Made by a program: the position numbers and the translations under genes. 48,339 bases of DNA, taken from assembly GCA_947628775.1 (NCBI GenBank), contig CANRBI010000003.1, positions 1 to 48,339 of the forward strand, in the 5' to 3' direction. The stretch comes from an uncultured Clostridia bacterium (GTDB taxonomy: Bacteria; Bacillota; Clostridia; TANB77; CAG-508). The notes under the pieces are model-generated. The model was given only the letters and a program-made list of their open reading frames with translations. It was not told the origin of the DNA and ran no database searches. Within the stretch, counting starts at the first letter, position 1. The number at the start of each line of letters is the position of its first letter. Shown here one piece after another: positions 1 to 48,339 of this stretch.

Positions 1-62
1 CCATTATTTTCCAAAAAGTGCTATTTTCTAGGACTTTTATTTTTCATGGACTTTTTCCCATA

Positions 63-1334
63 TTATTTTTCAACCTTTTCTCCTATTACTTTTTTGTATA
101 TATTTATAATACTTTCTACATTTTTTTTAGGGTCATGTCTGTTTAATGCTGTCTTTCTAGCAGTTTGTCCTAATTTTATTGCTAGTTTGTCATCTTCAAA
201 TATTTTAGATATATATTCTGCACACATTGCTGGTTCTGTATACGGATATAAGTATCCCTCTTTTTTATGTTCCAAAATATCCATTGTTCCTCCTGTATTT
301 GTAGCTACGCAAGGCATACCTAATAGCATTGCTTCTCCTAAAGAATTTGAACTATTTTCTATTGCAGATGGTAGCACAAACACATTTGTTTTTAATAATA
401 TTTCGATCATTTGTTTTTCATCCAACACGCCAGTAAAAATAATATTCTTTTCTAAATTATATTTTTTTATTAATTTTTGTATATAATTTGCATACCCTGT
501 TCTTTTTAATTTAGCTTTTATCGTTGAATTATCTAATATGTTTTGTCCTGCTACATATAGTTTTATTTGTTTATATCTCTTCTTTAATATTGCTACAGCC
601 TTTATTAAATAATGTAGTCCTTTTATTGGATATAGTCCTTGACTAGAAAACAATCTATATTTCTCTGTATTTTCAACTTTCCATTCATATTTATAAAATT
701 CGTTTCTTAAAGTCTCATTATTTATATAGTATTCCTCATTTAAATTTATACTTTTTGTATTAGCATAATCCCAGAATGTTCGTCCTAATACAATATCTGC
801 TTTATGTATAATTTCTTCTTCAAATTTTCCTCTCTTAGCAAATTTCTTTTTTTGTTGAAATAAATTATCTCTTTTTATAAGGTCTCTAAAAGTTATGTTT
901 TTTACTATTTCTTTATAAGGAATATTGGCTAAATATACTTCACTATAGCATGAAGTCATTCCTTGTATTGATACTATTTTTTTTATTTTTTTATCACATA
1001 CATTTATAAAGGATAAACCATGAGCAAATTCGGTACCATGTATATGTAATATATCTGGCTCGAACTCATCTATTATCTTATTGCAATATTGGTTTATATT
1101 TTTATTATATTTTAAGGCAGGTGCACCTGGTATAAGATAATAGATAATATTACCATCATCATATTTTTTTATTTCATTTCCATTATATACAGTTGCTATA
1201 GCTAATTCTACTTTTCTATCTTTTACTAACTCATTTGCCAATCCTTTAAGCCACCCGCCAAAATTTGTATTATCTATTTTTAATTGTTTTGCTGGATAGG
1301 GAAAAATTATATTTACTATCCATAATATTTTCAT
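63..1334 (-). CDS. Glycosyltransferase, GT4 family (GT-B fold)
   Basis: 423-aa ORF. The C-terminal region 'VLPS..ENSSNSLGEAMLLGMPCVATNTGGTMDIL' is typical of GT4 retaining transferases. It is the last visible gene of the co-directional glycan operon. Confidence 0.75.
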   Translation of the reverse strand: MKILWIVNIIFPYPAKQLKIDNTNFGGWLKGLANELVKDRKVELAIATVYNGNEIKKYDDGNIIYYLIPGAPALKYNKNINQYCNKIIDEFEPDILHIHGTEFAHGLSFINVCDKKIKKIVSIQGMTSCYSEVYLANIPYKEIVKNITFRDLIKRDNLFQQKKKFAKRGKFEEEIIHKADIVLGRTFWDYANTKSINLNEEYYINNETLRNEFYKYEWKVENTEKYRLFSSQGLYPIKGLHYLIKAVAILKKRYKQIKLYVAGQNILDNSTIKAKLKRTGYANYIQKLIKKYNLEKNIIFTGVLDEKQMIEILLKTNVFVLPSAIENSSNSLGEAMLLGMPCVATNTGGTMDILEHKKEGYLYPYTEPAMCAEYISKIFEDDKLAIKLGQTARKTALNRHDPKKNVESIINIYKKVIGEKVEK

Positions 1335-2646
1335 CTTTTTTCCTCCTACAAATTATATTTAACCCAATTAAAACTAAACATGTTACTGTTGTTGATTCTG
1401 CCTGATAATTCCATCTATAAATACTTGAAAATGCGTTCATCATAACATATATAAATAGAATTTCGGAAACCAATGTTTTTTTATTTTTGAAATTTATATA
1501 GCTACATATTAAAAATATTGAGTGTATTACTGGCCCAATAATTGCACCTGCATATCCAAAATCTAAGTAAAAATTCATCATGCATGTATAAAATGCATTA
1601 AAAACACTGTCTTTTCCTATAATTATATTTTCTTGAGTTATTCTTCCAATCATTGAATTAATAGTAATATACTGTTTTCCTAATATTGAAAAAGCCATTC
1701 CCATTAATCCGTCTATACCTCCAAATGTTGCACGTCCTAATTGAAAATTATTTATTCCATTAAATCCACTTTCTAAAAATTTGTCAAAAGCTCTAAACCC
1801 TCCTGTAAAGTATATCACTAGTTGCTTCGCTTGTTCATCAATAACTTCTTCATAAATTTTTTTAAAATCAGTTAACTCTATATTCATTCTGATTGCTGTA
1901 GGTATTATTCCTAAACAAAACATTAACAAAACAATAACTGTTACTAAAAATATCTTTTTCAAATTAATTTTTAGTGGCTTTCTGTTAATATTTATAAAGT
2001 ATGCTACTATTAAATATAAAGCAACTTCATAAATTGACATTCTACCATAACCAATTGTCATATTTAATATAATATTTATAATACCAATAATAACAATAGG
2101 ATGTTTTATTTTTTTTTCTATAAAAAGTATACATGCTATTATTGTAGTACACCTAAATGTTGTTACAACAATATAATTATATAGCCAATATTCAATACCT
2201 GAACTAAAAAAATTCGTGTAAAATAACATTCTCACAGAACTAGGATCAGATACTTCACTAGCAGCCTTGCTATATCTTATAGAATAATATGATAATAATA
2301 GCATTAAAATAATTTGAGTCCATACTATAATTTTCGAATTTTGAATTTCTTTTATTATTCCCTCATAGTTATTCTCCGTTTTTTTAGTATAAAAAGAAAT
2401 GAACAATATTGTAATTAAAGACACTAAGTTTACATTAATAATCCATAAAATATATGCTGTATTTGAAACCTCATACAAATCAAATGGATTTCCCATGGAT
2501 ATAAAAATTATTCCAAAAGAAAAAACCAAATAACAGCTTATTATTCTTTTTAAATATTTCTCTACCTTTAATTTATTTATTATTAACATTAACACTAAAA
2601 CATTTATTATTACTAAAAATTTCATTTGCATTTTCCTCTTAAACAT
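1270..2646 (-). CDS. Polytopic membrane protein, Wzy-like O-antigen/capsule repeat-unit polymerase (tentative)
   Basis: 458-aa ORF with about 10 hydrophobic segments by eye and no enzyme motifs. Its position between glycosyltransferases in a Wzy-dependent type locus supports the call. It overlaps the next gene by 65 nt. Confidence 0.5.
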   Translation of the reverse strand: MFKRKMQMKFLVIINVLVLMLIINKLKVEKYLKRIISCYLVFSFGIIFISMGNPFDLYEVSNTAYILWIINVNLVSLITILFISFYTKKTENNYEGIIKEIQNSKIIVWTQIILMLLLSYYSIRYSKAASEVSDPSSVRMLFYTNFFSSGIEYWLYNYIVVTTFRCTTIIACILFIEKKIKHPIVIIGIINIILNMTIGYGRMSIYEVALYLIVAYFININRKPLKINLKKIFLVTVIVLLMFCLGIIPTAIRMNIELTDFKKIYEEVIDEQAKQLVIYFTGGFRAFDKFLESGFNGINNFQLGRATFGGIDGLMGMAFSILGKQYITINSMIGRITQENIIIGKDSVFNAFYTCMMNFYLDFGYAGAIIGPVIHSIFLICSYINFKNKKTLVSEILFIYVMMNAFSSIYRWNYQAESTTVTCLVLIGLNIICRRKKDENIMDSKYNFSLSSKTIKNR

Positions 2647-2721
2647 TTTATATTGTACTATATTTGTTAAACATAGTCATTTTTTCTTTTGCTAAATTAT
2701 TAGCTTTCTTTCAAAATTTTG

Positions 2722-4050
2722 TCAACTTTTAATCATTTTATTTTGAACTTTATTTTTATTATTATAATATGAGTGATTTCTCAAAGCTATTTCTTTTCCG
2801 TTTTTTATATATGTTTTCCTAAGCTCTTTATTCTCTATTATGCATAATAACTCATTTTTTAATTTTTCTATTTTTATATCTGTGATAACTTTACCTATCT
2901 TATTATCCTTAATATATTTAATTGATGCTACATCTTCAGGTCCTACTGCTAATATACATCTCTCTGATAATAAGTATTCCGGTATTTTAGTTGAAACTGA
3001 TAATCTAGTTATTCTTTTATTTTTTCTATCAAACGCCTCCACATGTACTAAAATATCCGAATTATTTCGTACTTTTATTAATTTTTCTGAGCTTAAACTT
3101 CCTTTATATTCTGAACTACCTTCAATATTGAGTTTATCAAGAATTTTTTTACTTGGTTTATTTATAGAATATATTTCCAGAAAAGCATTTATTTTCTTTT
3201 CTTTTTTTAATTCTTTTATAGCAATTCCAATTTTACTTAATATTTTCCATCTATTTAATCCTAAATTGCCGGCATATATTAATCTTATCGTTTTGTTATT
3301 TATTTTACTATATGGTACTATATTGTCTTTTAAATCTATACTATTCATTGCAACTTCATATTTACCACCAAATCTCTTTTTATATTCATTTGCCATCATT
3401 TCTCCAATTGCAAAAACACATTCAGTTTTATTAACTAACATTTGGTATCTTCTTATCAATTTGTTAATATTAAATAGATAAAATGGGTCTACTGAAAAAT
3501 GTTTTGTTACATAGTCATCTGTAGTTTCCATAAATAATTTTGTATTATATTTATTGCAAATTTCATTTACCATATCGAAAACAGCATATGAATTACTAGA
3601 CTGAAAAAAAATGATTTCAGGTTTAAATTCTTCCAACCATTCTTCAACTCCTTGGTTATTCCATGGTCTTATTTTTCTCCATACCATATTTCTAAAAAAG
3701 TCAATTATTGGTAATCTTTTTAATGCTAAATTTCTTATCAACCTATAAATTTTATTTTTATGCAATATCTCTTTTTCATTTTTTACAATATTACTTTTAT
3801 TTACCTTTGAACCAGCTTCCTTCTTTTTTAATAATTGTTTTAATACCTCTATATCCATAACCCTATAAAAATTTTCACATACTGTAAAACTTGGTTCATC
3901 TGGAGTAAGATATAGTTGTGCTATTCTATCTTTCGGCCATCCTTCAAAAAAGGCTGATAAAGTTTTTCCATTATTTTGAATATCTGAAAATGGATTATGT
4001 GCTATTACTAATACCTTAGGGTATTCTTTTTCCATATTCATTTCCCCCAA
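2722..4050 (-). CDS. Putative glycosyltransferase (GT-B like), function unclear
   Basis: 442-aa ORF. The N-terminus 'VLVIAHNPFSD..NGKT' and C-terminal half 'RLIYAGNLG...ILVHVE...STKIPEYL' resemble GT1/GT4-like folds. The true start may be the internal MEKEYP methionine. Confidence 0.45.
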   Translation of the reverse strand: MGEMNMEKEYPKVLVIAHNPFSDIQNNGKTLSAFFEGWPKDRIAQLYLTPDEPSFTVCENFYRVMDIEVLKQLLKKKEAGSKVNKSNIVKNEKEILHKNKIYRLIRNLALKRLPIIDFFRNMVWRKIRPWNNQGVEEWLEEFKPEIIFFQSSNSYAVFDMVNEICNKYNTKLFMETTDDYVTKHFSVDPFYLFNINKLIRRYQMLVNKTECVFAIGEMMANEYKKRFGGKYEVAMNSIDLKDNIVPYSKINNKTIRLIYAGNLGLNRWKILSKIGIAIKELKKEKKINAFLEIYSINKPSKKILDKLNIEGSSEYKGSLSSEKLIKVRNNSDILVHVEAFDRKNKRITRLSVSTKIPEYLLSERCILAVGPEDVASIKYIKDNKIGKVITDIKIEKLKNELLCIIENKELRKTYIKNGKEIALRNHSYYNNKNKVQNKMIKS

Positions 4051-5204
4051 ACTGTTCTATTTACTATATCTGTATAACTTTGTATTATTTTTACTACTTT
4101 TACTGAAACATTAGTATCCGCATAATCTTCTGCCATTACAACTTCTTCTTTATTGTCCCTCATTGATACTGTTAGCTCTAATGCTTGTTCTACTGTTTTA
4201 TCTGTAATACCACCTATTACTACAGAGCCTTTATCTAAAACTTCCGGTCTTTCTGTAGATGTTCTGATTAGTACTCCTGCAAAACCTAACATTGCACTTT
4301 CTTCAGATAGTGTACCACTGTCTGATAGAACGCAATATGCATTTTTTTGTAATTTGTTGTAATCTATAAATCCAAAAGGTTTTAAATTTTGCACTAATGG
4401 ATGGAATTTAAAATTTCTTTTTTCTATATATTTTTTACTTCTAGGATGTGTAGAATATATAATTGGCATTTGGTATTTTTCCGCTATATCATTTATTGCA
4501 TTCATTAATGACATAAAGTTTTCTTTATTGTCTATATTTTCTTCACGATGTGCAGAAAGTAATATATATTTATTTTTTTCTAATCCTAACCTTTCTAGCA
4601 CATCACTTTTTTCTATTTTTTCACTATGGTCTCTTAATACTTCTCTCATTGGTGAGCCTGTTACAAATATTGTTTTTCCATCTAGTCCTTCTGATAATAA
4701 ATATCTTCTTGAATGTTCTGTATACGGTAAATTTATATCTGATATATGATCAACTATTTTTCGGTTTATCATTTCAGATACATTCCAATCCCAACATCTA
4801 TTCCCTGCTTCCATATGAAATATTGGAATGTGCAATCTTTTTGCACTTATAGCAGATAAACAACTATTTGTATCGCCAAGTATTAATAATGCATCTGGTT
4901 TAATTTGTTTCATTAATTTATATGAATTAGCAATTATATTTCCTACTGTTTCTCCTAAATCATTTCCTACTGTATCTAAGTATATTTCTGGCTCTTTCAA
5001 TCTTAAATCTTTAAAAAAGATACCATTTAAATTGTAATCATAATTTTGACCGGTATGAGCTAAAATACAGTCAAAATATTTTCTGCATTTAGTTATTACA
5101 GCTGATAATCTTATTATCTCTGGTCTAGTTCCAACTATAATAAGTAATTTTAATTTACCATTTTCTTTCCACTTTATTTCTTCATACTTTCCTTTTACTT
5201 CCAT
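4038..5204 (-). CDS. fnlC: UDP-N-acetylglucosamine 2-epimerase (non-hydrolysing), FnlC/Cap5G type
   Basis: 388 aa. 'LLIIVGTRPEIIRLS', 'LGDTNS' and 'HMEAGNR' are WecB/Cap5G family hallmarks. It sits in the same operon as fnlA and fnlB homologues. Confidence 0.8.
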   Translation of the reverse strand: MEVKGKYEEIKWKENGKLKLLIIVGTRPEIIRLSAVITKCRKYFDCILAHTGQNYDYNLNGIFFKDLRLKEPEIYLDTVGNDLGETVGNIIANSYKLMKQIKPDALLILGDTNSCLSAISAKRLHIPIFHMEAGNRCWDWNVSEMINRKIVDHISDINLPYTEHSRRYLLSEGLDGKTIFVTGSPMREVLRDHSEKIEKSDVLERLGLEKNKYILLSAHREENIDNKENFMSLMNAINDIAEKYQMPIIYSTHPRSKKYIEKRNFKFHPLVQNLKPFGFIDYNKLQKNAYCVLSDSGTLSEESAMLGFAGVLIRTSTERPEVLDKGSVVIGGITDKTVEQALELTVSMRDNKEEVVMAEDYADTNVSVKVVKIIQSYTDIVNRTVWGK

Positions 5205-5212
5205 ATAACCTC

Positions 5213-6943
5213 CTATTTATCCAAATCAAAAATTAAATTAAAATCAATAAGTTTAGATAAGTAAATAGCACCATTTTTAGTTAAATGCCTGCAATCTTGA
5301 CTTATAAATTTATTATCATTTGTAAACACATTTACAGTACCATCACTATTTTGCAATAACTCTAATATATTAATATAATTATTTCCCCACTTTTTAGCAT
5401 ATTGTGTATTTAAATCTAAAATGTCTTTAGTTGGCAAAACTGTTTGTTTAAAGTAATTATCTAGATTTCTTCTAAAATAAAATCTTTCATTTGTTTTACC
5501 GAAATTTTTTGTACCTATTCCGAAAATTTTAGAAGTATCTACATTTTTTAATATAATTTCTGGAACTTCACTCTTATCACCATAAATTAAAACATAATCA
5601 CTTTTTTTAACTTCATCTTCATTTAATGTACTATAATCAAAATGATATTGAATGTTAAATTTTTCACTATAATTTGATTCAAGAATTATATTAGCAAAAT
5701 CTCTAGCAAAACTGTTACCGATTATTAATACATTGTATTTATCATTAATCTCAAAATTTTTATTATAATTATATATTCTATCACAATATTCTGCATGCAT
5801 ACCACGTGACACGTTTGTTTTTTCAATATCCAACTCTGGTACATTTCTTACTACACCAGCGTTTAAATATACTAAAAATGAAAGCACTATGATAAATATA
5901 TCAGTTAGAATCAACGATAGTATATATAATGGTTTTTTGTTATACCTTTTAGTAATTACCCTTTCTAATATATAATAGCTAATTAAAGAAACTATAATAG
6001 TTAAAATTAATGTTAAAATAATTGAGAAAACATTATCTATATCAGATACATAGCATCTATAAAACGCAAAAATAATCTGATGCCAAATATAAAAACTATA
6101 TGTTTTTTCACTTATAAAATTCCATACTTTAGAGCCAATGTTAAATTTATTATCTAATAGTATAATAAATCCTGTTAGAAACACAGTTAAAATTAAATTC
6201 AAACCACCATCGAGTATAGTTGGAAAAACTGTTAGCATTAATATTAAAATAATTCTTGAACAAATTCCAACAATGCTTTTTAAATTATCATTTAATTTGA
6301 ATTTTTTTGAAAAGCTATAACAAAGACCACCTATTAAAAATTCAAATAATCTAAATGGTAAATAGTAAAATTTATAATATTCCGGGATAGAAGGAATAAA
6401 ATATAGTACTAAAGATATTCCCGCTATTATAGATAATACTATTTTTATATTTAATTCATAATTACCTTTTTTGGACTTCTTTTTAATAAGTCTCATTATG
6501 AAAGGAAATATTAAATAAAATTCAACTAATATTCCCAAATACCACAAATGGTATAGAGGTTTATAAGAGTTAACGATATCCCAATAATTTTTAGTAGTTA
6601 AAGCAGATAATATATTATTAGAAAAAAGATTTGAAGCTATAATTGATTCAGATAAATTTTCAAAATCATCTGGTAACATTCCAACAAATAATGCTATCAA
6701 AAAAGTCACTAATGTTCCCATTAATACTACTGGCATTAATCTAACTAATTTACCACAAAAGAAATCTTTATATGAAAATTTTTCTTCATCATTCTTTTTA
6801 GCTAATGATTTAGTTGTTAAAAAACCTGCAACAACCAGAAATATATCTACTCCTAAATAACCATTTTTTAATAAATCCATATGAAATAATATAACAGCAA
6901 TTATAGCTATAGTTTTCAGGAAATTTATATCGTTTCTTTTCAT
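5213..6943 (-). CDS. Acyltransferase family 3 membrane protein with C-terminal SGNH-like domain (OafA/YrhL-type O-acyltransferase)
   Basis: The N-terminus 'INFLKTIAIIAVILFHM' followed by multiple TM segments matches acyltransferase_3, and a soluble extension of about 200 aa follows. The start was moved to the internal ATG at 6943, which abuts the fnlB stop. The track ORF starts at 6994. Confidence 0.7.
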   Translation of the reverse strand: MKRNDINFLKTIAIIAVILFHMDLLKNGYLGVDIFLVVAGFLTTKSLAKKNDEEKFSYKDFFCGKLVRLMPVVLMGTLVTFLIALFVGMLPDDFENLSESIIASNLFSNNILSALTTKNYWDIVNSYKPLYHLWYLGILVEFYLIFPFIMRLIKKKSKKGNYELNIKIVLSIIAGISLVLYFIPSIPEYYKFYYLPFRLFEFLIGGLCYSFSKKFKLNDNLKSIVGICSRIILILMLTVFPTILDGGLNLILTVFLTGFIILLDNKFNIGSKVWNFISEKTYSFYIWHQIIFAFYRCYVSDIDNVFSIILTLILTIIVSLISYYILERVITKRYNKKPLYILSLILTDIFIIVLSFLVYLNAGVVRNVPELDIEKTNVSRGMHAEYCDRIYNYNKNFEINDKYNVLIIGNSFARDFANIILESNYSEKFNIQYHFDYSTLNEDEVKKSDYVLIYGDKSEVPEIILKNVDTSKIFGIGTKNFGKTNERFYFRRNLDNYFKQTVLPTKDILDLNTQYAKKWGNNYINILELLQNSDGTVNVFTNDNKFISQDCRHLTKNGAIYLSKLIDFNLIFDLDK

Positions 6944-6944
6944 T

Positions 6945-8054
6945 CTATACCTCCATAAAATAAGTATCTGGTTTATTTGGGTCAAATACTTCATTTGCCC
7001 ACATTATTGTTACCATATCTGTATCGCCAATGTTTTCTATATTATGTGTGTAACCACATGGTATATCTACTATTTCTATCTTATCTCCACTAACTTTATA
7101 TTCTATCACTTCATTAGAATCTATTTTTCTAAATCTAATTATTCCCTTTCCTGAAACTACAACAAACTTTTCGTTTTTAGTATGGTGCCAGTGGTTTCCT
7201 TTGGTAATACCTGGTTTTGAAATATTTACTGAAACTTGCCCTCTTTCTTGTGTTTTAAATAATTCTGTGAAAGATCCTCTTTCGTCTATGTTCATCTTTA
7301 CTTGGTAACTAAATTCATCTTTTGGCAAATAGCTTAAATATGTGCTATATAATTTCTTTTCAAATCCATCTTGCATGTTTGGTAGTTGTAAACTTTTTCT
7401 TGAATCTCTAAAACTTTCTATTAGTTTTGCTATTTCTCCCAATTTTATTGTATGTGTTACTGGTATAAATCCATAACCTTTTTCTATGCTTGCATTTCCA
7501 TTCATAGCATTTATAAATTCTTCTAATACATCATCTATGTATGCTAAGTTCATTACTACTTCTGGGTCATTTATTTTTATTGGTAAGTTGTTTGCTATAT
7601 TGTTGCAAAATGTTGCAACTACACTGTTATAGTTTGGTCTACACCATTTACCAAATAAATTTGTAAGTCTATATACATATACTTTTACGTTATTTTCTTT
7701 AGAGTAATTAAACATTAAATCTTCGCCAGCTTTTTTAGATTTTCCATAAGGATTATCTAATTTTGCTTGTATTGATGATGTTATTAATATTGGGCTTTTG
7801 TTATTATTCTTTTTTAGGTTATCTAATAAGGTAGAAGTAAAACCAAAATTCCCTTTCATAAAGTCTTCTTCATTTTCTGGTCTATTTACACCTGCTAAGT
7901 GGAATACAAATTCACACTGCTTTGTATATTCTTCTAATTCTTGTTTAGTTGTATCTATATCGCACTCAAAAATTTCATTATAATTTCTATTTTTTAATTC
8001 TGCTACTAGATTTTTTCCTACAAAACCTTTAGCACCTGTTACTAAAATTTTCAT
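6945..8054 (-). CDS. fnlB: UDP-2-acetamido-2,6-dideoxy-beta-L-talose 4-dehydrogenase/reductase, FnlB/CapF type (SDR plus C-terminal cupin)
   Basis: 369 aa. The N-terminus 'MKILVTGAKGFVGKNL' is a Rossmann fold, and the C-terminal 'GITKGNHWHHTKNEKF' is cupin-like as in Cap5F. The gene is adjacent to fnlA. Confidence 0.8.
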   Translation of the reverse strand: MKILVTGAKGFVGKNLVAELKNRNYNEIFECDIDTTKQELEEYTKQCEFVFHLAGVNRPENEEDFMKGNFGFTSTLLDNLKKNNNKSPILITSSIQAKLDNPYGKSKKAGEDLMFNYSKENNVKVYVYRLTNLFGKWCRPNYNSVVATFCNNIANNLPIKINDPEVVMNLAYIDDVLEEFINAMNGNASIEKGYGFIPVTHTIKLGEIAKLIESFRDSRKSLQLPNMQDGFEKKLYSTYLSYLPKDEFSYQVKMNIDERGSFTELFKTQERGQVSVNISKPGITKGNHWHHTKNEKFVVVSGKGIIRFRKIDSNEVIEYKVSGDKIEIVDIPCGYTHNIENIGDTDMVTIMWANEVFDPNKPDTYFMEV

Positions 8055-8071
8055 AATTTTTCTCCAATCTT

Positions 8072-9136
8072 TTAGTTTGCTCCAAATAATTCATTTGCTC
8101 TTGTTTGAGCATTACCTGTGTTTATATTTTTTAATTCGTTTTGTATGTAATCTAGTTTTAATAGTTTTTCTTTTACTTGTTCAACATTTAATAAATCTGT
8201 ATTATTTGAATTAAATTCTGTTAGTTTATTTCTTTCTTCATTTCCTTCTACATAATATTTATCATAATTTAAGTCTCTTTTATCACATGGTACTCTATAG
8301 AAATTTCCCATATCTATTGCATGTACACATTCTTCATTTGTTAATAATGTTTCATACATTTTTTCTCCATGTCTTATTCCTATTATTTTTGTTTCTTGGT
8401 GTGCTACTCCAAACAATTCTTTTACTGCTTGTGCTAATACTTCTATTGTACAAGCAGGTGCTTTTTGTACCATAATGTCTCCTGCATTTGCATTTTGAAA
8501 TGCAAATACTACAAGTTCTACCGCTTCTTCTAGGCTCATTATAAATCTTGTCATTTTTGGTTCTGTAATTGTTAATGATTTTCCTGCTTTTATTTGTTCA
8601 ATAAATAAAGGAATAACTGAACCTCTTGAACACATTACATTTCCATATCTTGTTGCACATATTGTTGTTTTTTCAGGGTCTACTGTTCTTGATTTTGCAA
8701 CTATTACTTTTTCCATCATTGCTTTAGATGTTCCCATTGCATTTACTGGATATGCAGCTTTATCTGTTGAAAGACATATTACTTTTTTTACTCCTTCTTC
8801 AATTGCTGCTGTTAATACATTTTCTGTTCCTAGTACATTTGTTTTTACTGCTTCTAATGGAAAAAATTCACAACTTGGTACTTGCTTTAGTGCTGCTGCA
8901 TGGAAAATATAATCAACTCCGTGCATAGCATTTTTTACACTTGGTAAGTCTCTGACATCTCCTATGTAGAATTTAATTTTATCGTTGTGATATTCTTTTC
9001 TCATATCATCTTGCTTTTTTTCATCACGTGAGAATATCCTTATTTCCCCTATATCTGTATCTAAAAATCTATTTAATACAGCATGTCCAAATGAACCAGT
9101 TCCTCCTGTTATTAATAATGTTTTTCCTTTAAACAT
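8072..9136 (-). CDS. fnlA: UDP-N-acetylglucosamine 4,6-dehydratase/5-epimerase, FnlA/CapE type
   Basis: 354 aa. 'LLITGGTGSFG...IRIFSRDEKKQDDMRKEY...FYIGDVRD...HAAALKQVPSCEFFPLEAVKTNVLGTENV...CLSTDKAAYPVNAMGTSKAMMEK' is near-colinear with staphylococcal Cap5E/CapE as I remember it. Confidence 0.9.
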   Translation of the reverse strand: MFKGKTLLITGGTGSFGHAVLNRFLDTDIGEIRIFSRDEKKQDDMRKEYHNDKIKFYIGDVRDLPSVKNAMHGVDYIFHAAALKQVPSCEFFPLEAVKTNVLGTENVLTAAIEEGVKKVICLSTDKAAYPVNAMGTSKAMMEKVIVAKSRTVDPEKTTICATRYGNVMCSRGSVIPLFIEQIKAGKSLTITEPKMTRFIMSLEEAVELVVFAFQNANAGDIMVQKAPACTIEVLAQAVKELFGVAHQETKIIGIRHGEKMYETLLTNEECVHAIDMGNFYRVPCDKRDLNYDKYYVEGNEERNKLTEFNSNNTDLLNVEQVKEKLLKLDYIQNELKNINTGNAQTRANELFGAN

Positions 9137-10352
9137 TTTGTTCCTCCTCTTTTATTCTTTTATATGCTCTCTCTAAAATTTCAACTGATTTTTCAGGTAT
9201 TAATTCAGTTTCTAAATATTTTCTTCCGTTGTTACCTAGCTTAGTTCTTAAATCTTTATTTTCTATTAATCTGTCAAATTGTTGTTTGAATTCTTTTATA
9301 TTATTAGATTCACACCATAAACCAACTTCATTTTTTTCTATAATATCTTTGTAGTCTGTATTTTTATCTGTTGCAGCCATTATTGGAATACTATTTTCAA
9401 AATATGAAAGTGTTCTTGATGGTATATTTGGAATTGTAAATCTGTAGTCTAAAAATACAAACCCTATATCTGCTTGTTGCAATATCTGAGAGTATTCATC
9501 TCTAGGAATAAAATCAAATATTATTGCATTTTCTATGTTGTTTTCTTTTATGTGATTTTCTAACTTTTTCTTTTCAGTCCCTTCTCCAAAAAATGCAAAA
9601 GTTACTTTTTCATTATCTTTATATTCATCTAATATTTTTTCTATAAATGAAACTCCTTGAGGTCTTCCAAAATTTCCACCATATATTGCTAATACTGTAT
9701 TCTTTGGAATTTTATATTTTTCTTTTATATTGCTATTATCTATAATCTTTTCTTGTGTACATTTCATTGTGTTTGGAAATATTTCTAGCTTGTCCTTTGT
9801 TAAATATTTATTATGTTTTAGTAGATAATCTATATTACCTTGTGACATACATCCAATCACAGTTGCTGTTTTATACATTCTCTTTTCTTTAAATCTAAAA
9901 TACCAATATGCTGGATTAATTTTGGTCATTATTTTTAAATCTATTGCGTTTTGTGGGAATATATCCTTTTGCATTAAATATGACATTGCATCGTATTTTT
10001 TCATTGCAAACTTAATCACACTTCCTAAAGTTATCGGTGGAGCCATAAAAAGTATTAAATCAAATTGTTCATTTGGTAAAAACTCTTTTATTGCTTTTTT
10101 TAATTTACTTTGCAAAGTTATAAATGAAATTGCTTTTTCTATAATACTTACATTATATAAGTTACCTGTTTTTACTCTTAAACATTCAATTTCTCGTTCA
10201 ATAGTTATTTGGGTTTTTTCAATTTTTCTTTTTTCTGTTGCCACAACTATTTTTATATTATACTTTTTTGCTATTTCTTCTGCTAAATCTGTATATATAT
10301 TATCTCCATCTTTTTCAAATGGAAATGATGGTGTTATGTACAATACTTTCAA
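9129..10352 (-). CDS. Glycosyltransferase GT4 family (WbuB-like, possible L-FucNAc transferase)
   Basis: 407-aa GT-B-like ORF located immediately upstream of fnlA, as WbuB/Cap5L-type transferases usually are. Confidence 0.6.
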   Translation of the reverse strand: MKVLYITPSFPFEKDGDNIYTDLAEEIAKKYNIKIVVATEKRKIEKTQITIEREIECLRVKTGNLYNVSIIEKAISFITLQSKLKKAIKEFLPNEQFDLILFMAPPITLGSVIKFAMKKYDAMSYLMQKDIFPQNAIDLKIMTKINPAYWYFRFKEKRMYKTATVIGCMSQGNIDYLLKHNKYLTKDKLEIFPNTMKCTQEKIIDNSNIKEKYKIPKNTVLAIYGGNFGRPQGVSFIEKILDEYKDNEKVTFAFFGEGTEKKKLENHIKENNIENAIIFDFIPRDEYSQILQQADIGFVFLDYRFTIPNIPSRTLSYFENSIPIMAATDKNTDYKDIIEKNEVGLWCESNNIKEFKQQFDRLIENKDLRTKLGNNGRKYLETELIPEKSVEILERAYKRIKEEEQNV

Positions 10353-10363
10353 TTTTTTCTCCT

Positions 10364-11422
10364 TTATTCTCTGTATTCTGGAAAAAAGTTTGAGTTGGCA
10401 TTAAAGTCTTTTTCTTTTTTCCTTATATTCAATAATTCATTATATTTTTCTTTATTAAATATCTTTTTACCTATATAAAAACTTAATAATTCTGATTCTT
10501 TATTAAATGCTTTTTTAAATTTTAATAGTGGGCTATTATCTCCTCCATATCCTCCACCTAGATGAAATTTTTTATATCCTTTATTGCATAAATCTATTGC
10601 AGCCTCATATAATGATAGGTTGTTTGCACCTAAATTCATACACTCTGTTAGAGAACCACTTAAGTGATAATGTGCATTTTCTCCACTATATATTGCTATA
10701 AGTGAATTTATAGCTTTATTATTAGAATAAGCTGTATATATAGTTGCATTATTATTCATTTGGGTATATATGCTATTGAAAAATTCATTTGTAAAATAAT
10801 AATAATCTGTTGCATTATCTCTGTTCATTGTTTCTTTGTATAATTCTATAAATTCATCATACATTTCTTTATTAAATCCTGATTTAACAATCACTTCATT
10901 ATTTTTTGCTTTTCTAATTTTATTTCTACATTTGCTTTCCATGTCATTCCATATTTGTTCTTCATTTTCTAATTTTATATATACAGTTTTTGAAATTCTT
11001 TCTATCTGATAATTTGTATTTGTATAAAATTCATTATTATTACTTAAAGGATTTAATCTCACAAACTCTGAAATTATATTATTGTTGATACAATATTTAT
11101 CAAATTCATTAAAGAAGTATTGTAGTAATTTATCGTCTTTTTCTCCAATAATATCAACTCCTCCATAACCATAAGGAGTTATTATGTCAAAATATTTATT
11201 TTTTTCAATCTTATTTTCAAAGTTTTTATCATCTGCAATATCTCTTTTCAAATAAACATTGAAGACATAATTATCTTCGTTTTTTGCATATATTAAAAAT
11301 GGTTCTCCATCTCCATTTTTATAAAAAGCATCTACATATTCCCATTGATAATATATTTCTTTATCTTTTACTATTTCTTTCCATTTATCTTTTTCCGAAA
11401 AATTTATTATTTTATATTTCAT
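10364..11422 (-). CDS. FemAB-like / Acetyltransf_6 (GNAT-fold) family protein
   Basis: About 352 aa. 'ITPYGYGG', 'CRNKIRKA' and 'YHLSGS...LGANNLSLYEAAIDLCNKGYKKFHLGGG' resemble FemX/FemAB-type aminoacyl or acyl transferases. The start was set at ATG 11422. The track ORF begins at a TTG at 11434. Confidence 0.55.
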   Translation of the reverse strand: MKYKIINFSEKDKWKEIVKDKEIYYQWEYVDAFYKNGDGEPFLIYAKNEDNYVFNVYLKRDIADDKNFENKIEKNKYFDIITPYGYGGVDIIGEKDDKLLQYFFNEFDKYCINNNIISEFVRLNPLSNNNEFYTNTNYQIERISKTVYIKLENEEQIWNDMESKCRNKIRKAKNNEVIVKSGFNKEMYDEFIELYKETMNRDNATDYYYFTNEFFNSIYTQMNNNATIYTAYSNNKAINSLIAIYSGENAHYHLSGSLTECMNLGANNLSLYEAAIDLCNKGYKKFHLGGGYGGDNSPLLKFKKAFNKESELLSFYIGKKIFNKEKYNELLNIRKKEKDFNANSNFFPEYRE

Positions 11423-11459
11423 TATTTGTCTCAACTTCTCCTCTACTTTTGCTTACACT

Positions 11460-12509
11460 TTATAATATATTGTCTATAATGTTTATATAATAAGCTATAT
11501 CTGTAGTTGTATATCTTTGATCACATATCAAAGATAATTCTAAATTATATATATCTTTTTGGCATTTTTCTTTTAATTGTTTGGGTATTTCCCAATGGTT
11601 AGCAAAGTATATATTATTTTCTATTAATTTTATTTTTAATTCATTTCTTTTTTGGTTGTTTAAAAATATCGGTACAAATAAAGGTGTATCTTCTTTCAGA
11701 TTTATATTTTTTAAATATTCAATCTTGTTTTGATTTTTTAAATATTCATAAATTGCTTCTGCATTGTTTCTTCTTTTGTTAATAACTTCCTTTATATCCA
11801 TATTTGTTAAAATACTGTATGATTTTTGATCCATATTGTAATTTTTATAATCTTCATTTAAGATTTCTTCAGCTTTTGAAAATTCTTTCAAAAATTCTTC
11901 TTTGTTGTTTTGATTTTCATTTGATATATATATTTTTTTCTCTATCATTGCGTGTTCTTTTAAATTTATGTATTTTTTATTATCTTGTAATTTGCTTGTA
12001 TCTAAATGTTTACTAGTATTATTTATAAGTACTCCTCCACTCATAATAGGAAACCATTTTCTTAAACTTGCTACTATAAAATCTGAATTTTTATTATATT
12101 TTCTTTCAGATAATAAACTGTGTGTCATATCTTCTATTACACATACATTTTTATTTCTAAATTTTTCTATAAAATAATCCATTCCATATTGTGAAAATCC
12201 AAAATAATTCATTGCAAAGAAAATATCGCATTCTTTTTCACAGTCTATTTCGTAAATCAATTGTCCTTCTTTAAAACTAACAGTGTAAAAATCAATATCT
12301 ATATTTCTTTCTATAAAAGGGTCTATCATTGACTGACAACAATATGATGGAAAATATACTTTATTTATTTTTTTGCTATGTTGTATAGTATTTAATGCAT
12401 AATCTATGGCTGTTCTTCCTGATAGTAAAAATACTTTTTTATTATCACTTTTCACTTTTTGTTGTTCAATCTTATTATCTTCTAGCCAATACTCACTTCC
12501 TATTTCCAT
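11460..12509 (-). CDS. Divergent DegT/DnrJ/EryC1-like PLP-dependent enzyme (tentative)
   Basis: 349 aa. 'LLSGRTAIDYAL' and 'SLRKWFPI' (candidate PLP lysine) fit the layout of a fold-type I sugar aminotransferase-like protein. The similarity is weak. Confidence 0.4.
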   Translation of the reverse strand: MEIGSEYWLEDNKIEQQKVKSDNKKVFLLSGRTAIDYALNTIQHSKKINKVYFPSYCCQSMIDPFIERNIDIDFYTVSFKEGQLIYEIDCEKECDIFFAMNYFGFSQYGMDYFIEKFRNKNVCVIEDMTHSLLSERKYNKNSDFIVASLRKWFPIMSGGVLINNTSKHLDTSKLQDNKKYINLKEHAMIEKKIYISNENQNNKEEFLKEFSKAEEILNEDYKNYNMDQKSYSILTNMDIKEVINKRRNNAEAIYEYLKNQNKIEYLKNINLKEDTPLFVPIFLNNQKRNELKIKLIENNIYFANHWEIPKQLKEKCQKDIYNLELSLICDQRYTTTDIAYYINIIDNIL

Positions 12510-13042
12510 TGTTCTTTTATCTCCTCATATTGTTTTTTTAGGATTGCAATTTGCACTTCATCTATGTATCTATTGTTTTTAAATACTGACTCTTTTAATG
12601 TTCCTTCTATTTCCCAACCACATTTTTTATGTAACTTTATTGAAACTTCATTGTGTTCTAGTATAGTAGTATATAACTTATTTAATTGTAGTTCTTCAAA
12701 AGCATATTTCATTATAGTTTTTAATGTGTCTGTACCATATCCTTTTCCTCTTATTTTTTCATTGTATAATTTTATTCCATGACAAGCTTTTCTATTTTTC
12801 CAATCAATATCGGTTAATGTTTCTAATCCTATTGGACTTCCTTCTAATTCAATTATGCATCTTATACTGTCAGTATTATTTATTTGACTTTCAAACCATT
12901 TATCTTGTTCATATTTAGAAATGGGAAAACTCCATCCTCCTACTTGCCTTTCCATTGTTTCATCGTTTATCATTGTTCTTAGAAATTCTATGTCTTCTTT
13001 TTCTATTGCTCTTAAAAGAATTTTTTTACCTTTTAAATTCAT
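12500..13042 (-). CDS. GNAT family N-acetyltransferase (RimJ/RimL-like)
   Basis: 180 aa. 'IRGKGYGTDTLKTIMKYAFEEL.LNKL' is an acetyl-CoA binding motif A-like segment. The start ATG overlaps the reconstructed stop of the upstream transferase (ATGA). Confidence 0.75.
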   Translation of the reverse strand: MNLKGKKILLRAIEKEDIEFLRTMINDETMERQVGGWSFPISKYEQDKWFESQINNTDSIRCIIELEGSPIGLETLTDIDWKNRKACHGIKLYNEKIRGKGYGTDTLKTIMKYAFEELQLNKLYTTILEHNEVSIKLHKKCGWEIEGTLKESVFKNNRYIDEVQIAILKKQYEEIKEQWK

Positions 13043-13670
13043 TTTTCCACCTTTACTTTCATTCTTCTATATTCGTCAAAGTCTATAGCTTCTCCAATTC
13101 CGCGTTCTCCTATATCTTGTTTTTTTAAAACTTTTCCTATGGTTCCGTAATATTATTTTTAAATCATTTTTTAATGTTATTTGATTTATGTACTCAATAT
13201 CGTATTTAAATTTATCATCCCATGATATGTCATTTCTACCACTTATTTGTGCCAAACCTGTAAGTCCGAGGTCTAACATCGTGTCTATGTTTTTCTTCTT
13301 CTGTGTAATATGATAAGTATTGTACTCTTAATGGTCTTGGTCCTACTATTGCCATATTGCCTTTGAGGATATTGATTAATTCTGGCAATTCATCCAAACT
13401 TGTTCTTCTTAGTATTTTTCCAAATTTGGTTAAACGTTTTGAATCTGGTAATAAATTGCCATTTTCATCTTCTTCATCTGTCATTGTTCTAAATTTATAT
13501 AGTGTAAATATTTTTTCATTTTTGCCAGGACGCTCTTGTTTGAATATTGCTGGTTTGCCTAGTTTTATTCTTACTAATATGTACAAAATTAACATCACTG
13601 GACTTAAAACAATTAAAGCCAATAAACTTAATACAAAGTCCAATATTCGCTTTATGTATTTTTGATACAT
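13039..13670 (-). pseudogene. PglC/WbaP-C-type undecaprenyl-phosphate sugar phosphotransferase (priming PGT), disrupted by two +1 frameshifts
   Basis: Track ORFs 13236..13691 and 13076..13279 plus a third frame together rebuild one about 205-aa small PGT. Frame one gives 'ILDFVLSL..KPAIFKQERPGKN..F.LYKFRTM...DELPELINILKGNMAIVGPRP...HRHDVRP'. Frame two gives 'GLTGLAQISGRNDISWDDKFKYDIEY...DLKIIL'. Frame three gives 'TIGKVLKKQDIGERGIGE...*'. The frame changes lie at about 13265-13271 and about 13141-13146. Confidence 0.8.
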
Positions 13671-13683
13671 TGAACTTCCCCCA

Positions 13684-14811
13684 TTATTCAAATAATTTTT
13701 TGATTATTTCAATTATCATTTTTTGTTGTTCTTCTGTCATTTTTGTATCAGATGGTAAACATACTCCTCTTTCAAATAAGTCTTCTGATACTGCTTTTTC
13801 AGCTACTTTTATAAAGTCATATTTTTCAAATATTGGTTGTAGATGCATTGGTTTCCATACAAGTCTTGCTTCTATATTTTCTTTTTCTAGATTTTCTACT
13901 ATATCTAGTGGTTTTACTTTTGATGTTTCTTTTATTGTCATTGTTGAAAGCCAATGGTTTGATCTTTCATATTCTTTGTCTTCATTCATTTTTATTTCGT
14001 CTATTTCTTCAAATGCTTTTTTGTAGTTTTCAAATATTTTTCTTTTTTTAGCTATTCTTTCTTCTAGAACTTTCATTTGTCCTCTACCAATTCCTGCTAG
14101 TACATTGCTCATTCTGTAGTTGTATCCTATTTCTTCATGTTGATAATATCTTGCTGGCTCTTTGCTTTGTGTTGACCAAAACTTTGCTTTTTTTGTTATT
14201 TCTTCATTATTTGAAATAAGCATTCCACCACCTGTTGTAGTTATTATCTTATTTCCATTAAATGAAAGTACTCCACAATTTCCATATGTTCCTAAAAATT
14301 TATTTTTATATTTTACTCCTAGTGCTTCTGCTGCATCTTCTAAAATTGGTACATTATGTTTTTTACATATTTCACATATTTCGTCTATTTCTGAAATTCT
14401 TCCATATAAATGAACTACAACTACTGCTTTGGGATTTGGATATTTTTCAAATGCCTTTTCTAAAGCTTTTGGATCCATATTCCATGTTTGTGGTTCACTA
14501 TCTATAAATATTGGTTTTGCGTTTTCATATATTATTGGATTTACACTTGCTGAAAATGTTAAGTCTGATACAAATACATAATCATTTTTTGTAACTCCTA
14601 ATGCTTTTAATCCTAAATGTATTGCTGATGTTCCGCTTGCTAATGCGATTGCTGATTTTACTCCTAAATATTTTTTTACACTTTCTTCAAATTGATTGAT
14701 GTTTTCTCCTACTGTTGATAGCCAATTTGTATCAAATGCTTCTTTTACATATTTTCTTTCATATCCTTCATCAGACATATGTGGTGAAGCTAAATATATT
14801 TTTTCGCTCAT
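13684..14811 (-). CDS. DegT/DnrJ/EryC1/StrS family sugar aminotransferase (PglE/EpsN-like, UDP-4-keto-6-deoxy-HexNAc 4-aminotransferase)
   Basis: 375 aa. 'ASPHMSDEGYE..YV.EAFDTNW' and 'LSFNGNKIITTGGGGM' (PLP lysine region) are typical of the family. Confidence 0.85.
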   Translation of the reverse strand: MSEKIYLASPHMSDEGYERKYVKEAFDTNWLSTVGENINQFEESVKKYLGVKSAIALASGTSAIHLGLKALGVTKNDYVFVSDLTFSASVNPIIYENAKPIFIDSEPQTWNMDPKALEKAFEKYPNPKAVVVVHLYGRISEIDEICEICKKHNVPILEDAAEALGVKYKNKFLGTYGNCGVLSFNGNKIITTTGGGMLISNNEEITKKAKFWSTQSKEPARYYQHEEIGYNYRMSNVLAGIGRGQMKVLEERIAKKRKIFENYKKAFEEIDEIKMNEDKEYERSNHWLSTMTIKETSKVKPLDIVENLEKENIEARLVWKPMHLQPIFEKYDFIKVAEKAVSEDLFERGVCLPSDTKMTEEQQKMIIEIIKKLFE

Positions 14812-16676
14812 TTACTTTCCCCTCGTTCCTTATATGTTGGCACTATTTCCTTCATAACTTTTTTAATTTCTTCTTTTTGTTCATTATTACTATTTTTCAA
14901 AACTTCTCTAAGTTTTTCTAATTTGCTTTCTACCTCTTCAACAGTTATTTCTGAAGGTGGTGCTATGTATATTTTTTCATGTTTTGTTTCTTCTAAGTTT
15001 TCTTCTGCCATTAATAATTCTTCGTATAGTTTTTCTCCTGGTCTTAGTCCTGTTATTTTTATTTGTATATCTACATTTGGTTCTAATCCTGAAAGTCTTA
15101 TTAGATTTTCTGCCATATCGTAGATTTTTACAGGTTCACCCATATCTAAAACAAATATTTCTCCACCTTTTGCATAACTCATAGCTTGCAATACTAATGA
15201 TACTGCTTCTGGTATTGTCATAAAGAATCTTGTTATTTCTTTATCTGTTACTGTTACTGGTCCTCCTTGGGCTATTTGTTTTTTGAATAATGGTATTACT
15301 GAGCCATTGCTTCCTAATACATTTCCAAATCTTACTGCTGCATATTCTGTTTGACTTGTTTTATTTTTTGCTTGAACCATCATTTCGCATAAACGTTTTG
15401 TTGCTCCCATGATATTTGTGCTATTTACAGCTTTATCGGTAGAAATTAATATAAATCTTTTTACATTGAATTCGTCTGCACAGTTTACTACGTTATATGT
15501 TCCAAATACATTATTTTTGATTGCTTCTAATGGACTTGTTTCCATTAATGGTACGTGTTTATGTGCTGCTGCATGAAATACTAGATATGGTTTAAATCCT
15601 GCAAACACTTCATCTAACCTTTTTTTATCTCTTACACTTGCTACTATTGCTTGTATATCTTTTTCTGGGTAATTGTATTTTAGTTCTTGTTCTATGTCAT
15701 ATAAATTGTTTTCATATATATCTAAGATTACTAGTTTAGATGGATTGAATTTTATTATTTGTCTACATAGTTCTGAACCTATTGATCCTCCTCCACCTGT
15801 TACTAGTACTACTTTTTCTTTAATTAATTCTTTTATGTCTTTATTGTTTAATTTTATAGATTCTCTTCCTAACAAATCTTCTATCTCTACATCTCTAAAA
15901 TTATCCATTAGGGCTTTGTTTCTTATTAAATCTTGTGTACCTGGTAAGATTCTTACTTTGCACCCTGTTTGTTGACATATTTGCAATATATCTTTTCTGT
16001 CTTGGTTTGAAATGTTTGATATTGAGAATAGTATTAATTCTACATTATTCTCTTTGCATATTTCTGGTATGTCTTTTCGTGTTCCTAATATTCTGTTTCC
16101 TGATATTGCATAGTTTACTTTGTTTATGTTGTCATCTATTAGTCCTACTACATTGTATATGTCTCTAAATGTAGTTTTTAATGTTCCTAATACTATTTTT
16201 GTTGCTTCTCCTGCACCTATTATTAGTACATTTTTTCTCGCATTTTCGTTTTCATTTACTTTGTATTTTTTATATCCACCATTTAATATAAATCTTAAAA
16301 TTACTCTGTAACTTATTATTGATACTATAATTAATAATGTTGCGATTGCATTTATTCTATGATTGACAATACTATTTCCAAAGAAAATTTTTAGTATTGA
16401 AATTATTATGTAAGAAACTAAACATGCTAGTATATATACTAGATAATCGTTTCCATTTTCATATCTTGTAATATTTTTGTATGTTTTGAAAACTGTTAAC
16501 ATTGTTGTATATACTATTACTGCTGGAATTAATGTTGTTATTACTTGCTTTGCAAGTTTTGGATTAAATGCTAATGTGTTTTCTAAAATAAGTACGGTAA
16601 TACAATAAGAAACTATTATTATAAAGATATCTATTATTCTTAATATTACATTTCTATGCTTCCTTAATTCCCTCAC
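14808..16676 (-). CDS. Polysaccharide biosynthesis protein CapD/EpsC/PglF type (membrane-anchored UDP-HexNAc 4,6-dehydratase)
   Basis: 622 aa with N-terminal TM segments. Motifs include 'VLVTGGGGSIGSEL', 'VFHAAAHKHVPLME' and 'STDKAVNSTNIMGATKRL'. It has a GTG start preceded by a GGGAGA RBS and is the first biosynthetic gene of the operon. Confidence 0.85.
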   Translation of the reverse strand: MRELRKHRNVILRIIDIFIIIVSYCITVLILENTLAFNPKLAKQVITTLIPAVIVYTTMLTVFKTYKNITRYENGNDYLVYILACLVSYIIISILKIFFGNSIVNHRINAIATLLIIVSIISYRVILRFILNGGYKKYKVNENENARKNVLIIGAGEATKIVLGTLKTTFRDIYNVVGLIDDNINKVNYAISGNRILGTRKDIPEICKENNVELILFSISNISNQDRKDILQICQQTGCKVRILPGTQDLIRNKALMDNFRDVEIEDLLGRESIKLNNKDIKELIKEKVVLVTGGGGSIGSELCRQIIKFNPSKLVILDIYENNLYDIEQELKYNYPEKDIQAIVASVRDKKRLDEVFAGFKPYLVFHAAAHKHVPLMETSPLEAIKNNVFGTYNVVNCADEFNVKRFILISTDKAVNSTNIMGATKRLCEMMVQAKNKTSQTEYAAVRFGNVLGSNGSVIPLFKKQIAQGGPVTVTDKEITRFFMTIPEAVSLVLQAMSYAKGGEIFVLDMGEPVKIYDMAENLIRLSGLEPNVDIQIKITGLRPGEKLYEELLMAEENLEETKHEKIYIAPPSEITVEEVESKLEKLREVLKNSNNEQKEEIKKVMKEIVPTYKERGESK

Positions 16677-16740
16677 TATTATCTCCCACTTATTTTCAAA
16701 TTTTTGGATTCTACTGCCTTTGAATATTTTTACTTCTTTA

Positions 16741-16832
16741 TCTATGCATTTTCAGCATAGAATTGCGATATTCAACACAAATACATTAACATGTAGTTAA
16801 TGTACTCACCTATATGTTTGTTTTCATATAGG
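16741..16832 (-). ncRNA. Structured intergenic RNA candidate: three tandem stem-loops between the TnpB-like stop and the glycan operon
   Basis: Hairpin 1: 16809-16816/16825-16832, 8 bp, cctatatg/catatagg. Hairpin 2: 16782-16790/16796-16804, 9 bp, tacattaac/gttaatgta, followed on the minus strand by UUUGUGUU. Hairpin 3: 16741-16747/16755-16761, 7 bp. The function is unknown and could be a guide-RNA scaffold, an attenuator or an IS right-end relic. Confidence 0.3.
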
Positions 16833-16834
16833 AT

Positions 16835-18070
16835 TTATATTTTTATTCCGTATTTTCTTAAGCTTTCTAGTGCTACATTCATTGCGTAGTTGAAGTAGTA
16901 GTCCATTTGGTGACCATTTTCACATTTGGTTTTTAGCTTTCGGCTTTGTATTTCTCCTCCACATTTGTAGCATTTGCTTGCTTTGTCTTTTCTTGGTACT
17001 ATTGTTGATAGTATTCCTTTTCGAAATGCTTTGTAGTTTATGTAGTTTGTTATGTTTTCACGTAAATATATTGGTCTGTTTTTTTTACTTTTTGTGTAGT
17101 AGTATGCTTTGTCTTTAGTTGATAATGCTGTTGATATTACTTGTACGTGGTTTTGTATGCAGAAGTCTATTATTTTTTTGCTTATTACATGTGAGTAGTA
17201 ATTTATTATTTGGTTTGTTTTTTTGCGGTAGTTCTTGTGGTTGTTGTTTGTTTGTTGTATTTCTTTGTTGTTTAAGATGTTTCGCTTTTGTTTGTTTAAT
17301 ATTTTTGTTATTTGATTTTTGTATTCATTTCCTCCTGATACAAATAGTGTTTTTATGACTTTTCCTTGTCTGTCTATTACTACACATGTTGCTACTTTGT
17401 CTGTGTTTGAAAATGCTATTCCACATACTCGGACATTTTCGTCTTTCATTCTTTCTTTTATTGGGGTTATATCATCTATTTTTCTTTTTACTGGTATGTG
17501 TGCCATTACATAGTCTTTGTTTATTACTATTGTTGGTGATTGTATTTGGGCATTTTCTGGAAAGTTCCAGTTTTTGAATTTTGCTTTGTACCATCTCCAT
17601 TTTTCGCCATCATATAGTTTGATTTCTACTGTTCCATTTGGTTCTATGTTTTTGTACATACCTTTGTAAAATGTTGTTGAACAATTAAAAGTTGTTGCTT
17701 TGTTTGGTTTTTTTTGTTTTGGGTTTTCTTTTGCTTTTTTTGATAGTTCTGTGTATGATTTTGCTAGACCTATTGCATGATTTATTGCTGCTCGTCTTAA
17801 TTCTGTTGGAGCATTTTGATCAAAATATTCTGGTGGTCTCTCCCCTGTTAATCCTATAATTGTTAGTTTTTCTAGTTCTCTCATACATTTTTGATTTGAT
17901 AGAGTTAGTAGTTCGTCATATTTGAATATTAAATTGTAGTATATTTCTATCAGTTCATTGTATATTTGTTGAGTTAGTTTTAGATATTCTAGGTTGTTTG
18001 TGTAAAATCTTATTTTATAGGTTGTTGTGTATGTTCCACTCTTTTTATTGTTCTTGGTTGGTTCTGACAT
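16835..18070 (-). CDS. TnpB-like (IS200/IS605 OrfB / Cas12-ancestor family) protein, apparently lacking the RuvC catalytic triad
   Basis: The N-terminus 'YKIRFYTN' is a WED-like start. The RuvC-I position reads 'VCGIAFSN' instead of GIDLG. The RuvC-II position reads 'VQVISTALS' instead of hhhEDL. The zinc ribbon is 'CYKCGG..(13)..CENGH'. The RuvC-III position reads 'MDYYFNYAMNVA' instead of DxDxNAAxNI. The start was set at ATG 18070, preceded by a GGGAGA RBS. The track start at 18094 lies inside the inverted repeat. Confidence 0.65.
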   Translation of the reverse strand: MSEPTKNNKKSGTYTTTYKIRFYTNNLEYLKLTQQIYNELIEIYYNLIFKYDELLTLSNQKCMRELEKLTIIGLTGERPPEYFDQNAPTELRRAAINHAIGLAKSYTELSKKAKENPKQKKPNKATTFNCSTTFYKGMYKNIEPNGTVEIKLYDGEKWRWYKAKFKNWNFPENAQIQSPTIVINKDYVMAHIPVKRKIDDITPIKERMKDENVRVCGIAFSNTDKVATCVVIDRQGKVIKTLFVSGGNEYKNQITKILNKQKRNILNNKEIQQTNNNHKNYRKKTNQIINYYSHVISKKIIDFCIQNHVQVISTALSTKDKAYYYTKSKKNRPIYLRENITNYINYKAFRKGILSTIVPRKDKASKCYKCGGEIQSRKLKTKCENGHQMDYYFNYAMNVALESLRKYGIKI

Positions 18071-18091
18071 CTTTTTCTCCCATATTTTAGT

Positions 18092-18112
18092 CATAAAGTA
18101 TAGAACTTTACG
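18092..18112. repeat. Left 21-bp inverted repeat (IR-L): cataaag-tatagaa-ctttacg
   Basis: Its reverse complement matches 19274-19294 at 20 of 21 positions. Each copy is itself two 7-bp inverted arms around an asymmetric 7-bp spacer, and the spacers are in opposite orientation. Confidence 0.7.
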
Positions 18113-18122
18113 ACTACAAATT

Positions 18123-18151
18123 ATTTTATCATAAATTTGTTAATATTGCAA
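18123..18151 (-). promoter_or_regulatory. Near-consensus sigma-A type promoter facing out of the IR-bounded segment toward the TnpB-like gene
   Basis: The minus strand reads TTGCAA (18151-18146), a 17-nt spacer, then TGaTAAAAT (extended -10, hexamer 18128-18123). The predicted TSS is around 18115, about 3 nt from IR-L. Confidence 0.55.
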
Positions 18152-18249
18152 CATATTTCGACATTTTTTCTTCCAATTTTCACAAAAATCCTTTATATTT
18201 GAATTGCAAGTATTTCTTGTAATTCATTTAAAAGGAGGTGGATATCAAA

Positions 18250-19167
18250 ATGAGTTTGATAAATAAAAGAAAACTTTTTAAAACAGCTGTTAAAAGATGG
18301 CTTTTATTCAAAAAATTTTCTATTAAATCTTCTACATATTATAGATATAAATATATCATTAATAAATATATTATTCAATATTTTGGAAATAAAAATATAT
18401 ATTTTTTTGTAAATTATGATTTTAATATTTATATAGAACGTTTATCAAAAACTCTTTCACCTAAGACTGTGACTGATATAATTATAGTTTTAAAATCAAT
18501 TTTAAAATATATTGAGCAGAAATATAATGTACATTATAACTTAGACTTAATTTGTACTCCAAAAAAGAAGATGTGTGAAGTTAAAGTATTGAAAAAAGAT
18601 GAAGTAGAAAGACTTGAACAGTTTTGTATAAAAAGTTTTAATCCAAAATATATAGGTATATTAATTTGTTTAAATACAGGATTACGTATAGGAGAAATTT
18701 GTGCTTTGACTTGGAAAGATATAGATTTAGAGGAAAAACTGATAACTGTTAATAAAACTGTTCAACGTGTATACAAAGGAAAAAATAATACAGAAGTACA
18801 AATAGATGAGCCTAAGACTTATCATTCTATTAGAAAAATCCCTATTTCTAATAAGCTTCTAAGAGTTTTAAAAAATTTAAAAAAAGCAAAAAATTTTAAT
18901 GATGATTTATATTTTTTAACTGGTACAAATAAATTTATAGAGCCACGCTGTTATTATTATATTTTTAAAAATTGTTTGCAGTTATGTAATATTCCTAATT
19001 ATAACTTTCATGTATTACGACATACTTTTGCGACAAATTGTATAAAAATTGGGATGGATGCAAAATCTTTAAGTGAAATTTTAGGACATTCTAATGTTAG
19101 CATAACATTAAATAGATATGTTCATTCTTCTTATTCTATTCAAAAAGAGTTTTTGGATAAGCTATAA
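18250..19167 (+). CDS. Tyrosine site-specific recombinase (phage-integrase/Xer-like family)
   Basis: About 305 aa. It has an N-terminal SAM-like core-binding region. The catalytic region carries 'GLRIGEICALTWKDID' (Arg I), 'HVLRHTFATN' (HxxR) and 'LGHSNVSITLNRYVH' (His/Tyr). The ATG at 18250 lies 11 nt after AGGAGG. The track start is a GTG at 18238. Confidence 0.85.
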   Translation: MSLINKRKLFKTAVKRWLLFKKFSIKSSTYYRYKYIINKYIIQYFGNKNIYFFVNYDFNIYIERLSKTLSPKTVTDIIIVLKSILKYIEQKYNVHYNLDLICTPKKKMCEVKVLKKDEVERLEQFCIKSFNPKYIGILICLNTGLRIGEICALTWKDIDLEEKLITVNKTVQRVYKGKNNTEVQIDEPKTYHSIRKIPISNKLLRVLKNLKKAKNFNDDLYFLTGTNKFIEPRCYYYIFKNCLQLCNIPNYNFHVLRHTFATNCIKIGMDAKSLSEILGHSNVSITLNRYVHSSYSIQKEFLDKL

Positions 19168-19178
19168 CAATATAAAAG

Positions 19179-19212
19179 CCAATAGAACTAATTTTGTTTT
19201 ATTGGTTTTTTT
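19179..19212 (+). terminator. Rho-independent terminator of the recombinase gene
   Basis: A 10-bp stem ccaatagaac/gttttattgg (one G-U pair) with a 7-nt loop is followed by T7. Confidence 0.7.
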
Positions 19213-19273
19213 ACGTTTTAGGTTGTTTTTAATATCACCTTAATTTCTTTAAATATCAGTATTTATGCTGTTT

Positions 19274-19294
19274 CGTAAAGTTCTATACTTTACG
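19274..19294. repeat. Right 21-bp inverted repeat (IR-R): cgtaaag-ttctata-ctttacg
   Basis: It is the inverted partner of 18092-18112 (20/21 identical). Together they bracket a 1161-bp segment holding the recombinase gene, its terminator and the outward promoter. Confidence 0.7.
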
Positions 19295-19326
19295 AAATTT
19301 TTGATTTTAAGGTTTAATTATTTCAT

Positions 19327-19356
19327 AAAAAAAAATATATACAATTTGTATATATT
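19327..19356 (-). terminator. Rho-independent terminator after the rho-HEPN-MNT unit
   Basis: A perfect 11-bp A/T palindrome (19334-19344/19346-19356) is followed on the minus strand by a U-run (A9 on the plus strand, 19327-19335). Confidence 0.55.
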
Positions 19357-19371
19357 CTTTCATATATATTT

Positions 19372-19692
19372 TTAAGCAACTTTTATACCTGTATTTATAA
19401 CTTCTTGAACAAATGGTGTACTAGCATTATTATAGTCTTCTGTCCTGATTGGGTGTGGCTCTATCCTTGTATCAATTTTCCATGTGAATCCAATTAAATC
19501 CGCACCATCTTGAATAATATTTTTAAAGTCACTTGATATTATTGCTATATCAATATCACTTTCCTCATTTTCTGTTCCTTTTGCATATGAACCAAATAAT
19601 ATAATAGCATCGATATTGTAATATTGTTTGATTATATTTATGTACTTTTCTATTGAATCCATTATTTCTGTGCTAATAATTTTTTTAGCCAT
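19372..19692 (-). CDS. Minimal nucleotidyltransferase (MNT / NTP_transf_2)
   Basis: 'ILFGSYAKGTENEESDIDIAII' is the GSx10-12(D/E)xD polymerase-beta-like NTase motif. An internal ATG at 19662 overlaps the HEPN stop (TAATG) and may be the real start. Confidence 0.8.
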   Translation of the reverse strand: MAKKIISTEIMDSIEKYINIIKQYYNIDAIILFGSYAKGTENEESDIDIAIISSDFKNIIQDGADLIGFTWKIDTRIEPHPIRTEDYNNASTPFVQEVINTGIKVA

Positions 19693-20063
19693 ATTCGTAC
19701 CTCCTCAATATTTTTAATTTGATTACTTGTATATTCTTCTGTACAAATCTTATAGAATTCATCTTTATAATCTTCATATCTAGTACTTATATTAAATTGT
19801 GTTATTATTTTTAATTTTTCTACCTGTTCATCTGTTAGTTCAAGATTACATTTTTGTGCTAGTGCTAATAAATTATGTGATTTTATTGTGTATGGATTGT
19901 CTTCATTATATTTTGCAAATAATCCTTTTAATAATTTTTCTATTGCTAAATGACCGATGAATAAAGACCATGTAAATTGCTTTACTTCAAAATTCTTTTT
20001 CATAGCTTCATAATCTCTGTCAGAACTATTTATCCAATAATCCATTAAATCTTTATAATCCAA
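19662..20063 (-). CDS. HEPN domain protein (NTase-associated HEPN)
   Basis: 133 aa. 'SDRDYEAMKKNFE...GHLAIEKLLKGLFAKY....KSHNLLALAQ...STRYEDY' fits the HEPN helical pattern. It has a TTG start 8 nt after an AGGAGG that directly follows the rho stop. Confidence 0.7.
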   Translation of the reverse strand: MDYKDLMDYWINSSDRDYEAMKKNFEVKQFTWSLFIGHLAIEKLLKGLFAKYNEDNPYTIKSHNLLALAQKCNLELTDEQVEKLKIITQFNISTRYEDYKDEFYKICTEEYTSNQIKNIEEVRIWLKKLLAQK

Positions 20064-20075
20064 TATTTTTTCCTC

Positions 20076-21431
20076 CTATTTATATAATTTCAAATACAAC
20101 TCCATATTGTTTATAAATTCTTCATTTGTTTTTGTTTCTGTCATTTTTTTGATTACTTGTTCGGTTACTTCGGTTACTGATAGGCTGCTCATGGCTTTAC
20201 GTAGGGCAAATACTGTTTCTTTTTCTTTTGGGGTTAGTAGTAGGTCTTCTCGTCTGGTTCCGGATTTGTTTATGTCGATTGCTGGGAATATTCGTTTTTC
20301 TGATAGTTTGCGGTCTAGGTGTACTTCCATGTTTCCTGTTCCTTTGAATTCTTCGAATATTACGTCGTCCATTCTGCTTCCTGTATCGATTAGGCCTGTT
20401 GCTAGTATTGTTAGACTACCTCCATACTCTATGTTACGGGCTGCTCCAAAGAATTTTTTTGGTTTGTGTAGTGCTGCTGGGTCTAGTCCTCCTGATAGTG
20501 TTCTTCCTGATGATGGTATTACTAGGTTGTAGGCTCTTGCTAGTCTTGTGATACTGTCTAGTAGTATTACTACATCTTTTCCGTGTTCTACTAGTCTTTT
20601 GGCTCTTTCTAGTACCATTTCTGCAACTTTTACGTGGTGTTCTGGTAGTTCGTCAAATGTTGAGTATATTACTTGTCCTTTTATTGATCTTTTCATATCT
20701 GTTACTTCTTCTGGTCTTTCGTCTATTAGTAGTACTAGTAATTCTACTTCTGGATTGTTTGTGGTTATGCTGTTTGCAAATTTTTTAAGTAAGGTTGTTT
20801 TTCCTACTTTTGGTGGAGCTACTATCATTCCCCTTTGCCCTTTTCCTATTGGGCTTATTAAATCTATTAGTCTCATTGCATATTCATTTGGTACTGTTTC
20901 TAGTTTTAGTTTTTCATCTGGATATATTGGTGTTAGTTCATCAAATCTTCTTCTTTTTGCTGCTTTTTCTGGGTGCTCTCCATTGACTTCTCCTACAAAT
21001 ATTAGTGATGGGAATTTTTCTCCTTCACGGTATCTTGATATTCCTTTTACTACATCTCCTGTATCAAGTTTGAATCTTTTTATTTGTACCATAGAAAGAT
21101 ATACGTCTTTTGGTGTTGATAGATAGTTTTCTCCTCTTAAGAATCCATATCCATCTGGTAGTATGTCTAGTATTCCTTCTACTATTTCATCTCCTTCGTT
21201 TGTTAGCTTATAGTCTACTATTGGTTCTCCATTTGCATCATATTGGGTTGGGTTTGCAGGTATCCTTTCTTCTTGTATAGTTGTGCCTTTTTCCTCTGTT
21301 CCTGTTTGTTTTGATATTTGACTTAGTATTTCGATTAATTCCTCTTTTTTTAGTTTAGAAACGTTTTTTATATTCTTTTCTTTTGCTAAAGTACGTAAAT
21401 CTACTAGAGACATTGCTTCTAGTTCTGGCAT
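20076..21431 (-). CDS. rho: Transcription termination factor Rho
   Basis: 451 aa with an N-terminal SAP-like '[26 protein letters not shown]'. It also has a cold-shock-like RNA-binding domain, the Walker A motif '[18 protein letters not shown]' and '[26 protein letters not shown]'. Confidence 0.97.
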
Positions 21432-21589
21432 AATATTCCTCCTTTATATTTTATTTTGGGCTTTTCGTTAATTACGAATTTAATTTTTTTGAATATAATT
21501 AATTATTAGAATTAATAAAATTGTTTTATGTATTATATTATAACATGGTTTTACAAAAAATGGAATAGTTTTTTGTAAAATATTTAAGA

Positions 21590-21613
21590 CTATTAACATT
21601 CTTGTGTTAATAG
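21590..21613 (-). terminator. Putative terminator after the yabP-yabQ-divIC unit
   Basis: A 9-bp stem ctattaaca/tgttaatag with a 6-nt loop. The minus-strand tail UCUUAAAUAUUUU is only moderately U-rich, and the plus-strand side has T7. Confidence 0.4.
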
Positions 21614-21682
21614 CCTTTGTTTTTTTGATTTTTTTATTTATACATCCTTTTTCTTGTGTTATCTATTTGTTATATTAAAAAT

Positions 21683-21958
21683 TTAATAACCTGCATCTAT
21701 GTATACTTTTTCGTTTGGTAGATACATGTCTAGCTTTTCTCGTGCTGTTTCTTCTATAAATTCTGTTGAGTTTATATCATCTTTCTTTTTTGATAGTTCT
21801 TGTTTGTATTCTTCTTGTTCTTGTATTTGTTCTGATAGTTCTTCACAATTTTTTGAGTATTGGTTTAGTGTCTTTTGTTGGGTTGCAAAAGTTACTGTTG
21901 CATATAATACTCCTATTAAAATAATTATTAGTTTAAATATTTTTTTACTTTTTGTCAT
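21683..21958 (-). CDS. divIC: Septum formation initiator family protein (FtsB/DivIC-like)
   Basis: 91 aa with one N-terminal TM, then a coiled coil and 'EETAREKLDM..PNEKVY'. It lies downstream of yabP-yabQ, as in Bacillus and Clostridium. Confidence 0.75.
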   Translation of the reverse strand: MTKSKKIFKLIIILIGVLYATVTFATQQKTLNQYSKNCEELSEQIQEQEEYKQELSKKKDDINSTEFIEETAREKLDMYLPNEKVYIDAGY

Positions 21959-22012
21959 AAGTAATTATCTCTCCAATTCATAATGGTTTTAATTTTTACT
22001 ATATATATTATT

Positions 22013-22519
22013 CTACATTTTTTTGTATATTCCTTCTTTATTTTTGATATTTTTATTGTTTTTTAATAAATTATTACTTTTTATAGTTATATTCGACATT
22101 GTTTTTCTTAGGTTTATTATTATAAATGAAATTGGTTTGAATGTTTTTTTGATTAGTTTTTTTATGTGTTTAAATGGTATGCTTATTATATTTGCTGTTT
22201 TTATTATAATGTTACTTATTTTTTTTATTAGTGTTACATTTGCTTTTATGATGTATTTACTTATACTTAACATGTATATTGTGCATCCTAGAAATATTCC
22301 AAAGAACATATATATTCGTATTTCTCCACTGTTGAATTTAAAAATAGAATATAGTGTTATACTTCCTGTTAGTATACAAAAAATTATGTCTTCTATATAG
22401 GTTATTAAGTCTTTTGTTTTGAAACTTTTTCGGAGTATTCGGAAAAAGTCAAATATGATTCCTATTATTATGCCTATTACTACAAATATCATGAATATAT
22501 ATGCTTGATTTGTTATCAT
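22013..22519 (-). CDS. yabQ: Spore cortex biosynthesis protein YabQ
   Basis: 168-aa membrane protein. 'FIIGIIIGIIFDFFRILRK' and 'EDIIFCILTG' fit the YabQ pattern, and synteny with yabP supports the call. Confidence 0.75.
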   Translation of the reverse strand: MITNQAYIFMIFVVIGIIIGIIFDFFRILRKSFKTKDLITYIEDIIFCILTGSITLYSIFKFNSGEIRIYMFFGIFLGCTIYMLSISKYIIKANVTLIKKISNIIIKTANIISIPFKHIKKLIKKTFKPISFIIINLRKTMSNITIKSNNLLKNNKNIKNKEGIYKKM

Positions 22520-22533
22520 TAAAGTCCTCCCTC

Positions 22534-22833
22534 TTATTTGAATATTTTGCTAAGTAGTCCACCTCCTTTGTTTGCTTCTAGATTTTTATCACTGTATGTT
22601 AGTGATGATATTGTTCCTTCTACTATTACTTCTGAGGTGTCTATGCTTAGTTTGTTTATGCGTAAGTTTTCTCCTTTTATTGTGAGAAGACCTAATTCTG
22701 TGTCTACTATTACTACTTGGTCATCAAAACTTAATACATCATTTACACCTGTTATTGTTAGTTTGCCTCTGTTTTCTAGTATGATGTTTTGGATTACTCC
22801 TGTACTTATCGGTTTTCTTTCATCTATTGTCAT
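22534..22833 (-). CDS. yabP: Sporulation protein YabP
   Basis: 'LENRGKLTITGVNDVLSFDDQVVIVDTELGLLTIKGENLRINKLSIDTSEVIVEGTISSLTY' fits the YabP family. The start was set at ATG 22833, 9 nt after GAGGA. The track start is 22842. Confidence 0.85.
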   Translation of the reverse strand: MTIDERKPISTGVIQNIILENRGKLTITGVNDVLSFDDQVVIVDTELGLLTIKGENLRINKLSIDTSEVIVEGTISSLTYSDKNLEANKGGGLLSKIFK

Positions 22834-22854
22834 TTTTTTCATTCCTCGTTTTTT

Positions 22855-22890
22855 ATATTTAGGTTTTTGTGTGGTTTTACCTATAAACCT
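22855..22890. repeat. Copy C of a recurrent ~40-nt upstream motif (atatttaggtttttg-N10-cctataaacct)
   Basis: It shares the 15-nt and 11-nt flanks with the copies at 44833 and 46225, and lies 8 nt upstream of the yabP RBS. Confidence 0.6.
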
Positions 22891-22998
22891 GTTGTTTGTT
22901 ATCTTCTAGGTTTTATCTATATTATATATATTCGAGGGTTGTCTGTTTTAGAACATCAAAAAAGGAAATAACATATATTATTTCCTTTTTGTATAATT

Positions 22999-23964
22999 TT
23001 ATTTTTCTGTTGCTACTGAATGAATTTCTTCTAGTATTTGATCTGGTATTACATTTTTAAAATTGATTGATATTTTACTTTCTGTTACATTGAATTCTAG
23101 TAATTCTTGTTTGTTTTGGTTTATAATGTCTAAAATTTTTTGTATTAGCTCTATGTTCCTAATTATACCTATTCCTACTATTGATATTCTGGAGATGTCT
23201 TTTTTTACTACACTTTTTATTGTGTTTTCTTCTATTGCATCTGATATTACTGTTCCTGCTTTGTCATTAAATGTTGATTTTGTTATTATTGGTATTTTGT
23301 ATTTTTCTGCTATTTCTACACATCTTCCATGTAATACTTTTGCTCCTTCACTTGATAGTTCTAACATTTCTTTGTATGAAAGTGAGTTTAGTTTTTTTGG
23401 GTCTTCTATTTTGTTTGGATCTGCTGTATATATTCCGTCTACATCTGAGTATATATAGCAGTTTGTTGCTTTGAGTGCTGCTGCTATTGCTACTGCTGTT
23501 GTGTCTGATCCTCCTCTGCCAAATGTTGTTATATCTAGATTTTTGTTATATCCTTGGAATCCTGCTATTATTACTATTTTGCGTTTTTTTAATTCGTCTG
23601 TAATTCTTTTTGTGTCAATGTTTTGAATTATGGCATTTTGATTTGTGTTATTTGTATATATTCCTGCTTGCCATCCTGTTAGTGAAATTGCATTATATCC
23701 TAGTTCTTTTAATAAGATGCTTAGTTTTGCAATTGTTATTTGTTCTCCTGTGCTTAATAACACATCAAGTTCTCTATTTTCTGGAGTTTTAGATAGTGTA
23801 TAGGCTTCTTCTAATAATTTGTCTGTTGTTTTTCCTTGTGCTGATACTATTACAACTATATTGTTTCCTTTGTCATATTGTTCAATTATTTTGTTGGCTA
23901 CTATGTTTAGTTTTTCGTTGTTGGCTACTGAACTTCCACCAAATTTTAATACAATTGTGTTCAT
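22999..23964 (-). CDS. Aspartate kinase (short form, apparently one ACT-like domain)
   Basis: 'VLKFGGSSV', 'GRGGSDTTAVAIAAAL' and 'IYSDVDGIYTADP' are amino-acid-kinase family motifs of aspartokinase. At 321 aa it is shorter than the usual length of about 400 aa. Confidence 0.75.
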   Translation of the reverse strand: MNTIVLKFGGSSVANNEKLNIVANKIIEQYDKGNNIVVIVSAQGKTTDKLLEEAYTLSKTPENRELDVLLSTGEQITIAKLSILLKELGYNAISLTGWQAGIYTNNTNQNAIIQNIDTKRITDELKKRKIVIIAGFQGYNKNLDITTFGRGGSDTTAVAIAAALKATNCYIYSDVDGIYTADPNKIEDPKKLNSLSYKEMLELSSEGAKVLHGRCVEIAEKYKIPIITKSTFNDKAGTVISDAIEENTIKSVVKKDISRISIVGIGIIRNIELIQKILDIINQNKQELLEFNVTESKISINFKNVIPDQILEEIHSVATEK

Positions 23965-24054
23965 TTTTGTTGCACCTCTTTTGATGTATTGTGAGATATA
24001 TTTATTTAAATATTCCTCCTTACATTATATGCAATTGTATTTAAAAATGATAAA

Positions 24055-25153
24055 TTACTGTTTTTTTAGATATGCTTCCATAAATTGTGTTATTTCTCCA
24101 TTCATTACACTTTCTACATTTCCTACTTCATAGTTTGTTCTATGGTCTTTTACCATGGTGTATGGGCAGAATACATATGAGCGTATTTGACTTCCCCATG
24201 CTATGTCTTTTTGTTCTCCTTTTAGGTCTTCTATTTTTTCTTTTTGTTCTTTTTCTTTTAGGTCTAATAGTTTTGATTTTAGCATTTTCATTGCTGTTTC
24301 TCTATTTTGTAATTGTGAACGTTCTGATTGACATGCTACTACTGTATTTGTTGGTATGTGTGTTATTCGTATTGCTGATGATGTTTTGTTTATATGTTGT
24401 CCTCCTGCTCCTGATGCTCTGTATGTGTCTATTCTTAAGTCGTCTGGGTTTATTTCTATTTCAATGTCATCTGATATTTCTGGTAATACTTCGACAGATG
24501 CAAATGATGTGTGTCTTCTTCCTCCACTGTCAAATGGTGATATACGTACTAGTCTATGTACTCCTTTTTCGCTTTTCATATATCCATAGGCATTTTCTCC
24601 TATTATTTCAAATGTAACACTTTTTAGACCTGCTTCTTCTCCTTCTAGAAAGTCTAGTTCTTTTGTTGAAAATGAGTTTTGATTTGCCCATCTGGTATAC
24701 ATGCGGTATAGCATTTCAGCCCAGTCTTGGGATTCTGTTCCTCCTGCTCCTGGGTGGATTGTTATTATTGCATTATTGTTGTCATATTTTCCTGCAAATA
24801 GTGTTTGTATTTCTAATTTTTCTAGTTCTTTTTGTAGGTTTTTTGTATTTTTTATTATGTCTTTTGCTAGTTGTTCATCTGGTTCTAGTGTTAATAATTC
24901 TGTCATTTCTAGTAGGTTTGTGTTTTCGTCTTTTAATTTTGTGTATGTATCATGTTTTGATTTTATTTTTTTGATTTGTGTAAGTACTTTACTTGAATTT
25001 TGTGTGTCATTCCAGAAATCATTTTTTGTTGTTTCCGCTTCTAGTTCTTTTAGTTTGTTTTTTAGTCCTTCTATGTCAAAGAGATTCACCCAATTCTTGT
25101 ATTTTTTGTTTTTGTGTTTGTAATTGTCTTGTGTTTTCTTCTAGTTCTAGCAT
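24055..25153 (-). CDS. prfB: Peptide chain release factor 2, requiring programmed +1 frameshift
   Basis: A short upstream frame 'MLELEENTRQLQTQKQKIQELGESL' ends at an in-frame UGA within CUU UGA C. The +1 frame then continues 'DIEGLKNKLKELE...' and carries SPF ('RISPFDSGGRRHTSFA') and GGQ ('ASGAGGQHINKT'). Confidence 0.95.
25075..25081 (-). promoter_or_regulatory. RF2 autoregulatory +1 frameshift site CUU UGA C
   Basis: The minus strand reads TCT CTT TGA C with an upstream GGGUGA Shine-Dalgarno-like element. The UGA is at 25076-25078. Confidence 0.9.
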
Positions 25154-25178
25154 TTTATCACTTCCCTTTATATAAATT

Positions 25179-25196
25179 GGGGAGCTTTGGCTCCCC
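25179..25196 (-). terminator. GC-rich hairpin between the 76-aa ORF and prfB (weak terminator candidate)
   Basis: A ggggagc/gctcccc 7-bp stem with a 4-nt loop. The U-tail on the minus strand is poor and the plus strand has a better T-tail. Confidence 0.35.
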
Positions 25197-25210
25197 TTTG
25201 TGTTGGCATT

Positions 25211-25441
25211 TTATTTTTGGTAGTAGTTAGCAATTTTCTCTATACTCTCTTTCTTTCCCATAAAGTGTATAGCTATCTTACCAAAGTCATCTTCATATAT
25301 TGTTATTACTACCTTGTTTTTGTAGGCTAATGCCACAGCCTTTTGGATTGTTTGTAAATCCTTTTCTTCATTTTCCTTATGGAATACTAATGAAGCAGAA
25401 TTTTCACGCTCCTTTTGAAAAGAATATTTATTCCGTTCCAT
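25211..25441 (-). CDS. Hypothetical small protein (76 aa)
   Basis: An ORF on the dominant coding strand with normal amino-acid composition. I recognise no family. Confidence 0.4.
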   Translation of the reverse strand: MERNKYSFQKERENSASLVFHKENEEKDLQTIQKAVALAYKNKVVITIYEDDFGKIAIHFMGKKESIEKIANYYQK

Positions 25442-25587
25442 GTAGAGCCCTCCTTGTATTTTTATGTATCATATTTTATCATATATTACTATATTTTTCA
25501 AGTAGTGGAAATTTATATTAGATTTTCGTATGTGTCAAGTAAATGTAGGTAATTTTTATTTTGCCTACATTAATTTTATACTAACAT

Positions 25588-26079
25588 TTACCTTTCATAT
25601 TCATAATAATACAAAATATTATTGTCTATATCAAATACTCCAAATGAAACTGAATAATATAAATCACTTATTACTTCATCAATACTATGCTTATCTTTTG
25701 CTCCATTGCTCCTATTTGTAAATATCCAATATTTATTTTTTATATAAGGAATTTTATTATAAATTTCTTCCCTTGTATAAAATTTAAGTTGTTCCTCAAT
25801 TTTTTCGTCTATTTCCCCTTTTATCCAATTATTATTACTTTCTATTTTTTTTAAGACTTTTTCTCCTTGTTTTTTTGATAAGTACATTCTTTCCAATTTT
25901 TCTTCATCAAAAAAATCTTTTTGTGATAACTTTATTACTTCTTTTTTACATAATATTGGTATTAAAAATTCAAGTCCTTTATATGTTGTATCAATTTCAA
26001 CATATAAACTCCATCCTATTATTAACATTATAAAAATAGAAAATATTATAACCGAAGAAATTAGTATCTTCTTTTTCAT
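25588..26079 (-). CDS. Hypothetical N-terminally membrane-anchored protein (163 aa)
   Basis: It has the signal/anchor 'MKKKILISSVIIFSIFIMLIIGW'. I recognise no family. Confidence 0.45.
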   Translation of the reverse strand: MKKKILISSVIIFSIFIMLIIGWSLYVEIDTTYKGLEFLIPILCKKEVIKLSQKDFFDEEKLERMYLSKKQGEKVLKKIESNNNWIKGEIDEKIEEQLKFYTREEIYNKIPYIKNKYWIFTNRSNGAKDKHSIDEVISDLYYSVSFGVFDIDNNILYYYEYER

Positions 26080-26255
26080 ATTAAATCATCTCAAATCCTT
26101 CTATATTAAATTGAATATCAATTTTCTTCTTTTTTGAACTTGTCGGAAATTCTGACAAGTTGAATTTTATCAAGTTCCTTTTTTTTATAAATAATATTTA
26201 TATTTTCTATAATATTGGTGAAACTATTGGTGAAGTTATTGTTTTATTATCAGCA

Positions 26256-26888
26256 TTATTTGATTTGTTCTAGATTTATTAATACATTTTTTCTGAAAGT
26301 TAATTTTAATAAGCAAGGAGATGATATAGTTAACTCTTCTCCTTTGTATTCAAGATTTAGATTTTCATTTACTTTGCAGTAACTTAGTAAATAAAATTTA
26401 ATTGCTCCTCCATGACTTACTATTGCTATTCTTTTCCCCTTGTATTTTTCCATTATTTCATTCATAAATTCATTCATTCTTTTATTAGTATCAATTGCAC
26501 TTTCACCGTCACGAGTTTTAAATTCTGGGAATGCTAATTGTTCACGAGAAGGATCTTTGGTTGATTTGTCATTCATAAATATTGCTAAATCTTCTATATT
26601 TCCAAGTTTTCTTTCACATAATCTTTTATCTAAGTTATATTGTAAATTATTTTCATTTGCAATATATTTTGCTGTTTGTTTTGCTCTAGTATAACTACTA
26701 CACCAAATTATATCAATATTTTTTAGCTCACTGTTTTTGCTTAATTTTTTTGAATCTTCTTCTCCTTTAATTGATAATATTTCCTTTTCACTAATGTCTT
26801 GTGGTGTTTCATTTGTATTTCTAATTCCATTCTCACTTATAGTCTCTGCATGTCTGATTAAATAAATTATGGTATCTTTCATATTCAA
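26256..26888 (-). CDS. Histidine phosphatase family protein (phosphoglycerate mutase-like)
   Basis: It carries the 'IYLIRHAET' RHG motif and a C-terminal 'IVSHGGAIK'. Confidence 0.8.
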   Translation of the reverse strand: MNMKDTIIYLIRHAETISENGIRNTNETPQDISEKEILSIKGEEDSKKLSKNSELKNIDIIWCSSYTRAKQTAKYIANENNLQYNLDKRLCERKLGNIEDLAIFMNDKSTKDPSREQLAFPEFKTRDGESAIDTNKRMNEFMNEIMEKYKGKRIAIVSHGGAIKFYLLSYCKVNENLNLEYKGEELTISSPCLLKLTFRKNVLINLEQIK

Positions 26889-27125
26889 CTATTTCCTTTT
26901 TTTATTTTAATCTAATTATATCAATAAAAAATTTTTTTGCAATCATTAACTCAAAGAAATTATATAAAAATATTCTAAATAAATATTGTTTATATTTTAA
27001 TAATGAAGCCTTCTCAATTGCGACGACATTGTTGTCGCAATTAGAAAATATAAAATTTGCAATATTTTTCTTTTGTTTTTTAATTTTATAGTATCATTTA
27101 TGGTATCATTTATTTCTTTACTTAT

Positions 27126-27158
27126 ATATTTTTACTTAAAAAGGAATGCTGATTTGCA
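27126..27158 (-). terminator. Terminator downstream of secA (bidirectional shape)
   Basis: A 9-bp stem aaggaatgc/gcattcctt with a 6-nt loop is flanked by an A-run and a T-run. Confidence 0.6.
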
Positions 27159-27233
27159 TTCCTTTTTGATGGTTTTTATTTGTTTTAATTTATTGTATTT
27201 TGTTGATAATTTAATTGTTATTTGTGTTTTTGT

Positions 27234-29984
27234 TTATGTGTTTTTGCCGCAACAGTTCTTATACTTTTTGCCTGAGCCACATGGGCAGGGGTCGTTGCGG
27301 CCTATTTTTGGTTCTTCGTTGCGGATTGTTTGGTTTTGGTTGACGTTGATTGATTTTCCGCCGTCTACACTGTTGATTGCTTCTAGGGCTGCTCCTGTTA
27401 TTTTGGCTGTTTCTTGACGTCTTATTTCGCCTTGTTTTCTGATGTTCATTAGGATTTTTACTACATCGAATTTTATGTTGGCTATCATTTCGTCAAACAT
27501 GTCCATTCCTTCCATTCTGTATTTTACTACTGGGTCTTGTTGTCCATATGCTCTTAGCCCTATTCCGTCTTTTAGTTCTTCCATGCTGTCTATGTGGTTC
27601 ATCCATTTTTCGTCAACTACTTTTAGTAGTACTACTCTTTCTAGTTCTCTTAGTGGCTCATCTCCAACTTCTACTTCTTTTTCGGTATATCTTGCTATTG
27701 CTTGTTTCTTTAATTCTTCTTTTATTTTGTTTGGTTCTTTTTCGTTTTCTTTTAGATAGCTTAGCATTTCTATTCCGAAATTTGTTAGTATTTCGTTGTT
27801 TAGTGAGTCTACTTCTACATGTACTCCTTCTTCTGTTCCACTTGTGTATATGTCTACTGTTTCTTCAGCTACACTTTTTATCATGTTTGTGATACTGTCT
27901 TTTAGGTTTTCGCCGTCTAGTACTTCTCTTCTTTGTTTGTAGATTATTTCTCTTTGTACATTGTTTACATCATCATATTTTAGGACGTTTTTACGTATAC
28001 CAAAGTTTCTGCCTTCTACTTTCTTTTGGGCGTTTTCTACTGCTCTTGATATGATTTTAGAATCTATTGGTAGGTTTTCGTCTGCTCCTAGTGTGTTGTA
28101 TACTTTTGTTATTGTGTCTCCTCCAAATATTTTCATTAGGTCATCATCTAGTCCTATATAGAATTTTGATTCTCCTGGGTCTCCTTGACGTCCACTACGT
28201 CCTCTTAATTGATTGTCAATTCTTCTTGATTCGTGTCTTTCTGTTCCTATTATTTTTAGTCCTCCTACACTTAGGACTTTTTCTTTTTCTTGTTTTATTT
28301 GTTCGTCATATTTTGCTACTAGTTTTTTGAATTGCTCTCTTGCTCTTAGGATATCTTGGTCATCTGTTTCATAATATGTGTTTGATTCTTCTATTAGGTT
28401 TTCTGGTACTCTGTTTTTTGCCATTTCTTCTTTTGCTAGGTATTCACTATTTCCTCCTAGCATGATGTCTGTACCACGTCCTGCCATGTTTGTTGCTATT
28501 GTTACTGCTCCAAATTTACCTGCTTGGGCTACTATCATGGCTTCTTTTTCATGTGATTTTGCGTTTAATACTTCATGTGGTATTCTTTCTTGTTGTAGTA
28601 GTTTGCTTAGTTTTTCTGATTTTTCTATTGATACTGTACCTATTAGTACTGGTTGACCTTTGCTGTGGCTTTCTTTTACACTTTCTACTACAGCTCTGAA
28701 TTTTGCATTTTCGTTTTTGTAGATTACATCATTTTCGTCTTTACGTATCATTGGTTTGTTTGTTGGTATTGATATAACATCTAGATTGTATATTTCTTCG
28801 AATTCTGCTTCTTCTGTCATTGCTGTACCTGTCATTCCTGATAGTTTTGTGTACATTCTGAAGTAGTTTTGGAATGTTATTGTTGCTAGTGTTTTTGATT
28901 CATCTGCTATTTTTACGTGTTCTTTTGCTTCTATTGCTTGGTGTAGTCCGTTGTTGTATCTTCTACCATACATTATACGTCCTGTGAATTCGTCTACTAT
29001 TAGTACTTCTCCATTTTTTACGATGTAGTCTATGTCTTTTTTCATTACTCCATGTGCACGTAGTGCTTGGTTTACGTGGTGTACTAGTGTAGAGTTTTCT
29101 AGGTCGTTGAAGTTTTCTAGTTTGAAGAATTCTTCTGCTTTTTTGATTCCTTTTTGTGTTAGTGATGCTGATTTTGCTTTTAGGTCTACTATATAGTCAT
29201 AGTTTTCGTTGTCTTCTGCTTGTTCAAAATCTTTTACATCTTCTTCTACTATTATTTTTGCTTCTAGTCTTGTTACGAAATCATTTGCTTTTTTGTATAG
29301 GTCTGATGATTCGTTTGCTCTACCTGATATGATTAATGGTGTACGTGCTTCGTCTATTAATATACTGTCTATTTCGTCTACTATTGCATAGTGTAGTGAA
29401 CGTTGAACTAATTGGTTTTTGTATATTACCATATTGTCTCTTAGGTAATCAAATCCAAATTCATTGTTTGTTCCATATGTTATATCTGAATTGTATGCTT
29501 TTTGTTTTTGTGCAGGTTCCATTCCATTTATTACAAGTCCTACTGATAGTCCTAGGAATTTATATAATTTACCCATCCATTCACTATCTCTTTTGGCTAG
29601 GTAATCATTTACTGTTATTACATGCACTCCTTTTCCTTCTAGTGCGTTTAGGTATACTGGTAGTGTTGCAACTAGTGTTTTTCCTTCACCAGTTTTCATT
29701 TCTGCTATTCTTCCTTGATGTAGGATGATTCCTCCTATTAATTGTACATCAAAGTGTCTTAGTCCTAGTGTTCTTTTTGAGGCTTCTCTTACAACTGCGA
29801 ATGCTTCTGGTAATATGTCGTCTAGTGTTTTGCCTTCTGATAGTTGTTTTTTGAAGTAGTCGGTTTTTCCTCTTAATTCACTATCTGTTAATTTTGTCAT
29901 TTCCGCTTCTAGGTCATTGATTTTTTGTACTAGAGGCATTACTCTTTTTACCTCTTTTTCACTGTATGTTTTAAATAGTTTCAT
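27234..29984 (-). CDS. secA: Preprotein translocase ATPase SecA
   Basis: 916 aa. '[15 protein letters not shown]', '[19 protein letters not shown]' and '[10 protein letters not shown]' are present, along with the C-terminal zinc motif '[14 protein letters not shown]'. Confidence 0.98.
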
Positions 29985-30129
29985 TTCGTGTAGTCCTCCT
30001 AAGTTTATATTCTCTTTGATAATATACCACTAAAATGGAAATTTATCAAGTGTTTTGTACATATTTTTTTTTATTTCGCATATTTTTTAGTATATATATA
30101 ATTTGCTAATTGGGAAATGGGGATTTGGT

Positions 30130-30690
30130 ATGTTTGTTTATAATGTTAAAGTTAATGGTAGTAGAATTTTTAAAATATTTTTTACTGGTGTTGTTATTTT
30201 GGTTATTTGTATTACTGTTATTGTGAGTATTAGGGTTTTTAATGGTGCAAATGATAATGAGGACGATTCCTCTTCTGTTTCTACTTGTATTAAAAAAGGT
30301 GGTATTTGTGATATTTCTCCTAGAAATTATACTAATGTTTTGAAAGCTGTTCATGATGATATTGATTCATATGTTGGTGTTAAAATTCATTTTTCTGGTT
30401 ATGTTTATAGGGTTTTGGATTTTAATAGTAATCAGTTTGTTTTGGCAAGAGATATGATTATTTCTTCTGCTTTTCAGACTGTGGTTGTTGGTTTTCTTTG
30501 TGAGTGTGATTCTATTTCTAATTTTGAAAGTAATTCTTGGGTGGAAATTACTGGTGAGATTGTAAAGGGTGAGTATCATGGTGATATGCCTATTGTAAAG
30601 ATTAATGATATTAAGGGTATTGATAAACCTAATGATGAGTATGTTTATCCTTTTGATGAAAGCTATATTCCTACTAGTGGTTTGGTGTAA
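30130..30690 (+). CDS. DUF1980/TIGR03943-like membrane-anchored protein (tentative)
   Basis: It has one N-terminal TM. The C-terminal 'VKIHFSGYVYR...FVLARDMI..........WVEITGEI' resembles the C-terminal domain of the two-component permease partner family. The ATG at 30130 follows a GGGGA RBS. Confidence 0.35.
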   Translation: MFVYNVKVNGSRIFKIFFTGVVILVICITVIVSIRVFNGANDNEDDSSSVSTCIKKGGICDISPRNYTNVLKAVHDDIDSYVGVKIHFSGYVYRVLDFNSNQFVLARDMIISSAFQTVVVGFLCECDSISNFESNSWVEITGEIVKGEYHGDMPIVKINDIKGIDKPNDEYVYPFDESYIPTSGLV

Positions 30691-30707
30691 TTTTATTCAA
30701 TTTTAAA

Positions 30708-30736
30708 AGGGGGCTAGTTGCTCCCCCCTCTTTTGG
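30708..30736 (+). terminator. Rho-independent terminator after 30130..30690
   Basis: A G5/C6 hairpin (gggggctagttgctcccccc) is followed by tcttttgg. Confidence 0.55.
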
Positions 30737-30742
30737 TTTGTG

Positions 30743-31012
30743 TCAGTGCCCTATGATTGGGCTCTGACTTGGTCTCTTATGACAGGGAATTTCGAATTCC
30801 CAGGCCACTCTTTTCAGGAAATCGCTTGTCATTCTTACGAATGCTATTTCTTCAATAGAAAGCTGTTGCTCCTGAATTTTTGCGATTCGCCGAATTTCCT
30901 TTGCAAGAGAGTACATCTCTTTCTTTTTTATTCGGCTTGGCGCATCTGTGAGCTCCCAGGCTGTCCATTCCTGCTGTAAAGATTTCATTGTCGTTGCCTT
31001 TAACTCTGTCAT
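30743..31012 (-). CDS. Orphan 89-aa ORF in a compositionally distinct (higher GC) patch
   Basis: It has a GGAGGG RBS 11 nt upstream. GC is visibly higher (about 42-45% by eye) than the flanks. I recognise no family. Confidence 0.4.
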   Translation of the reverse strand: MTELKATTMKSLQQEWTAWELTDAPSRIKKKEMYSLAKEIRRIAKIQEQQLSIEEIAFVRMTSDFLKRVAWEFEIPCHKRPSQSPIIGH

Positions 31013-31086
31013 AATATATGACCCTCCTTATTTAATTTTTTATGTACTTTAATTATACCATATTTTGTGCTTTTTGTAAATATTTT

Positions 31087-34000
31087 TTACTTAGGAAGTG
31101 CATATGTATAATGGTTAGCTAATTGTTTAAATGTTAGTTCTCCCTCGTTAGATATATTTGCTATTACTGTTCCTCTTGCTGTATAATATCCTGCTTTTGC
31201 TGTTTTGTTAATGTAATTTGTTATTATTTTTCCTCTTGAATCGTTTTGGTAACTTGTAACTACTAAGTTATATGGATTTTTTAGTTGTTTAGTCAATAAG
31301 TCTGATGAAAATCCTTGATGAACATTGTCATAACCATGATTTGCTGCTTTATACAAATTTATTCTTTTGCCTTCAAAGTAATCCATTACTTGTTTTGTTA
31401 TATCTGTTACTATTTTACGACCTTCAGTAGTATCTCTTCCTAAATCTCCTGCTAAGTATACTCTTTTTCCTGATATATTTGCTGCTGCTACTATGCTGTT
31501 TATATCTTCTTCAGTAGTATCTGATACTTTTTTACCTAGTCTATCTTGTGTATTAAATAGCTTGAATGTTATATTTCCTACTTTGATTTCTTTATTACTA
31601 ATAGTATTTGGATCTACTACTTTTGTATTATGATCTTTTGCTACTTGTACTGTATTATTATATACTTTTTTATAATCAGGTGATTTAGAACGATTTTTTA
31701 TGTATAAGGTATCAACTTTTACTTGTTCATATATGTTTGTTTTAGCATTTTTAACTCCTCCTATATGGTCTGTATGGCTGTGTGTAATTAATACCCATTT
31801 AAGTTCTGTTATTCCTAATTCTTTTAAGTAATTTTTTATTCTGTAATTTATTTCTAATTTACCTGTATCTATCATCGCATATTCGCCATTACTTTCTATT
31901 ATTATACAGTCATTACTTATTCCTGTAGCATCTTTTTTACCATCTTCTCTATATATTGTATCTAGGAAATATAGTTTATCTCCCTCTGGTACAGTAATAG
32001 TTTGCCCATCAATTACTATTTCTGGTGCACTTTTTATTACTTCAACATAACATACTGCTGATAAACCATTTGATGTTGTTGCTGTTATACTTGCAGTTCC
32101 TTCTGATTTTGCTGTTATTGTTCCATCTGTTTCAACTGTTAATATATTTGTATTTGATGATGACCATGTTATAGTTTTATCTGTTGTATTTGTTGGTGTT
32201 ATTGTTGCTGTTAATTTTTGTGTTTTTCCCTTTTCTAATGTTATATTAGTTTCATTTAATGTTATATTGGTAGCTTTTATTGTTCCATCTTTTACTGTAA
32301 CAAAACATTGTGCTGAATCTCCACTTGCTTGACTTGTTACTGTTATAGTTGCTGTTCCTTCAGATATTGCTTTAATTGTACCATTTGAACTTACTGTTGC
32401 TATTGCTGCATTTGATGTTGTCCATTTTACTTCTTTATTTGTTGCATTTGTTGGTGTTATTGTTGCTGTTATTTGTTCTGATTTTCCTATTAATAATTCA
32501 AGTTTTGATTTGCTTAAGTATATTCCTGTTACATCAACTACTGGTGGTTTTTCTGGTTCTACATTTGGCTCTTTAACTGTTACAAAACATGATATTGATG
32601 TTCCATTTTTTGTTCTTACTGTTATAATTGCATTTCCTTTTGATACAGCTGTTACATTTCCGTTAGTGTCTACTTTTGCTATATTTGAATTTGATGATGT
32701 CCATGTTATTTCTTTATCTTTTGCATCTTGTGGTTCTACAGTAGCTATTAGTCTTTCTGATTCTCCTTTTTCTAGTGTTAAGTTTGTTTTATTTAAAGTT
32801 ATTTTTGTTACTTCTTGTTCTTCTTTTTTAACTATTACTGTACATTTTCCAGCTTCTCCTGTTGTTGCTTTAACTGTTATTGTTGTACTTCCTTCAGATA
32901 TTGCTTTTACTTCTCCTGTTGATGTTACTGTTGCTACATTTGTATTTGATGATGTCCATGTTAATGTTTTATTTACTGCATTTCCTGGTGTTATTGTTGC
33001 TTGTAAATTTTCTGTTTTTCCTGGTGTTAAATTTAATGTTGATTTGTTTAGTGTAACATATTGTACTTCTATTATTGGTTCAGTTACTACAACTTGACAT
33101 GTTGCTGTTTTTCCATTTGATGATGTTGCTGTTATTGTTGTTGTTCCTTTTGATATTGCTTTTACTACTCCATCTTCAGTTACTGTTGCTATATTTGTAT
33201 CTGCTGATGTCCATGTTATTGATCTGTTTGTTGCATTCCCTGGTGTTATTGTTGCTTGTAATTTTAATGAATAATCTTTATTTAATTCTATTGATGTTCT
33301 GCTTAATGAAATATATTCTACTTCTATTTCTGGATTATTTACAACTATATAACATGTTGCTGTTTTTCCATTTGTTGTTTCTGCTGTTATTGTTGTGTTT
33401 CCTTTTGAGATTGCTTTTACTATTCCATCTTCAGTTACTGTTGCTATATTTGTATCTGCTGATGACCATATTACTGTTTTATTTATTGCATAATCTGGTG
33501 ATATTGTTGCTTGTAATTTTGTTGTATTTCCTGTTACTAATTCTATTTTTGTTTCATTTAATGTTATTTTTGTTGCTTCTACTGGTTCTTCTATACTTGG
33601 TCCTTCTTGTGGAGGTGTTGTTTGTTCTGGTGATGTTGATGGTGTATCTGGTGTTGGTTCTTGTTCTGATGGTGTAGATGGTGTATTTGGTGTTTCTGGT
33701 GCCGGTTCTTGCTCTGATGGTGTTGTTGGCGTATCTGGTGTTTCTGGTGTTGGTTCTTGTTCTGATGGTGTAGATGGTGTGTCTGGCACAGGTTCTGTTG
33801 GCTCTGTTGGTTCAGCTGGTTCTGTTGGTTCTTCTGTCTTTGGTTCTTCTTCTGGTATAGGTTCTGTGTTTTTTACTGTTATAGTGCATTTTGCTGTTTT
33901 ATTATATGTTGTTTTTACTTCTATTTCAGTTGATCCTTCTTTTAGAGCCGTTATTTCTATTCCTCTGTTTATTGTAACTATACTGTTATCTGAAAATTCT

Positions 34001-34620
34001 ACAGATACCTCTTCTTCACTTTTTGTTTGGCTTATACTTACAATAGTAGGGTCTGATGAACTCCAAATTAGAGGTTCGTCTTTCATGTTTTCTACATATA
34101 TTTCTTTTGTTTCACCAACATTTAATTCTATATTGGTTTCATTTAGTTTCATTTCTGTGTTTATGACCATAATTGTACATGAAGCGGATTTTCCATTTTC
34201 TGTTTGTACTGTTATTTGTGTAGTTCCTTCTTCTATTGCTTCTACTGTACCTGTGTCATCTACTGTTGCTATATCCGTGTTTTCTGATTTCCATGTTAAT
34301 TTTTTATCTGATAGATTTTCTGGCGTTATTTTTGCTTCTAACTTTTCTTTGTTTCCTTTTTCTATTTCAAGGCTCGTTTTATTTAATTCTACTGATATTA
34401 CCTCTTTTGAAGGCGTAGAATTCCTGTTCATATATATTTGTTGCATTATTAACATTAAGTCAGAAAAGTTTGTTTTTCCGTCTTTATTTATATCATATAG
34501 TTTTATTGTGTTGCTTGCCGCATATGTGTTTTGTGGTAATGTTACAATAAGTGTAGATAATAATACAATCGTTAATATTTTCGTTATATCAATTTTCATA
34601 TTTTTTGATAAATTAAACAT
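31087..34620 (-). CDS. Secreted/cell-surface protein: signal peptide, dockerin-like Ca-loop, 8 Big_2 Ig-like domains, Pro/Thr/Glu linker, C-terminal MBL-fold hydrolase domain
   Basis: 'DINKDGKTNFSD' is the dockerin-like loop. There are eight repeats of the '..W.SS(N/D)..IATV...G.V.A...G...IT......G....C.V.V' type. The C-terminal 'WVLITHSHTDHIGG' is an HxHxDH motif. The start was set at ATG 34620, 7 nt after AAGGAG. Confidence 0.8.
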   Translation of the reverse strand: MFNLSKNMKIDITKILTIVLLSTLIVTLPQNTYAASNTIKLYDINKDGKTNFSDLMLIMQQIYMNRNSTPSKEVISVELNKTSLEIEKGNKEKLEAKITPENLSDKKLTWKSENTDIATVDDTGTVEAIEEGTTQITVQTENGKSASCTIMVINTEMKLNETNIELNVGETKEIYVENMKDEPLIWSSSDPTIVSISQTKSEEEVSVEFSDNSIVTINRGIEITALKEGSTEIEVKTTYNKTAKCTITVKNTEPIPEEEPKTEEPTEPAEPTEPTEPVPDTPSTPSEQEPTPETPDTPTTPSEQEPAPETPNTPSTPSEQEPTPDTPSTSPEQTTPPQEGPSIEEPVEATKITLNETKIELVTGNTTKLQATISPDYAINKTVIWSSADTNIATVTEDGIVKAISKGNTTITAETTNGKTATCYIVVNNPEIEVEYISLSRTSIELNKDYSLKLQATITPGNATNRSITWTSADTNIATVTEDGVVKAISKGTTTITATSSNGKTATCQVVVTEPIIEVQYVTLNKSTLNLTPGKTENLQATITPGNAVNKTLTWTSSNTNVATVTSTGEVKAISEGSTTITVKATTGEAGKCTVIVKKEEQEVTKITLNKTNLTLEKGESERLIATVEPQDAKDKEITWTSSNSNIAKVDTNGNVTAVSKGNAIITVRTKNGTSISCFVTVKEPNVEPEKPPVVDVTGIYLSKSKLELLIGKSEQITATITPTNATNKEVKWTTSNAAIATVSSNGTIKAISEGTATITVTSQASGDSAQCFVTVKDGTIKATNITLNETNITLEKGKTQKLTATITPTNTTDKTITWSSSNTNILTVETDGTITAKSEGTASITATTSNGLSAVCYVEVIKSAPEIVIDGQTITVPEGDKLYFLDTIYREDGKKDATGISNDCIIIESNGEYAMIDTGKLEINYRIKNYLKELGITELKWVLITHSHTDHIGGVKNAKTNIYEQVKVDTLYIKNRSKSPDYKKVYNNTVQVAKDHNTKVVDPNTISNKEIKVGNITFKLFNTQDRLGKKVSDTTEEDINSIVAAANISGKRVYLAGDLGRDTTEGRKIVTDITKQVMDYFEGKRINLYKAANHGYDNVHQGFSSDLLTKQLKNPYNLVVTSYQNDSRGKIITNYINKTAKAGYYTARGTVIANISNEGELTFKQLANHYTYALPK
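33641..33790 (-). repeat. Imperfect 48-nt (16-aa) tandem repeat encoding the PT/E-rich linker
   Basis: The units at 33641-33679 (39 nt, short), 33680-33727 and 33728-33775, plus a partial fourth, encode 'TPSTPSEQEPTPETPD'-like repeats. Confidence 0.75.
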
Positions 34621-34765
34621 TATCACCACTCCTTTCATACATATTTATTATACCATATTTTATCACATTTTTCAATAAATTCCAGCTAAAAACTACATAA
34701 AATTACAACATTTTAAATTATGTAAAGTGAGTATTTTATGGCTTTTAGAATTTTTTAATTTGTTT

Positions 34766-34794
34766 TTGACATAAAAATGTGTTTATGATAGAAT
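34766..34794 (+). promoter_or_regulatory. guaA promoter
   Basis: TTGACA (34766-34771), a 17-nt spacer, then TGaTAGAAT (hexamer 34789-34794), about 30 nt upstream of the GTG start. Confidence 0.6.
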
Positions 34795-34825
34795 GATGTA
34801 TATTATTTGAAGGGAGAAATGTATT

Positions 34826-36364
34826 GTGAAAAATAATGAACTAATTTTAATTTTAGATTTTGGTGGGCAATATAATCAATTAATTGCTCGTAGAGTTCGT
34901 GAATGTAATGTTTATTCAGAAGTTGTGCCTTTTGATATTTCTTTAGATAAAATTAAAGAAAAAAATCCAAAAGGCATTATTTTTACAGGTGGTCCTGCTA
35001 GTTGCTATGGTGATGATGCTCCTAAGTGTGATGAGGGTATTTTTGATTTAGGTATCCCTATTTTAGGTATTTGTTATGGTATGCAACTTATGACTAATGT
35101 TTTAGGAGGTACTGTTAGCAGGGCTGAAAAAAGAGAGTATGGTACAACTGATGTTGATATTGATAATTCTTCACCTCTTTTTAAGGGTTTTGATTCTAAA
35201 AACGGATTTTTGATGAGTCATACTGATTTTGTATCTAGTGTTCCTGATGGATTTAGAAATATTGCTTATACTGATTCTTGTCCAAATGCTGGTATGGAAA
35301 ATCTTGAGAGGAATTTATTTGGTATTCAGTTTCATCCAGAGGTTAATAATTCTGTTAATGGTATTTTTGTTATTAGGAATTTTTTGTATAATATTTGTAA
35401 TTGTTCTGGTGATTGGCAGATTTCTTCTTTTGTTGATGAAACTGTAAATAAGTTGAAAGATAAAATTGGAGATAAAAAAGTTTTGTGTGCATTATCTGGT
35501 GGTGTTGATTCTTCTGTTGCTGCTGTTTTAGTTAGTAAGGCTGTTGGTAAGAATTTGACTTGTATTTTTTTGGATCATGGTTTGCTTAGAAAAAATGAAG
35601 GTGATGAGGTTGAAAAAATTTTTACTGAACAGTTTGATATTAATTTGATTCGTGTTAATTGTAAGGAAAGATTTTTGTCAAAACTTTCTGGTGTTGTAGA
35701 TCCTGAAGCTAAAAGAAAAATTATTGGCGAAGAATTTATTAGGGTCTTTGAAGAAGAAGCTAAAAAAATTGGTACTGTTGATTTTTTAGTTCAGGGAACT
35801 ATTTATCCTGATGTGATTGAAAGTGGTCTTGGTAAAAGTTCTGTTATTAAAAGTCATCATAATGTTGGTGGATTGCCAGATTATGTGGATTTTAAGGAAA
35901 TTGTTGAACCTTTGAGGAGTTTGTTTAAAGATGAAGTTAGGAAAACTGGTTTAGAACTTGGTATTCCTGAAAATCTTGTGTTTAGACAACCTTTCCCTGG
36001 ACCTGGTCTTGCTATTCGTGTAATTGGTGAAGTTACTGATGATAAGTTGGATATTTTGAAAGAAGCGGATAGTATTTTTAGAGAAGAAATTGCAAATGCT
36101 GAGTTGCATAAGTCTATTAATCAGTATTTTGCTGTTTTGACTAATTTGAAATCTGTTGGTGTTATGGGTGATGAAAGGACTTATGATTATACTATTGCTT
36201 TGAGAGCTGTTGAGACTACTGATTTTATGACTGGTGTTTGGAGTAAAATTCCTTATTCTGTTTTGGAAAAGGTTTCCTCTAGAATTGTTAATGAGGTTAA
36301 ACATGTTAATCGCGTTGTTTATGATATTACTTCTAAGCCACCTGCAACTATTGAATGGGAATAA
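34826..36364 (+). CDS. guaA: GMP synthase (glutamine-hydrolysing)
   Basis: 512 aa. '[17 protein letters not shown]', 'GICYGMQL', 'SGGVDSSV' and the C-terminal 'KPPATIEWE' are present. Confidence 0.98.
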
Positions 36365-36367
36365 GAT

Positions 36368-36402
36368 AAAAAAACCAACTCTTTTGTCGGAGTTGGTTTT
36401 TT
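36368..36402. terminator. Bidirectional terminator between convergent guaA and 36408..37184
   Basis: The stem ccaactc/gagttgg is flanked by A7 and T6. Confidence 0.7.
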
Positions 36403-36407
36403 GCTTA

Positions 36408-37184
36408 CTATTCATTTACTTCTTCTTCCTCAGTTTCTGTAGTTTCTTCCTCAGTTGTTTCCTCTTCATCTTCTTCATTATCATCCTCAATTACCTCATC
36501 TTCATTTGTTTCATCATTTGCATTTACTTCATTACCATTGATATCTATTTTTACTATATTTGCATCTGATGGTAATTGAGCTTCTTTTTTATCTACTCTA
36601 AATGATATATCTATTTCTATTAATTCTTCATTATCTCCTTTTATTGTTTTTATATATTTTAGATTTTTTCCTGAAAAATATAGTCTTGTTTTTGGAGTAT
36701 GTGTGTCTTCTTCTTCACTATTAAATTCTGATAGTAAAAATTTATCAAAATTATCATATTCTTGATACTCAAAACTTTTACCATTAATTTTTTCCGTTCC
36801 TGTTGAATATTCGTAATTTGCTAATTTTGCCAAAGGCTCTATGATTTCATATAATATATTGTCATTATTTTGATATTCATATATTTTATCATTTGTTACT
36901 ATATATGCATTACCATCTTTTGTATATTGTTTAAATGTTGTTGTACTATTTTTTTCTTCTTTGCATGCTTCTGAGTCATATCTGGTAATTGTACTTGTCA
37001 TTTTATCTGTTTTTAATGTAATTTTATATCTTTGCATTGCTAATTTGTCATTTAATATTGTAAGTTTTTGCTTTGTGTCTTGTGCCTGTGTTAGTATTAT
37101 TATAATACATATAAATATTATTACTGCAAGTATTGATATTGATGATATTATTACTCTTTTTTTTGTTAATTTATCTTTTAACAT
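36408..37184 (-). CDS. Hypothetical membrane-anchored protein with extremely acidic C-terminal tail
   Basis: It has an N-terminal TM 'VIISSISILAVIIFICIIIIL' and the C-terminal tail 'DETNEDEVIEDDNEEDEEETTEEETTETEEEEVNE'. Confidence 0.5.
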   Translation of the reverse strand: MLKDKLTKKRVIISSISILAVIIFICIIIILTQAQDTKQKLTILNDKLAMQRYKITLKTDKMTSTITRYDSEACKEEKNSTTTFKQYTKDGNAYIVTNDKIYEYQNNDNILYEIIEPLAKLANYEYSTGTEKINGKSFEYQEYDNFDKFLLSEFNSEEEDTHTPKTRLYFSGKNLKYIKTIKGDNEELIEIDISFRVDKKEAQLPSDANIVKIDINGNEVNANDETNEDEVIEDDNEEDEEETTEEETTETEEEEVNE

Positions 37185-37205
37185 TTTTTTCCTCCTAATT
37201 TTATA

Positions 37206-38351
37206 TTAATCTCCTAAGTTTATTCCTACACTTCTTGCTGTTTTTATTAAATCGTGGTCTAATGTTACTTTTCTTATGTTACTTTGTTCTGTATTTCCTG
37301 ATACTGCTCCAATTTCAGTGTTATTTCCTACTACTTCTTCTAGTGATACATCATCTAGTTTTCCGTTTTTTATTACTGTTAGTCTTCCGAATTTTCCTTC
37401 TAGTGCAAGTTGCATTGCTTTTGTTCCGTATTTTGTAGATAGTACTCTGTCAAATGCTGTTGGTGTTCCTCCTCTTTGCATATATCCTAGTGTTGTGTTT
37501 CGTGATTCTAGACCTGTTAGTTCTTCTAGTTGTTTTGCTACAACTTGTCCTACTCCTCCTAGTTTTGTGTTGTCTACTCCGTTTCCGTTGTCTCTCATAT
37601 TTTGTATTGTCATTTCTCCATTTATTGGTTTTGCTCCTTCTGATACTACTACTATACTAAAGTTTTTACCCCTTTTTTGTCTGTTTTTTATTTTTGATGC
37701 TACTTTTTCTATGTCATATGGTATTTCTGGTATTAATGCTACATCTGCTCCTCCGGCTATTGCTGCTTCTAGGGCTATCCACCCTGCATATCTTCCCATT
37801 ACTTCTAGTACCATTATTCTGTGGTGTGTTTCCCCTGTTGTGTGTAGTCTGTCTATTGCTTCCATTGCTACTGACACTGCTGTGTTGTATCCAAATGTTA
37901 TTTCTGTACATGCAACATCATTGTCTATTGTTTTTGGTACTCCTATTACATTTATTCCTTTTGTTGAAAGATCTCTGGCTGATTTTTGGGTTGCATCTCC
38001 TCCTAGTGTAAATAGACAATCAAATTCGTCTGTTTGCATATTTTTTATACATATGTCTGATAGGTCTTTATATTCTATTTCTCCGTTTTCATTTGTTATT
38101 TTATAGTTAAATACATTTGCATTTGTTGATGAACCTATTATTGAGCCACCTTTTGGTAATATTCCTTCTGCTTTTCCTTCATCAGCTGTGCTTAGTTTTA
38201 TATAGTCGTTTTTTAATAGTCCATTATATCCATCTAAAAAACCATATGCTTCTATTCCGTGGTTTTCAGCTGTTTTGACTATTCCTCTTATAACTGCATT
38301 AAATCCTGCAACATCTCCTCCATTTGCTAATATTGCTATTTTCTTTATCAT
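37206..38351 (-). CDS. pfkA: 6-phosphofructokinase (PfkA family; phosphoryl donor uncertain)
   Basis: 'IAILANGGDVAGFNAVIRG', 'LGGDAT', 'PKTIDNDV' and 'MGRYAGWIAL' are present. Confidence 0.85.
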   Translation of the reverse strand: MIKKIAILANGGDVAGFNAVIRGIVKTAENHGIEAYGFLDGYNGLLKNDYIKLSTADEGKAEGILPKGGSIIGSSTNANVFNYKITNENGEIEYKDLSDICIKNMQTDEFDCLFTLGGDATQKSARDLSTKGINVIGVPKTIDNDVACTEITFGYNTAVSVAMEAIDRLHTTGETHHRIMVLEVMGRYAGWIALEAAIAGGADVALIPEIPYDIEKVASKIKNRQKRGKNFSIVVVSEGAKPINGEMTIQNMRDNGNGVDNTKLGGVGQVVAKQLEELTGLESRNTTLGYMQRGGTPTAFDRVLSTKYGTKAMQLALEGKFGRLTVIKNGKLDDVSLEEVVGNNTEIGAVSGNTEQSNIRKVTLDHDLIKTARSVGINLGD

Positions 38352-38480
38352 ACTTTCCTCCTTTGAATATTTATTATATTTATTATACCAATATTTTTTA
38401 AAATTACAATAATTTTACCAAATTTTTTATTGATTTTTGTTATTTTGCATTGTAAAATATATGTTGATGGCGGTGAGATT

Positions 38481-39353
38481 ATGAAATTAGAATATGTTGT
38501 GAGTGTTGATAAAAATAATTGTTCTATTAATGATATTTTAAAAAATGAATTTAATATTTCTAATCGTTTACTTAGTTTTTTAATAAGAAATAACTTAGTT
38601 TTTTGTAATGGCCGCGTTTGTGATACTCGTAATTTGGTTAGTTTGGGTGATGTTATTTCTGTTTCTATGGATTATATTGAGGATAATTCTAATATTGTTC
38701 CTGCTCAAATGGATTTAGATATTATATATGAAGATGAGTGGTTATTGGTTTTGAATAAACCTGCTGGTATGGCTGTTCATCCTTCTTGTTTACATTATTT
38801 AGATTCTCTTTGTAATGGTGTGTGTTATTATTTTAATGAAATTGGTTTGAAGAAGAAAATTAGAGTTGTTAATCGTTTGGATTTTTATACTTCTGGTATT
38901 GTTGTTTTTGCTAAGTGTTCTTATATTCATGAGGCTCTTTCTATGCAGATGAGTGCTGGTAATTTTTCTAAGTATTATTTTGCTTTGGTTCATGGTAAAC
39001 TTTCTGATAATGAGGGTGTTATTGATTTACCTATTGCTAGGAAAAGTGGAAGTATTATTGAAAGATGTGTTGATTTTGAAAATGGTAAAAAAAGTGTTAC
39101 TGAATATTGGGTTTGTAAGTTTTATGAAGATACTAATTGTAGTTTGGTTAAATGTCATCTTGTGACTGGAAGGACTCATCAAATTCGTGTTCATTTTGCA
39201 AGTATTGGTCATCCTTTAGTTGGTGATTCTTTGTATGGTGATAGTTGCTTAGATGATGGTCAAAAATTGCATTGTTATTGTTTGGATTTTATTCATCCTG
39301 TTACTCATGAGAATATGCATTTTGAGCAAAGAGATTTTTCTTTTGATTTATAA
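38481..39353 (+). CDS. RluA-family pseudouridine synthase (RluD-like, with N-terminal S4-like domain)
   Basis: 'LNKPAGMAVHPS', 'NRLDFYTSGIVVFAK' and 'GRTHQIRVHFASIGHPLVGDSLYG' are present. The ATG at 38481 follows a GGTGAG RBS. Confidence 0.85.
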   Translation: MKLEYVVSVDKNNCSINDILKNEFNISNRLLSFLIRNNLVFCNGRVCDTRNLVSLGDVISVSMDYIEDNSNIVPAQMDLDIIYEDEWLLVLNKPAGMAVHPSCLHYLDSLCNGVCYYFNEIGLKKKIRVVNRLDFYTSGIVVFAKCSYIHEALSMQMSAGNFSKYYFALVHGKLSDNEGVIDLPIARKSGSIIERCVDFENGKKSVTEYWVCKFYEDTNCSLVKCHLVTGRTHQIRVHFASIGHPLVGDSLYGDSCLDDGQKLHCYCLDFIHPVTHENMHFEQRDFSFDL

Positions 39354-39860
39354 TAGGGCTTTTATTTCTTCGTCTTTTTTTAGTTCTTTTGTTAGAAATT
39401 GATATGCTCTTTTGTCTTGTTTTATTGCTATTGTTGCTATTTCTTTGTTACTTCTTAGTCTATAACTTGCGTATTTTATTATTATTCCTTTATTAGCTAC
39501 TGCTGTTTTTACTACTTCTTCGTCATCTCTTAGTTTTTCTGATGCATAATATAGGGTTTGTCCATTGTTTTTTACACTTTCTAGTATTAGTTCTTTGTCT
39601 GCTCTTAGTTTTTCTGATGCGTAAAATGCTGTCCATGGTGCTGTTTTTATTGCGAGTAGTAATATTTGTTTATTGTCTTTTAGTTTGTCACTTGCAAATT
39701 CTAGTGCTTCTCCATCTTGTTTTACTGCTTCTGTTACTATTTCTTGATCATTTTGTAGTTCTGGAGAGGCGTATTCTAGTAGTTTTCCTTGTTTTTTTAC
39801 TTTTTCTAGTATGTATTGTTTGTTGTTTGAGTTTTGTTTTATTTCTTCTATGTCATCCAT
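39348..39860 (-). CDS. DUF4116 repeat protein
   Basis: It contains tandem repeats of about 30 aa of the form 'AVKQDGEALEFASDKLKDNKQILLLAIK'. Confidence 0.7.
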   Translation of the reverse strand: MDDIEEIKQNSNNKQYILEKVKKQGKLLEYASPELQNDQEIVTEAVKQDGEALEFASDKLKDNKQILLLAIKTAPWTAFYASEKLRADKELILESVKNNGQTLYYASEKLRDDEEVVKTAVANKGIIIKYASYRLRSNKEIATIAIKQDKRAYQFLTKELKKDEEIKALL

Positions 39861-39862
39861 TA

Positions 39863-40531
39863 TTATTCCCCTTTTAATTTTGCAATTAGTGCTTTTATTG
39901 GTATTCCTTGATTTGTAAACATTTCTTCGTGTTCTGTTATTATATTTGTTTCAAATATTGGATTTTGGTGTAAATCTCTTGTTTGTTTTTGTATTTCAAA
40001 TTGTGATTCTTGCATGTATATCAGTGTTGAGTTAAATAAATCTTCATCATCTGTTTTGAAGTATATTTCGGCTTGTGGGTTTAAAAATGTTTTGTATTTT
40101 TCTAGTTGCCTTGTGTGTGTTAGTCTTTTTTTTCTGTGTTTTCCTTTTGGCCATGGATTACAGAAATTTATGTATATTCTTTTTATATCATCTTGTTTAT
40201 CTAGTATTAATGGTATTCTTTCTATGTCAAATCTTGTTATTGCTATGTTTTTTGGTTCTATGTTTTTTTCTTTGTAGGTTTGTTCTATGTTGCGTTTTGC
40301 AAGACCTAGCATTGCATCAATTAGGTCTATTGCTATGTAGTTTATGTTTAGGTTTTCTGATGCTAATTTTGATATGAATTGACCTTTTCCACATCCTAGT
40401 TCTAGGTGTATTGGATTTTGGGGATTTTCAAAAAAATCTTTCCAGTTTCCTTTGTATTCTTCTGGTGTGTCTGTGTAAAATTTTGAGGCTTCTAGTTCTG
40501 GTCTTGCCCATTTTTTGTATCTTATTCTCAT
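39863..40531 (-). CDS. trmB: tRNA (guanine46-N7)-methyltransferase
   Basis: 'HLELGCGKGQFI' is the SAM motif. 'INFCNPWPKGKHRKKRL' is the conserved TrmB segment. Confidence 0.9.
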   Translation of the reverse strand: MRIRYKKWARPELEASKFYTDTPEEYKGNWKDFFENPQNPIHLELGCGKGQFISKLASENLNINYIAIDLIDAMLGLAKRNIEQTYKEKNIEPKNIAITRFDIERIPLILDKQDDIKRIYINFCNPWPKGKHRKKRLTHTRQLEKYKTFLNPQAEIYFKTDDEDLFNSTLIYMQESQFEIQKQTRDLHQNPIFETNIITEHEEMFTNQGIPIKALIAKLKGE

Positions 40532-40554
40532 TTTGCTTCCTTTCTTATATTAAA

Positions 40555-40904
<350 letters not shown>

Positions 40905-40915
40905 TTGTTATTATA

Positions 40916-41908
40916 TCATATTGTGCTTAATTCTTCTAGTGTATTTTTGTATTTTATTAAAAAAATTCTTGAATCTTGCTTTTCTACTGATTTTTGTAGT
41001 TCACTTATCATTATATATGTTTTGTTGATACTGTATTGTTTTTCTTCTTCTGTGTCTTTTTGTGTCATTAGTTTTGTAAATTCTTCTACTGCTGATGAGG
41101 TATTTTTTGATATTTCTTCCCAGTTTTCTCCTTCTAAGTTACTATATGCTTTGAATATATGTGATTTTGTTCTTAGTACTGTTTTTTCTGTTTCTGATTC
41201 TAGGCTTTTATCTGCTATTTTTACTAGTATGTCATATATTGTTACTAATTGGTTTAAGGTGTTTGATTTGTTTTCTTCTTGTATTACTTTTGTTAGGTTG
41301 TCATATTCTGAATTTAGGCTTAGTATGTCTTGCTCATCTGCTTGTGTTTGGTATAAATCTAGTGTGATTGTTGGTATTGATAGATATATGTTTTCTATTT
41401 CATTTTTTATTTTTTTCCAATCTATTTGTTCTGTTGTTGTTAATACTCCTGTTTGTTCTAAATTAAATGTTTGGGTATTACTTCCACTTGAATTTCCTGA
41501 ACTTTTTACTCCTCCTGAACCACTTGTGCTATCTGAACTTGATTCACTTCCTTCTGATTCTGATTGTGAGTTTGTTTCTGAGCCTGAACTTGATTCTGAT
41601 CCTCCACTGTCACTTTGTCCTTTTTCACTTGATTGTGAGTTTTGACTTTCTTCATTGCTTTTTTGGTTGCTTGATTCAGGGCTTATTTCACTTATGGTTA
41701 TTTTATAGTTTTCATATTCTATGTTATTCATTTGATTAAACATTTTTACTAGGTTTTGCTCTAGATATTTTACTTCTGATTTTGCTTTTTCTTGGATTTC
41801 TTTTTCTTTGTTTTGGTTTGATGATATTACTTTATATGTTCCAAAACTTGTTGCAAGTATTAAGAATAAGATTATACAGATATATGCAATTATTTTGTAT
41901 TTTTTCAA
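40916..41908 (-). CDS. Hypothetical N-terminally anchored protein with Ser/Glu-rich low-complexity segment
   Basis: 330 aa with the TM 'IIAYICIILFLILATSF' and a central 'SQSSEKGQSDSGGSESSSGSETNSQSESEGSESSSDS'. It was chosen over the antisense plus-strand ORF 40905..41645. Confidence 0.5.
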   Translation of the reverse strand: MKKYKIIAYICIILFLILATSFGTYKVISSNQNKEKEIQEKAKSEVKYLEQNLVKMFNQMNNIEYENYKITISEISPESSNQKSNEESQNSQSSEKGQSDSGGSESSSGSETNSQSESEGSESSSDSTSGSGGVKSSGNSSGSNTQTFNLEQTGVLTTTEQIDWKKIKNEIENIYLSIPTITLDLYQTQADEQDILSLNSEYDNLTKVIQEENKSNTLNQLVTIYDILVKIADKSLESETEKTVLRTKSHIFKAYSNLEGENWEEISKNTSSAVEEFTKLMTQKDTEEEKQYSINKTYIMISELQKSVEKQDSRIFLIKYKNTLEELSTI

Positions 41909-42022
41909 TTTAATTCCTCCTTAATTTCTAGTATTTACAAATTTATTTGTGTTTATGCAAAGTATATTTTTTATTTTTTGATTTATAATATATAATGGAT
42001 TTATTTTCTATAAGGAGTTAAT

Positions 42023-42301
42023 ATGGTTTATGTTAATTTGATTAGTAAAAAAAGTGGTGAAGTTAATAGATTTTTGAGTAGTTTTTATAATACTGATTTT
42101 GGGCTTGAATCTGATTCTAATTGGGGTAAGAGTTTTTTAAATCCTATTGAGATTGCTGAAATTGTTGGTACTTATGCTGATAATTTTGAGGATTATTCTT
42201 TAGATATGTGGATTTCTCTTGATAAAAATGTTTTTATTTGTATAACTGATAAAAATGCTGATGATATTATTAGGTATTTGTATGAAAGGTTTCCTTATTA
42301 A
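42023..42301 (+). CDS. Hypothetical small protein (92 aa)
   Basis: It has normal composition and is followed by a long palindromic terminator-like structure at 42301-42345. Confidence 0.4.
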   Translation: MVYVNLISKKSGEVNRFLSSFYNTDFGLESDSNWGKSFLNPIEIAEIVGTYADNFEDYSLDMWISLDKNVFICITDKNADDIIRYLYERFPY

Positions 42302-42349
42302 AATATACTCAATTATAAGACAAATGTCTTTTATTGAGTATATTTTTGT

Positions 42350-42979
42350 TTAATTATTTTCTTCTTTTTTTACATCTGATTCTATTTCTACTGTGTTTTG
42401 TAGTTCATCTTTGCTTTTTTGTTCTTCTTCTTCTGTTAGTTTTTCTGGTTCTTGTTGTGGTTCTTCTTCTTTTTCTGGTTCTTCTATTATTTCTGGCTCT
42501 GGTTCTGTTGTTTCTTCTTCGATTTCTTCATTATTTGTTTCTGTTTCAAAGTCTACTTTTTCTAGTCTATCTAGTATTTCTACTTCTTTTGCTTGTTTTT
42601 CTTCTTTTGTTTCGTCTTCTTGTTTTGTTCCACATTCTGGGCAGTAGTTCATGTCTTTTTCTATTTCTTTGTAGCATTTTTGGCATTGTTTTTTGTTCCT
42701 TAGGTCTAAACATTCTTTTAGATTGTTTTCTATTTCTTCACATAGTGAGTCTATTTTTGCACATTCTTCTTTTAGGTCTGTTTCTATGTCTACTCCTTCT
42801 CCTCTTACATGTCTTTCATATATTGTTTTTCCTATTTGTTTGTACATGTCATTTACTTTGCTTTTTAGGTCACTTATTTTCATTCTTAGTTTTGCTTCTC
42901 TTGCGATTTTTCCGGTTTTATCTGCTGTTACTTTGTATGCTTCACTTGCTTTTTTTCCAAGTTTGTCTAAAAATTCCAT
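42350..42979 (-). CDS. Zinc-ribbon domain protein with acidic C-terminal tail
   Basis: It carries the 'CQKCYKEIEKDMNYCPECG' CxxC..CxxC ribbon. The N-terminus is coiled-coil-like. Confidence 0.55.
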   Translation of the reverse strand: MEFLDKLGKKASEAYKVTADKTGKIAREAKLRMKISDLKSKVNDMYKQIGKTIYERHVRGEGVDIETDLKEECAKIDSLCEEIENNLKECLDLRNKKQCQKCYKEIEKDMNYCPECGTKQEDETKEEKQAKEVEILDRLEKVDFETETNNEEIEEETTEPEPEIIEEPEKEEEPQQEPEKLTEEEEQKSKDELQNTVEIESDVKKEENN

Positions 42980-43139
42980 TTTTTAATCCTCCTTTTTTCG
43001 CTCATATGGAGCGATTGGCATGTGTTTTGCACTAGCTATGTAAGCTTTTTTAGTGAAATGCCTTTTTTATATTATTTGTATTATTTTATTTATTTATTCA
43101 TTTGTTTATTCTTCTTTTAATTTGACATGAAAAAATTTT

Positions 43140-44126
43140 TTAATTTTCAGTTTTTTTGTCTCTTGTCATTAAATTATGTACTGCTGTTTTTGCATCTAGA
43201 TTGTTGTATATTACATTATATGCTGTGTATATTATTGGTACTTCTATGTTGTACTTTTTACTTAGTTCATATGCTACATCTATGTTGTCTATACTTTCTA
43301 TTACCATTCCTACTTCTTGTTTTGCTTCTTCTAGTGTTTTGCCTTGTCCTATTAGTTTTCCGGCTCTTCTGTTTCTGCTGTGTTCACTTAAACATGTTAC
43401 TATTAGGTCTCCTAATCCACTTAGTCCATAAAATGTGCCTTTTTCTCCGCCTAGGGCTTCACCTAGTCTTGATAATTCTCCTAATCCTCTTGTGATTAGT
43501 GCTGCAAATGTATTGTCTCCTAGTCCTATTCCTGCTGCTACTCCTGCACAAAATGCTATTATGTTTTTTAGGGCTCCTCCTAGTTCTACTCCTTTTATGT
43601 CTGATGATGTGTATATTCTCATGTGTGGACACATAAATGCTTCTTGTATTTCGTCTTTTATTTGTTGGTCTTTAGATGCTATTACTAGTACTGTTGGCAT
43701 TGATATTGATACTTCTTCTGCATGGCTTGGTCCTGATAATGCTCCTATCCTTACTTCTGGATATTCTTCTTTTATTACTTCATCTAGTGTTTTTAGTGTG
43801 TCTTTTTCAAATCCTTTTGAGCAGATTATTACTGGTGTGTTTTTTACGTATTGTTTGTATTGTTTAAATATTTCTCTTGTGAATTTTGATGGTGTTACAT
43901 GTAGTATGAAATCTGGGTTTGTTAACACTTCTTCAAATTTTGTTGAGCAATATACGTTTTGAGGTATTTTTGCTTTTGGTAAAAATTTGCATTTTTTTTC
44001 GTTGTTTATTAGGTCTTTTTCTTCTTCTGAAAATGACCATATTTTTACATTATGTCCTAGCTGTGCTAGGTGTATTGCAAGTGCTGTTCCCCAACTTCCA
44101 CTTCCTATTATTGCTATATTTTTCAT
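43140..44126 (-). CDS. gpsA: NAD(P)H-dependent glycerol-3-phosphate dehydrogenase
   Basis: 'IAIIGSGSWGTALA' and 'GALKNIIAFCAG' are present, and the gene lies in synteny with plsY and der. Confidence 0.95.
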   Translation of the reverse strand: MKNIAIIGSGSWGTALAIHLAQLGHNVKIWSFSEEEKDLINNEKKCKFLPKAKIPQNVYCSTKFEEVLTNPDFILHVTPSKFTREIFKQYKQYVKNTPVIICSKGFEKDTLKTLDEVIKEEYPEVRIGALSGPSHAEEVSISMPTVLVIASKDQQIKDEIQEAFMCPHMRIYTSSDIKGVELGGALKNIIAFCAGVAAGIGLGDNTFAALITRGLGELSRLGEALGGEKGTFYGLSGLGDLIVTCLSEHSRNRRAGKLIGQGKTLEEAKQEVGMVIESIDNIDVAYELSKKYNIEVPIIYTAYNVIYNNLDAKTAVHNLMTRDKKTEN

Positions 44127-44149
44127 TGTTATTTTTCCTTTCTTTTGTT

Positions 44150-44785
44150 TTATTCTGGTTTTTTGAATGATATTTTATTTTCTGTTCCTGATAGCATTCT
44201 TTTTATGTTGCTTCTGTGGTTGTATAGTACGATAGCTGCTAGTATTATACTGTATATGAAGTATGAGCTTCCTTCTGTTACTATGTAGTTGTCTTTTATA
44301 AATAGGGTTAGTACTGGGAATAGTACTGCTGCTGCACATGAGCCTAGTGATACCATTTGGGTAAGTGCTATTAATACTAGTCCAAATACTAAACATATTA
44401 GACCTATTTGCCAGTTTGTCATTAGTATTATTCCAAGTGATGTTGCAATTCCCTTTCCTCCTTTAAATCCAAAGAATATTGGGAAGGTGTGACCTATTAC
44501 TACTGCTATTGCTGCTATTTGTACTAGACGTGCTTTGTCTATGTCTTTTGCTATGTTTCCTACTATTATTGCTATTACTATTGCTATTACTCCTTTTAGT
44601 ATGTCACATATTAATGTTAGTAATGCTGCTCCTTTTCCTACTGAACGTAACATGTTTGTTGTTCCTGCGTTTCCACTTCCCTTTTCTCTAACATCAAATC
44701 CTGCGAATTTTTTACTTATTATTACTGAGAAATTTATGCTTCCTATTAAATATGCGATTATTGCTATAATACAATATACTACCAT
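44150..44785 (-). CDS. plsY: Glycerol-3-phosphate acyltransferase PlsY
   Basis: 'GSGNAGTTN' and 'GFKGGKG(I)AT' are PlsY motifs in a polytopic membrane protein. Confidence 0.95.
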   Translation of the reverse strand: MVVYCIIAIIAYLIGSINFSVIISKKFAGFDVREKGSGNAGTTNMLRSVGKGAALLTLICDILKGVIAIVIAIIVGNIAKDIDKARLVQIAAIAVVIGHTFPIFFGFKGGKGIATSLGIILMTNWQIGLICLVFGLVLIALTQMVSLGSCAAAVLFPVLTLFIKDNYIVTEGSSYFIYSIILAAIVLYNHRSNIKRMLSGTENKISFKKPE

Positions 44786-44832
44786 TTTTTTTACCTTACA
44801 TAATTTTTAAATTATGCTTTCCCTTGTATAAT

Positions 44833-44875
44833 ATATTTAGGTTTTTGGATAAGGTTGTGCCTATAAACCTTTTTT
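44833..44875. repeat. Copy A of the recurrent upstream motif (between der stop and plsY start)
   Basis: atatttaggtttttggAtaaggttgtgcctataaacc is 36/37 identical to copy B at 46225. Confidence 0.7.
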
Positions 44876-46202
44876 ATAGGTCTTTTTCATTTTTTTCTCT
44901 TGCTATTATTCGTACTGGTGTACCTTGTAAGCCGAATTCTTTGCGAAATTGGTTTATTAGGTATCTTTCATATGAGAAGTGAAATAGATCTATACTGTTT
45001 ACAAATATGACAAATGTTGGTGGTTTTGTTGAAGCTTGTGTGCCATAGAATATTTTTAGTCGTTTTCCTTTGTCTGTTGGTGGTTGTACTATTGCTATTG
45101 CTTCATTTATTACTTGGTTTAGTGTTGATGTTGTTATTCTCATTGAGTTTTGTTTTGCTACTTCATTTATCATTTCAAATAGTTTGTTTACTCTTTGCCC
45201 TGTTTTGGCTGATATAAATATGATTGGTGCATATGATAGATATGCAAGTTTGTTGTATACGTCTTTTTTGTATTTTTCTAGTGTTCCTGTTTCTTTTTCT
45301 ATTTCGTCCCATTTGTTTACTACTATTATTATTCCTTTTCCTGCTTCATGGGCTTCTCCTGCTATTTTGGTGTCTTGTTCTGTTACTCCTTCTTTTGCAT
45401 CTATCATCATTAGGCAGACATCTGCTCTTTCTATTGCAAGTAGGCTTCGCATTACACTGTATTTTTCTATTTTTTCGTTTACTTTGCTTTTTTTGCGAAT
45501 TCCGGCTGTGTCGATTAATATGTATTTGCCGTGTTCGTTTTCAAATTGTGTGTCTATTGCATCTCTTGTTGTTCCTGCTATATCACTTACTATTGTTCTG
45601 TTTTCTCCGATTATTTTGTTTATTAGTGATGATTTACCTACATTTGGTTTACCTATTATTGCTACTTTTATTGTGTCATCATTTTCTTCATCTTGGTCTT
45701 TTTCTGGGAAGTATTTGTATATTTCGTCTAGTACATCTCCTATTCCTATTGCATTTGTTGATGATATTGCATATGGTTCACCTATTCCGAGGTTATAGAA
45801 TTCATATATTTCTTGTTTGTCTTTTTCGTAGTTGTCTGCTTTGTTACATACTAATACTATTGGTTTTTTGGATTTTTTTAGCATTAGTGCTATTTCTTTG
45901 TCTGCTGCTGTAACTCCTTGTTTTATGTCTGTTAGAAATACGATTACATCTGCCATTTCTATTGCTAGATTTGCTTGTTCTCGCATTTGTGATAATATGA
46001 TGTCTTCTGATTCTGGTTCTATTCCTCCTGTGTCTATTATTGTGAAGTTTCTGCCTCTCCAGTTTGTTTCAGCATAGACTCTGTCTCTGGTTACTCCTGG
46101 TGTGTCTTCTACTATTGATATTCTACTTCCTGCTAGGTAATTGAAAAATGTTGATTTTCCTACATTTGGCTTTCCTATTATCGCGACTATTGGTTTTGGC
46201 AT
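44874..46202 (-). CDS. der: Ribosome-associated GTPase Der/EngA (double GTPase domains plus KH-like domain)
   Basis: It has two G1 motifs, '[12 protein letters not shown]' and '[12 protein letters not shown]'. Confidence 0.97.
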
Positions 46203-46224
46203 TTTTTGTTTTCCTTGCTTTTCT

Positions 46225-46266
46225 ATATTTAGGTTTTTGGGTAAGGTTGTGCCTATAAACCTTTTT
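46225..46266. repeat. Copy B of the recurrent upstream motif (upstream of der)
   Basis: See copy A. It lies 22 nt upstream of the der ATG. Confidence 0.7.
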
Positions 46267-46440
46267 ATATTAATTATCTATATTTTACTATATTTTCTTT
46301 TTTTTGACAAGGGGATTATTTTTTTTAGTCATTGTCTATTACATTTTTAAATCTTTTCCATTGTTTATATTCTAAAATTTTCATTAGTTCTCGTGCATAC
46401 TAAATATTCTATATTATAGTTGATTATGAAGTTAGATATT

Positions 46441-46466
46441 AAAAAAACCGGCTAATAATAAGCCGG
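46441..46466 (-). terminator. Rho-independent terminator after the partial surface-protein gene
   Basis: The stem ccggct/agccgg with a 7-nt loop is followed on the minus strand by U7. Confidence 0.7.
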
Positions 46467-46527
46467 TATGGTTATTTTTTGAGGATTTATTTTATATTCT
46501 TTGGGAATGTAAATTTAAAGTTAAGTG

Positions 46528-48339
46528 CTAAGGAGCCAAGGCGACGCGGAAACCGCCGGTGCTGAATGCGAAACCGTCACACCCGTCTGAAGAAAACACA
46601 CCTGTTTGACCAAAATCTCTGTAATAATTTCCACGACAGACGAATGGATGGTTAGAATCCATAACTTGAGCGTTGTCGGAGAACCAACTAGAGCTTGATG
46701 AATAATTCTTTTTAACCTCTTTTGTCATATCCCCTGTTTTGCTTACTGTATATATTGTAACCCCATCATAATTTGAAGTTCCATTTGTATATACAGTTGC
46801 CCATTTTGTACTACTCTTTCCTGCTGCTGCCCATGTTGCTGCATCTGGATGACTCCATAACTCCCCTTTTATATCAAATGCTGCTACGTGTTCATACACA
46901 CCTCCACTTAAGTCATATATTCCATATATATTTCCTGTTGAACTCGCCATTTGTCCTGCTTCTGTATCATATTGATTATCTGTTGCAGTTGTTTCTTTTG
47001 AACTTGCTGTATTTCCTGCTATTCCTGTTACACAATCATCATTATTATTTATATATATCTCATGTCCATTTCTTCCGTATTGACTATGTGTTAGACATGC
47101 TACTGCTCCCCATTCACTATTTTTCATTAAATGGCTACTCTTTTCACCTGCATAACTTTGTCCATAATCATACATCTTTCCTATTGTTATATCTCTTACT
47201 GCCATTACTGATGGTAAACTTTTAAATGTACTTGAACCTCCCTTACTTGTTAATGATGCATTTGAATAGCTCATTTCAAATTTTGCTACCCAGAATCCGG
47301 CTAAATCACTATCCCATCCACCATTGTCATAGTTGTTATCTGTATTTTTCATAAATGCTGGGTGTATTATATATGATTTTCTTCCTGTATCTATTGTTTT
47401 TATCCCGCTATCTAGGTCATATTTTTTATTTCCTTCTGCATCTACTATTCCTCTTGCATCTTCATATCCGGTTACTACTTGTCTTGTTTCGTCTTGGTAA
47501 TATGTTATTCTGTATGCAAATCTTGGTATCCACACAAAATAGCTTCCGTCTGAATTTTTGGCATTCGCCCAGTGACTATTTTTATTGTCTTCTGTTCCTG
47601 TTCCTGCTGTATAACTATACCAGTTTGAATCTCCTGTTGTCGTTTCACTTTCTGATGTTCCATCCCATTTTACTGGAGTTAATGGTGATGAACTTCCTAC
47701 CACTGGTGCATTTGGAGTTGAGATTATTTCATTACTTGTATTTAACCATACTACATCTATTGTTCCAAATTCTGTTGTAAATGCTCCTGTTTGTATTTCT
47801 ATTTCTGTTACTCCTACTTCATATGTTTTTGAATTTCCTACTTTGTCTGTTATTGTGAAGTGATATGTTCCATTTTCTGTTACTGTGAATTTTGTTTTTC
47901 TTGTTGTTGCTGTTGTTTCTTCTCCTGATTGTTTTGTTATATCTACTTTATCTGTTGTCTCTATACTTTCTATTCCGTTTTCATCTTCTCCTGTTATTTC
48001 TATTGTTACTGATTTTTTATCTGCTGCTGTACTTTTTGTGTGGCTTGCTTCTGGTGGTTCTTTGTCTACATTTGTTACTTGTACTGTGTATGGATCTGAT
48101 ATATTTCCTACTGTGTCTTTTGCCCATGCATAGTATGTTCCATTTGCATATGTTTCTTCACTTGTCCATTCTCCTGCTGTTTTTTCTTTCCATGCTTCTG
48201 CTGGTATTTGTTCTTTTGTATTTTGGTCTGATGTTGTTATTGCATATGCTGCTAGTCCTGCTATTCCTTGGTCTTCTGCTTGTACTGTTATTGCTTTGTC
48301 TGTGTTTGTTAGTTCTGTTGGAGCTGTTGCTGAACTTAT
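46528..48339 (-). CDS. Partial (5'-truncated by window edge) large surface protein with C-terminal FGE-sulfatase/SUMF1-like domain
   Basis: The reading frame stays open from 47703 to the window end, with no in-frame tta/cta/tca on the plus strand. The upstream part is Thr/Val/Glu-rich and beta-sandwich-like. The C-terminal 'GNIYGIYDLSGGVYEHVA ... CRGNYY ... GFRVA' resembles the GxYDMxGNVWEW ... RGGS ... GFR pattern. Confidence 0.65.
   Translation of the reverse strand: MSSATAPTELTNTDKAITVQAEDQGIAGLAAYAITTSDQNTKEQIPAEAWKEKTAGEWTSEETYANGTYYAWAKDTVGNISDPYTVQVTNVDKEPPEASHTKSTAADKKSVTIEITGEDENGIESIETTDKVDITKQSGEETTATTRKTKFTVTENGTYHFTITDKVGNSKTYEVGVTEIEIQTGAFTTEFGTIDVVWLNTSNEIISTPNAPVVGSSSPLTPVKWDGTSESETTTGDSNWYSYTAGTGTEDNKNSHWANAKNSDGSYFVWIPRFAYRITYYQDETRQVVTGYEDARGIVDAEGNKKYDLDSGIKTIDTGRKSYIIHPAFMKNTDNNYDNGGWDSDLAGFWVAKFEMSYSNASLTSKGGSSTFKSLPSVMAVRDITIGKMYDYGQSYAGEKSSHLMKNSEWGAVACLTHSQYGRNGHEIYINNNDDCVTGIAGNTASSKETTATDNQYDTEAGQMASSTGNIYGIYDLSGGVYEHVAAFDIKGELWSHPDAATWAAAGKSSTKWATVYTNGTSNYDGVTIYTVSKTGDMTKEVKKNYSSSSSWFSDNAQVMDSNHPFVCRGNYYRDFGQTGVFSSDGCDGFAFSTGGFRVALAP

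What the first reader, a model, noticed from the sequence alone, without database searches (positions are those of the whole stretch)
16835..18070. TnpB-family protein whose three RuvC catalytic positions appear substituted (D->A, E->T, D->Y)
The protein has the TnpB/OrfB layout of a WED-like N-terminus, RuvC segments and a C-terminal zinc ribbon. Where family members carry GIDLG it has GIAFS. Where they carry hhhEDL it has VISTAL. Where they carry D-x-D-x-N-A-A-x-N-I it has D-Y-Y-F-N-Y-A-M-N-V, so the catalytic Asp two residues before the Asn is a Tyr. No Y1 (IS200) or serine (IS607) transposase is adjacent, and the gene sits in-line with a host operon. This pattern fits domestication into an RNA-guided DNA binder rather than an active IS. 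The residue assignments are by-eye alignment only.
Basis: partly seen in the sequence, partly recalled or inferred. Interest (0 to 1): 0.78.

Follow-up and report, generated by a model that had tools for sequence, protein, structure and literature searches.

The report
Nuclease-dead TnpB heading phase-variable capsule operon
A transposon-derived RNA-guided nuclease that has lost its cutting residues, still paired with its guide-type RNA, is the first gene switched on by a flip-flop DNA promoter driving a gut Clostridium's capsule operon, a link between domesticated TnpB and surface phase variation that I found no report of.

Summary
Window 16835-18070 (-) encodes a 411-aa protein with a full TnpB/Cas12f fold. 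The loss is family-wide: none of 190 distinct relatives has an acidic residue at RuvC-I or at the aligned RuvC-II and RuvC-III positions. A sister clade of real IS605 TnpBs keeps D/E/D.

The gene is not an IS. In most of 78 related loci it sits at the head of a polysaccharide operon; in one subgroup it follows a surface-protein gene. An invertible promoter lies just upstream. In the window, 23-nt inverted repeats at 18091-18113 and 19273-19295 flank a tyrosine recombinase, and the promoter faces the gene (ON). Genomes carry several diverged paralogues, one per locus.

A ~130-nt structured RNA (16696-16836, -) lies next to the gene in at least 52 loci. It shows strong covariation, and its 5' half matches RNA directly after active relatives' tnpB genes.

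Best reading: a new TldR-like clade, an RNA-guided DNA binder co-expressed with a phase-variable surface structure and regulating in trans. No guide-target pair was found, so the last step is inference.

The parts
16835..18070 (-). Nuclease-dead TnpB-like gene (411 aa; an alternative upstream ATG is at 18094). RuvC positions are A227/A323/Y400 in 419-aa numbering. The zinc ribbon is C375/C378/C391/H395.
16696..16836 (-). omegaRNA-derived structured RNA directly after the stop codon. It has hairpins P1 and P2 and a long-range stem P3 (UUGAAUAU/AUAUUCAA) enclosing hairpin P4. A semi-conserved tail, AG-GCAGUAGAAUCC, follows.
   Evidence: no Rfam family
18091..18113 (.). Proximal inverted-repeat arm (recombination site TCATAAAGTATAGAACTTTACGA), 21 nt upstream of the start codon.
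18123..18151 (-). Sigma-70-like promoter (TTGCAA-17 nt-TAAAAT, with TG before the -10) inside the invertible segment. It faces the dead-TnpB gene, so the switch is ON.
18238..19167 (+). Tyrosine site-specific recombinase (Phage_integrase family), carried inside the invertible segment.
19174..19210 (+). Terminator-like hairpin after the recombinase gene. It would lie between the recombinase and the operon in the OFF orientation.
19273..19295 (.). Distal inverted-repeat arm (TCGTAAAGTTCTATACTTTACGA), 22 of 23 complementary to the proximal arm.
63..16676 (-). Co-oriented polysaccharide-biosynthesis operon downstream. The genes annotated here (10364-16676) are a CapD-like dehydratase, a DegT aminotransferase, a sugar transferase and acetyltransferases. 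ORFs from 63 to 10352 share the strand but were not annotated.

Best explanation
The gene encodes a domesticated, nuclease-dead descendant of an IS200/IS605 TnpB of the 'Aq_aa04' (PF27142) type. This is a new TldR-like clade.

Shown:
- All three RuvC catalytic residues are replaced, here and across the family.
- The full TnpB/Cas12f fold and the zinc ribbon are kept.
- An omegaRNA-derived structured RNA is kept next to the gene under structural selection.
- The pair lies immediately downstream of an invertible promoter. In the window this promoter is carried with a tyrosine recombinase and points at the gene (ON).
- The pair is co-oriented with a phase-variable surface-structure operon. Diverged paralogues sit at separate such loci in one genome.

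Inferred: when the switch is ON, the protein and RNA are made together with the capsule enzymes and assemble into a ribonucleoprotein. This complex binds DNA without cutting it and acts in trans as a transcriptional regulator. It would coordinate this surface locus with others, most likely by repression. The logic resembles FljA in Salmonella, UpxZ in Bacteroides and the phage fliC-TldR.
For: Dead triad:
- Among 190 distinct members, RuvC-I is never D or E, RuvC-II is P/A/T/S/M/Q, and RuvC-III is Y/F/A/R/H/S/W/G.
- In a separate alignment of 50%-identity representatives, five dead-clade members keep one acidic residue, yet every one still lacks at least two of the three.
- Lower-scoring full-length representatives are mostly D/E/D (a few lack the third Asp), while the high-scoring clade is dead.
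- One active relative sits beside a Y1 transposase. Active relatives reach the NCBIfam TnpB cut-off.

Fold: pLDDT 88.5; the best PDB matches are Cas12f, TnpB and dCas12f.

RNA:
- 36 pairs, 19 with compensatory changes in 14 sequences.
- 94% of cells are paired against 34-45% for slid controls, and 31 of 36 pairs covary in 30 sequences.
- It is found on the gene's strand, next to the gene, in 52 loci.
- The 5'-half model also hits directly after tnpB in 7 of 23 active-relative loci.

Switch:
- An inverted-repeat pair with one arm within about 240 nt of the start (most 5-110 nt) was found in most of the loci with enough upstream DNA.
- The inner segment is inverted between related genomes: L012 vs L013 is 82% identical in reverse complement and 64% in the same orientation; L055 vs L066 is 76% and 60%.
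- The promoter faces the gene in 7 of 7 loci with a divergent recombinase. It lies at the far end in all 10 co-oriented loci.

Context:
- Polysaccharide genes lie downstream in most of 78 loci.
- A subgroup has an Mpi-like serine invertase, a small inverton, a surface-repeat protein, then the dead TnpB and RNA as the last gene. This favours a trans-acting product.
- Within-genome paralogues are 44-91% identical.
Against: - No guide-target pair was found in the window, in each locus's own upstream region, around the inverted repeats, or across loci of multi-copy genomes.
- The sequence after the scaffold (AG + TTAT(A/T)AAAAA, TTTCCAAATT or GCAGTAGAAT) is semi-conserved among paralogues and genera. 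It is not locus-specific, as a discriminating guide would be.
- In two loci (L007, L014) the RNA lies upstream of the gene, unlike canonical omegaRNAs.
- The RNA is about half the length of the active relatives' omegaRNA.
- DNA binding, repression and expression were not and could not be tested here.
- Only about 20 kb per locus was available, so genome-wide targets could not be searched.
Confidence: 0.5

Rival explanations
1. Cis-acting operon factor. The protein binds the structured RNA within the nascent operon transcript and promotes read-through or stability of the long polysaccharide transcript. This would be a guide-less, locus-specific antitermination role, analogous to UpxY, RfaH or LoaP with their leader elements.
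For: The gene and RNA lie between the promoter and 15-20 kb biosynthesis operons in most loci. The RNA can sit 5' or 3' of the gene but is always in the leader region. No variable guide or target was found. Stem sequences differ between paralogues while the structure is kept, which could give cognate protein-RNA specificity.
Against: In the serine-invertase subgroup the gene and RNA are the last elements of a short surface-protein operon, with nothing long to antiterminate. What is conserved is RNA-gene adjacency, not RNA-biosynthesis-gene adjacency. No TnpB or Cas12 relative is known to act this way (my knowledge).
Confidence: 0.2
2. Switch-control factor. The ribonucleoprotein binds at or near the recombination sites and biases or locks inversion, acting like a directionality or hysteresis factor for the recombinase.
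For: An inverted-repeat pair lies close upstream of the gene in most loci that have enough upstream DNA, usually 5-110 nt from the start codon. Recombinases of two unrelated families (tyrosine and serine) accompany the same protein-RNA pair.
Against: Repeat half-sites differ by clade (TCGTAAAG, TCGCTAAG, TCGCATTA, TCGCTTAT and others). The RNA tail does not co-vary with them, and no complementarity was found within 50 nt of either arm.
Confidence: 0.12
3. It is still a nuclease, using acidic residues at non-canonical positions, as in some Fanzor and TnpB lineages with a relocated catalytic residue.
For: About half of the family has D or E one residue after the RuvC-II position. Five representatives keep one of the three residues.
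Against: The window protein has L324 at that position. RuvC-I is never acidic in 190 members, and RuvC-III is acidic in only 2 of the ~45 representatives aligned separately. The only near-invariant acidic residues (E75, D208, E392) lie outside the RuvC strands.
Confidence: 0.03
4. A decaying IS remnant or pseudogene, present at the operon head by chance.
For: Public annotation calls members 'transposase' or 'zinc ribbon domain-containing protein'. One locus (L016) has the gene split into two ORFs.
Against: More than 130 representative clusters at E <= 1e-30 are mostly full length. Fourteen columns are invariant across 42 sequences that go down to 26% identity. The context is the same in most of 78 loci across many genera. 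A covarying partner RNA is retained.
Confidence: 0.02

Closest known systems
TldR (TnpB-like nuclease-dead repressors; fliC-, oppF- and csrA-associated clades; Wiegand et al. preprint 10.1101/2023.11.30.569447; Xiao et al. preprint 10.64898/2026.09.22.753285)
   Same: It descends from TnpB with a deteriorated RuvC triad and has lost its transposon context. It has gained a stable host-gene association and keeps an adjacent omegaRNA-like RNA. In the fliC case, TldR is likewise co-encoded with an alternative surface antigen.
   Different: The context differs: invertons plus polysaccharide or surface-protein operons, with no fliC, csrA or opp genes within 10 kb. It derives from a different TnpB lineage (PF27142 type, nearer Cas12f). 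The C-terminal zinc ribbon is intact rather than truncated. Each genome carries several diverged paralogues. No guide-target pair was identified, and the RNA can lie 5' of the gene.
IS200/IS605 TnpB with omegaRNA (e.g. ISDra2 TnpB, ISFba1 TnpB; the PF27142-type active relatives P0162, P0166 and P0169 found here)
   Same: The fold and domain order are the same. Motifs such as RRAAI, YxGMYK and W-x-W are shared. The 5' modules of the RNA (AAAKCCU-P1-AGG-P2) are homologous.
   Different: There is no DED triad, no TnpA and no IS ends. Copies within a genome are not identical. The RNA is about half as long and lacks the right-end hairpin region.
Nuclease-dead Cas12f working with an ECF sigma factor (Bacteroidetes; PMC13472631; PDB 9n9c and 9n9m)
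   Same: It is a compact, dead Cas12f/TnpB-fold protein used for transcription control. It is a structural match (ranks 19 and 29).
   Different: There is no CRISPR array and no sigma-factor cluster among the recurrent neighbours. That system activates transcription by recruiting a sigma factor, and there is no evidence for that here.
Phase-variable surface loci with a co-expressed trans regulator: Salmonella hin-fljBA (FljA represses fliC), and Bacteroides capsule loci with invertible promoters plus UpxY/UpxZ and the Mpi invertase (my knowledge)
   Same: An invertible promoter sits in front of a surface-antigen operon whose first gene or genes are regulators. As in Hin, the recombinase is carried inside the invertible segment. 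There is one paralogous regulator per locus. The serine invertases of the subgroup best match the Mpi family.
   Different: The regulator here is a TnpB-derived protein with an RNA partner. It is not a small repressor protein or a NusG paralogue. The hosts are Clostridia and Lachnospiraceae.

Membership tests
TnpB (IS200/IS605 RNA-guided endonuclease) | WED-REC-RuvC-zinc ribbon (TNB) fold | tested here: met
   AF2 model pLDDT 88.5. Foldseek against the PDB gives E = 1e-14 and TM about 0.6 to Cas12f and TnpB over the full length. A family profile hits PDB TnpB 9nzp at 2e-11.
TnpB (IS200/IS605 RNA-guided endonuclease) | Reaches the curated family HMM cut-offs | tested here: not met
   NCBIfam guided_TnpB scores 30.5 bits against a cut-off of 100. 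Pfam TNB scores 22.1 against 26.3. There is no OrfB_IS605 hit. Active relatives score about 100 bits.
TnpB (IS200/IS605 RNA-guided endonuclease) | RuvC D-E-D catalytic triad | tested here: not met
   A227/A323/Y400 in the window protein. None of 190 members has an acidic residue at any of the three aligned positions, and every dead-clade representative lacks at least two of the three.
TnpB (IS200/IS605 RNA-guided endonuclease) | Lies in an IS with TnpA and/or defined ends, as repeated near-identical copies | tested here: not met
   No transposase cluster appears among the recurrent neighbours of 78 loci. Within-genome copies are 44-91% identical. The one 99% pair (L001/L002) has different upstream flanks and no IS ends were seen.
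TnpB (IS200/IS605 RNA-guided endonuclease) | omegaRNA encoded at or after the 3' end of the gene | tested here: met
   A covarying RNA starts at the stop codon. Its 5' half is homologous to RNA directly after active relatives' tnpB. Exceptions: it lies 5' of the gene in L007 and L014.
TldR (TnpB-like nuclease-dead repressor) | TnpB descendant with an inactivated RuvC site and a conserved non-transposon gene association | tested here: met
   triad; inverton plus surface-structure operon
TldR (TnpB-like nuclease-dead repressor) | Adjacent guide RNA whose 3' guide matches a TAM-flanked site in a target promoter | tested here: inconclusive
   The scaffold is present. No match beyond chance was found in the window or in the held loci. 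Whole genomes could not be searched.
TldR (TnpB-like nuclease-dead repressor) | Represses transcription by RNA-guided DNA binding | not testable with these tools
   Needs ChIP-seq or RNA-seq in a carrier strain, or a reporter assay.
TldR (TnpB-like nuclease-dead repressor) | Belongs to a published clade (fliC-, oppF- or csrA-associated) | tested here: not met
   No CsrA or flagellin is encoded within 10 kb in 78 loci plus the window. No opp or ABC peptide transporter association was seen. The two papers do not mention polysaccharide or capsule contexts. Supplementary lists were not available.
Type V CRISPR effector (Cas12f / dead Cas12f) | Adjacent CRISPR array and cas genes | tested here: not met
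   There is no repeat array within window 12000-24000. The neighbours are a recombinase, a HEPN/nucleotidyltransferase pair, Rho and sugar enzymes.
Invertible promoter switch (inverton) | Inverted repeats flanking a promoter, next to a site-specific recombinase | tested here: met
   23-nt arms with 22 of 23 complementary. A tyrosine recombinase lies between them and the promoter is inside. The same layout occurs in most related loci that have enough upstream DNA.
Invertible promoter switch (inverton) | Both orientations occur | tested here: met
   The segment is inverted between related genomes, and promoter position tracks orientation in 17 loci. Both states were not seen within the window's own population: six assemblies all show ON.

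The most novel reading that the evidence does not exclude
The protein-RNA pair works without a programmable guide. The omegaRNA-derived scaffold is part of the operon transcript. The dead TnpB binds it co-transcriptionally and acts on RNA polymerase or the transcript as a locus-specific read-through or licensing factor. Paralogue-specific stems give each surface locus its own cognate pair. This would be a role for the TnpB/Cas12 lineage that does not depend on base-pairing with a target.
Probability: 0.15. Interest if true: 0.9.

Novelty: new variant of a known kind. Interest (0 to 1): 0.8.

Why it matters
Only three TldR clades have been characterised, and their authors state that the roles of most dead-TnpB clades are unknown. 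This clade is widespread in gut Clostridia and Lachnospiraceae, including Blautia, Eubacterium callanderi, Anaerotruncus, Bariatricus and Acetivibrio. It occurs as several paralogues per genome and is wired to invertible promoters that drive capsules and surface proteins. If the ribonucleoprotein regulates in trans, it would be an RNA-based counterpart of UpxZ or FljA, coordinating which surface coat a commensal displays. That bears on immune recognition, phage susceptibility and colonisation. It also offers a compact dead-nuclease and RNA pair of about 400 aa and 130 nt, with many natural paralogous variants. Several carriers are cultured strains, so the question can be tested directly.

Tried and rejected
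1. Guide-target search. I took the 16-26 nt after the last conserved stem and searched four places. These were the window, each locus's own 1.8 kb upstream, 50 nt either side of both repeat arms, and all held loci of multi-copy genomes (14-mers with up to 2 mismatches; exact 13-mers over the RNA plus 200 nt). Only AT-rich chance matches and matches between paralogous RNAs turned up.
2. A cross-locus 'each guide targets the other loci' model. It is weakened because the tails are nearly identical among paralogues in one genome.
3. Known RNA family. There was no Rfam hit at the gathering threshold or at E <= 10.
4. A full-length RNA model against active relatives found nothing with default filters. 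A 5'-half model worked.
5. Single-sequence search against the PDB found nothing, so a family profile was needed.
6. Checking the published TldR lists was not possible, because no supplements are held.
7. The mobile-element reading (recombinase plus TnpB as a transposon) was rejected. The repeats enclose only the recombinase and promoter, and many loci have 130-450 bp invertons with no recombinase.
8. L001 and L002 as two orientations of one locus was rejected. Their spacers share orientation and the flanks differ, so they are two separate loci.
9. Defence-system membership: PADLOC gives only weak Cas12f hits.
Full report
**What is at the coordinates**

The minus strand carries an ORF at 16835..18094 (419 aa). 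It has a GGGAG ribosome-binding site, homologues begin there, and gene callers give the identical 411-aa product in six other assemblies. Residue numbers below use the 419-aa frame.

Sequence evidence for TnpB membership is weak. Pfam Cas12f1-like TNB scores 22.1 bits, below its 26.3 cut-off. NCBIfam guided_TnpB scores 30.5 against 100, and Cas12f2 scores 48 against 450. A single-sequence search of the PDB finds nothing.

A profile of 42 family members reaches solved TnpB and Cas12f chains at E = 2e-11 to 1e-8. An AlphaFold2 model built on that alignment is confident (pLDDT 88.5, pTM 0.75). Its best PDB matches over the full length are Cas12f from several species, ISFba1 TnpB and a nuclease-dead Cas12f (Foldseek E down to 1.5e-14, TM about 0.6). 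The fold assignment is sound.

**The catalytic triad**

A search of 1.84 billion representative proteins with the family profile found 134 clusters at E <= 1e-30. The high-scoring ones are the family itself. The lower-scoring full-length ones carry 'CSVDLN', 'VFEHL' and 'GNADxNA', which is an intact D/E/D triad.

These active relatives are genuine IS elements. One of them, P0166, sits beside a Y1 transposase. Two reach the NCBIfam TnpB cut-off. They share the N-terminal PF27142 'Aq_aa04' domain with the window protein.

Aligning them with the window protein gives an unambiguous map:

| RuvC motif | Window | Active relatives | Change |
|---|---|---|---|
| I | RVCGIAFSN | RLCSVDLNI | D -> A227 |
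| II | VQVISTALS | ATVIVFEHL | E -> A323 |
| III | GHQMDYYFNYAMN | GRRGNADLNAARN | D -> Y400 |

The second is off by one residue (A323, not T322), which changes nothing.

Across 190 distinct family sequences the picture is the same:

- RuvC-I is A/Q/V/S/R/I/T/M/Y/C/L/K and never acidic.
- RuvC-II is P/A/T/S/M/Q.
- RuvC-III is Y/F/A/R/H/S/W/G.

In a separate alignment of 50%-identity representatives, five dead-clade members keep one acidic residue. Every one still lacks at least two of the three. The zinc-ribbon ligands C375, C378, C391 and H395 are invariant or nearly so. Loss of the triad is therefore an old, fixed property of a conserved family. It is not a lesion in one copy.

**Not an insertion sequence**

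A scan of one genome per species returned 78 loci from Clostridia, Lachnospiraceae, Blautia, Eubacterium callanderi, Anaerotruncus, Acetivibrio, Bariatricus and others. The closest, at 72% identity, are rabbit-gut MAGs.

Clustering the flanking ORFs shows no transposase among the recurrent neighbours. In most loci the gene is followed, on the same strand, by polysaccharide-biosynthesis genes:

- sugar transferase
- GT1 and GT2 glycosyltransferases
- CapD-like dehydratase and epimerases
- DegT aminotransferase
- UDP-sugar dehydrogenase
- ABC-2 exporter

In the window, co-oriented ORFs run from 16676 down to 63. Those from 10364 to 16676 were annotated as such enzymes.

Many genomes hold several copies. 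At least five are in one Acetivibrio MAG, four in MGBC128194 and three in E. callanderi FD. These copies are 44-91% identical to each other, so they are diverged paralogues and not IS copies. No csrA, flagellin or opp genes occur within 10 kb. This separates the clade from the three published TldR contexts.

**An invertible promoter just upstream**

In the window, 23-nt inverted repeats lie at 18091-18113 and 19273-19295, with 22 of 23 positions complementary. They enclose a tyrosine recombinase gene (18238-19167, +) and a sigma-70-like promoter. The promoter is TTGCAA-17-TAAAAT with an upstream TG, at 18151..18123 on the minus strand, and it points at the dead-TnpB gene.

Each arm is itself a small palindrome (TCGTAAAG-N7-CTTTACGA), as expected for a tyrosine-recombinase core site.

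The same layout recurs. In most of the loci with enough upstream DNA, a repeat pair has its proximal arm within about 240 nt of the start codon, and most arms lie 5-110 nt away. The spacer is either 130-450 bp (promoter only) or 1.1-1.6 kb (with the recombinase).

The recombinase is found in either orientation relative to the gene. The inner segment is truly inverted between related genomes. For L012 vs L013 it is 82% identical in reverse complement against 64% in the same orientation, while the gene is 87% identical. For L055 or L075 vs L066 the figures are 76% and 60%.

Promoter position tracks orientation:

- In all 7 loci with a divergent recombinase, a promoter faces the gene and none lies at the far end.
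- In all 10 co-oriented loci, a promoter sits at the far end and would face the gene after inversion. In 9 of these nothing faces the gene now; L005 has a candidate at both ends.

The window is therefore in the ON state. All six independent assemblies of this locus show the same state.

A subgroup uses a different recombinase for the same logic. An Mpi-like serine invertase is followed by a small inverton with 22-nt perfect repeats 72 nt apart. Then come a large secreted repeat protein, the dead TnpB as the last gene, and the RNA.

**A partner RNA derived from the omegaRNA**

Directly after the stop codon lies a conserved element of about 130 nt (window 16696-16836, minus strand). It contains two hairpins (P1, P2) and a long-range stem (UUGAAUAU/AUAUUCAA) enclosing a third hairpin.

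- RNAalifold on 14 sequences predicts 36 pairs, 19 of them with compensatory changes.
- On 30 model-aligned sequences, 94% of cells pair against 34-45% when partners are slid. 31 of 36 pairs show double changes, and 0 of 500 shuffles reach any observed measure. The caveat is that this alignment was fitted to the model.
- No Rfam family matches.
- Covariance models find the RNA, always on the gene's strand and adjacent to the gene, in 38 loci (full model) and 52 loci (5' half). These include 30%-identical homologues and the serine-invertase subgroup.
- The 5'-half model also hits directly after the tnpB gene, on the right strand, in 7 of 23 loci of the triad-intact relatives. L100 scores E = 5e-5 and L088 scores 9e-4; the others are weaker but at the same position.

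The RNA is therefore a shortened descendant of the ancestral omegaRNA. The active elements' RNA runs about 230-260 nt to the IS right end.

There are two departures from the canonical layout. The RNA does not overlap the ORF. In L007 and L014 it lies upstream of the gene, between the repeat and the start codon.

**What could not be shown**

In TnpB and TldR systems the guide follows the last conserved scaffold stem. Here that position holds AG plus a short semi-conserved stretch:

- GCAGTAGAATCC in the window group
- TTTCCAAATT or ATGCCAAATT in related rabbit Clostridia
- TTAT(A/T)AAAAA in Lachnospiraceae
- TTTTAAAT in E. callanderi

The next gene's ribosome-binding site follows 25-45 nt later. 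This stretch is nearly the same among paralogues within a genome, so it cannot by itself distinguish one locus from another.

I found no match beyond chance in the window, in each locus's own upstream region, around the repeat arms, or across held loci of multi-copy genomes. Repeat half-sites differ by clade without any matching change in the tail. Only about 20 kb per locus was available, so targets elsewhere in these genomes are untested.

**Mechanism**

- Shown: a nuclease-dead, fold-intact TnpB descendant; a co-evolving omegaRNA-derived RNA; placement as the first product of an invertible promoter, or the last product of a short phase-variable surface-protein operon; one diverged paralogue per surface locus.
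- Inferred: the two assemble into a ribonucleoprotein that binds DNA without cutting. It is made only when its surface locus is ON and acts in trans on other loci.

I favour the trans-regulator reading (0.5) for three reasons:

- The conserved unit is the gene-RNA pair, not its position relative to the biosynthesis genes.
- In one subgroup it ends a short operon, where read-through control has no purpose.
- The logic matches known phase-variation circuits (FljA, UpxZ) and the fliC-TldR precedent.

The main rival is a guide-less, cis-acting operon factor (0.2). A switch-locking factor is less likely (0.12). A cryptic nuclease and a decaying remnant are unlikely (0.03 and 0.02).

**Comparison and novelty**

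It works most like a TldR and meets the structural definition: a dead TnpB, a new host-gene association and an adjacent omegaRNA-like RNA. The defining guide-target and repression features are untested or inconclusive.

It is not one of the published clades by context. Sequence-level placement against them was not possible. It comes from a PF27142-type TnpB lineage whose closest structural matches are Cas12f.

Full-text searches found no paper linking TnpB-like proteins to invertons, capsule loci or Lachnospiraceae surface variation. Public annotation calls these proteins 'transposase' or 'zinc ribbon domain-containing protein'.

I rate it a new variant of a known kind, with high interest. It ties domesticated RNA-guided proteins to phase variation of commensal surface structures, and it is testable in cultured strains.

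Noticed in passing
window 19372-20063 (-): A HEPN-domain protein (133 aa) and a nucleotidyltransferase (106 aa) overlap by 31 nt. This is the usual layout of a HEPN/MNT toxin-antitoxin pair. It sits between the distal repeat arm and rho.
   Followed up: no
window 40553-40902 (-): Bacterial RNase P class A RNA (294 bits). Together with rho (20076-21431) and sporulation genes seen in sister assemblies, it marks the window as chromosomal DNA of a spore-forming Clostridium.
   Followed up: no
L007 9825-9981 and L014 1045-1193: In these two loci the partner RNA lies upstream of the dead-TnpB gene, between the proximal repeat and the start codon. Everywhere else it lies downstream.
   Followed up: partly
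window 16702-16717 (-); L008 and L009 inside the long-range stem: A short GNRA-type hairpin motif (GGAGUAAUCC or GAGAAAUCU) lies inside the long-range stem in most rabbit-Clostridia loci. In the window group a similar motif (GCAGUAGAAUCC) lies after the stem. Whether this is a shifted homologous element or part of a guide is unclear.
   Followed up: partly
L048, about 400-560 nt upstream of the dead gene's start: The 3' end of a canonical triad-bearing tnpB (translation ...HDRDINAAKNIL...) lies just upstream of the dead-TnpB locus. That locus shows a promoter and a single repeat site facing the gene, and no second arm was detected.
   Followed up: no
L016 89-601 and 579-1322: The dead-TnpB gene is split into two overlapping ORFs. 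This is either a frameshift or an assembly error, and it is the only broken copy noticed among 83.
   Followed up: no
L001-L006, L011, L016, L046 and others; L081-L084: Many contigs start or end at the dead-TnpB gene, the recombinase or the repeat. This would be expected if assemblies break at an invertible or paralogous segment. It hints at mixed orientations in the sampled populations.
   Followed up: no
L079 9586-10380, compared with window 13684-14811: In one sister assembly the DegT aminotransferase is called as 264 aa instead of 375 aa. In the window the sugar-transferase ORF (13236-13691) is 151 aa, against a 227-aa median for its cluster. These may be strain-level disruptions or start-codon miscalls in the capsule operon.
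   Followed up: no
L018 and L027: Each locus holds two dead-TnpB copies about 5 kb apart. Each copy follows a different secreted or pilin-like surface protein gene, with an Mpi-like serine invertase and a small inverton between them.
   Followed up: partly

What the first reader, a model, noticed from the sequence alone, without database searches (positions are those of the whole stretch)
18092..19294. 21-bp inverted repeats with lox/FRT-like arm-spacer-arm architecture bracket the recombinase gene and an outward-facing promoter
IR-L is cataaag|tatagaa|ctttacg and IR-R is cgtaaag|ttctata|ctttacg, which are 20/21 reverse-complementary. Each site consists of two 7-bp inverted arms around an asymmetric 7-bp spacer, the canonical minimal core site for tyrosine recombinases. 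The two spacers are in opposite orientation, which predicts inversion rather than excision. Just inside IR-L, the minus strand has TTGCAA-N17-TGaTAAAAT pointing outward (TSS about 18115). In the sequenced orientation the TnpB-like gene and glycan operon would therefore be promoter-proximal (ON). After inversion the same promoter would fire rightward across IR-R, antisense into the MNT-HEPN-rho unit. The recombinase has its own strong terminator at 19179-19212, which would block read-through in the flipped state. IR-L also overlaps the longest possible start codon of the TnpB-like ORF.
Basis: partly seen in the sequence, partly recalled or inferred. Interest (0 to 1): 0.72.

Follow-up and report, generated by a model that had tools for sequence, protein, structure and literature searches.

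The report
Self-inverting promoter switch for capsule operon
A 1.2-kb DNA segment that carries its own recombinase gene and an outward-facing promoter flips between two 23-bp inverted sites, and both orientations are seen in public assemblies; it most likely turns a surface-polysaccharide operon, headed by a nuclease-dead TnpB-like gene with a conserved RNA, on and off.

Summary
Window 18091-18113 and 19273-19295 are 22/23 reverse-complementary. Each site has palindromic 8-bp arms (10 bp at IR-R) around an asymmetric 7-bp spacer, and there are only two copies in 48 kb.

Inversion is seen directly in public assemblies:
- A 97%-related contig carries the same segment flipped, with both flanks swapped and the single mismatch staying with its flank.
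- One contig from another sample joins the TnpB-side flank to both ends of the segment.
- A related element with an identical recombinase occurs in both orientations across samples.

In 11 related loci the arms are conserved and the spacer differs between loci but always matches within a locus. All 11 have a sigma-70-type promoter 8-18 nt inside the end upstream of the recombinase gene, pointing outward (P about 1e-11).

The gene it faces starts about 20 nt outside the repeat. It is a nuclease-dead TnpB/Cas12f-like protein, followed by a conserved structured RNA and a roughly 17-kb polysaccharide operon. The opposite flank supplies a T-run, so the site hairpin looks like a terminator there.

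Verdict: a real phase-variation switch arranged like Salmonella Hin but built on a tyrosine recombinase. The window is in the ON state. It is a new variant of a known kind.

The parts
18091..19295 (.). Whole invertible segment (1205 bp): IR-L, outward promoter, recombinase gene, terminator, IR-R
   Evidence: The same segment lies in the opposite orientation between the same flanks in L003. L002 has the TnpB-side flank at both ends.
18091..18113 (.). IR-L core site TCATAAAG|TATAGAA|CTTTACGA
   Evidence: The A/G mismatch in the outer arm stays with the TnpB-side flank after inversion, so the crossover lies to the segment side of position 3 of the site.
19273..19295 (.). IR-R core site TCGTAAAG|TTCTATA|CTTTACGA (perfect 10-7-10 site at 19271-19297)
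18123..18151 (-). Outward promoter P_out: TTGCAA-N17-TGaTAAAAT, predicted transcription start near 18116
   Evidence: An equivalent promoter ends 8-18 nt from the repeat in 11 of 11 related cassettes, against 10% of background 70-nt windows.
18250..19167 (+). Tyrosine recombinase gene (305 aa from ATG 18250)
   Evidence: Pfam Phage_integrase 3.9e-31 plus the SAM-like N-terminal domain. R146, K189, H254, R257, H280 and Y290 are invariant in 26 homologues. The closest solved structure is the catalytic domain of Tn1549 Int, E 8e-24.
19174..19220 (+). Intrinsic terminator of the recombinase gene
   Evidence: 15-pair stem followed by T-rich tail. A hairpin plus T-run sits at the same place in most relatives.
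19270..19308 (+). IR-R hairpin followed by a T-run supplied by the flank: terminator-like only on the non-operon side
   Evidence: Flagged by the terminator scan. Fold of the flipped-state junction in L003 gives -9.9 kcal/mol. T-run asymmetry is seen in the 8 loci where the operon side is known.
19325..19365 (.). Bidirectional terminator between the switch and the convergent MNT-HEPN-rho unit
   Evidence: Inverted repeat I6. Strong hairpin followed by U-runs in the fold of the flipped-state transcript.
16835..18070 (-). First gene under P_out: nuclease-dead TnpB/Cas12f-like protein (411 aa)
   Evidence: NCBIfam Cas12f2 6e-13 and TnpB 7e-8, both below cutoff. Precomputed Pfam PF27142. The profile hits AsCas12f, TnpB and dCas12f structures. 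RuvC I, II and III are A, T and Y in place of D, E and D.
16694..16836 (-). Conserved structured RNA just downstream of the TnpB-like gene (guide-RNA-like scaffold)
   Evidence: 36 predicted pairs, 17 with compensatory changes, in 6 loci. The covariance model finds it beside TnpB-like genes in loci outside the seed, including Eubacterium callanderi. No Rfam family matches.
63..16676 (-). Co-directional surface-polysaccharide operon (CapD/PglF-like dehydratase, DegT aminotransferase, Bac_transf, acetyltransferases, GT1s, FnlA/B/C-like enzymes, O-acyltransferase)
   Evidence: Pfam scans. All ORFs are on the minus strand.

Best explanation
This is a phase-variation switch. The 305-aa tyrosine recombinase encoded inside the segment is proposed to bind the 8-10-bp inverted arms of the two core sites, exchange strands within the 7-bp spacers, and invert the 1.2-kb segment that carries its own gene.

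In the orientation of the window, the promoter P_out (18151-18123, minus strand) starts transcription about 3 nt inside IR-L. The transcript reads through the site, which has no U-tract behind it on this side. It continues into the gene that begins 21 nt beyond the repeat, a nuclease-dead TnpB-like protein, then its conserved RNA, then the roughly 17-kb polysaccharide operon. This is the ON state.

After inversion, P_out faces the rho side. There the site hairpin is followed by a T-run and then by a bidirectional terminator. The recombinase gene now points at the operon but is stopped by its own terminator. This is the OFF state.

Shown from sequence: the sites, both orientations in natural populations, the conserved promoter position, and the conserved neighbourhood.

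Inferred: that the embedded recombinase is the enzyme, that cleavage occurs at the spacer edges, that P_out is active, and that it is the operon's main promoter.
For: - Sites and their rarity.
- L003 (97% aa identity) is rho 3' end(+) - site - rec(+) - site - TnpB-like start(+). BLAST shows the central 1206 bp collinear with the window and both flanks reversed. The mismatch segregates with the flank.
- L002 (100% identical recombinase) has the TnpB-side flank at both ends, the last 54 nt being the reverse complement of window 18060-18113.
- The P0006 element: L211 453-1603 is inverted in L213 and L214 with flanks swapped, at over 99.6% identity.
- Across W, L128, L130, L133, L135-137, L211, L216 and L225 the arms CGTAAAG/CTTTACG are conserved and the spacers all differ. 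In the nine of these loci where both sites were read, the two spacers of a locus are reverse complements.
- More distant recombinases go with different arms (CTTTAAG, CGTGAAAT).
- The outward promoter is present in 11 of 11 loci, binomial about 1e-11, and in 1 of 11 at the other end.
- T-run asymmetry and the folds.
- The catalytic hexad is intact.
- The neighbour is a TnpB-like gene plus a glycan operon in W, L130, L135, L136, L137, L211 and L216 (also TnpB-like in L128, L210 and L212, whose contigs end before the operon), or the glycan operon directly in L133. Both ON and OFF arrangements occur among these loci.
Against: - There are no read-level data, so the switching rate and within-clone heterogeneity are not shown. 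L002 could reflect two co-resident strains.
- Promoter-like hexamers are common in this AT-rich DNA: 21 were found in the region against 24 expected. The case for P_out therefore rests on its conserved position, not on its score.
- No convincing promoter for the recombinase gene itself was identified.
- Some close homologues (L129, L132, L134, L004) have no recognisable flanking sites.
- All nine contigs of the P0011 element are in the OFF arrangement.
- A second promoter inside the 158-nt gap before the first glycan gene is not excluded.
Confidence: 0.8

Rival explanations
1. The segment inverts, but the regulatory output is not ON/OFF of the leftward operon from P_out. Possible alternatives are control of recombinase dosage, antisense interference with MNT-HEPN-rho, or a terminator-based switch like cwpV.
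For: In the flipped state P_out points at a convergent unit. The sites form hairpins. The cwpV switch in C. difficile works through a terminator and contains no promoter (PMC2784873).
Against: MNT-HEPN is absent from the flipped strain L003. The genes on the non-operon side differ between loci, whereas the TnpB-like/glycan side is conserved. Two terminator-like structures lie within about 100 nt on that side. The promoter position is conserved in 11 of 11 loci.
Confidence: 0.1
2. The inverted repeats are the terminal repeats of a small mobile element with a tyrosine recombinase as its transposase. On this reading the orientation variants reflect independent insertions.
For: The cassette is compact and self-contained. 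It lies in different genomic contexts in different species. The closest solved relative is the integrase of a conjugative transposon.
Against: Both orientations occupy exactly the same junctions in near-identical strains, with exchange inside the site. There is a single copy in the window. The site core gave only chance-level matches in the metagenome scan. No empty site or target duplication was seen. The outward promoter and the start of the adjacent gene keep a fixed spacing.
Confidence: 0.04
3. The orientation differences are assembly artefacts, or rare RecA-dependent recombination between short repeats, and not a programmed switch.
For: All evidence comes from low-coverage metagenome contigs (2-5x). 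L002 is a chimeric-looking contig.
Against: The repeats are 23 bp, shorter than the assembler's k-mer implied by the 54-nt overlap, so each junction must be supported by reads that span it. The same pattern appears independently in two elements and in an Eubacterium callanderi genome. The arm-spacer-arm design and the arm/recombinase co-variation are not expected for RecA substrates.
Confidence: 0.03
4. The sites are real but are served by a recombinase encoded elsewhere (host Xer-like or RecV-like). On this reading the embedded gene is only a passenger.
For: In C. difficile RecV is not located near the cwpV switch it inverts. The Eubacterium callanderi switch has no recombinase gene inside or adjacent within the locus fetched.
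Against: Arm sequence tracks the phylogeny of the embedded or adjacent recombinase. The gene is retained inside the repeats in at least 11 loci with an intact catalytic hexad.
Confidence: 0.05

Closest known systems
Salmonella Hin / H-segment (fljBA switch)
   Same: The recombinase gene lies inside an invertible segment of about 1 kb. A promoter at one end drives the adjacent operon in one orientation only. That operon co-expresses a structural product with a repressor of the alternative product (FljA). Recombinase-inside is noted in PMC2784873; the remaining details are from my own knowledge.
   Different: Hin is a serine recombinase acting on 26-bp hix sites with a 2-bp crossover, and it needs Fis and an enhancer. 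Here the enzyme is a tyrosine recombinase with arm-7 bp-arm sites. The promoter lies upstream of and divergent from the recombinase gene, not downstream of it.
E. coli fim switch (FimB/FimE) and C. difficile RecV switches (cwpV, flg, cmr)
   Same: Tyrosine recombinases invert a short segment flanked by imperfect repeats to phase-vary surface structures. RecV is also in the Clostridia (PMC2784873).
   Different: Those recombinase genes lie outside the 200-300-bp segment. The NCBIfam 'tyrosine-type DNA invertase' models score 29-33 bits against cutoffs of about 221, so this is not a FimB/E-type protein. The cwpV switch contains no promoter.
Bacteroides capsular-polysaccharide invertons with UpxY/UpxZ
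   Same: An invertible promoter sits directly upstream of a polysaccharide operon whose first genes are regulators (own knowledge).
   Different: Different phylum. The master invertase Mpi is a serine recombinase encoded elsewhere. The leader genes there are a NusG-like antiterminator and its inhibitor, not a TnpB derivative with an RNA.
Cre/loxP and Flp/FRT
   Same: Minimal core site of two inverted binding arms around an asymmetric spacer, whose relative orientation decides between inversion and excision. In the 2-micron plasmid the FLP gene lies between the inverted FRT-bearing repeats (own knowledge).
   Different: Those arms are 13 bp and the spacer 8 bp. Here the arms are 8-10 bp and the spacer 7 bp. 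The recombinase sequence is no closer to Cre or Flp than to other tyrosine recombinases: neither appears among the PDB hits.
TldR (TnpB-like nuclease-dead repressors) and dCas12f-sigmaE
   Same: The gene under the switch is a TnpB/Cas12f-like protein that has lost the RuvC triad. It has a conserved structured RNA encoded at its 3' side and sits beside a surface-structure operon. Published TldRs sit beside fliC or oppF (10.1101/2023.11.30.569447).
   Different: The papers searched describe no link to glycan operons or to invertons. The guide and target here are unidentified. Phylogenetic placement among TldR clades was not done.

Membership tests
Tyrosine recombinase (Phage_integrase, PF00589) | Catalytic domain with the R-K-H-R-H/W-Y residues | tested here: met
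   PF00589 scores 108.6 bits against a cutoff of 27.1. R146, K189, H254, R257, H280 and Y290 are invariant in 26 sequences. In the alignment to Tn1549 Int, Y290 falls on the position that reads Y in 6EN0 and F in the otherwise identical chain 6EMY.
Site-specific DNA inversion switch (inverton) | A pair of inverted repeats bounding the segment | tested here: met
   22/23 complementary and unique in the window.
Site-specific DNA inversion switch (inverton) | Both orientations exist between the same flanks | tested here: met
   L003 against the window, L002 with both junction types, and L213/L214 against L211.
Site-specific DNA inversion switch (inverton) | Inversion depends on the cognate recombinase | not testable with these tools
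   Only indirect evidence: the arm sequence co-varies with the recombinase clade.
Site-specific DNA inversion switch (inverton) | Orientation-dependent expression of the neighbouring gene | not testable with these tools
   Inferred from the conserved outward promoter, the gene start about 20 nt beyond the site and the flank-specific T-run.
lox/FRT-type minimal core site | Two inverted recombinase-binding arms around an asymmetric 6-8-bp spacer that is identical in the partner sites | tested here: met
   8-10-bp arms and a 7-bp non-palindromic spacer. In each of nine loci where both sites were read, the two spacers are reverse complements of each other; spacers differ between loci.
lox/FRT-type minimal core site | Strand exchange inside the spacer | tested here: inconclusive
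   The outer-arm mismatch stays with the flank, so the crossover lies inside the site. The exact cleavage positions cannot be read from sequence.
Hin/Gin-type invertible segment | Serine recombinase with a resolvase/invertase domain | tested here: not met
   The embedded enzyme is a tyrosine recombinase.
FimB/FimE-type tyrosine DNA invertase | Match to the NCBIfam invertase models above their cutoff | tested here: not met
   NF007370 32.9 bits and NF007371 29 bits, against cutoffs of 221-222.
TldR (nuclease-dead TnpB-like repressor), for the neighbouring gene | TnpB/Cas12f fold with the RuvC catalytic residues lost | tested here: met
   Profile hits to AsCas12f, TnpB and dCas12f chains at E 5e-13 to 2e-4. 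GIAFSN, VISTAL and DYYFN replace the D, E and D motifs. The fold itself was not modelled.
TldR (nuclease-dead TnpB-like repressor), for the neighbouring gene | Guide RNA encoded next to the gene, with a guide complementary to a promoter-proximal target | tested here: inconclusive
   A conserved structured RNA is present. No match of 14 nt or more to the candidate guide exists in the 48-kb window, and the rest of the genome is not available.

The most novel reading that the evidence does not exclude
The switch does more than turn one capsule operon on. By co-switching a nuclease-dead TnpB-like protein and its RNA as the first products of the operon, it would deploy an RNA-guided repressor that silences competing surface-glycan loci. 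That would enforce one-at-a-time expression, a functional analogue of Bacteroides UpxZ and of FljA in the Hin switch.

The arrangement inverton, then dead TnpB plus RNA, then glycan operon is conserved from uncultured gut Clostridia to cultured Eubacterium callanderi. The recombinase rides inside the inverton only in the first group.
Probability: 0.3. Interest if true: 0.88.

Novelty: new variant of a known kind. Interest (0 to 1): 0.7.

Why it matters
Invertible promoters in front of capsule loci are classic in Bacteroides but little characterised in gut Clostridia.

- This cassette packs enzyme, sites, promoter and insulators into 1.2 kb, so it is portable and could serve as a compact genetic toggle. 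From memory, read-based inverton finders cap the distance between repeats at a few hundred bp, so this class may be under-counted.
- It places an RNA-guided, nuclease-dead TnpB relative under stochastic ON/OFF control at the head of glycan operons. That would extend the known biology of TldR-type regulators from flagellin and peptide transport to surface polysaccharides.
- A cultured organism, Eubacterium callanderi, carries the sister system, so the idea is directly testable.

Tried and rejected
It returned only chance single hits and two CRISPR-like arrays (L041, L123). None had the full site pair or the recombinase. It is useful only as evidence that the site is not a dispersed repeat.
- The 309-aa GTG-start version of the recombinase is not on record. 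The 305-aa ATG version is.
- L004 (P0004, 68% identity) and L129, L132 and L134 show no flanking sites, so not every close homologue sits in a cassette.
- All nine contigs of the P0011 element are in one orientation.
- Rfam gave nothing for the region.
- A single-sequence PDB search with the TnpB-like protein gave nothing. The profile search did give hits.
- The candidate guide sequence has no meaningful match in the window.
- I could not assign a convincing promoter to the recombinase gene. The TTTCGAC motif fits as a -35 in only some loci.
- Literature searches for recombinase-inside tyrosine invertons and for TldR with glycan loci or phase variation found no prior description. The held library lacks many subscription papers, so absence is weak evidence.
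- No structure prediction was run.
Full report
OBSERVATION

The two repeats are real. The repeat finder gives arms 18091-18113 and 19273-19295, 23 nt, 22/23 complementary, 1159 nt apart. Read directly, IR-L is TCATAAAG|TATAGAA|CTTTACGA and IR-R is TCGTAAAG|TTCTATA|CTTTACGA. Each site is a pair of inverted arms around a non-palindromic 7-bp spacer, and the two spacers are reverse complements. IR-R extends to a perfect 10-7-10 site (19271-19297).

The 23-mer with up to 3 mismatches, and the arm-N7-arm pattern with up to 2 mismatches, each occur only at these two places in 48 kb. Shuffles give 0 and 0.09 expected matches respectively.

The ORF between the repeats is best read from ATG 18250 (305 aa). 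That version is on record in public assemblies, whereas the 309-aa GTG version is not. It is a tyrosine recombinase (PF00589, 3.9e-31). R146, K189, H254, R257, H280 and Y290 are invariant across 26 homologues. It aligns to the catalytic domain of Tn1549 Int (6EN0, E 8e-24).

INVERSION IS SEEN IN NATURE

Three independent comparisons show it.

- L003 is a 1450-nt contig from another sample whose recombinase is 97% identical. It reads rho 3' end(+) - site - recombinase(+) - site - start of the TnpB-like gene(+). BLAST shows L003 233-1437 collinear with window 18091-19292. L003 1-161, 169-255 and 1418-1450 match window 20237-20077, 19360-19273 and 18113-18081 in reverse. The segment is therefore flipped between the same flanks. 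The one mismatch of the repeat pair (A versus G at position 3) stays with the TnpB-side flank, so exchange happened inside the site.
- L002 has a 100% identical recombinase and carries the TnpB-side flank on both sides of the segment. Its last 54 nt are the reverse complement of window 18060-18113. One molecule cannot hold both junctions, so both orientations contributed reads to that assembly.
- A related element (P0006) has an identical recombinase protein in six contigs. L211 453-1603 is collinear in L213 and L214 while both flanks are reversed and swapped, at over 99.6% identity.

The refuting scenario of a dispersed palindromic repeat is not met. There are no further copies in the window. 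A scan of the metagenome collection with the 17-nt core returned only chance hits and two unrelated CRISPR-like arrays.

FAMILY ANATOMY

A scan of one genome per species returned relatives of at most 64% identity, nearly all in uncultured gut Clostridia from rabbit, Hadza, ruminant and chicken samples. My repeat script and direct reading gave two patterns.

In the closest clade the recombinase gene is itself bracketed by sites of the same design. Examples are L128 CGTAAAG|TATGTAA|CTTTACG, L130 ..|TTGAAAA|.., L133 ..|TCTAATA|.., L135 ..|TTAATTC|.., L136 ..|TTAAATA|.., L137 ..|TATATAG|.., L211 ..|TTATGTA|.. and L216 ..|TTAGATA|... The arms are conserved. Every spacer is different, and in each locus where both sites were read the two spacers are reverse complements. 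This is the behaviour expected of recombinase-binding arms and a free overlap region.

More distant homologues (about 50% identity) sit next to classic 150-190-bp invertons instead. These have different arms, CTTTAAG-N7-CTTAAAG (L149, L152, L153, L161, L165, L169). L139 has CGTGAAAT-type arms. Arm sequence therefore tracks the recombinase, which argues that the embedded or adjacent enzyme is the cognate one. This is an inference.

Some close homologues have no recognisable sites (L004, L129, L132, L134).

PROMOTER AND INSULATION

The minus-strand TTGCAA-N17-TGaTAAAAT lies at 18151-18123. On its score alone it is unremarkable in this AT-rich DNA, where 21 promoter-like sites were found against 24 expected.

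Its position is what counts. In all 11 cassettes examined, a TTGnnn-N16-18-TAnnnT motif ends 8-18 nt from the repeat, at the end upstream of the recombinase gene, on the outward strand. Ten percent of background 70-nt windows contain such a motif, giving a binomial P of about 1e-11. At the other end only 1 of 11 cassettes has one.

On one side of every cassette with a known neighbour, a gene points away and begins about 20 nt beyond the repeat, leaving no room for a promoter of its own. On the other side the flank supplies a T-run directly after the site: 6-10 T in 12 nt, against 1-6 on the operon side.

The terminator scan flags IR-R plus this T-run (19270-19308). The real flipped-state junction in L003 folds into the site hairpin (-9.9 kcal/mol), followed by U-rich sequence and then a second strong hairpin with U-runs. 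The ON-state leader has the hairpin but no U-tract.

The recombinase gene has its own terminator (19174-19210), and most relatives have one in the same place. In the OFF state the operon is therefore shielded from recombinase read-through, and the outward transcript is stopped early. MNT-HEPN (window 19361-20076) is simply absent in the L003 strain.

WHAT IS SWITCHED

The gene facing P_out (16835-18070, minus strand, 411 aa) is a divergent TnpB/Cas12f relative.
- NCBIfam gives Cas12f2 6e-13 and TnpB 7e-8, both below cutoff.
- The precomputed Pfam family is PF27142.
- A 24-sequence profile hits AsCas12f, TnpB and a nuclease-deactivated Cas12f in the PDB.
- The RuvC motifs read GIAFSN, VISTAL and DYYFN. 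The D, E and D are replaced by A, T and Y in the window protein, and the triad is not conserved in the family. The zinc-finger cysteines are invariant, and the histidine that follows them is nearly so (at least 90% of sequences).

Immediately downstream (16694-16836, minus strand) lies a structured RNA. RNAalifold predicts 36 pairs in six loci, 17 of them with compensatory changes. A covariance model recovers it beside TnpB-like genes that were not in the seed, including two tandem gene-RNA pairs in L216 and L131, and Eubacterium callanderi at 45 bits. Rfam has no family for it.

Behind it runs a co-directional polysaccharide locus of about 17 kb.

The same order, cassette then TnpB-like gene with RNA then glycan operon, recurs in L130, L135, L136, L137, L211 and L216. 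In L128, L210 and L212 the contig ends at or within the TnpB-like gene. In L133 the cassette faces a glycan operon directly, and in L139 it is next to a pilin-like gene. Among these loci some are assembled ON (W, L133, L136, L137, L213, L214, L208) and others OFF (L128, L130, L135, L209-L212, L215, L216).

A CULTURED SISTER SYSTEM

In Eubacterium callanderi a homologue of the TnpB-like protein (about 31% identity) with the RNA heads a very similar glycan operon. It is preceded by a 383-bp segment bounded by TCGYAGACT-N6-AGTCTGCGA repeats, 24 nt and 96% complementary, ending 18 nt before the ATG. That segment is inverted in genome GCA_046951535.1 (L230) relative to L227-L229.

No recombinase gene lies inside or next to it. 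The link between an inverton and a dead-TnpB/glycan operon is therefore older and wider than the recombinase-inside arrangement.

COMPARISON AND NOVELTY

Functionally this is an invertible-promoter phase switch, which is a known kind. Its layout is that of the Salmonella H segment, with the recombinase gene inside and a promoter at one end. The enzyme, however, is a tyrosine recombinase with lox/FRT-like minimal sites. It is not a FimB/E-type invertase by the NCBIfam models.

I found no description of this layout for tyrosine recombinases, nor of TldR-like genes linked to glycan loci or invertons, in the library searched. That library is incomplete. I file the finding as a new variant of a known kind.

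The most novel reading still open is that the co-switched dead TnpB and its RNA act as an RNA-guided repressor of rival glycan loci. The guide and target could not be identified from 48 kb.

LIMITS

There are no reads, no expression data and no biochemistry. All orientation evidence comes from low-coverage assemblies. The recombinase gene's own promoter is unassigned. A conserved TTTCGAC/TTTCGTC motif (window 18156-18162) remains unexplained.

Noticed in passing
window 16835-18070 (-) and 16694-16836 (-): The 'TnpB-like' gene is a nuclease-dead TnpB/Cas12f derivative (PF27142 family). A conserved, covarying structured RNA lies directly downstream, giving a TldR-like protein-RNA pair at the head of a glycan operon. 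The candidate guide after the closing helix (GCAGTAGAATCCAAAAATTTG...) has no target in the window.
   Followed up: partly
L227 6600-6982 (Eubacterium callanderi); L230: Cultured E. callanderi has the homologous TnpB-like gene, RNA and glycan operon behind a 383-bp inverton with no recombinase inside. The segment is inverted in GCA_046951535.1 relative to three other assemblies.
   Followed up: partly
window 19361-20076: The MNT (nucleotidyltransferase) and HEPN pair is a strain-specific indel. The 97%-related strain L003 goes straight from the rho terminator region to rho.
   Followed up: partly
window 18156-18162; same relative position in L128, L130, L133, L135, L137: A conserved TTTCGAC/TTTCGTC motif lies about 45 nt inside IR-L, just upstream of the -35 of P_out. 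It resembles the outer part of the arm (TTTCGT). It could be an accessory recombinase half-site or part of the recombinase gene's promoter, and it remains unexplained.
   Followed up: no
L211 1833-4576; L216 5247-7995; L131: Some loci carry two tandem copies of the TnpB-like gene, each with its own RNA and a different sequence after the scaffold, between the switch and the glycan operon.
   Followed up: no
L137 4613-4762 (-): Here the RNA lies upstream of the TnpB-like gene, between the repeat and the gene, and not downstream of it.
   Followed up: no
L139 1028-2109 and 2310-3830: A cassette of the same design, with different arms (CGTGAAAT), sits next to a 506-aa protein whose N-terminus, by eye (no domain search was run), looks like a prepilin-type signal. 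If so, the cassette type is not restricted to glycan operons.
   Followed up: no
L152 5895-6111 and 7408-7622: One recombinase of the sister clade has four CTTTAAG-N7-CTTAAAG sites nearby, forming two small invertons. One enzyme probably serves several switches.
   Followed up: no
window 18092-18094: The A/G mismatch in the outer arm of IR-L creates an in-frame ATG eight codons upstream of the likely start (18070). It is probably incidental.
   Followed up: partly
L041 32-264; L123: Unrelated metagenome contigs contain arrays with a 72-bp period whose repeat includes the same 17-nt core (TTCATAAAGTATAGAACTTTATGAAC). They look like CRISPR arrays, and I treated the resemblance as chance.
   Followed up: no
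one search hit list: About a quarter of the 120 best recombinase homologues are known only from contigs of 1.0-1.6 kb, roughly the size of the cassette. This fits assemblies breaking at the repeats, but short contigs are the norm in that collection, so the evidence is weak.
   Followed up: no
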